From Verrucomicrobiota bacterium (GTDB lineage Bacteria > Chlamydiota > Chlamydiia > Chlamydiales > SM23-39): DNA of 48,934 nt. Below, in pieces: positions 1 through 48,934 of this stretch. The position numbers and the translations under genes were made by a program. The stretch covers positions 1 to 48,934 of the forward strand of contig JAGWKU010000002.1 of NCBI GenBank assembly GCA_028873375.1, read 5' to 3'. A model generated the notes under the pieces. The model was not told where the DNA came from. It worked only from the letters and a program-made list of their open reading frames with translations, and did no database searches. The number at the start of each line of letters is the position of its first letter. Position 1 is the first letter of the stretch.

Positions 1-128
1 GTACTTGTCTTTTTTCTTGGAAGGAGTCGTATCTTTCTTGGGTGCCATATCGAGCCTAAAGTTTTTGTGTGAGCAACAAAAAATTTAAAGACTCAGTGGT
101 TTGAGAACAAGAAGAACCTCATCCGCAG

Positions 129-683
129 CTATTTACGCAACAACGCCGAACGAGATTCATAGCGTTCGAGCAAATGTAAAGCATCGTCAATGTCCCACAT
201 TGGCTCTATCCTGATCGCCCGGTTCGTCACAGCTGTCCCGTGGAGTACAGTGAAGATGCACGGCAAAATCAACAAGAAGAATAAGAGGTTGCATTCCAGC
301 AGCGCAAGAATGTAAGCAGTTAATAAGATGGAAGCGCTTAAAAGAATCGCTTCCGTAAATCCCGCTAGCATTTGGAGGTCTTTTTTTTGTCCTACCTGCT
401 TGTTTACAGATGGAATAATTCCCTTCATCTTAGCTACCACTTCAGGACCCAACTGTTCTTTGATCGTTGTTATCTTCTCAATTTGACGGTGGATTTTTTG
501 GCTATGGGCTTCTCCCTCATGCAACTCTTTCGTCTCAAGGACTTGCCGAATCTCCGTATTGACGTGCTCTATTAATGAGCGCCAAAAAGGCGATTTATCT
601 GGAATCTCAGTCCAAACATTGCCGTTAGTTGTAGAAGCGCCTTCCACTTGCTCTGTAAAAGAGACCACATTTATTGAATTCAT
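129..683 (-). CDS. hypothetical membrane protein with bilobed hydrophobic domain (Inc-like candidate)
   Basis: 184-aa ORF. Residues ~105-150 (MLAGFTEAILLSASILLTAYILALL-ECN-LLFFLLILPCIFTVLHG) form two TM-length segments joined by a 3-residue turn. No enzyme motif is recognisable. Confidence 0.5.
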   Translation of the reverse strand: MNSINVVSFTEQVEGASTTNGNVWTEIPDKSPFWRSLIEHVNTEIRQVLETKELHEGEAHSQKIHRQIEKITTIKEQLGPEVVAKMKGIIPSVNKQVGQKKDLQMLAGFTEAILLSASILLTAYILALLECNLLFFLLILPCIFTVLHGTAVTNRAIRIEPMWDIDDALHLLERYESRSALLRK

Positions 684-709
684 AATAACCTCCTTTTATT
701 TATTTTAAG

Positions 710-1372
710 TTAGTAGATAAAATTTGCCTGATTTGAGGTCGGGGGTGTCACAGTTACATCATGACAAACATTCTTTGCCGACCAATTGTTATAACTTTCG
801 AGAGCAGCTTCTCTTTTTGATTTAGCTGCTATCTCAGAAGAATAAGCTTCAAAAGCAGGGACGATCTGTAACAATTGTCTCAAGTTGAACGAAGTTTCTA
901 GGTGATGATTTTCAACAAATTCGTTCATTTTTTCCGAATTTTTCAGCATTGCTTGGCACTTTTGCCATTCCCATCTAAATTGAGAAACGTCAGAAATTGC
1001 CCACTTTTTCTCCATACCAACTGCGAGACTCGCAGATAAAGCTGCCCCTATCCAGAGCAAGATAAAAAGATAGTTCACCCCTCCAGCAAGTGGGATTGCT
1101 GCAAAAAAGAGGCCCACAGCCGCCACAACTAACAAAGCTTCCAATATATTGCCGAGCACATTCCACATTTCTACAGGCATCAGTTTTGAATTGATCTCTT
1201 TTACCTTGCCCTGAAGATTTGTGAGTTGCCATTGCTCATCTGATTGGATTCCATTTTTCTTCAAAATCGCCTGGACCGTCTCTGGCATCTCATAAAGCTG
1301 AACAGCCGGCTGGGGGCTGTTTAGCGCATTTAACGGCGTTGAACCTGTATTTCCTATTGATTGTGTACTCAT
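710..1372 (-). CDS. hypothetical membrane protein with bilobed hydrophobic domain (Inc-like candidate)
   Basis: 220-aa ORF. Residues ~70-120 (ILEALLVVAAVGLFFAAIPLAGGVNYLFILLWIGAALSASLAVGM) form a bilobed hydrophobic stretch. It lies in tandem with 129..683, separated by a 26-nt gap. Confidence 0.5.
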   Translation of the reverse strand: MSTQSIGNTGSTPLNALNSPQPAVQLYEMPETVQAILKKNGIQSDEQWQLTNLQGKVKEINSKLMPVEMWNVLGNILEALLVVAAVGLFFAAIPLAGGVNYLFILLWIGAALSASLAVGMEKKWAISDVSQFRWEWQKCQAMLKNSEKMNEFVENHHLETSFNLRQLLQIVPAFEAYSSEIAAKSKREAALESYNNWSAKNVCHDVTVTPPTSNQANFIY

Positions 1373-1456
1373 TTTTATTCTCCTTATTAAATTGAAAATA
1401 TTATATCATTATATTTAATTATTTTCAATTTATAAGGTTTTTTTTTAAAATAAGAG

Positions 1457-1492
1457 AAAAAAAATCCACGGAACCGGGGGACTCCGTGGATT
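1457..1492 (-). terminator. rho-independent terminator of the ffh-rpsP-trmD-rplS operon
   Basis: Hairpin AATCCACGGA-N10-TCCGTGGATT (10-bp stem), followed on the minus strand by a T-run. It lies ~18 nt downstream of the rplS stop. Confidence 0.65.
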
Positions 1493-1509
1493 AAAGAAAA
1501 TGGAAAGGC

Positions 1510-1923
1510 TTAAGCTTCAGTAGTTTGCTCAGGAACGGCTTCGACGGGGGCAGCTTGGGCTTCTTGGCCTGCATTGAACTGCTCGCGGAGCTTAGCACCT
1601 TTACCAGCTTTGCCACGGAGATAGTAGAGCTTGGCTCTTCGGACTTTGCCAGAGCGGACTACTTCGATTTCCGAGATGCGGGGGCTGTGGACGAGGAAAA
1701 CCCTCTCCATGCTCGATCCATAGGCAGTGCGGTAGACGGTGAAGGTCTCGGAGAGGCCAGTGCCCTTCTTGGCGACGACGGTGCCGAGGAAGGCTTGGTT
1801 TCTCTCTTTGTCCCCTTCAATAACGCGGGTCTGGACGCGGACTGTGTCGCCGACATTGAAGACGGGGACTTTCTTTTTAAGATAGGAGGATTCGACTTCC
1901 TCAATGACTTTTAAACGGCTCAC
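1510..1923 (-). CDS. rplS: 50S ribosomal protein L19
   Basis: 137 aa. The typical L19 core is present ([36 protein letters not shown]...[20 protein letters not shown]). It occupies the operon position after trmD. Confidence 0.95.
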
Positions 1924-2597
1924 GTTTTTTCTCCTAGTAATTCGGGTCGTACCCGGCGTGTTTTTTCGGTTGCTTTTTCCAAGCGAAATTGGCGAATCTT
2001 CGCATGGTTTCCTCCGACGAGGACGGGGGGCACTGCCTTCCCTTCAAATTCGAGGGGGCCGGCAAAGTGGGGGCCGTCAAAGAGGCCGTTTTGGAACGAG
2101 TCCTCTTTTACTGCATCGGGGTGGCCGATGACGCCGGGAATAAACCGGCTCACGGCGTCGACGAGAACGATGGCAGCAATACAGCCATTCGTCACGACGT
2201 AGTCGCCAATGCTGATCTCTTCGTCGACTTCTGTTTCAATCACTCGCTCATCGATTCCTTCATAGTGACCACAGAGCAGGATCAGGTGCTCTTTTTGGGC
2301 CAGTTCTTCGCATTTCCGGGCACTTAACAGGGGCCCTTGTGGCGAAAGGTATACGACATGCGAGCGTTCTTTTTTTACGCTCCGAATCGCTTTAGCGACC
2401 GGATCGGGACAGAGGACCATGCCAGGGCCCCCGCCGTAGGGGCGATCATCTACTCGGCGGTGTTTATTCTCGGCAAAGTCCCGAATGTCCAATAAATGTA
2501 AATCAAGGATCCCCGCCTCTCTTGCCCGCTTGATCATGCTGACGTCAAAAGGTCCGCGAAAATAATCGGGAAAAAGGGAGAGGATATCGATTTTCAT
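1920..2597 (-). CDS. trmD: tRNA (guanine37-N1)-methyltransferase TrmD
   Basis: 225 aa from ATG 2597 ([25 protein letters not shown]...[12 protein letters not shown]...[10 protein letters not shown]). The longer track ORF (to 2888) overlaps rpsP in another frame. The ATG lies 1 nt after the rpsP stop. Confidence 0.93.
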
Positions 2598-2598
2598 A

Positions 2599-2958
2599 CT
2601 ACTTCTTCTTAGCTGCTGCCTTTTTAGCGGGCTTTGCAGGAGCTTTTTCCTTTTTGCGCTGTACGCGAGCTTTCTCCATCTTCGCGACTTTCTTTGCGCC
2701 CATTTGTTTGACCACCTCGGGAGCCAAGCGCTTAACGAGCGACTTGACGCGATCAGAGACTTGTGCGCCCTGGTCGATCCAATATTGGATGCGTGGAACG
2801 TCGAGTTGGTAGTTGGTCCCTTCGGGTCCGAATGGATTGTACCAGCCGAGTTTTTCAATGTATTTGCCGTCGCGGGGATAACGGACATCTGTGAGAACGA
2901 CGCGAAAGCGTTGTCTGCTGTTTGCGCCTTGCTGTCTCATGCGAATGATTAACGCCAT
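2599..2958 (-). CDS. rpsP: 30S ribosomal protein S16
   Basis: 119 aa. The S16 N-terminus is clear (MALIIRMRQQGANSRQRFRVVLTDVRYPRDGKYIEKLGWYNP) and the tail is Lys/Ala-rich. Confidence 0.95.
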   Translation of the reverse strand: MALIIRMRQQGANSRQRFRVVLTDVRYPRDGKYIEKLGWYNPFGPEGTNYQLDVPRIQYWIDQGAQVSDRVKSLVKRLAPEVVKQMGAKKVAKMEKARVQRKKEKAPAKPAKKAAAKKK

Positions 2959-4304
2959 TGTTTACCTTCAAATTGCTTTTTCAGTTCTTTCAAATCCGAC
3001 AATCCCGGCTTTTTGCCTTTCATATCGGGCATGTTTTTAAAAAGTTGCTTCACCCGTTTAAATCCTTTCACCATCCGGTTCACCTCTTCGATGTCGACTC
3101 CACTGCCTTTTGCAATGCGTCTCCGGCGGCTATGCTCGAGCTCGACAATTTCTTGCCTTTCGGCAGGTGTCATCGAGAGAATCATCGCCTCGAGTTTTCC
3201 GAACTCTTTGTCGGAATAGTCGAGGTCCTCTAGCCCTGAAAACCCAGGCATCATCTTGAGCAAGCTCTTTAGCGAGCCCATCTTCTTCACCGCCCCCATT
3301 TGCTTGAGGTAATCTTCGTAGGTGAAGGAGGCCTTTTTTAATTTCTTCTCGAGCTCTTTGCTCTCTTTCTCGTCAAACGCCTCTTGCGCTTTTTTGACGA
3401 GGTTGATCACATCGCCCATGCCGAGGATTCGGTCGGCCATCGAGCGGGGATAAAACAATTGGAAGTCGGCGATCTTTTCACCCACTCCCTCAAACTTTAG
3501 CGGCCGCTTCGTCACTTCTCGAATCGAGAGGGCAGCTCCTGCTCTCGCATTCGAATCGAGCATCGTGAGCACCGTACCGGTGATCTGTACTCGTCGGTCA
3601 AACTCTGCAGCGATTTTCACCGCATCTTGACCCGTCGTCGCATTGGCGACAAAGAGGACTTCTCTCGGCTCGAGCAGCTTCTTCAGCTCTTCGAGCTCTT
3701 TCATCAACTCTTCGTCAAGATGAAGTCTTCCCGCCGTATCGACGAGGAGGACATCATACTCTTCTCGCTTCGCTTTTTCTAGCGCTTGCCGAGCGATCTT
3801 CACTGGGCTCGTCTCTCCCTCAATGGAAAAGACGTCGACTCCAATTTCCTTCCCCAGCTTGTGGAGCTGAAGGACTGCGGCGGGCCTCTGCAAATCGCAA
3901 GCGGCCATCAGCACTTTTTTGTGCTTTTCTGTGCGGCCAATGTAGGCCGCGAGTTTGGCACACGTCGTCGTTTTGCCCGAGCCCTGGAGTCCGCAGAGCA
4001 TCACAACCGAAGTCTTTCCGTTCAAATCGAGCGGGGCCTCTTCGGTGCCCATCAGAGCGACTAGTTCATCATGGACAATCTTGATGAACTGCTGCCCTGG
4101 ATCAACCGCCTTCAAGAGGGCTTCGCCGAGGGCCTTTTCCTTCACCCGTTTGATGAACTCACTCGTCACAGAATAATTCACATCGGCATCGAGAAGAGCC
4201 AGCCGGACTTGCCGAACGGCCTCCCCAATATTGTCCTCAGTGAGCTTCTTGCCTTTCAGCCCTGAAAACAGTCCCTGCAGTTTTTCTATGAATGAGCCAA
4301 ACAT
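2949..4304 (-). CDS. ffh: signal recognition particle protein Ffh
   Basis: 451 aa. SRP GTPase motifs GLQGSGKTTT, DTAGR and TMLD are present, followed by a Met-rich M domain (LLKMMPGF...MTPAER). It overlaps the rpsP start by 10 nt. Confidence 0.97.
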   Translation of the reverse strand: MFGSFIEKLQGLFSGLKGKKLTEDNIGEAVRQVRLALLDADVNYSVTSEFIKRVKEKALGEALLKAVDPGQQFIKIVHDELVALMGTEEAPLDLNGKTSVVMLCGLQGSGKTTTCAKLAAYIGRTEKHKKVLMAACDLQRPAAVLQLHKLGKEIGVDVFSIEGETSPVKIARQALEKAKREEYDVLLVDTAGRLHLDEELMKELEELKKLLEPREVLFVANATTGQDAVKIAAEFDRRVQITGTVLTMLDSNARAGAALSIREVTKRPLKFEGVGEKIADFQLFYPRSMADRILGMGDVINLVKKAQEAFDEKESKELEKKLKKASFTYEDYLKQMGAVKKMGSLKSLLKMMPGFSGLEDLDYSDKEFGKLEAMILSMTPAERQEIVELEHSRRRRIAKGSGVDIEEVNRMVKGFKRVKQLFKNMPDMKGKKPGLSDLKELKKQFEGKQWR

Positions 4305-4331
4305 ATTTGCTAAAGAGGATACTCGAGAAAA

Positions 4332-5174
4332 TCATTGCTTTTCAAGGAAAAAGAAGCGATCGTGTCCCGACCAGTCCTTCTTTAATTCCCCTCTAGCCCA
4401 GGGTCCTCCTGCGAAAATTTTCTTGACTGCCTCTCCTTGGGTCGCTCCGATTTCTAAAAAAACCTTGCCGCCAGGCTTCAAATGGAGGGGCAAGTCGCAG
4501 CTCAATCTCTCGTAAAACTCCGTTCCCCGCTCTCCTCCGACCAATGCCCTGCGCGGCTCGAAGTCGCGTACCGAGGGCTGTAAATTCAAATATTCTGTTT
4601 CCGTTACATAGGGGGGATTGCAAGTGACAAAATCGGCTTGCTCGCCGGCAAATGGGGCCAAGAGATCGCCCGTGCGAAACTCGACTTCCAAACCGTTTTT
4701 TTGGCTGTTTTTTTGCCCGATCGCAACGGCTTCAGGTGAAATGTCCGACAGAATCACTTCAAGGTCAGGAAGAGCTTTTTTGAGGGCAAGCCCCAAGCCT
4801 CCCGAGCCGGCACACACATCCCAGAGCACTTTCCCTTGGGCAGGTCCTATTTCTTTGACGATCAGGTCGATTAAAATTTCTGTTTCAGGACGAGGGATCA
4901 AGACGGATCGATCGATGGCGAGCTGACATCCGGCAAATTCGACTTCGCCGAGCACATACTCCACTGGCTCCCCTTTCCCACACCGCTTCAATCCCTCTCG
5001 GAGCAACACGAGCTCGGTCTCTTCGACAGGGCGGTCAAATTGAAGGTAGAGGTCCATTCTCTTCATTTGAAGCGTTGCGGCGAGAAGCTCTTCTGCAAGA
5101 CGCCTGGCCCGCTCGATCTTCCTCTCGGCGAGAAATTGGGTCGATAATTGGAGCACTTCGCCGATCGTCTTCAT
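4332..5174 (-). CDS. prmC: release-factor glutamine methyltransferase PrmC/HemK
   Basis: 280 aa. It has the SAM-binding motif [10 protein letters not shown] and the catalytic NPPY, and shows a 4-nt overlap with upstream prfA. Confidence 0.9.
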
Positions 5175-6235
5175 GAGGAGAGCTGTTCTTGGTAGAAGTG
5201 ATTGACGAGAGGGATCGTCACATCGTCGAGATCGCCTTCCATGATCCGATCGAGTTTATAGAGAGTGAGATTAATCCGATGATCAGTGAGGCGGTTTTGA
5301 GGGTAATTGTACGTGCGAATCCGCTCGGAGCGGTCACCGCTTCCCACCTGACTGGAGCGGATGGCCGACATTTCAGCCTCGGCTTTGCGGCGCATCTCTT
5401 CCGCAATGCGGGTCTTGAGAAGGCGCATCGCCTTTTCTTTGTTTTTATGCTGGCTTCGCTCGTCTTGGCAAGCGACCACAGTTCCTGTAGGAATGTGGGT
5501 GATTCGGACGGCCGAGTCGGTCGTATTGACGTGCTGGCCGCCGGCACCCGATGAGCGATAGGTGTCAATTTTTAGATCTTTTTCATCGACCCGGATGTCG
5601 TCATCGTCATTGGGCTCCAACATTACTGCTACCGTGATGGCCGATGTATGAACCCGCCCTTGCGCCTCAGTTTCTGGCACTCGTTGAACGCGATGGGTTC
5701 CCGCTTCATATTGGAGCAAGCGAAAGACGTTTTGTCCCGACATCGACATGACGTATTCTTTGTAGCCACCAACCTCAGAGGCTGACGTAGATAAGACGTC
5801 CACTTTCCACCCCTTGCTCGTCGCGTAGTTGCGATACATCCGGATACAGTCGCCGGCAAATAGGGCTGCCTCATCGCCGCCTGTACCTGCGCGCAGCTCC
5901 ATGATGATGGAGCGACTGTCGCGAGGATCGGGAGGAACGAGTAAGTTTTGGACGTGGGCTTTGGCTTCGGGAAGACGCGTCTCAAGGGCAGCGATTTCTT
6001 CGCGAAGCAATTCGATCATCTCTCGATCTTGTTCATCGGAGAGAAGCTTTTGATTTTCAGAGAGCTGCTTTTCGATGGAAGAGAGCGTGTCCCAAGCCTC
6101 TCTTAATTCAGAGAGCTGGGCGTGCTCTTGGGTGAGCAATCGATACCGTTTTTGATCGGTGAGAATCTCCGGATGGCCCAGCAGCTCTTCTAATTCTCGC
6201 AGCTTCTCCAAAAGCTGCGATACTTTCTGTTCCAT
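5171..6235 (-). CDS. prfA: peptide chain release factor 1
   Basis: 354 aa. It has the GGQ motif ([23 protein letters not shown]) and an RF1-type PxT tripeptide (VPETE). Confidence 0.96.
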
Positions 6236-6241
6236 TGAAGG

Positions 6242-6562
6242 CTATTTTTTCTTCTTTGTCGCAGCGACTTTGGCTTTTTTAGCCTCTTCCTGCTTCTCGT
6301 GGTCTTTTTTATCTTGCTCCGACCGACGAGCGTATTTTTTCGTGAACTTGTCGACGCGGCCTTCGCTGTCGATGAACTGATTTGCCTTCGTGAAGAAAGG
6401 GTGAGAAGCGGAGGAAATAGGAATACGGCTCATGGGATATTCTTTCCCTTGAAACGTTCCTTTTTCCTTGGTCTGCAAGGTACTGCCAATTAAAAATTGA
6501 GCGCCTGTCGAAGAATCGACAAACAACACTTCTTGGTATGGGGGGTGGGTTTTCTCTTTCAT
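6242..6562 (-). CDS. rpmE: 50S ribosomal protein L31, type B (no CxxC), with Lys-rich C-terminal tail
   Basis: Starts at internal ATG 6562 (MKEKTHPPYQEVLFVDSSTGAQFLIGST...HPFFT). The track ORF extends to 6622 with a non-homologous leader. The rpmE-prfA-prmC order is conserved. Confidence 0.85.
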   Translation of the reverse strand: MKEKTHPPYQEVLFVDSSTGAQFLIGSTLQTKEKGTFQGKEYPMSRIPISSASHPFFTKANQFIDSEGRVDKFTKKYARRSEQDKKDHEKQEEAKKAKVAATKKKK

Positions 6563-6743
6563 GCTAGAAGTTCCATTGTAATAAACTAAAGAAGAATTGT
6601 AATCTGGCCCACAGAAAAACACAAGAAAAACCTATTTTGAGATCTCGCCCTAGAAGGAGGCTCGACCCACTCGAAATCTCACCAAATAATTTTTTTAGCC
6701 ACCCTACTTGCGCAATGATCACCTTTGTGATAAAAAATTAAAT

Positions 6744-7583
6744 ATGTCAATTCCCCCTATACCCCGCTCTACCGCCACCCCGCGCCCTCTCAAGGCGATC
6801 CTAGGAGCTCTTATCCTCCTCTTTGCGGTCGACCTCTTTCTCCCCTTAAGGCCCTACCTCGGTCTCTCCCTTTCCAACCTGACCCACGGCTATTTCTGGA
6901 CTCTCCTCACCTATCCTTTCGCCTCTGGCAGTCGCGATTTCCTCTCCCTCTGCCTCGACCTCTTTTTCCTCTGGATTCTCGGGGCCACCCTGATCGACCG
7001 GCTCCAGTCGAAAAACTTCCTATTGCTCTTTTTCGGCTCTACTCTCTTCACCGGCCTAGCTGCCTCCCTAAGCCTCTACCTCCTCAAAAGCCCCCTCCTT
7101 TTTTCCCAGCTATCCCCTATCCTCCTCTCCCTCTTCACCGCCTGGACCCTTCTCCACGCCAACCGCGACGTCCATATCACAACGCTTCTCATCGTCCGGA
7201 CCGCCTGGATCTTCGCCTTTTTCGCCGGCTTCCACTTCCTCTTCAACCTCCTCGAGAGTCGCTGGATTGAAATGATCGCCGACATAACGGGCCTCTTTTT
7301 CGGCTACTTCTTCTGTGTCTTCTCCCAAAAAGTGAGCAGCCCTTTTTCCATCCTCTTTCCCTTCGAAAGAAGAGTCCTCCGCTCCATGGAGAAAATCCAT
7401 CCTCATAAAAGCCCTGCCCACACCAAAATCTATGACTTTCAGACAGGCGAGCCAGTCCTCGAGGACATCGCCTTCATGGATGCCATGCTCGCCCGCATCT
7501 CCCTCCACGGAGAGCAATCGATCTCCCCAGCAGAACGAAAGCGAATGCAAGAGATCTCCGAGAGAAAAGCTTCTAAGAAATAA
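6744..7583 (+). CDS. rhomboid-fold membrane protein, catalytic Ser/His apparently absent
   Basis: ATG at 6744; the track start at 6708 is TTG. The sequence is polytopic with the rhomboid-like core YFWTLLTYPFAS...LFFLWILGATLIDRL...FFGSTLFTGLAASL. No GxSG or TM6 His is visible, and the tail is a cytoplasmic helical segment. Confidence 0.6.
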   Translation: MSIPPIPRSTATPRPLKAILGALILLFAVDLFLPLRPYLGLSLSNLTHGYFWTLLTYPFASGSRDFLSLCLDLFFLWILGATLIDRLQSKNFLLLFFGSTLFTGLAASLSLYLLKSPLLFSQLSPILLSLFTAWTLLHANRDVHITTLLIVRTAWIFAFFAGFHFLFNLLESRWIEMIADITGLFFGYFFCVFSQKVSSPFSILFPFERRVLRSMEKIHPHKSPAHTKIYDFQTGEPVLEDIAFMDAMLARISLHGEQSISPAERKRMQEISERKASKK

Positions 7584-7591
7584 CCCCTCTC

Positions 7592-7786
7592 TTTCTTGCT
7601 GCACTTTGCGGGTTCAGTGATCTCAGTGCTCTCAGTGGTGCAATTCTGCCGCGCTTAGCGGCTTGGGCTTTAAGATGCAAAGCTTGCTCAGCACCATTGA
7701 ACAGACTTGAAGCTTAAGCTCTCGTAAAAGATAGCACCACTGAAAGCACTGAGATCACTGAGGCCGCGCAAAGCGCGTCGGAAAAG
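7592..7786 (-). repeat. palindromic intergenic element, copy 1 (core inverted relative to the other copies)
   Basis: Arms at 7592-7646 (..GCACTTTGCGGGTTCAGTGATCTCAGTGCTCTCAGTGGTGCAAT) and 7731-7786 (ATAGCACCACTGAAAGCACTGAGATCACTGAGGCCGCGCAAAGCGCG..) are inverse complements. The reverse complement of the central ~85 bp aligns with the core of copy 4. Confidence 0.85.
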
Positions 7787-7813
7787 AAGGAGAAATTGCT
7801 CAGCGGTAAAACC

Positions 7814-7840
7814 TAAAAAATACCCAACTAGAAAGTTGGG
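7814..7840 (-). terminator. rho-independent terminator after 7841..8074
   Basis: Hairpin CCCAACT-N4-AGTTGGG directly after the stop codon, followed on the minus strand by TATTTTTT. Confidence 0.6.
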
Positions 7841-8074
7841 TTAAGAACTCTCTTTCTCGAGGGCAAGGAATGCGGCTCGCACGACTTGCAATCCATCTAA
7901 AATCCCCTCTTCGTAACGGAAGTGAGGATGATGCTCTAGGGCAGGAAAATCGTTGGGTTGGAGAAGATCGTCAGGCGTGACGTGAGGAACGATGCGGCGA
8001 GCCGAGGCGAGGAGTTTGCCCCGCTGGCTTTCAATCAATTGCTCCAAGAGCTGATAAATCTGTTTTCGCTCCAT
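7841..8074 (-). CDS. hypothetical small protein (77 aa)
   Basis: ORF with a single ATG. It is followed by a canonical terminator and overlaps the tadA 3' end by 44 nt. No motif is recognised. Confidence 0.5.
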   Translation of the reverse strand: MERKQIYQLLEQLIESQRGKLLASARRIVPHVTPDDLLQPNDFPALEHHPHFRYEEGILDGLQVVRAAFLALEKESS

Positions 8075-8534
8075 TCTTTTTCCTCATCTTTTGGAAGAAT
8101 TCTCGCATGAGAGCAGCCGCCTCTTCTTGGAGAATGCCCGAGGTGATTTCGATCGAATGCATGGGGTGTTTGTGCTCAAAGAGGTTGATCCAACTCCCAT
8201 TGGCACCGAGGCGCAGGTCGGAAGCGGCCCAGACGAGGCGGCGGATACGACTCGAAAGCATAGCCCCCGCGCACATACAGCAAGGCTCAAGGGTACAATA
8301 GAGAGTCGTGTCGGCGAGGCGCCAGTTTTCGAGGACGGAGGCGCCAGCGGTGAGACAGAGCATTTCGGCATGAGCAGTGGCATCTTGCAGGAGCTCGATT
8401 TGATTGTGGCCCCGCGCGATGATTTTGTCTTTGTGAACAAGGACAGCGCCAACCGGGACTTCATCGGCTTCAAAGGCCTTTTTCGCCTCTTTGAGCGCCT
8501 CATGCATGAAGTGGGTGTCTTTGTCCTGGATCAT
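8031..8534 (-). CDS. tadA: tRNA-specific adenosine deaminase TadA
   Basis: 167 aa. It carries the CDA zinc motifs HAEMLCL and LEPCCMCAGA. Confidence 0.9.
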   Translation of the reverse strand: MIQDKDTHFMHEALKEAKKAFEADEVPVGAVLVHKDKIIARGHNQIELLQDATAHAEMLCLTAGASVLENWRLADTTLYCTLEPCCMCAGAMLSSRIRRLVWAASDLRLGANGSWINLFEHKHPMHSIEITSGILQEEAAALMREFFQKMRKKNGAKTDLSALGAID

Positions 8535-9184
8535 CGGTCGTTGAGTTGTTGCTGAAGCGCTCGCACTTGCTTTTTCAGCGCCTCGACGTCGGTTGTGTAT
8601 TTTTTCAGGACGCCAGCCAGCTTTTGCTCGTATTTTTCGGTCAGACGGGCGACTTCTCGCTGGTGCTGCTCGGCTGTTCTGGCAGCTTGCTGCTGCTCGG
8701 CTTCGGAGGCTTGCTTAGCCTTGTGCTGAGTCTCTTCCATCTCGGCGGCTTTCCGGAGCCGTTCAAAAACGGCAGGCGGGAAGACGACGCCATTCAAGAG
8801 GGAGAAGAAATAGACTTGCTTGGCTCCAAACGTCTCAAGGGCGCCATGAAGAATCTTTTCGGTTTGCTCCGGGGTGAGCTCTTGGATCGCTTCAAAATTA
8901 GGGTTGACATGGAGGAGCCGTTCGGCGAAATGGCTATAGACCTCGCCATGCTTGAAGACCCATCGGTTGACCACCCACTCAGCGAGATCCTCGTTGCCCT
9001 GTAAGAGTTCTTTTGAAAAAGCAGTAAGGAGCTCCTCGGTCGAGAGTCGATTTAGAGGGCGATTGCCGAAATGAGCCCGGTGAAGGGCTGGAAATGCAGG
9101 TAAATAGTCAGTTTTGATATCTTTTTTGATGGTCGAGAGGATTTCCTCTAGCCAAGGTTGTAAAGTATGGAATTTAGTGGTCAT
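8531..9184 (-). CDS. hypothetical protein with C-terminal Q/E/K-rich coiled coil
   Basis: 217 aa. It has an ATGA overlap with tadA. The C-terminal ~70 aa (EETQHKAKQASEAEQQQAARTAEQHQREVARLTEKYEQKL...) has a heptad-like character. Confidence 0.7.
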   Translation of the reverse strand: MTTKFHTLQPWLEEILSTIKKDIKTDYLPAFPALHRAHFGNRPLNRLSTEELLTAFSKELLQGNEDLAEWVVNRWVFKHGEVYSHFAERLLHVNPNFEAIQELTPEQTEKILHGALETFGAKQVYFFSLLNGVVFPPAVFERLRKAAEMEETQHKAKQASEAEQQQAARTAEQHQREVARLTEKYEQKLAGVLKKYTTDVEALKKQVRALQQQLNDR

Positions 9185-9245
9185 ATTTCTCTCAGTAAAA
9201 AGGAATTTGAGGATAGCGTGAGAGGGGGGAAAATTGCAAGAGGAG

Positions 9246-9274
9246 TTGCTTCTTTTGTCAAAATCCGATATAAT
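9246..9274 (+). promoter_or_regulatory. candidate sigma-70/66-type promoter of rpsO
   Basis: TTGCTT, a 17-nt spacer, then TATAAT, lying 60 nt upstream of the rpsO ATG in a divergent intergenic region. Confidence 0.4.
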
Positions 9275-9333
9275 TTTGGGTAGTTTATGTCACAAACCCT
9301 TAACTCAACCTCATAATCGGAGTACTTCCTCTC

Positions 9334-9603
9334 ATGTCTCTAGATAAAGGTACCAAGGAAGAAATAACTAAAAAGTTTCAGTTACACGAAAAAGACACCG
9401 GCTCAGCCGACGTTCAAATCGCAATTTTAACTGAAAGAATCGCTGAACTTACCGAGCATTTGAAGCTCGCGCCCAAGGATCATAGCTCCCGCCTAGCTCT
9501 TTTAAAGCTCGTCGGACAGCGAAGAAAATTGCTCGATTATCTCAACTCGACAGACACGAAGCGTTATCAAAACCTCATCGTCCGTCTCAATCTTAGAAAA
9601 TAA
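9334..9603 (+). CDS. rpsO: 30S ribosomal protein S15
   Basis: 89 aa with the S15 signature ([22 protein letters not shown]...[23 protein letters not shown]). Confidence 0.96.
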
Positions 9604-9607
9604 CTTC

Positions 9608-9628
9608 GAGCGGGCTTTCAGCCCGCTC
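9608..9628 (+). terminator. rpsO-pnp intercistronic hairpin (attenuator/processing stem)
   Basis: GAGCGGGC-TTTCA-GCCCGCTC lies 5 nt after the rpsO stop, with only TT following. This resembles the known E. coli rpsO terminator / pnp leader arrangement. Confidence 0.45.
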
Positions 9629-9746
9629 TTCAGGAACATCCGTTGAAGATAGAGAACAGAAACGAATTTTGGAAGAAACACTTCAAAGGTTCTTTTCTGA
9701 TTTCTATTTCAGCGGGTTTTCCATTTACACTTAGGAGAAAACCCTC

Positions 9747-11846
9747 ATGTTCAAAACAGACACTATTTCCATTCCTGTCGGTGATAAAACGCTTGTTTTA
9801 GAAACCGGCAAAATCGCTCGCCAAGCAAACGGAGCTGTTATGCTCTCTTGCGGCGAAACGATGATTCTCGCTACCGCCTGCGCATCGCCGAATGCCAGCC
9901 CAGACATCGACTTCCTCCCCTTACGAGTCGACTACCAAGAAAAGTATTCCTCTGTCGGCCGTACGGCGAGCGGCTTCCTTAAACGAGAAGGTCGTCCCTC
10001 CGAGCGCGAAATCTTGGCCTCCCGCCTCATCGACCGTCCCATTCGCCCGATGTTCGAAGACGGCTACTACCACGAAGTTCAAGTCCTCTCCTACGTCCTT
10101 TCATACGACGGAAAGAATACGTCCGATGTCCTGGCGATTTGCGCCTCTTCCGCCGCCTTGACAATTTCCGATATTCCTCTCATCAAGCCGATTGGCGCAG
10201 TGCGCGTCGGAATGATCGACGGAAGATTTGTCCTCAATCCCAGCAAAGAAGAGATGAAGACCTCGAAGCTCGACCTCATTCTCGCAGGAACTGAAGACGC
10301 TGTCTTGATGATTGAGGGGTTCTGCGACTTCTTGACCGAAGAACAAGTGCTCGATGCCATTGAAACCGGTCATAAAGCAATCGCCATTATCTGCCGCCAC
10401 CTCGCTGATTGGGCCGAAAAGATCGGCAAGCCAAAAAAACAAGGCGTCTTGCGAAAAATTCCTACGGAAGTCAACAACGCCGTTCACGCAGCAGTCAATA
10501 CGCTGCTCGAGTCGGCCCTCCGCATCAAGTCGAAGCAAGAACGAGAAAAGACGATCGCCGAAATCAAAGAGACGATGCTCAAAACCCTCCTCTGCGAAGG
10601 GGCTACTCTTTCAAAAGTCGACATTCTTCTCTCTTTCAAAAACCTCCAGTCCTCGCTGATGCGCAAAATGGTCCTCGAAGAAAAACGACGCATTGATGGA
10701 CGCGATCTCAAGGAAATCCGCCCGATTGCTATCGAGCAAGCGATCTTGCCCCGCACACACGGCAGCTCGCTCTTTACCCGAGGCGAAACTCAATCGATCG
10801 CAGTTGCTACACTCGGCGGAGAAAATACTGCGCAACGATTTGAAGACTTGCACGGAGAGGGCAACCAAAAGTTCTATCTCCAATACTTCTTCCCTCCCTT
10901 TTCGGTCGGCGAAGTAGGTCGCATGGGGGCCCCTGGTCGCCGTGAGATCGGCCACGGCAAATTGGCTGAGCGAGCGCTCACCGCTATCCTCCCCTCCGCG
11001 GAAGATTTCCCCTATGTCATCCGCCTCGAGTCCAACATCACCGAATCGAATGGCTCCTCATCAATGGCATCGGTCTGCGGCGGCTGCTTAGCCCTCATGG
11101 ACGCCGGCGTACCGATCAAGCGTCCGGTCGCAGGGATTGCTATGGGCCTCGTCCTCGAAGGAACCCAGTACGTCATCCTTTCCGACATCCTCGGCGCAGA
11201 AGACGCACTTGGCGACATGGACTTTAAAATCACCGGAGACAATAACGGAATTACAGCCTTCCAAATGGATATCAAGGTCGAAGGAATCACCATTGATATC
11301 ATGAGAGCTGCCCTCGCCCAAGCGAAAGAAGGCCTCTTCCACATCCTCCACAAAATGCTCGCGGTTTGCCCCAAACCAAAAGCAGAGATGTCGATGTATG
11401 CGCCTCGCATTGAGACGATGCAAATTAAACCGAGCAAAATTGGTACGGTCATTGGACCCGGTGGAAAACAAATCCGCGCCATCATCGAAGAGACGGGCGT
11501 CGAGATCAACATCAACGACGACGGCATTGTCAGCATTGCATCGAGCAATCCAGAAGCGATGGCCAGAGCCAAAGAAATCGTCTTCAACCTCACTGCAGAG
11601 GTAGAGATCGGCAAGACCTACAAAGGTCCTATTGTCTCCATTATGCCGTTCGGTTACTTCGTCGAGATCTACGGGAAAGAAGGTCTTTGCCACATTTCCG
11701 AAATCTCCCATAACCGACTCGCGACAATCCACGACGCTCCATTCAAAGAAGGCGACGTGATCGAAGTGAAGGTATTGGACATCGATGACCGCGGCAAAAT
11801 CCGACTCAGCCACAAGGCCACATTGGAACAAGTCGCACGTAGATAA
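9747..11846 (+). CDS. pnp: polyribonucleotide nucleotidyltransferase (PNPase)
   Basis: 699 aa with two RNase PH domains and C-terminal KH (IGTVIGPGGKQIRAIIEETG) and S1 (GKTYKGPIVSIMPFGYFVEI) domains. Confidence 0.97.
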   Translation: MFKTDTISIPVGDKTLVLETGKIARQANGAVMLSCGETMILATACASPNASPDIDFLPLRVDYQEKYSSVGRTASGFLKREGRPSEREILASRLIDRPIRPMFEDGYYHEVQVLSYVLSYDGKNTSDVLAICASSAALTISDIPLIKPIGAVRVGMIDGRFVLNPSKEEMKTSKLDLILAGTEDAVLMIEGFCDFLTEEQVLDAIETGHKAIAIICRHLADWAEKIGKPKKQGVLRKIPTEVNNAVHAAVNTLLESALRIKSKQEREKTIAEIKETMLKTLLCEGATLSKVDILLSFKNLQSSLMRKMVLEEKRRIDGRDLKEIRPIAIEQAILPRTHGSSLFTRGETQSIAVATLGGENTAQRFEDLHGEGNQKFYLQYFFPPFSVGEVGRMGAPGRREIGHGKLAERALTAILPSAEDFPYVIRLESNITESNGSSSMASVCGGCLALMDAGVPIKRPVAGIAMGLVLEGTQYVILSDILGAEDALGDMDFKITGDNNGITAFQMDIKVEGITIDIMRAALAQAKEGLFHILHKMLAVCPKPKAEMSMYAPRIETMQIKPSKIGTVIGPGGKQIRAIIEETGVEININDDGIVSIASSNPEAMARAKEIVFNLTAEVEIGKTYKGPIVSIMPFGYFVEIYGKEGLCHISEISHNRLATIHDAPFKEGDVIEVKVLDIDDRGKIRLSHKATLEQVARR

Positions 11847-11860
11847 GATAAGAGGGACCC

Positions 11861-13669
11861 ATGGACCGCGTGCTCGCTAGAGAACTGTCCAACTGCATCG
11901 GAAAATCGGTCGTATTACGCGGGTGGCTAAACAACACCCGCGCCTTCGGAAAGCTCACCTTTGTGATCCTCCGAGACCGGAGCGGTTTTGCCCAAGCCGT
12001 CGTCGAAGACAAAGACGAAGCTCGCAAGCTCGACGGGTTACAACCCGGCTCGATCTTGACGATCCACGGCCAAGCAACTGCCTCGAAAGAGGCCCATCTC
12101 GGCGCGGAAATCATCCATCCCCGCATCGAAGTGGAAAACGCTATCCGCGACGTCCCCCCGATCGAGTACTATAAGCCGGAGATCCATTCCGATCTCGACT
12201 TCGTCCTCGACCACCGGCCAATGGCTCTACGCAACCGGCAGCTCGCCGCTGTTTTCAGAATCCAAGCCGAGCTCGCTCACGCCTACCGCCTCTACATGCA
12301 TGACCAAATCAAAGCGACCGAATACTTCGCCCCCAACATCATCGGAGCCTCCTCTGAAGGCGGCGCCGAATTTTTCAACGTCGACTACTTTGGCCATACC
12401 GCTACCCTCGCCCAAAGCAGCCAGCTCTACAAACAAATCATGGTCGGTGCAAATGAACGGGTCTTTGCCCTCATGCCCTTCTTTCGCGCTGAACCCTCCC
12501 ACACCTCGCGTCACCTCTCTGAAGGCAAGCAATTTGAATTTGAGATGGGCTTCTTCAAGCACTGGCACGAAATCCTCGATATTCAAGAAGGCTGCATCAA
12601 ATTCATGATGCAATTCCTCCACAAACATTGCCAAGCGGAACTCGAAACCCTTCAGAACCCACTCATCTCTGCTCCTGTTCACGTCCCCTTTCCTCGTCTC
12701 ACCTTCCAGGAAGCCCAAGAACTTTATTTTAAACGCACTGGAATCGACGAGCGTAGCGAACCCGACCTAAGTCCTGCCGCGGAGCGAGAACTCTGCGCTT
12801 GGGCCTCCCAAACGCACGGAACCGACCTCGTCTTCGTCACCGACTGGAAAACGAGCAAACGCCCCTTCTATTCCTATCCCAAAGACGAAAACCCCTCCCT
12901 GACCAATACCTTTGACCTCCTCTGCGCCGGCACTGAAATCACCTCGGGTGGCCAACGTCGCCACACCTACGAGTCGATGCTCGCAGGAATCCGTCTCAAA
13001 GAGATGGATCCCGCCAATTTCACCGATTACCTAAGCATCTTCAAATACGGCATGCCTCCTCACGGCGGCTTTGGCATGGGGCTTGAGCGACTCACGATGA
13101 CTCTTCTGCGCCTTAAAAACATCCGAGAAGCTTCCCTTTTCCCCTCCGACACCAAGCGGATAGCCGGCAACCGGCTCAAAGCTCACATCTTCTTCGGCGG
13201 TGAAAACATCCGGAACGAGATCATCCGCCTTCTTCACCAAAACAAAATCGACTTCGAGCACAAAACTCACGAACCTACCCCTACCTCCCAAGACTCTGCA
13301 CGTGTCCGCAACATACGGATGGAAGAGGGGATCAAAGCCCTTATTTTGCGCGGTAAATCGACGAAGAAGAATTACCAAATCAACATCCCAGCTCATCTCA
13401 AACTCGACATGAAAGCCGTCCAAGAAGCGGTAGGCGAAAAATGTGAGTTCGAAGATCCCGCCGTTATCCAAGAACGCTTTGGCCTCATCATCGGCGGCGT
13501 TCCCCCCTTCGGCAACCTTCTCAATCTCGATAACTACTTCGATGAGCAAATCCAATTTGAGGAAAGAGCTGCGTTCAATTGCGGCCTTGCCACCGAATCG
13601 ATCCTCATGAAATCGAAAGACCTCCTTGCAATTGCCGAACCCAAATTGGGTCGTTTTGCAAAAATGTAA
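11861..13669 (+). CDS. aspS: archaeal/eukaryal-type aspartyl-tRNA synthetase fused to a C-terminal YbaK/ProX-type aminoacyl-tRNA deacylase domain
   Basis: 602 aa. Residues 1-438 form a class IIb core (FFRAEPSHTSRHLSE, GGQRRH, GFGMGLERL...IREASLFPSD). Residues 439-602 align by eye to YbaK (KIDFEHKTH, IKALIL, GLIIGGVPPFG, AAFNCGLATESI). Confidence 0.88.
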   Translation: MDRVLARELSNCIGKSVVLRGWLNNTRAFGKLTFVILRDRSGFAQAVVEDKDEARKLDGLQPGSILTIHGQATASKEAHLGAEIIHPRIEVENAIRDVPPIEYYKPEIHSDLDFVLDHRPMALRNRQLAAVFRIQAELAHAYRLYMHDQIKATEYFAPNIIGASSEGGAEFFNVDYFGHTATLAQSSQLYKQIMVGANERVFALMPFFRAEPSHTSRHLSEGKQFEFEMGFFKHWHEILDIQEGCIKFMMQFLHKHCQAELETLQNPLISAPVHVPFPRLTFQEAQELYFKRTGIDERSEPDLSPAAERELCAWASQTHGTDLVFVTDWKTSKRPFYSYPKDENPSLTNTFDLLCAGTEITSGGQRRHTYESMLAGIRLKEMDPANFTDYLSIFKYGMPPHGGFGMGLERLTMTLLRLKNIREASLFPSDTKRIAGNRLKAHIFFGGENIRNEIIRLLHQNKIDFEHKTHEPTPTSQDSARVRNIRMEEGIKALILRGKSTKKNYQINIPAHLKLDMKAVQEAVGEKCEFEDPAVIQERFGLIIGGVPPFGNLLNLDNYFDEQIQFEERAAFNCGLATESILMKSKDLLAIAEPKLGRFAKM

Positions 13670-13693
13670 TCATTGAGTATACTTCCTGCTCTT

Positions 13694-13713
13694 TATACAC
13701 AACGTTGTGTATA
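13694..13713. promoter_or_regulatory. perfect 20-bp palindrome (candidate operator or loopless hairpin)
   Basis: TATACACAAC|GTTGTGTATA lies 25 nt after the aspS stop and ends 5 nt before the AGGAGG SD of 13729..14586. Confidence 0.35.
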
Positions 13714-13728
13714 ACATCAGGAGGTGTC

Positions 13729-14586
13729 ATGGCTACACAAGTAAGTTCCAAGGAATCTTTTTGCTCCATTCTCCCTGAACAGGGAACAACCATCTTCGAT
13801 TTCAATGAAGAAGATCTCAAAAATCGCGGCATCTCAAAAGAACGTTGCCTAGCCCATTATAACACGCTGCTCGATCAAAACGTTTCTTGCACGGTGATCG
13901 GAGCATCCCTTCAACAACTGGTCAACCTCTCTCGCGACGCAGCGAAGAAAGGGCTGTATCGCGAGGGACAATTTAACACGTTTGGTCAACTTGACGTTTC
14001 ATGTCCTTCTCCCCTCTCTACTGGTCATTTAGTTACAGGCACGTGCCCCATGGATCCAAACTGCCGCCTTGAGCCACACAGTTTTGTCACGTTCCGTGAT
14101 AACAAGGACCAAATCACCCTTTCCCTCAAACAGATCCATTTGATTCGCATGCATGGCATCTTTCCAGAGAAAAATCCCTACTACCAACAAGGAGAAACAG
14201 ATCCTGACCGCCTTTGCAATCTCTTGCATTTAACCCCCCGACACTCCGTCCACACAACAAAGGCTTGGAGGTATCGCGACCTCTTCATGCTGGGAGATGA
14301 CAAAGAATCGGCCGATGAAGAGGAAATTCAAAAATATGCGCATCAACTCATTGCAATCGATCAGTTTGCTAGAGCCTACTTAGGCGTTCCCTTCAAAGGG
14401 CCACAAGCTCCCAAAATATTTGAAAAAGGAGAATCTTATTGCTATCTGTTCAACCAGGAGCGACGAGACTTACAGAAAAATCCCATTCGAAACCTGGATG
14501 GTATTCCACTTGAAGACCCTGTTTGGGCACAAGGAGCCCACGTTTTTGAATTAGTGGATCGTCCTCTTGTTATCAAAAGAGAATAA
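13729..14586 (+). CDS. hypothetical protein with Cys/His 'IHxIRxHGxF' domain (paralogue of 32594..33274)
   Basis: 285 aa from ATG 13729, preceded by AGGAGG at 13719-13724. The track ORF start at 13579 overlaps aspS. The shared domain covers residues ~88-168. Confidence 0.7.
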   Translation: MATQVSSKESFCSILPEQGTTIFDFNEEDLKNRGISKERCLAHYNTLLDQNVSCTVIGASLQQLVNLSRDAAKKGLYREGQFNTFGQLDVSCPSPLSTGHLVTGTCPMDPNCRLEPHSFVTFRDNKDQITLSLKQIHLIRMHGIFPEKNPYYQQGETDPDRLCNLLHLTPRHSVHTTKAWRYRDLFMLGDDKESADEEEIQKYAHQLIAIDQFARAYLGVPFKGPQAPKIFEKGESYCYLFNQERRDLQKNPIRNLDGIPLEDPVWAQGAHVFELVDRPLVIKRE

Positions 14587-14610
14587 AAAAGAGGGGGGCA
14601 GCCCCCTCTT
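14583..14610. terminator. hairpin terminator between convergent genes
   Basis: AAGAGGGGG-GCAG-CCCCCTCTT (9-bp stem). An A-run on the left gives a T-run for the minus-strand (hsp20) transcript. Confidence 0.6.
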
Positions 14611-14613
14611 CAA

Positions 14614-15060
14614 TTATTGAATCGCGATTTTTTGTGGACGAGCCGATTTGCTCTTGAGGAATTTGACTCGCAAGATACCATCTTTATAAGAAGCTTCTGG
14701 CGAGACTTGCTCATCGATCCGAGTAGGAATCGGAATGTGATAGACATATTGGCGAGAAGCTTTGAGGTGATATTTCACCCTCTTCTTCTCTTCCACCTTT
14801 TCTTCCTCTTCCTCCGCTTTCACCAAGAGAAATCCTTTTTCATAGGTGATTTGGATATTCTCTTTGTTGACGCCGAGAACAGGTGCTTCGACCGTTACAG
14901 CATCTTCGCTTTCTGCGATTGTAACTCCTGTTTGAACCACTGATTCGCTTTTTGTAGGAACGGTCCACTGTTTTAAGAACCGAATAAAGCTATCATCTGT
15001 TTCTTCAACAAAACTTGGCAGACACAATCTATTCATAATTTCCTCCAATTTGTACTGCAT
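14614..15060 (-). CDS. small heat-shock protein (Hsp20/alpha-crystallin family)
   Basis: 148 aa with an alpha-crystallin domain pattern (VEAPVLGVNKENIQITYEKGFLLVKAE...PEASYKDGILRVKFLK). A CIRCE operator lies upstream. Confidence 0.85.
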   Translation of the reverse strand: MQYKLEEIMNRLCLPSFVEETDDSFIRFLKQWTVPTKSESVVQTGVTIAESEDAVTVEAPVLGVNKENIQITYEKGFLLVKAEEEEEKVEEKKRVKYHLKASRQYVYHIPIPTRIDEQVSPEASYKDGILRVKFLKSKSARPQKIAIQ

Positions 15061-15102
15061 TACAAATCTACTTTGGAGTGTACAAAAGAGAAGGGATTTT
15101 TG

Positions 15103-15131
15103 TCTAGCACTCCAGGATTAAGAGTGCTAGA
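15103..15131. promoter_or_regulatory. CIRCE (HrcA operator) upstream of hsp20
   Basis: tCTAGCACTC-CAGGATTAA-GAGTGCTAGa against the consensus TTAGCACTC-N9-GAGTGCTAA. The arms are perfectly complementary. It lies 43 nt upstream of the hsp20 ATG. Confidence 0.7.
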
Positions 15132-15153
15132 AACAGATCTTGTTTCCTGAGAA

Positions 15154-17907
15154 TCAGGGACTTCCTAATCCAGGTTGCATTCCAGGTTCTGTGCCTGGAT
15201 TGATGGGAGGTTCGACCACAGGAAGAGCCGGTGCTGGTGGAGGAAGTTTGCGTTGGAGCTCATCCGCTGTTTTTAGGCGAGCGCGCTTGACCTCTGCATT
15301 CCACGAGTCTTCCATGATCTCTTTGACGTCGGTAGAATCGAGCGTTTCGAATTCCATGAGCATGTCGGCCATGAGTTGTACTTTGTCTCGGTTCTCTTCC
15401 AAGATGGTAAGCGCCCGTTTGTGCGCTTCATCGATCAGCTTCTTGACCTCTTGGTCGATTTGCTGCGCCGTCTCGTTGGAGTAGCTTTTCTCATGGTAAT
15501 TGGCCATGCCGAGATATTGTCCTGCATCAGTTCGCTCGTCGTAGGTAACGGTGCCGAGTTCATCGCTCATGCCCCATTCACAAACCATGCTGCGGGCAAT
15601 TTTTGTCGCTTGTAAAATATCGTGTTGCGCTCCAGAGGACATGTCTTGGACAAAAATCTCTTCTGCAGCTCGGCCGCCCATGAGGACGACGAGTTGGTCG
15701 AGCACTTCTTTACGCCAGTAACTCAGGCGGTTTTTCTTCGGCATAAAGTGGGTCGCACCGAGAGAAAAGCCGCGAGGAATAATGGTCACTTTATCGACCG
15801 GATCACTATGCTTCACGATGAGGCTGGCAATGGCGTGGCCCGATTCGTGGAAAGCGGTTGTTCGTTTCTCATTTTCATCCATTTCAAGGCTGCGCCGCTC
15901 TTTGCCGAAGCGCACCTTATCTGCTGCTTCTTTCACTTCGACCGAAGTGACCGCTGATCTCCCCTTGCGAGCAGCTAGAAGAGCTGCTTCATTCAATATA
16001 TTCTCCAGGTCAGCGCCAGAAGCTCCAGGCGTGCTGCGTGCGATGTCATTGAGATCAACCGAAGTGTCGATCTTGATTCGTCTCGCATGAACTTTCAAAA
16101 TTTCAAAACGTCCTTTTACGTCTGGTAGGTCGAGAACAACTCGTCGGTCAAAACGGCCGGGTCGAAGCAGTGCTCGGTCGAGGATGTCTGGACGGTTGGT
16201 TGCGGCCATCAAGATGACCCCTTCCTTCGTATCAAAACCATCCATTTCGACGAGGAGCTGATTCAATGTCTGTTCCCGCTCATCATGTCCGCCACCGATG
16301 CCAGCGCCGCGATGGCGACCCACTGCATCGATCTCGTCCATGAAAATAATGCAAGGAGCGCTTTTCTTCGCTTGGTCAAACATATCGCGGATGCGGCTTG
16401 CGCCTACACCGACAAACATCTCGACGAAATCAGATCCCGAAATCGAGAAGAAGGGGCGATCAGCTTCGCCAGCCACTGCTTTAGCGATCAAGGTTTTGCC
16501 CGTTCCTGGTGGTCCTACGAGGAGAACCCCTTTCGGGATACGCGCGCCTAGCGCAGTAAATTTCTGAGGATCTTTCAGGAAGTCGACGATCTCTTTCAAT
16601 TCTTCTTTCGCTTCATCGGCTCCGGCGACATCTTTAAATGTCACCTTGTTTTGCTCTTTCGTCATCAATTTAGCTGGAGACTTACCAAAGTTCATCGCTG
16701 AAGAACCAACGCCTTTCATTTGGCGAGAGAAGATGAAATAAAGGAACAAGATTACCATCAACACAGGCAAGATGGTGAAGATGTAGCTGAAGTAATTAGG
16801 AGAAGGCTCCTGACTCTTAAATGTCTTTTCCAACACCGTATTGCGAGGCTGATCGGGAGCGCGGTAAACGAGGTTCTTATTTCCATCGAAGCTACCCCAC
16901 TCTTGCTTTGCTTGCGCAAACCAGTGGGTATAAACTTCAGGGTCTTGTTTTTCGAGTGCTCTCGTAGAAAGCTCCTGGTTGTTGAAATACCAAATGACCT
17001 GAGCTACTTTTTGACGCGCTTTATCGAGGACTGCCCCGTTCTTTTCGAGATCGGCCACCACTTGGTTGTACTGTTGCAGCTCTTCGACATAAGCTCGCAC
17101 GCTGCGCAACTGCGCCAAGCGAACGCCCTCTTGCTGACGGCCGAGATCGGCGATCAGAGAGGCCACTTGCCGAAGGGCATTGCGATACAACTTCAATTGA
17201 TATTCGAGAGAAGCTTCGGTTGCTTGTTGGAGTTGTCCATCGAGCGCTTTCAATTCTTGCTTGATCGATTCGGTGCCAATGCCGAGTGCAGGCGAACGGA
17301 GAAGAGCAATCAAATTACGCGCCTCTTTACCCACTTCTTCCACACTTTCCATTGTTTGGCTCTGTTGAGCCAGCGAGAAGAGGCGATAGACATAGGGCAT
17401 GCTTGCGACCTGGCGGTCTGACAAGGAGCGAACCACAACGGCGCTTTCTCGATCGGGCGTATTATACAGCGTCCCTACGACGACATACCCGCTTGTCGGA
17501 ATAGCTTGCCCGCTTACATGGAGGTAAAGGTCGGCCGCATCCTGGACATTTTTCTGTAGCCCGGTCAGCTCGGTAGCTAGGCGGAGCGACTCAGCTTCTA
17601 GCTCATGATTTCGGTTGAGTAATTCAAGGTAGCGGTAGCGATCGGTGCCCTCTTCTGGAAGTCCCTCGCGGAACTTACCACTAAAGGTGACTAAGTTATC
17701 ATTTTGGGCAATTTTCCGATTGTCTTCGGGAACGATCAAATTGAGGTTGGTCAGATGCTCTAATTGGTGAGAAAAGGAGACTTTGGCTGGACGGTCGGAA
17801 GTAAACGTCTGCACGCCTAAAACGATCAGCACAGCAGCGAGCAAAAAGAGGAGGAAACCTCCAGGGAAACTTTTTCGTGGATCAGGTCTCATTTTTTTAT
17901 CTGCCAT
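15154..17907 (-). CDS. ftsH: ATP-dependent zinc metalloprotease FtsH with enlarged periplasmic domain
   Basis: ATG at 17907 (MADKKMRPD...); the track start at 17955 is GTG. Walker A GPPGTGKT and the Zn motif HESGHA are present. A ~330-aa insert lies between TM1 and TM2, and the C-tail is Pro-rich ([17 protein letters not shown]). Confidence 0.95.
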
Positions 17908-18042
17908 ATTTGAAAAGTGAGTATCTATAACGGGTCCATTAAACCACTGGAACACGTTAAAGTAAAGGAGAAGCTCGCCCCTGCGAGACCCCCTAGAAAG
18001 GTCCTCATAACAAAAAAAGATTAAATTGTCTCAACTGGAACT

Positions 18043-19062
18043 TTAAAATTCCAGCAATTCTTTCATATTCAATTTTTTACGTTCATCAAAAATCAGAGCT
18101 ACCCACCCTCTTCCCACCAAGAAAGTACGCCCCCCTGCTCGAAAGCGCCTCTGAGGAGCCTTCTCTAAGGCTGATTCGACAATCGGCTCGAGCAGAGTCC
18201 TCGGCAATCGAATCCCCCCCTCTCGGCCCAGCCTTTGCACCAAATGGCGAGCCTCTACCTTTTCCAGCCCCTCCAACTGAACAGCCACTCCCCACGGCCC
18301 CTGAACCCGGCGCCCCCACACACCCTCCATCTTCCGATCGAGGTACTCCTGCAACTCAAACGCCCGCTCCGAAAGAAGGGAGAGATTTTCAACGATTTCC
18401 TTACCAAACGTCTTCGTCAGCAGCGGAATCGCCTCTTGTCGCAATCGGGTTCGCAAAAAACGGACATCTTCATTTGACGGATCGATCAGCGGCGGTAGCT
18501 CCCGTTCTCGCAGAAACTCTACCACCTCTCGCTTGCGCACCCCCAACAGCGGGCGCCATACCGACATCCCCTCTAACTCAGTCACCGGGGCCAGCCCTCC
18601 TATATAAGCGAGGTGAGCTCCTTCTAGAACCCGTTTCAATGCCGTCTCGGCCCGATCATCGGCCTGGTGTGCGAGCAGCAATGCCTGAAAAGGAATTTGA
18701 TCGAATAACGAGCGGAAAAATTTCAGTCGCCCCTCTCTCCCCGCCTCTTCCCAATTTTTCTCAGGCTTCTTCTTAAGCGGCACGGAATGAAACGGCACCC
18801 CTAATCTCTTTGCCTCTTCGCCCAATGCGAGCGCTTCACTTGCACTCTCTTCGCGCCATCCGTGATCCACATGAGCCAAATGAAGTGGCAGCCCCTCTAT
18901 CTCCCTCAGCGCATAGAGAAGCGCTTTCGAATCGGGGCCTCCCGAATAGCCGAGCAAAAGAGGCCGTTTTCGATCCCATTGCTTCTCGATAAAGTGCTTC
19001 ACCCTTTTCAAAAGATCCACTACACTTGCCTCTGATGATCCCGATTCTTTGGCGCTACGCAA
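18043..19062 (-). CDS. tilS: tRNA(Ile)-lysidine synthase TilS
   Basis: PP-loop LLLGYSGGPDSKAL. The start is uncertain: 19062 is TTG and would overlap divergent lptF, and an in-frame GTG at 19020 is an alternative. Confidence 0.85.
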   Translation of the reverse strand: MRSAKESGSSEASVVDLLKRVKHFIEKQWDRKRPLLLGYSGGPDSKALLYALREIEGLPLHLAHVDHGWREESASEALALGEEAKRLGVPFHSVPLKKKPEKNWEEAGREGRLKFFRSLFDQIPFQALLLAHQADDRAETALKRVLEGAHLAYIGGLAPVTELEGMSVWRPLLGVRKREVVEFLRERELPPLIDPSNEDVRFLRTRLRQEAIPLLTKTFGKEIVENLSLLSERAFELQEYLDRKMEGVWGRRVQGPWGVAVQLEGLEKVEARHLVQRLGREGGIRLPRTLLEPIVESALEKAPQRRFRAGGRTFLVGRGWVALIFDERKKLNMKELLEF

Positions 19063-20225
19063 TCTTCAATTACGGGAAAGTCTTTTCCCTTTCGGTCGGG
19101 ACCTTCGTGGCCCTTCTCTTGGTCTCGCGTCTCAAAGAAATTGCTCGATTTTTAGCCTTGAGTTCAGACGCCTCTAAGACTTTGCTCTTCCTAGTTTACC
19201 AAATCCCCACCATTTTGCCGATGACGATTCCTCTCTCTGCCCTCATCGCCTCCTTCCTCCTCTTCCAGCGCCTCAGCCGCACCCAGGAACTCACCGCCCT
19301 CCGCGCCTCCGGCTTTTCTCTTAAAAATATCTTACTTCCTCTCTGCCTCATCTCCGGCTTTTTCTCCCTGACCAATTTCTCCATCTGCTCCGAGCTCGCC
19401 CCCTTTTGCCGCCGAGAGACCAAAACCCTCCTCTACCGTGAAACCTCAGCCAACCCCCTTCTTCTCCTGCAACGACACCAACTCCTCCGAATCCGCGACA
19501 CTTACCTTCAGCTCGACGTCGAAGAGGAAGGGAGCCGCGCCCAGAATTTCCTCCTGATCACTCCCAATGAAAGCCTCCAGCGACTCACCCTCGTTTCCGC
19601 CAATGAACTCACTGTCCAAAATGAACCCCGCCCTAAAGGACGGGGAATGATTTGGGAGGAGTTTCGAACTCCTCCCAAATTTGGATGTGAATTACCCGGC
19701 CCTAAAGGACCTGGTTTCCGGAGACCTGATGAAGAACTAGTCGGCAAAGAAGTAGCCATCGTCTCTCACCTCCCCTCCGAAAATAATTTCGATTCCCTCA
19801 TCGTCGAAAACCAAGCGTCGATGTCGACCGCAGCTCCCATCCTCTCCGCCTCTCTCAAAAAAAGTCGTCCCCGACTAGAAAACAACGCTCTCGACTTTCC
19901 CCTTCTCCTTTGCCAACTCAACGAGCCTCCCTCCATTTCAAATACCGCCCGCATCGAAATTCTCCGCCGCCTGTCCCTCTCTCTTTCCGTTTTTAGCTTT
20001 ACTCTTCTCGGCTGCGTCTTTGGAATCGAACACAGCCGAACCTCTTCTCGGCGCAAATCGATCTACGCCCTCTTCCTCACCCTCTTCTTTTTTTCTAGCT
20101 ACCTCTTCGGAAAAACACTCAAAAGTGCGCCCCTCTTCGCTTGCCTCGCTTACTTTGGCCCCCATCTCCTTCTCTGGGTCTCCTGTCTCTACCGCCTCCG
20201 CCGCATCTCAAGAGGCTATGTATGA
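19035..20225 (+). CDS. lptF: LptF-like permease (YjgP/YjgQ family)
   Basis: Starts at ATG 19035 (MIPILWRYAIFNYGKVF...). It has three N-terminal TMs, a ~190-aa periplasmic domain and three C-terminal TMs. It is translationally coupled to a paralogous downstream gene. Confidence 0.7.
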   Translation: MIPILWRYAIFNYGKVFSLSVGTFVALLLVSRLKEIARFLALSSDASKTLLFLVYQIPTILPMTIPLSALIASFLLFQRLSRTQELTALRASGFSLKNILLPLCLISGFFSLTNFSICSELAPFCRRETKTLLYRETSANPLLLLQRHQLLRIRDTYLQLDVEEEGSRAQNFLLITPNESLQRLTLVSANELTVQNEPRPKGRGMIWEEFRTPPKFGCELPGPKGPGFRRPDEELVGKEVAIVSHLPSENNFDSLIVENQASMSTAAPILSASLKKSRPRLENNALDFPLLLCQLNEPPSISNTARIEILRRLSLSLSVFSFTLLGCVFGIEHSRTSSRRKSIYALFLTLFFFSSYLFGKTLKSAPLFACLAYFGPHLLLWVSCLYRLRRISRGYV

Positions 20226-21253
20226 AACTGTGGCAACGACATCTCTTCTATCGCCTTACCCTCACCTTTTCCTTTCTCCTCTGTTCCCTCTTTGCCATCT
20301 ATCTTCTCCTCGACCTCTCGATCAATGGCGTCCGATTCCTCGGCAAAGGACATGCGGAGCCCCTCTCCCTCCTCTTCTATTACCTCCGCTCCTTTTCGGT
20401 TCATCTCGAGCTCTTCTTACCCCTTTCCTTTCTCCTCACGGTCCTCAAAGTGCTCCTCGATCTCAATGAGCACCTCGAACTCGTCGCTCTTCAAATGGCT
20501 GGCCTCTCGCGCAAAAAACTTCTCGTCCCCTTTTTCTTCTTCGCCTCTTTTCTTTCCCTTACCTGTTACGCGAATAGCGAGTGGATCGCCCCTACTGCCA
20601 TCAATGCTGCCAAAACATTCCGCGCCACCTACTCCACCCACAACAAAAAACCGCGCCGTGAAAATCTTCACGCTCTTGTCCTCCAGGATGGCTCCGAACT
20701 CGTCTACCAAACCTTTTCCGACCACGAACTCTTCGACGTCTTTTGGATCCGCTCTCGCCACGACATTTGGATGATGAAAACTCTCACCCTTACGACTCCC
20801 CCTACCGGCTACTTCGTCGATCATCTCGTCCGCACCCATCAACTCGAAAAAACAGAAAGTTATCCGATCCGCTCCTTTCCCGAACTCACCTGTCCCTCTC
20901 CAAAGCCCTTCATCCCCTTCGAGAGCCGCCCCCTCTCCACCCTCCTCCAAGAAGCGCTCTACGCCTCCTCCGACAAAGCAAGCGTCCAAACCCACCTCCA
21001 CTACAAACTCGCCCTTCCCCTCCTCTCCTTTCTCATCCTCCTCGCCCTTGCCCCCTTTACCCTCCGCTTCTCCCGCACCCGTCCCCTCTTCCTCCTCGCC
21101 GCCCTCAGCCTCTTCGCCTTCTTCGCCATTCTCACCCTCCTCGATAGCTGCCTCATCCTCGGTGAAAACCAAGTTTTTTCCCCCGCCCTCGCGATTTGGT
21201 CGCCCCTCTCTCTCCTCTTTGCCCTTTCCGTTCCCCGTTTTTCCCGGCTTTAA
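20222..21253 (+). CDS. lptG: LptG-like permease (YjgP/YjgQ family)
   Basis: ATG at 20222 forms an ATGA overlap with the lptF stop (MKLWQRHLFYRLTLTFSFLL...). The 3+3 TM architecture matches lptF. The track ORF start at 20141 lies inside lptF. Confidence 0.7.
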   Translation: MKLWQRHLFYRLTLTFSFLLCSLFAIYLLLDLSINGVRFLGKGHAEPLSLLFYYLRSFSVHLELFLPLSFLLTVLKVLLDLNEHLELVALQMAGLSRKKLLVPFFFFASFLSLTCYANSEWIAPTAINAAKTFRATYSTHNKKPRRENLHALVLQDGSELVYQTFSDHELFDVFWIRSRHDIWMMKTLTLTTPPTGYFVDHLVRTHQLEKTESYPIRSFPELTCPSPKPFIPFESRPLSTLLQEALYASSDKASVQTHLHYKLALPLLSFLILLALAPFTLRFSRTRPLFLLAALSLFAFFAILTLLDSCLILGENQVFSPALAIWSPLSLLFALSVPRFSRL

Positions 21254-21265
21254 CCACAAAAAAAA

Positions 21266-21448
21266 TTTTTCTCTGCCGCACTTCGCGGCCTCAGTGTTCT
21301 CAGTGATCTCAGTGGTGCAATCTTTTTCGAGCGTTTAAATGCCAAGCCTGCTCGATAATACTGAGCAAGCTTAGCATTGGAAGCTCTCTAAGATATTGCA
21401 CCACTGAGATCTCTGAGAACACTGAGGTCGCGAAACGCGACAAAAAAA
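21266..21448 (+). repeat. palindromic intergenic element, copy 2
   Basis: Left arm TTTTTCTCTGCCGCACTTCGCGG-CCTCAGTGT-TCTCAGTGA-TCTCAGTGG-TGCAAT. Right arm ATTGCACCACTGAGATCTCTGAGAACACTGAGGTCGCGAAACGCGACAAAAAAA. The core contains CTGAGCAAGCTT. Confidence 0.9.
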
Positions 21449-21460
21449 GAGAAAACTTTC

Positions 21461-21796
21461 TCAGTGTTGAGATTTGTTGACGATCGAGAGATAGTCACGA
21501 AGAGTTTGCAAATCGTGCTCGATTGCAAGGATACTCTCTTCCGAATGTTCATTGAAGAAATGGCGATAATCAGCTTCGAGCTTGAACTCTTGCTTGTGAA
21601 GACGCTGGAGTTCGCGGGATGATTCTTGGATCAGGTGGAGATGGGTGTCCATCACGCCTTTCAGACGAGGTTTGTCTGTGGGAGACGCTTTCAGATATTG
21701 CTGAAATGCCTCTTCAAATTTGCGAGTACTCACTTCTAAGTCTTTCCGGGGATCCGGAGTCTTGGGGCCGTGGTTGCCTGTGCCAATCTTGTTCAT
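21461..21796 (-). CDS. hypothetical helical protein (111 aa), paralogue of 21793..22086
   Basis: ATGA overlap with the upstream gene. It shares HLHxIxE..RELxxL and (A/R)D(Y/F)xxF(F/L)xxxxE(E/N)(S/T) blocks with the 97-aa neighbour. Confidence 0.65.
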   Translation of the reverse strand: MNKIGTGNHGPKTPDPRKDLEVSTRKFEEAFQQYLKASPTDKPRLKGVMDTHLHLIQESSRELQRLHKQEFKLEADYRHFFNEHSEESILAIEHDLQTLRDYLSIVNKSQH

Positions 21797-22086
21797 AGTT
21801 CTCTGATCTCGTGTTTGATTCTCATCGTGTCTGCAATCATCTTCGCGGTCGCAGTTTCGTTCTCGGGCTGCTTGAGAAAGGAGACAAAATCTCTTTGAAG
21901 CGCTTGGACATCGACGAGAAAAGACCCGCCGATCTGTTGCGCTACACGGAGAATTTCTTTCAATTCCCTCTCTGCTTCTTTGACGTGCGAATGATTTTCA
22001 ATCATGCCGTGGAGGTGCTTCAAAAAGCAAGAGAGCTTTTCGTCCACCTCGCGAAAGTACTTCTGATTGCGAGCAATAGGGTCCAT
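21793..22086 (-). CDS. hypothetical helical protein (97 aa)
   Basis: A strong SD (GGAGG, 7-nt spacing) lies inside the end of the upstream gene. The start is 3 nt after the stop of 22090..23838. Confidence 0.65.
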   Translation of the reverse strand: MDPIARNQKYFREVDEKLSCFLKHLHGMIENHSHVKEAERELKEILRVAQQIGGSFLVDVQALQRDFVSFLKQPENETATAKMIADTMRIKHEIREL

Positions 22087-22089
22087 GGG

Positions 22090-23838
22090 TCACCTCCAAC
22101 GAATCATATCGTCTCGAAGGTTTTTGACAAGGGTGAGAAATGAGAGATGGCCATTCACATAGAGAGACAAAAGTCTATGCTCCTCTTCCGCTGCCTGGGG
22201 TCGAAGGCGATGGAAAAGACTCCGCTGGACGAGATGGCAAAGGAACGGATTGAACGAGTGTTCATCTCGGACGATTCGGCAAAAAAAGCGAAAGCCTGTA
22301 AGGGCCTCAGGACTCTTGAGGTTCGAACCAATTTCTGTAGCGATCGATCCAAGAGACAGCCGCTCTTGCCGATGGAAAAAGCTCTCGTCGACCCACTCCC
22401 CCTCTTCTTCGCAAGGCGTCCAGGCAAAGGCTTGGCCGATCATCCGAAAGATTTGAAGGGCCGGGCGATACCCTGAAAGGCGATTTTCAGCCAGAGCGAT
22501 GAGGTCTTTGACAAAGTATCGCAAGTGGCTCCGTCCGTCATAGAAAAAAGGCTTTCCTGCAGAAACCGCTTCGGTAAAGCTTTGATCGCCTCGCACAGCC
22601 ACCCAATCTTCGCTTAAACCCATCAACTTTCGCATGTCGGAATCGGACAGATATCCGGGAGAGAGAAGCCGAAGCAATTTCCCCTTCGAAGCAATCGGAA
22701 TGACGTAGCGGTGCTCTTCAAAGCAGAGGATAATCTCTCGCACTCCATAGGCTTCTTCAAGGAGCGGTAACCGAGCACTCTTTCGCTCTTCGATCCATCG
22801 GATGAACCACCCGAGGGTCGGCGTGCAGAGGTCGATCCCCGCCAATTCTTCTTCCCATCGTTTTAAAAGCGAATGGAGGTAGATCATCCCGCCACTGACC
22901 GTCGCCAAATAAGCCAAATGAAACCGATTGGCCCGACGATAAGCGCTTACTTGCGCAGGCGAAGGAGTCTCCGTGTCAAAGAGCCAAAGGAGTAGATTTT
23001 TATTCTCCAGAGAAGCAAAGGACGCCTTCTCCATCGACCGAATCAATACCCCTTTCTCCAACGCGTGAAGTCCCATCGACCGATTCCCCGTCTTAGGATG
23101 AAACCACCCCGATTCGAGAAAACCATACTCGCCGATATGCTCCACCTTCGGAAAGGGACGCAAAGAAGCCATTTGGCTCAAATCTCCGAGAAGCAAATTC
23201 GTCTCAGGAAAAAAAGTCGGAATTTGCAGAATCAAATCCATCTCGCGGAGCAACTTTTTCTTCTCATACGAAAAGGCGGCCACCGTAGGGTCCTTTTCAT
23301 AGAAAATCGGATGGGTCGTCACCGACGCATCGAATGGGAGTGAGCGAGACGTTAAGACAAACCAGTGAAGCTCAATCTCCGGGAATTGCGCCTGCAACAA
23401 AGCCGCCGCCTCTTTAGCCGCAATCCAATCTCCCAAGCCATCGGGAATCACCCACGTCAAGAAAGCAACCCGCATCTTTTTCTCTAACGGCACTCCTTCG
23501 TACAGGCTAAAGAGCGCCCGATCGACCGAAAGGGCTTTCAAAGTGGGCAAATGAGAGAAGTTTTTCTTGATTCTCGAACAGCTCGGATCTTCCCGATCGT
23601 AAAACCTCGGCAAGCCCCGATAGATGCGAGGAAAATAGGCCAATAATCCTGCTTCCTGAAATTCTTTTTGTGAAAAGCTGTTCATCCACTGCAATTCGAT
23701 CCGAAAAGAGTGTTCCTCTTTCAATCGTTGGTGATAATTGTGAATGATCTCATGGAGCGGCGCTCCAGAGTCGACCTCCGCACCGTTCTGGCGAAGGAGA
23801 GAGAAAACCTCTCGGTAAAATGGGCTGATTTCAGACAT
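22090..23838 (-). CDS. GT-B-fold glycosyltransferase-like protein (EarP/GT1-like motifs) with N- and C-terminal extensions
   Basis: 582 aa. Residues 122-150 (MRVAFLTWVIPDGLGDWIAAKEAAALL) resemble the EarP N-terminal DNYGDIG loop or the GT1 GSRGD loop. Residues 390-435 (LLSPGYLSDSDMRKLMGLSEDWVAVRGDQSFTEAVSAGKPFFY) resemble the EarP ..DLNFVRGEDSFVRAQWAGxP.. motif and the generic GT-B C-terminal motif. Motif spacing is ~285 aa. Confidence 0.5.
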   Translation of the reverse strand: MSEISPFYREVFSLLRQNGAEVDSGAPLHEIIHNYHQRLKEEHSFRIELQWMNSFSQKEFQEAGLLAYFPRIYRGLPRFYDREDPSCSRIKKNFSHLPTLKALSVDRALFSLYEGVPLEKKMRVAFLTWVIPDGLGDWIAAKEAAALLQAQFPEIELHWFVLTSRSLPFDASVTTHPIFYEKDPTVAAFSYEKKKLLREMDLILQIPTFFPETNLLLGDLSQMASLRPFPKVEHIGEYGFLESGWFHPKTGNRSMGLHALEKGVLIRSMEKASFASLENKNLLLWLFDTETPSPAQVSAYRRANRFHLAYLATVSGGMIYLHSLLKRWEEELAGIDLCTPTLGWFIRWIEERKSARLPLLEEAYGVREIILCFEEHRYVIPIASKGKLLRLLSPGYLSDSDMRKLMGLSEDWVAVRGDQSFTEAVSAGKPFFYDGRSHLRYFVKDLIALAENRLSGYRPALQIFRMIGQAFAWTPCEEEGEWVDESFFHRQERLSLGSIATEIGSNLKSPEALTGFRFFCRIVRDEHSFNPFLCHLVQRSLFHRLRPQAAEEEHRLLSLYVNGHLSFLTLVKNLRDDMIRWR

Positions 23839-23900
23839 AAGCCAGGGAAAGGTAATTCAAGGGAGCTACAATGTCAATTCTTTTTTTCACGAACCATTAG

Positions 23901-23959
23901 AAAATTTCACCACCGAGAGCACCGAGGCCGCGCTTCGCGGTTTTGTTTCTCTCGGTGGT
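23901..23959 (+). repeat. palindromic intergenic element, truncated mini-copy 3
   Basis: AAATTTCACCACCGAGAGCACCGAGGCCGCGCTTCGCGGTTTT is a right arm of the CCGAG variant. CTCTCGGTGGT at 23949-23959 pairs perfectly with ACCACCGAGAG at 23909-23919. The stem touches the stop codon of 23959..25872. Confidence 0.75.
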
Positions 23960-25872
23960 TAGAGAGCTTCGATTTCGGAGTGACGGTAGGTTTCCCAGAG
24001 AAGACGGAAGGGCGGACATTTTTCGAGGAGCTCGGTGATCGTCCCTTCAGCGAGTTTACGCCCTCTTTCGATGTAGATAATCTTATCGGAATGCTCAATG
24101 GTCGAAAGGCGATGAGCAATGAGAATTTGCGTCACTTCCCCTTGCAATTGCCGAATGGCGAGTTTGATCCGATTTTCCGATACGGCGTCGAGCGAAGAGG
24201 TCGCTTCATCCATGATGAGAATCGGCGCTTTTTTCACAAGCGCACGGGCAATGGCGAGCCGCTGTTGCTGGCCCCCTGATAGGGTCTTGCCCATTTCGGC
24301 TAGCATCGTGTCATATTGCTGGGGCAATTCGACAATGAACTCATGGGCATAGGCTTTTTCTGCCGCCTCGATGATTTCCTCGCGGGAAAAAGACCTACCA
24401 AAGGCGATGTTTTCCACCACGGTATCGAAGAAAAGGAACGGCTTTTGCGGCACAAACGCGATTTGCTCCCGAAGCGAGCGCTGCGTCAGCGCGCGAATTG
24501 GAATTCCATCGATGCGGATCTCCCCTTTTTGAATATCGAAAAGGCGAGGCAATAATTGGACCACCGTCGATTTGCCGGCCCCGGTCGAGCCGACGAGAGC
24601 GACGATCTCTCCTCGTTTGACCGTAAAGCTCAAATCTTTCAGAACCCATTCATCGCGGTATTTGAACCAGACGTGATCGAACTCGATCAAATTCTTAAAG
24701 CCAGTTAGATCGATGGCTCCCTCTTGATCGGCAATTTGGGGCTTTAAATTAAGCACTTCAAACATCCGCTCCGCTGCCACAAGCCCCTTTTGGATATTGG
24801 CATTCTCCTCGGCAAATTTTTTCACTGGCTCATAGAACAAATGGAGCAGGCCGCAAAACATGAGTAGCTGGCCGACCGTCATGTGCAAGATATAAAGACC
24901 AAAGAGAACTACCACGGCTAAACAGGTAGTCGCAATCAGGTGGAGAAGAGGCCTCGTCAATAACCCATACTTGGCGCTCTTGGTTTCCAAAAAGGCCATC
25001 CGGTCGTTTTGCTCTTTGTACTTGCGAAGCGAGAAGGCCTCCATCGCAAAAATCTTAACCGTTTGGATCCCCGCTAAAAAGTCGAGTAGGACCGAGGTAA
25101 AAGTCTCCTGATTTTTCTGCAGCTGCCGTGTGATCCGCTTCACCTGTCTCGTCAAGTAAATCACCGGCATGATGATCAAGGGCAATCCCAAAAAGATGAT
25201 CATCGAGAGCTGCCATGATAAATAAAAACAAGCGATGAGCGTCGAGATCACCGTAAACGGCGTCTGCAAATAGTTCGTTAAACAGGAATTGAGCGAAGAG
25301 GAAATTTGTCCCGCATCGCCTACTGCCCGCGACGATAAACTCCCCAAGTTCTGCTCTTGGTAAAAACTGAGAGGAAGTGACTGGATATGCTCAAAATACT
25401 GCTGCCGTAGATCGCGCGTGATTCGAATCGATAAAAGCTGAGTGAAATAACGGGCCATGAAAAGCGTAGAGCCCTTGAAAAGCGCGACTCCGACGAGGAT
25501 CGCAACGAGGAGAGAAAAGTTTTGTTCGACGTCGAAATGGGCCGACACTTGGTGCATTACCCAGTAAAGCGGGTTCGTGTCTTTTCTCCGCGCAATATGA
25601 AGAGCAGCATCTTGCTTGGTGATGACCCCGTCGTTGTCTTGATCGATCTGATCCCACCGGCGTAGCACCTCTTCGAGCTTGATCTTGTCTTTAACCTTTT
25701 TCCCCTCGCCGCCAAACAGCGTAAAAAAATCGGCCCCCGTGTTGGCCATAAGGCCCACTGAGAACATTTCACATTGGTTGGCCACCGTAAGAAATAGGAG
25801 GCTCACCAACGTCAACATGGCAAGAGTGAGGTGGCGACTGTTTCGGAGAGCCGCCTGCAAAAGCAATTTCAT
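23959..25872 (-). CDS. ABC exporter, fused TMD-NBD (MsbA/lipid A export-like), with EF-hand-like insert in extracytoplasmic loop 1
   Basis: 637 aa. Walker A GSTGAGKST, signature LSGGQQQR, Walker B ILIMDEATS and H-loop IAHRL are present. The TMD has six helices, with a ~65-aa insert between TM1 and TM2 that contains DQDNDGVITKQD. Confidence 0.9.
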   Translation of the reverse strand: MKLLLQAALRNSRHLTLAMLTLVSLLFLTVANQCEMFSVGLMANTGADFFTLFGGEGKKVKDKIKLEEVLRRWDQIDQDNDGVITKQDAALHIARRKDTNPLYWVMHQVSAHFDVEQNFSLLVAILVGVALFKGSTLFMARYFTQLLSIRITRDLRQQYFEHIQSLPLSFYQEQNLGSLSSRAVGDAGQISSSLNSCLTNYLQTPFTVISTLIACFYLSWQLSMIIFLGLPLIIMPVIYLTRQVKRITRQLQKNQETFTSVLLDFLAGIQTVKIFAMEAFSLRKYKEQNDRMAFLETKSAKYGLLTRPLLHLIATTCLAVVVLFGLYILHMTVGQLLMFCGLLHLFYEPVKKFAEENANIQKGLVAAERMFEVLNLKPQIADQEGAIDLTGFKNLIEFDHVWFKYRDEWVLKDLSFTVKRGEIVALVGSTGAGKSTVVQLLPRLFDIQKGEIRIDGIPIRALTQRSLREQIAFVPQKPFLFFDTVVENIAFGRSFSREEIIEAAEKAYAHEFIVELPQQYDTMLAEMGKTLSGGQQQRLAIARALVKKAPILIMDEATSSLDAVSENRIKLAIRQLQGEVTQILIAHRLSTIEHSDKIIYIERGRKLAEGTITELLEKCPPFRLLWETYRHSEIEAL

Positions 25873-25923
25873 TGTGATTCAGTGTAAAACTACCCCCTTG
25901 AATAAATCAAGCTTGGATCCTGC

Positions 25924-26115
25924 TTTTCGCCGCGCTTCGCGGCCTCAGTGTCCTCAGTGCTCTCAGTGGTGCAATCTTTTACGAGAGTTTAAATCTTAAG
26001 TTTGCTTGGCGATACTGAGCAAGCTTGTCATCTAAAACCATAAGACCGCGAAGCGCGGCAAATTTCACCACTGAGAGCACTGAGGACACTGAGGCCGCGA
26101 AACGCGGAAAAAAAA
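25924..26115 (+). repeat. palindromic intergenic element, copy 4 (best preserved)
   Basis: Left arm TTTTCGCCGCGCTTCGCGG-CCTCAGTGT-CCTCAGTGC-TCTCAGTGG-TGCAAT. The right arm ATTTCACCACTGAGAGCACTGAGGACACTGAGGCCGCGAAACGCGGAAAAAAAA is a near-perfect inverse. The core holds an extra CCGCGAAGCGCGG hairpin at 26047-26059. Confidence 0.9.
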
Positions 26116-26117
26116 TC

Positions 26118-27083
26118 TTAGAGGCTTGTTGGGCTGGTCTCGAACTTGCCCATTTTGCGGAATTTTTGGTAACGATTTTCGAGAAGAAGAGTCGGTGGGA
26201 TCTCTTTTAGTTCCTCCCACGTCTCTAGAACGAATCTTTTGACAGCGGCAAAGGTCGCTTGCGGATCTTGGTGAGCGCCGCCGAGCGGTTCTTCAATGAC
26301 CCGATCAATGATGCCTAATTCAATCAGATCTTCGGGGTGCATTTTAAGCGCCGAGGCAGCAGTGGCGTTCTTGGTTGGGTCTTTCCAGAGAATGGAGGCG
26401 CATCCTTCGGGCGAAATAACGGAGTAATAAGAATGCTGGAGCATGCCAATCACATCGCCAACGCCAATGCCGAGCGCACCACCCGAACACCCTTCCCCAA
26501 TCAATAGGACAATAACTGGAGTTGGTAAGCGAGCCATTTCCCAAAGATTGTTAGCAATCGCCCATCCCTGTCCCCGCTCTTCTGCAGAGAGACCTGGATA
26601 AGCGCCTGGGGTGTCGATCAACGTCAAAACAGGAAGGTGGAATTTAGCGGCGAGACGCATGAGGCGCATCGCTTTTCGGTATCCTTCAGGATGAGGCATG
26701 CCGAAGTTGCGGTAGAGGCGACTTTCAGTGTCTTTGCCCCGCTCTTGGCCAATGAGAAGAAATTTTTGATCGCCGATCCTAGCGAGCCCGCCAATGATCG
26801 CATGATCGTCTTGAAAAGCGCGATCGCCAAAGAGTTCGACGAATTCGTCGCAGATATTGGCGATGTAGTCACTCGAATGAGGCCGTTGTGGATGGCGGCA
26901 AATGCTGACCCGTTCCCACGGTTTCAGTTGGGAATAGACGCTTTTCTTGAGCTGCTCGAGCTTCTTTTCCATCTTGCCGAGCTCGTCCTGAGACCAAAGA
27001 GCATTGTTCTTGTTTTGCTCTTTGAGCTTTTCGAGTGTCTGCTCGTATTCAAGGATTGGCTTTTCATGTGGTAAGACGGTCAC
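26118..27083 (-). CDS. accA: acetyl-CoA carboxylase carboxyltransferase alpha subunit
   Basis: 321 aa with [26 protein letters not shown] and a [10 protein letters not shown]-type oxyanion region. Confidence 0.95.
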
Positions 27084-46882: not shown

Positions 46883-48109
46883 ATGATGACACCTTTCTCC
46901 AGGGCAAAAGCCCTATTTTCGGTCTATTTCATTGCATCGATTGACAATATTGGCTTTTGCATGGTTTTCGTTCTTTTCCCCCCGCTGCTTCTCAATCCTG
47001 AATACGGCTTTATGGCCCAGAATCCCAGCTTTATGGGCAAGCTGATTGCGATGGGGGCACTTTATGCGGCATTCCCGATTGGCCAATTCATTGGTTCTCC
47101 CGTGATTGGAGAATTAGCTGACAGATTCGGCAGGAAAAAGCTTTTTTTGAGTACGATCTTCTGCACGATCCTGGGCTATTTGCTTACAGGATTTTCCATG
47201 AGCCTTAAGAGCATTATTCTTATTTTCTTCGCTCGGTTTCTCACGGGCCTCTTTTCTGGCAACCAAGGACTTTGCAATGCTTCAATCGCTGATTTGAGCC
47301 CGAATGAAAAAGAACGGGCAAGAAATTATGGTATTTTAACCGTAGTATGGGGGATTAGCTTTCCTATTGCTCTGCTTCTCGGAGGTATTTTTTCCGATCC
47401 TTCCCTTTCAAGCCATTTTAGCCCTGCAATCCCATTTTATATTGCTGCTTTTTTTACAATTTTAAACCTTATAGCCGTACTTTTCTTTTTTCCTGAGACA
47501 TTTGATCGCATCGAGAAAAAAATGCAGCTCGATCTTATCAAAGGGCTTCACAACATCACAGATGCTTTACGCATGAAAAGCATGAGAAAATTCTTTTTAC
47601 TCATGCTTATTTGGACTCTTGGATGGGGCTATTCTGTCACTTGGTATGGCGCCTACGCCATCCAAAGATTTGGCGTTTCACAGCAAATTGTCACCCTAGG
47701 TCTTTTGATTCAGGGAATCCTTTGGACATTGGGAGGAGCTACCTTGAAGCCGATTCTTCTCAAACGCATGGAAACTCTTCCTATCGCGCATCTCTCTTAT
47801 CTTCTAACAACTCTTCTTCTTGTTTTGACCGCATTGATGCCAACATTTACGACTTTTATTATTGCGTATTCCCTATCAGCCCTGATGGGCGCCGTTTCAC
47901 TCAGTTCTACTTTCAATCTCATTTCCATTTCTTCTCATGCCACGTCTCAGGGAAAAGCGATGGGAATTACTCAATCAGTAAATTCTCTCGGGTTTTTCTT
48001 GGTTCCTATTCTGGGAGCTTTTAGCGGAGCTATTAGCATTTACACTTTTTATCCGATCGCCGCCCTCTTTTTGGGAATCGGGTATGTGATCCTGAAAAGA
48101 AAGTCTTGA
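46883..48109 (+). CDS. MFS transporter (DHA1/TetA-like)
   Basis: 408 aa with ~12 TMs and MFS motif A GELADRFGRKKLFL. It is AT-richer than the core genes by eye. Confidence 0.85.
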   Translation: MMTPFSRAKALFSVYFIASIDNIGFCMVFVLFPPLLLNPEYGFMAQNPSFMGKLIAMGALYAAFPIGQFIGSPVIGELADRFGRKKLFLSTIFCTILGYLLTGFSMSLKSIILIFFARFLTGLFSGNQGLCNASIADLSPNEKERARNYGILTVVWGISFPIALLLGGIFSDPSLSSHFSPAIPFYIAAFFTILNLIAVLFFFPETFDRIEKKMQLDLIKGLHNITDALRMKSMRKFFLLMLIWTLGWGYSVTWYGAYAIQRFGVSQQIVTLGLLIQGILWTLGGATLKPILLKRMETLPIAHLSYLLTTLLLVLTALMPTFTTFIIAYSLSALMGAVSLSSTFNLISISSHATSQGKAMGITQSVNSLGFFLVPILGAFSGAISIYTFYPIAALFLGIGYVILKRKS

Positions 48110-48277
48110 GAAAAGGCACGACTTAAAAATTGGGGGGCTCGCATGCGCGCGCATTAAAGCACCGAAACTATTGATTTTTTCGCCCGATTTCTCTGCTAAC
48201 CCCTTCCAACCGTGAATCACTAAGCACGCGCCGTTAAGGCAACAAGCTGGTGCCCAGTTCTAAATTCATCAAAAATC

Positions 48278-48934
48278 TTACCCTTCTTCCTTTTTAGGAG
48301 ACGCACTGCTTCCAGCAAGAATACCCCCGTCCACTGTCAACTCGGTACCCGTAATATATTTTGCCTCATCGGAAGCCAAGAAAAGTGCTGCATATGCCAC
48401 GTCTTCAGGTGTTCCAAGCTTACGCATTGGAATATCCTTAGCAATATGAGTCAATCTTTCTTCCCTTTCTGCTCCACTACCCAGCATTGGTTCCCACATA
48501 GGCGTCAAAATGGCAGCAGGATGGATAGAGTTACAACGAATATCATACCCCTTCTCACAACAATAAAGAGCGACACTTTTCGTATGATTACGAACAGCTG
48601 CTTTACTAGCTGCATAGGCAGCCGCTTCAGGAATCCCAACCATACCGGATCGAGAAGAAATATTTACTATTGAGCCCCTGCGCTGCTTCATGTTATGAAT
48701 TGCTTTCTGACAACCAAGAAAAACACCATCTGAATTGATTGCATGTACTTTTCTCCAGCTATCCAAAGAGGCGTTCTCTGGGTCTTGTAGCCCAAATCCC
48801 TCTTGAAATCCCGTAATACCAGCATTGTTAATGAGAATATCCAACTGTTTCTTTTGTTTAATGATTTGCCCAACAGCCACATCCCAATCATTTTCATTTT
48901 GCACATCCAGATGGAGATACTGAGCATGAGGGCC
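48278..48934 (-). CDS. short-chain dehydrogenase/reductase (5' end outside window)
   Basis: NNAGI and the catalytic S...YAASKAAV (YxxxK) are present. The frame stays open to the window edge (..GPHAQYLHLDVQNENDW), so the track 'M' at 48904 is an internal GTG. Confidence 0.85.
   Translation of the reverse strand, partial: GPHAQYLHLDVQNENDWDVAVGQIIKQKKQLDILINNAGITGFQEGFGLQDPENASLDSWRKVHAINSDGVFLGCQKAIHNMKQRRGSIVNISSRSGMVGIPEAAAYAASKAAVRNHTKSVALYCCEKGYDIRCNSIHPAAILTPMWEPMLGSGAEREERLTHIAKDIPMRKLGTPEDVAYAALFLASDEAKYITGTELTVDGGILAGSSASPKKEEG

Follow-up and report, generated by a model that had tools for sequence, protein, structure and literature searches.

The window, by which we mean the whole stretch of DNA that was analysed (48,934 nucleotides), is a contig of housekeeping genes from the genome of an uncultured member of the Chlamydiota, and it carries four full copies (∼150–230 bp) and one mini-copy of a palindromic element, the five together ranging from 60 to 230 bp. 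We lean towards the explanation that these five loci are non-autonomous repeats of the MITE or REPIN kind that were derived from GxxExxY cassettes and have spread in this lineage of Chlamydiota. The elements are repeated and palindromic, the changes in their arms are compensated, relatives lack them at corresponding sites, and arrays of the same type flank GxxExxY genes elsewhere. This would mean that a palindromic repeat is expanding in an environmental lineage of chlamydiae and remodels the ends of genes there.

All five loci were present at the positions given in the preliminary description of this DNA, and an nhmmer search of the window with an alignment of the four full copies returned these copies and the mini-copy and nothing more. 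Their features are listed below.

92–100, plus strand: solitary CTCAGTGGT unit behind an A-rich run, reading AAAAAATTTAAAGA-CTCAGTG-GTTTGAGA
7582–7811, minus strand: full copy 1 (7592–7786 in the preliminary description), core inverted relative to copies 2 and 3
7582–7598 and 7799–7811: degenerate outer arms of copy 1, AACCCCTCTCTTTCTTG and CTCAGCGGTAAAA, respectively
7613–7637: left arm units of copy 1, then GTGCAAT to 7644
7649–7661: inner GC hairpin of copy 1
7738–7762: right arm units of copy 1, with the right GC hairpin at ∼7764–7778
Neighbours of copy 1: a rhomboid-like ORF (plus strand) and tadA (minus strand)
21251–21470, plus strand: full copy 2 (formerly 21266–21448)
21250–21257: outer boundary of copy 2, TTAACCAC, containing the LptG stop codon (21251–21253)
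21276–21288: left GC hairpin of copy 2
21290–21296, 21299–21305 and 21308–21314: left arm units of copy 2, with GTGCAAT at 21315–21321
21322–21394: core of copy 2, with an inner stem around CTGAGCAAGCTT
21402–21408, 21411–21417 (CTCTGAG) and 21420–21426: right arm units of copy 2
21427–21441: right GC hairpin of copy 2
21460–21466: outer lone unit CTCAGTG of copy 2, bearing the stop codon of a 111-aa gene
23901–23959, plus strand: mini-copy, in the common arm order
23911–23917 and 23920–23926: two CACCGAG units of the mini-copy
23928–23940: GC hairpin of the mini-copy, CCGCGCTTCGCGG, then TTTTGTTT
23951–23957: single CTCGGTG unit of the mini-copy, then GTTAG
Neighbours of the mini-copy: the stop codon of msbA on one side and, on the other, the promoter-like AAAAAAAGAATTGACA block belonging to the next gene
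25924–26115, plus strand: full copy 3, with its left GC hairpin at 25930–25942
25944–25950, 25953–25959 and 25962–25968: left arm units of copy 3, with GTGCAAT at 25969–25975
25976–26061: core of copy 3, including an inner GC hairpin (26046–26058)
26069–26075, 26078–26084 and 26087–26093: right arm units of copy 3
26095–26107: right GC hairpin of copy 3, with an A-run at 26108–26115
Neighbours of copy 3: accA and msbA, both on the minus strand
37741–37885, plus strand: full copy 4 (copy 5 of the preliminary description), CTCGGTG subfamily
37750–37762: left GC hairpin of copy 4
37764–37770 and 37773–37779: left arm of copy 4, two units only
About 37783–37833: short core of copy 4
37841–37847, 37850–37856 and 37859–37865: right arm units of copy 4
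37866–37880: right hairpin of copy 4, then AAGTGGTTA
Neighbours of copy 4: a divergent pair, a 117-aa ORF (minus strand) and a CT021-family gene (plus strand)

The arm unit is the heptamer CTC[A/G]GTG, repeated at a spacing of 9 bp. Within the window the two-unit sequence CTCRGTGNNCTCRGTG (at most one mismatch) had 16 matches against 0.05 expected, a number equalled by 0 of 100 shuffles, and the bare heptamer had 32 against 9.3 expected. A repeat search of the window placed the arms in families D1, D3 and D5; the arm pairs are 37–59 nt long and 85–96% complementary, that is, terminal inverted repeats are present. From left to right, the full layout comprises a T-run, a CCGCG-N3-CGCGG hairpin, three 9-mers, GTGCAAT, an asymmetric core with CTGAGCAAGCTT, the inverse arm, a hairpin and an A-run. 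This layout was recovered as previously described in copies 1, 2 and 3. Copy 4 uses the CTCGGTG variant, as reported for it and the mini-copy, and an inner unit has been lost from its left arm. Each half of an element is made of a GC hairpin and an array, and the halves are inverted around the core, forming a hairpin. The core of copy 1 is inverted relative to the other copies. The arm order of the full copies is CTCAGTG...CACTGAG, with GTGCAAT facing the core, and the mini-copy alone has the order common elsewhere. As for the ends, copies 1, 2 and 4 apparently reach further out than the positions given earlier, by 10–25 bp per side in the first two and by ∼5 bp on the right side in copy 4. 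Delimited by eye, the outer arms of these three copies are degenerate, starting with TAACCAC or AACCCC on the left and ending with CTCAGYGGTAAA or GTGGTTA on the right, and the lone 9-mer at 21460–21466 is read as a surviving outer-arm unit. The arms together with a 103-nt stretch including the core (84% identical) are common to the four full copies, which argues for common descent and against independent slippage. Because the copies are only 75–87% identical to one another, their spread is not recent.

Pfam and NCBIfam scans of the 42 main ORFs of the window were carried out, and every ORF with a family match was a housekeeping gene. No transposase, RAYT, IS, integrase or nuclease partner was identified among these 42 ORFs in 49 kb; the search for a partner transposase, RAYT or IS, which had been proposed earlier, thus gave none in the window, and neither tblastn nor the family HMM detected GxxExxY there. 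None of the five copies contains an ORF, and they are spaced 2–14 kb apart with housekeeping genes between them. The architecture had been called MITE/REP-like, and a dispersed palindromic family in intergenic DNA is indeed what we found. It had also been stated that the copies never interrupt a coding sequence. They are intergenic, but they abut and remodel gene ends: three stop codons fall within the TAAC boundary, and the 111-aa protein by copy 2 ends in LSIVNKSQH before its stop codon, whereas its counterparts in relatives end in NQL. An Rfam search gave no match for the copies, only tmRNA, tRNA and sub-threshold noise being returned, and no rRNA was found in the window. Copy 3 had no blastn match in plasmid and phage collections. 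Scans of genome and metagenome contigs revealed no full-length copy outside the window among the matches listed, and chance matches from high-G+C genomes dominated both of these large scans; the genome-contig scan with three 9-mers returned mostly actinobacterial coding repeats, yet it gave loci in Chlamydiota and Chloroflexota. A coding origin of the arms (LGA/TTE repeats) was rejected, as the arrays fall outside ORFs.

Comparison with relatives showed that the window copies were absent at two of three comparable sites, one of these two having a different array instead. In L119 and L120 (85% AccA identity) accA and msbA overlap, and the site of copy 3 is empty in both; in the window the repeat separates these two genes, which are presumably co-translated in the relatives. 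A 78-bp mini-copy occupies the junction of the msbA stop codon with the next promoter in the window; L119 has nothing at this site, and in L120 it is filled by another insert, ∼120 bp long and containing a CACAGAG 9-mer array. The number of arrays was zero in L119 and L121 (∼39 kb together) and one in L120 (8 kb), and the window has five elements in 49 kb. The empty sites and the different insert point to insertion and argue against fixed regulatory hairpins. Strict positional conservation had been named in the preliminary description as the case that would speak against dispersed repeats, and the empty sites of L119 and L120 speak for the opposite. A target-site duplication, for which a check had also been proposed, could be established neither at the copy ends, where no consistent direct repeat was seen, nor at the empty site behind msbA, where the insertion lies by an A-run and no clear duplication is present.

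The claim that the arms form a stem was well supported, since all copies fold far below shuffled sequences (z −6 to −15). The RNA folds were −109 kcal/mol for copy 2 (z = −15.3), −115 for copy 3 (z = −13.3), −108 for copy 1 (z = −8.8), −67 for copy 4 (z = −6.4) and −36 for the mini-copy (z = −6.5), and copy 3 folded as DNA (25918–26120) had z = −12. The dinucleotides between heptamers vary from copy to copy and remain complementary within each copy; 7 of 53 predicted pairs were altered on both sides, and the A/G variant of the heptamer is likewise compensated within a copy. An intrinsic terminator was considered for the full copies and rejected: on either strand a T-run precedes the stem and an A-run follows it, so that no U-run lies behind the stem. 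A terminator scan of 21000–26400 flagged two element-associated sites and none of the large stems, one being the mini-copy on the plus strand, antisense to its neighbours, and the other the inner GC hairpin of copy 3 (26045–26059) on the minus strand.

The arms of the window belong to a class of inverted arrays in which three CACNGAG or CTCNGTG heptamers follow one another every 9 bp and GT(T/G/A)AA forms the end. Inverted CACNGAG 9-mer arrays were identified in Chloroflexota, Verrucomicrobiota, Gemmatimonadota, Bacteroidota and other Chlamydiota, and canonical arms (for example, CTCGGTGCTCTCGGTGTCCTCGGTG-GTTAAA) at loci of Chloroflexota, Chlamydiota, Verrucomicrobiota, Gemmatimonadota and Acidobacteriota, the arm type occurring in at least seven phylum-level lineages. 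Outside the window the class takes two forms: many gene-less hairpins, and an arm pair around a small GxxExxY gene. The common order is a CACNGAG arm followed by a CTCNGTG arm with GT(T/G/A)AA at the outer ends, an order not seen in the full copies; compared with the class, the window copies have reversed arm order, terminal GC hairpins and a shared core. Both the arrays around GxxExxY genes elsewhere and the reversed arm order of the window copies had been missed before.

GxxExxY genes (PD-(D/E)XK, PF13366) were bracketed by arrays in 7–8 of 11 loci. The ORF between the arms of L089 matched TIGR04256 GxxExxY with E = 6e-42 and PF13366 with E = 2e-39. Both arms were present at all four chlamydial GxxExxY places examined and at the GxxExxY genes of Bacteroides finegoldii, Bernardetia and Gemmatirosa, and the Sphingomonas gene has the variant unit CGCGAAG. 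Gemmatirosa also has one hairpin nested in the loop of another, and its finished record contains at least six gene-less hairpins in 50 kb beside one GxxExxY gene; that of B. finegoldii contains three in 25 kb beside one such gene. The nested hairpin and the many gene-less hairpins speak for mobility of the class. The interiors of the B. finegoldii gene-less hairpins are mutually unrelated, which is unusual for MITE families and counts against the explanation that we favour. In addition, inverted arrays of tandem repeats that differ in sequence enclose four-helix-bundle genes elsewhere, and it may be a general process of the host or at the RNA level, not a cargo-encoded enzyme, that places ORFs within repeat-armed hairpins. 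Contigs bearing GxxExxY are mostly 1–2 kb long, as expected if the repeat breaks assemblies, and such repeats probably do so in metagenomes. The GxxExxY family comprises about 11,000–28,000 clusters at 50% identity; no relative was found in the PDB by sequence, and its AlphaFold model is poor (pLDDT 53). The GxxExxY alignment found no relatives in viral contigs, and the array pattern found a few canonical arms there, none adjoining an ORF of interest. Literature searches on GxxExxY, PF13366, TIGR04256 and the literal arms found no description of the association between repeat and gene.

The simplest reading of the window copies is that they would be ORF-less derivatives of a hairpin–gene–hairpin cassette of the Gemmatirosa type, in which the facing arms of the two hairpins of the cassette now pair across a short shared core. 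Such pairing would account both for arms that stand in reversed order and for GC hairpins at the termini. We infer that the mobilising enzyme is a GxxExxY-type nuclease encoded elsewhere in the genome, which would recognise the heptamer arrays, be it in duplex DNA or in hairpins that are extruded or single-stranded. By cutting close to the conserved boundary, it would promote copying into A/T-rich positions where genes end. Once transcribed, the 45–50-bp stem would probably be a substrate of RNase III, whose processing would split or stabilise the flanking mRNAs as in rRNA intervening sequences (IVSs) and make insertion inside operons tolerable. Several findings weigh against this scheme, the lack of a GxxExxY gene in the window among them. 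The cores have no significant GxxExxY coding remnant. Nearly all other elements seen have their arms in the opposite order to the full copies, and a protein for which the direction of the arms with respect to the element tip matters might fail to act on these copies. A broader proposal, which we put forward tentatively, is that GxxExxY proteins could be the enzymes of a new cross-phylum mobile class with CACNGAG-array hairpin ends, similar to RAYT–REPIN but with another fold, the window palindromes being its non-autonomous offspring. If true, it would add a new enzyme–repeat partnership to the few bacterial non-autonomous element systems. The role of GxxExxY in mobilising or processing repeat-armed hairpins is now directly testable, and cultured, tractable hosts of abundant gene-less hairpins are at hand in B. 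finegoldii and Gemmatirosa kalamazoonensis.

The same palindromes could instead serve the host as RNA hairpins (RNase III sites, 3′-end stabilisers or insulators) that were made by slippage and kept by selection and are not mobile. The stems are very stable on both strands, the copies lie at gene ends and between co-directional genes, and the arm changes are compensated; the 28-bp terminal stem of an rRNA IVS is cut by RNase III (PMC4990558), and the unrelated repeat arms around four-helix-bundle genes suggest that the stem matters more than a specific sequence. We nevertheless consider this explanation unlikely. In-place slippage cannot make the shared core outside the arms, close relatives have no copies and the same genes overlap there, copy 4 lies between divergent genes, the heptamer is kept across phyla, one insertion is nested in Gemmatirosa, and the full-copy stems, with no U-run behind them, are hence not intrinsic terminators. 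A conserved heptamer with varying spacers is also what a recognised sequence would look like, and the 9-mer arrays might be sites for a nucleoid or global regulator such as IHF or HU that organise the chromosome or regulate transcription. An HU gene is present in the window (29227–29568), and 21 paired three-repeat sites of Geobacter metallireducens have been read as IHF/HU sites (PMC2700814). However, that assignment of 2009 was a prediction that no experiment accompanied. The sites are missing from relatives that have the same genes, strict complementarity of the arms, spacers included, is more than a binding-site model requires, and a cross-phylum link to a nuclease gene does not fit a host regulon. 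Neither IHF nor HU is known to have a CACNGAG consensus. We regard this origin of the arrays as rather improbable.

It is far less credible still that the copies are attC sites or cassette boundaries like those of integrons and make up an attC cluster that lacks an integrase. As imperfect palindromes they fall in the general size range of attC sites, which are 57–141 bp long, the ends of the common form (TTAAC-CAC...GTG-GTTAA) resemble the attC core sites RYYYAAC / GTTRRRY, and arrays elsewhere bracket small accessory ORFs. Yet no integrase is present in the window, the copies lie 2–14 kb apart amid housekeeping genes and not in cassette arrays, the ends GTGAA, GTAAA and GTTCAA of other lineages show that the match to GTTRRRY is not general, and the ORF lies inside the hairpin rather than beside it. 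For the window copies themselves the attC reading was rejected, there being no integrase and the inner GTGCAAT ends not fitting GTTRRRY. The 9-bp phasing had also been likened to iteron or protein-binding arrays. Plasmid iterons are direct repeats of ∼17–22 bp that cluster at an origin with a rep gene beside it; the window has 9-bp units in inverted sets at five dispersed chromosomal sites and no rep gene, and the idea found no support as far as a replication origin is concerned. The heptamers may still have a recognition role in the iteron or protein-binding sense.

Several known systems share features with the elements that we take to be non-autonomous repeats. Like REPINs, which are associated with RAYT transposases (Bertels and Rainey, 2011; PMC3116915), they consist of two inverted palindrome-containing units forming a larger hairpin and are dispersed, intergenic and non-autonomous. 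A presumed enzyme gene flanked by inverted repeats, as for RAYTs, is found here in the GxxExxY genes of other genomes. The window copies differ from REPINs in lacking a head of the GTAG or CGTC type, with TAACCAC / GTGGTTA as ends and CTCAGTG as inner units; their arms are three heptamers at 9-bp spacing, as opposed to REPs of 20–40 bp, and the associated gene, none of which is in the window, has a PD-(D/E)XK fold and is not an IS200/IS605-type Y1 transposase. They resemble MITEs in being short, non-coding, multi-copy, bounded by terminal inverted repeats and variably present between relatives, but no target-site duplication and no known transposase with matching ends were found, the inverted repeats are internally periodic, and the arms stand in reverse order compared with the cassette that is the putative parent. 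The window arms do match the arrays flanking the putative enzyme GxxExxY elsewhere, but in reversed order.

Aklujkar et al. (2009; PMC2700814) reported pairs of three repeats in G. metallireducens, with the consensus TCTCCGTS[Y], as putative IHF/HU sites. When compared by published consensus and not by sequence alignment, these paired ‘class 2 global regulator binding sites’ are similar to the window copies in having three tandem units of ∼9 nt (8–9-nt consensus) in opposite-strand pairs with variable spacing, located between housekeeping genes and also inside operons. They were described in a single genome; beyond what is known of them, the window copies have GC hairpins at their termini, a core in common and the arms in reversed order. 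No link of Geobacter-type arrays to GxxExxY or to mobility was found in the papers searched. The statement that the family is not a described one therefore needs qualification: Rfam gave no match, but compatible Geobacter sites had been published and the arm type extends to at least seven lineages. The arms connect the paired 9-mer arrays of Geobacter, the gene-less hairpins of cultured bacteria and the GxxExxY (PF13366) family, which points to a kind of mobile DNA that is widespread but has barely been described.

Rickettsia palindromic elements are palindromic repeats of ∼100–150 bp in an obligate intracellular lineage and remodel gene ends. Compared by description only, they are similar as palindromic repeats that spread and alter gene ends, but they lie in frame inside genes, have no 9-bp-phased heptamers and belong to another phylum. 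The IVSs of 23S rRNA with an S23p four-helix-bundle ORF in Coxiella and Leptospira, which have an RNase III-cut stem (PMC4990558), are comparable in that a terminal inverted repeat of ∼28 bp forms a stem, in their case around a small ORF, and they have long been suspected to be selfish; they differ in lying in rRNA helices with four-helix-bundle cargo, whereas the window copies are ORF-less and have protein-coding genes on both sides. Convergent pairs of tandemly repeated heptamers are represented by the cyanobacterial STRR and by GGGAATC of Xanthomonas (PMC4692102). These are likewise short tandem-repeat arrays occurring as inverted intergenic pairs, but with a 7-bp period, long variable arrays and other units, and they were reported to be positionally stable between Xanthomonas species.

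Finally, the solitary unit at 92–100 is similar to the lone unit on the outside of copy 2 (CTCAGTG-TTGAGA), and its sequence suggests that it may be a relic of an arm.

Inspection of the sequence at each of the five loci claimed in the preliminary description revealed that all were present as described, namely four full copies (named here by their start positions) and one mini-copy. Their arms, built of CTC(A/G)GTG heptamers (inverse CAC(T/C)GAG) at 9-bp spacing, fell into direct-repeat families in a repeat search of the window, and the inverted arm pairs were 37-59 nt long and 85-96% complementary. With at most one mismatch, the two-unit pattern CTCRGTGNNCTCRGTG was matched 16 times compared with 0.05 expected, a number reached by none of 100 shuffles, and the heptamer alone was matched 32 times in the window compared with 9.3 expected. 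A profile of the four full copies recovered only those four and the mini-copy when searched against the window.

Features of the window (strand given where assigned)
7592-7786, full copy; shared core at 7645-7730
7581-7583, stop codon of a rhomboid-like ORF, in an element boundary
21266-21448, full copy; shared core at 21322-21394
21251-21253, stop codon of LptG, in an element boundary
23901-23959, mini-copy
23959-23961, stop codon of MsbA, in an element boundary
25924-26115, full copy; shared core at 25976-26061
37741-37880, full copy
46250-46652, + strand, tmRNA (Rfam RF00023, 140 bits)

The hairpins proposed in the preliminary description were borne out by folding, as all five copies had strongly negative z values (RNA folds of -109, -115, -108, -67 and -36 kcal/mol; z = -15.3, -13.3, -8.8, -6.4 and -6.5 for copies 21266, 25924, 7592 and 37741 and the mini-copy, respectively), and z was -12 for 25918-26120 folded as DNA. 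Two subfamilies could be distinguished: three copies carry CTCAGTG, copy 37741 and the mini-copy carry CTCGGTG, and the variant is identical on both arms within every copy. The two variable bases between heptamers differed among copies and were complementary inside each of them, and 7 of the 53 predicted pairs were altered on both sides. Alignment also showed that copy 7592 has its core in the opposite orientation to those of copies 21266 and 25924, and that one inner unit has been lost from the left arm of copy 37741. The loci form a repeat family with common descent and a hairpin constraint.

Copies 7592, 21266 and 37741 appear to run on past their GC hairpins into degenerate outer arms, which were recognized by eye. 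On the left these consist of TTAACCAC or AACCCC and then a stretch rich in pyrimidines, and on the right of a stretch rich in purines that leads into CTCAGTG-TT, CTCAGCG-GTAAAA or GTGGTTA. A full copy therefore has the layout (degenerate arm - GC hairpin - CTCAGTG arm) - core - (CACTGAG arm - GC hairpin - degenerate arm), amounting to two inverted hairpin units whose inner arms pair together, the mini-copy being one unit. The lone 9-mer at 21460-21466 is read as the one unit left of such an outer arm. The shared core holds its own conserved stem, in which AAGYYTGCTY pairs with a CTGAGCAAGCTT block and variation is of the G-U type only. Neighbouring genes appear to have stop codons that are provided by, or overlap with, the elements: LptG, the rhomboid-like ORF and MsbA each stop at the TAA of an element boundary, (T)TAAC, and the 111-aa gene beside copy 21266, whose product ends in LSIVNKSQH* (NQL* or NNLP* in relatives), stops at the TGA within the lone CACTGAG unit.

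The gene order ykuD-accA-msbA-hypothetical is kept in three relatives. The accA and msbA genes share a 35-bp overlap in two of the retrieved records, L119 and L120 (85% AccA identity), whereas copy 25924-26115 and its flanks lie between them in the window. At the junction of the msbA stop codon with a promoter-like block that is conserved (AAAAAAAGAATTGACA), the site is empty in L119 and holds the 78-bp mini-copy in the window, and L120 (7650-7770) has a different insert of ~120 bp with a CACAGAG-CACAGAG-CGCAGAG 9-mer array and a weakly recognizable partner arm. No arrays were found anywhere in L119 or L121. The window family shows insertion polymorphism, with presence or absence of elements and independent hits at one site. 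The preliminary description took strict positional conservation across distant relatives as the sign of fixed regulatory hairpins, and by that standard the polymorphism counts against them. In addition, an AbiEii/AbiEi toxin-antitoxin pair lies beside ykuD in L120 (2115-3501) and is absent there in the window and L119.

On the basis of a scan of 42 ORFs (Pfam, NCBIfam), each family-matched ORF of the window was a housekeeping gene (including L19, TrmD, Ffh, RF1, PNPase, FtsH, LptF/G, MsbA, AccA, HU, TyrRS, GroEL, IleRS and FabI); a Chlamydia-specific CT021-family protein is likewise encoded, and the closest AccA relatives belong to uncultured Chlamydiota. No transposase, integrase, RAYT or GxxExxY gene could be identified within the 48,934-bp window, which takes up its entire contig, no target duplication was definable at the element ends, and no full-length relative was observed beyond the window among the matches listed. 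Neither Rfam families nor plasmid and phage collections matched the repeat. In concept the repeats come closest to REPIN-RAYT, MITEs, Rickettsia palindromic elements and rRNA intervening sequences. The GTAG/CGTC head and RAYT of REP elements were not found in the window copies or contig, nor were the core sites and IntI of attC or the U-run after the stem of an intrinsic terminator. As for the MITE/REP-like reading first given to these elements, mobility is supported by the insertion polymorphism but a partner enzyme was not found in the window, and we rate the family as non-autonomous palindromic repeats.

Similar arrays could be identified in other phyla. Pattern scans were noisy; among the matches listed, array loci occurred in other Chlamydiota (L066, L071, L083 and L089), Chloroflexota, Verrucomicrobiota, Gemmatimonadota, Acidobacteriota, Rifleibacteriota and others. 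Their common design is AAC-(CACNGAG-NN)x3, 20-500 bp, (CTCNGTG-NN)x3-GT(T/G/A)AA, and identical arm strings, for example CTCGGTGCTCTCGGTGTCCTCGGTG, recur in Chloroflexota and Chlamydiota. CACNGAG precedes CTCNGTG in nearly all of them, and the order is reversed in the full copies of the window and one L102 element. Head-to-tail CTCNGTG 9-mer runs of 12-17 units, compared with three-unit arms, were observed at L077 961-1113, L213 911-1063 and L140 935-1042, and are candidate expanded arms or coding repeats. Two Chloroflexota loci (L099 ~3740-3780 and L114 ~5450-5490) contain a further motif, ATGTAGGGGCGA-N-TCGCCC, at a distance of ~60-100 bp from a CACCGAG arm.

Of greater interest is the connection with this widespread, scarcely described array class and with an uncharacterized nuclease family, GxxExxY. 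The cross-phylum array type is associated with GxxExxY genes. A 126-aa ORF of this family (TIGR04256, E = 6e-42; PF13366 PD-(D/E)XK, E = 2e-39) lies between the arms in L089, and all three further chlamydial relatives of its product that were examined were bracketed by such arrays. In one chlamydial cassette the left arm and the GxxExxY ORF are separated by an inserted Tn5-like IS (DDE_Tnp_1; L326 967-2906). In another, four tandem ~117-bp units, each with a left arm, lie upstream of the gene (L329 2042-2500) and two right arms downstream (2894-3040); thus, arms can be amplified in tandem. A tblastn search of plasmid records revealed seven GxxExxY genes in seven taxa, four of which had inverted 9-bp-phased arrays around the gene.

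Repeats around GxxExxY genes in plasmid records
Bacteroides finegoldii, arrays TTCAC-CACAGAG-GA-CGCAGAG-GA-CACGGAG ... CTCTGTG-AC-CTCTGTG-TC-CTCTGTG-GTGAA
Bernardetia, inverted 9-bp-phased arrays
Gemmatirosa, two complete hairpins, one on each side of the gene
Sphingomonas, variant arrays with the unit CGCGAAG
Treponema, a single 11-bp inverted repeat
Prevotella and a fusobacterium, direct repeats instead of inverted arrays

GxxExxY cassettes were wedged in operons (radA/X/FAD protein, fabD/X/fabG and ade/X/guanylyltransferase). In finished records, many gene-less hairpins accompanied one GxxExxY gene: Gemmatirosa had at least six within 50 kb, and B. finegoldii had three within 25 kb. One of those in Gemmatirosa, on Gemmatirosa kalamazoonensis plasmid 1 (L337 5470-5680), is a complete hairpin (TTGAAC...GTTCAA) that lies inside the loop of another, and insertions nested in this way are typical of mobile DNA. 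The family is a large one, with 28,024 clusters at a cut-off of E ≤ 1e-3 and 11,364 when the cut-off was E ≤ 1e-10, and some members of 240-295 aa (among P0241-P0256) had two matched stretches, being tandem two-domain fusions. Its function is recorded as unknown (PMC3424549).

A literature search with GxxExxY, PF13366, TIGR04256 and literal arm sequences found nothing relevant. The closest prior record, compared through its published description and consensus only, is that of 21 paired sites in Geobacter metallireducens, each built of three repeats in tandem (with TCTCCGTS[Y] as the consensus), which occupy opposite strands with a spacing that varies, are located between housekeeping genes and were interpreted as putative IHF/HU sites (PMC2700814). 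Convergent pairs of heptamer arrays have also been reported in Xanthomonas (PMC4692102).

If the gene were removed from a Gemmatirosa-like hairpin-gene-hairpin layout, the facing arms would pair across the remainder and the arm order would be reversed, which suggests that the window family may have been derived by gene loss from such a layout; no significant GxxExxY coding remnant was found in the window cores. The arrays might be acted on by a GxxExxY nuclease that mobilizes its own cassette together with gene-less derivatives, as in RAYT/REPIN systems, a reading of moderate to low confidence. With similarly moderate to low confidence, long stems, when transcribed, might be RNase III substrates in the manner of rRNA intervening sequences, in which this enzyme cleaves a terminal stem of 28 bp (PMC4990558); such cutting would make insertion within operons tolerable.

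It should be noted that eight four-helix-bundle (S23p/Avd-like) genes, detected with a four-helix-bundle probe and validated by the annotation of the records themselves, were each bracketed by inverted 7-bp tandem-repeat arrays in plasmid records of Bernardetia, Monoglobus, Euhalothece, Treponema, Chondrinema, Chlorohelix, Nostoc and Planktothrix (L339-L346). Their layout is like that of the GxxExxY loci, whereas period and sequence differ, and their units are mutually unrelated (AGTGATT, ACCAGTG, GTCGGAG, CGTAAAT/CCCCAAT, GATGAAG and others). Because these genes have the same layout with unrelated arrays, the arrangement of a small ORF within a hairpin with repeat arms extends beyond a single enzyme-site pair, and selection may act on the stem itself. 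Several of the eight genes were wedged in restriction-modification, DISARM or BREX operons.
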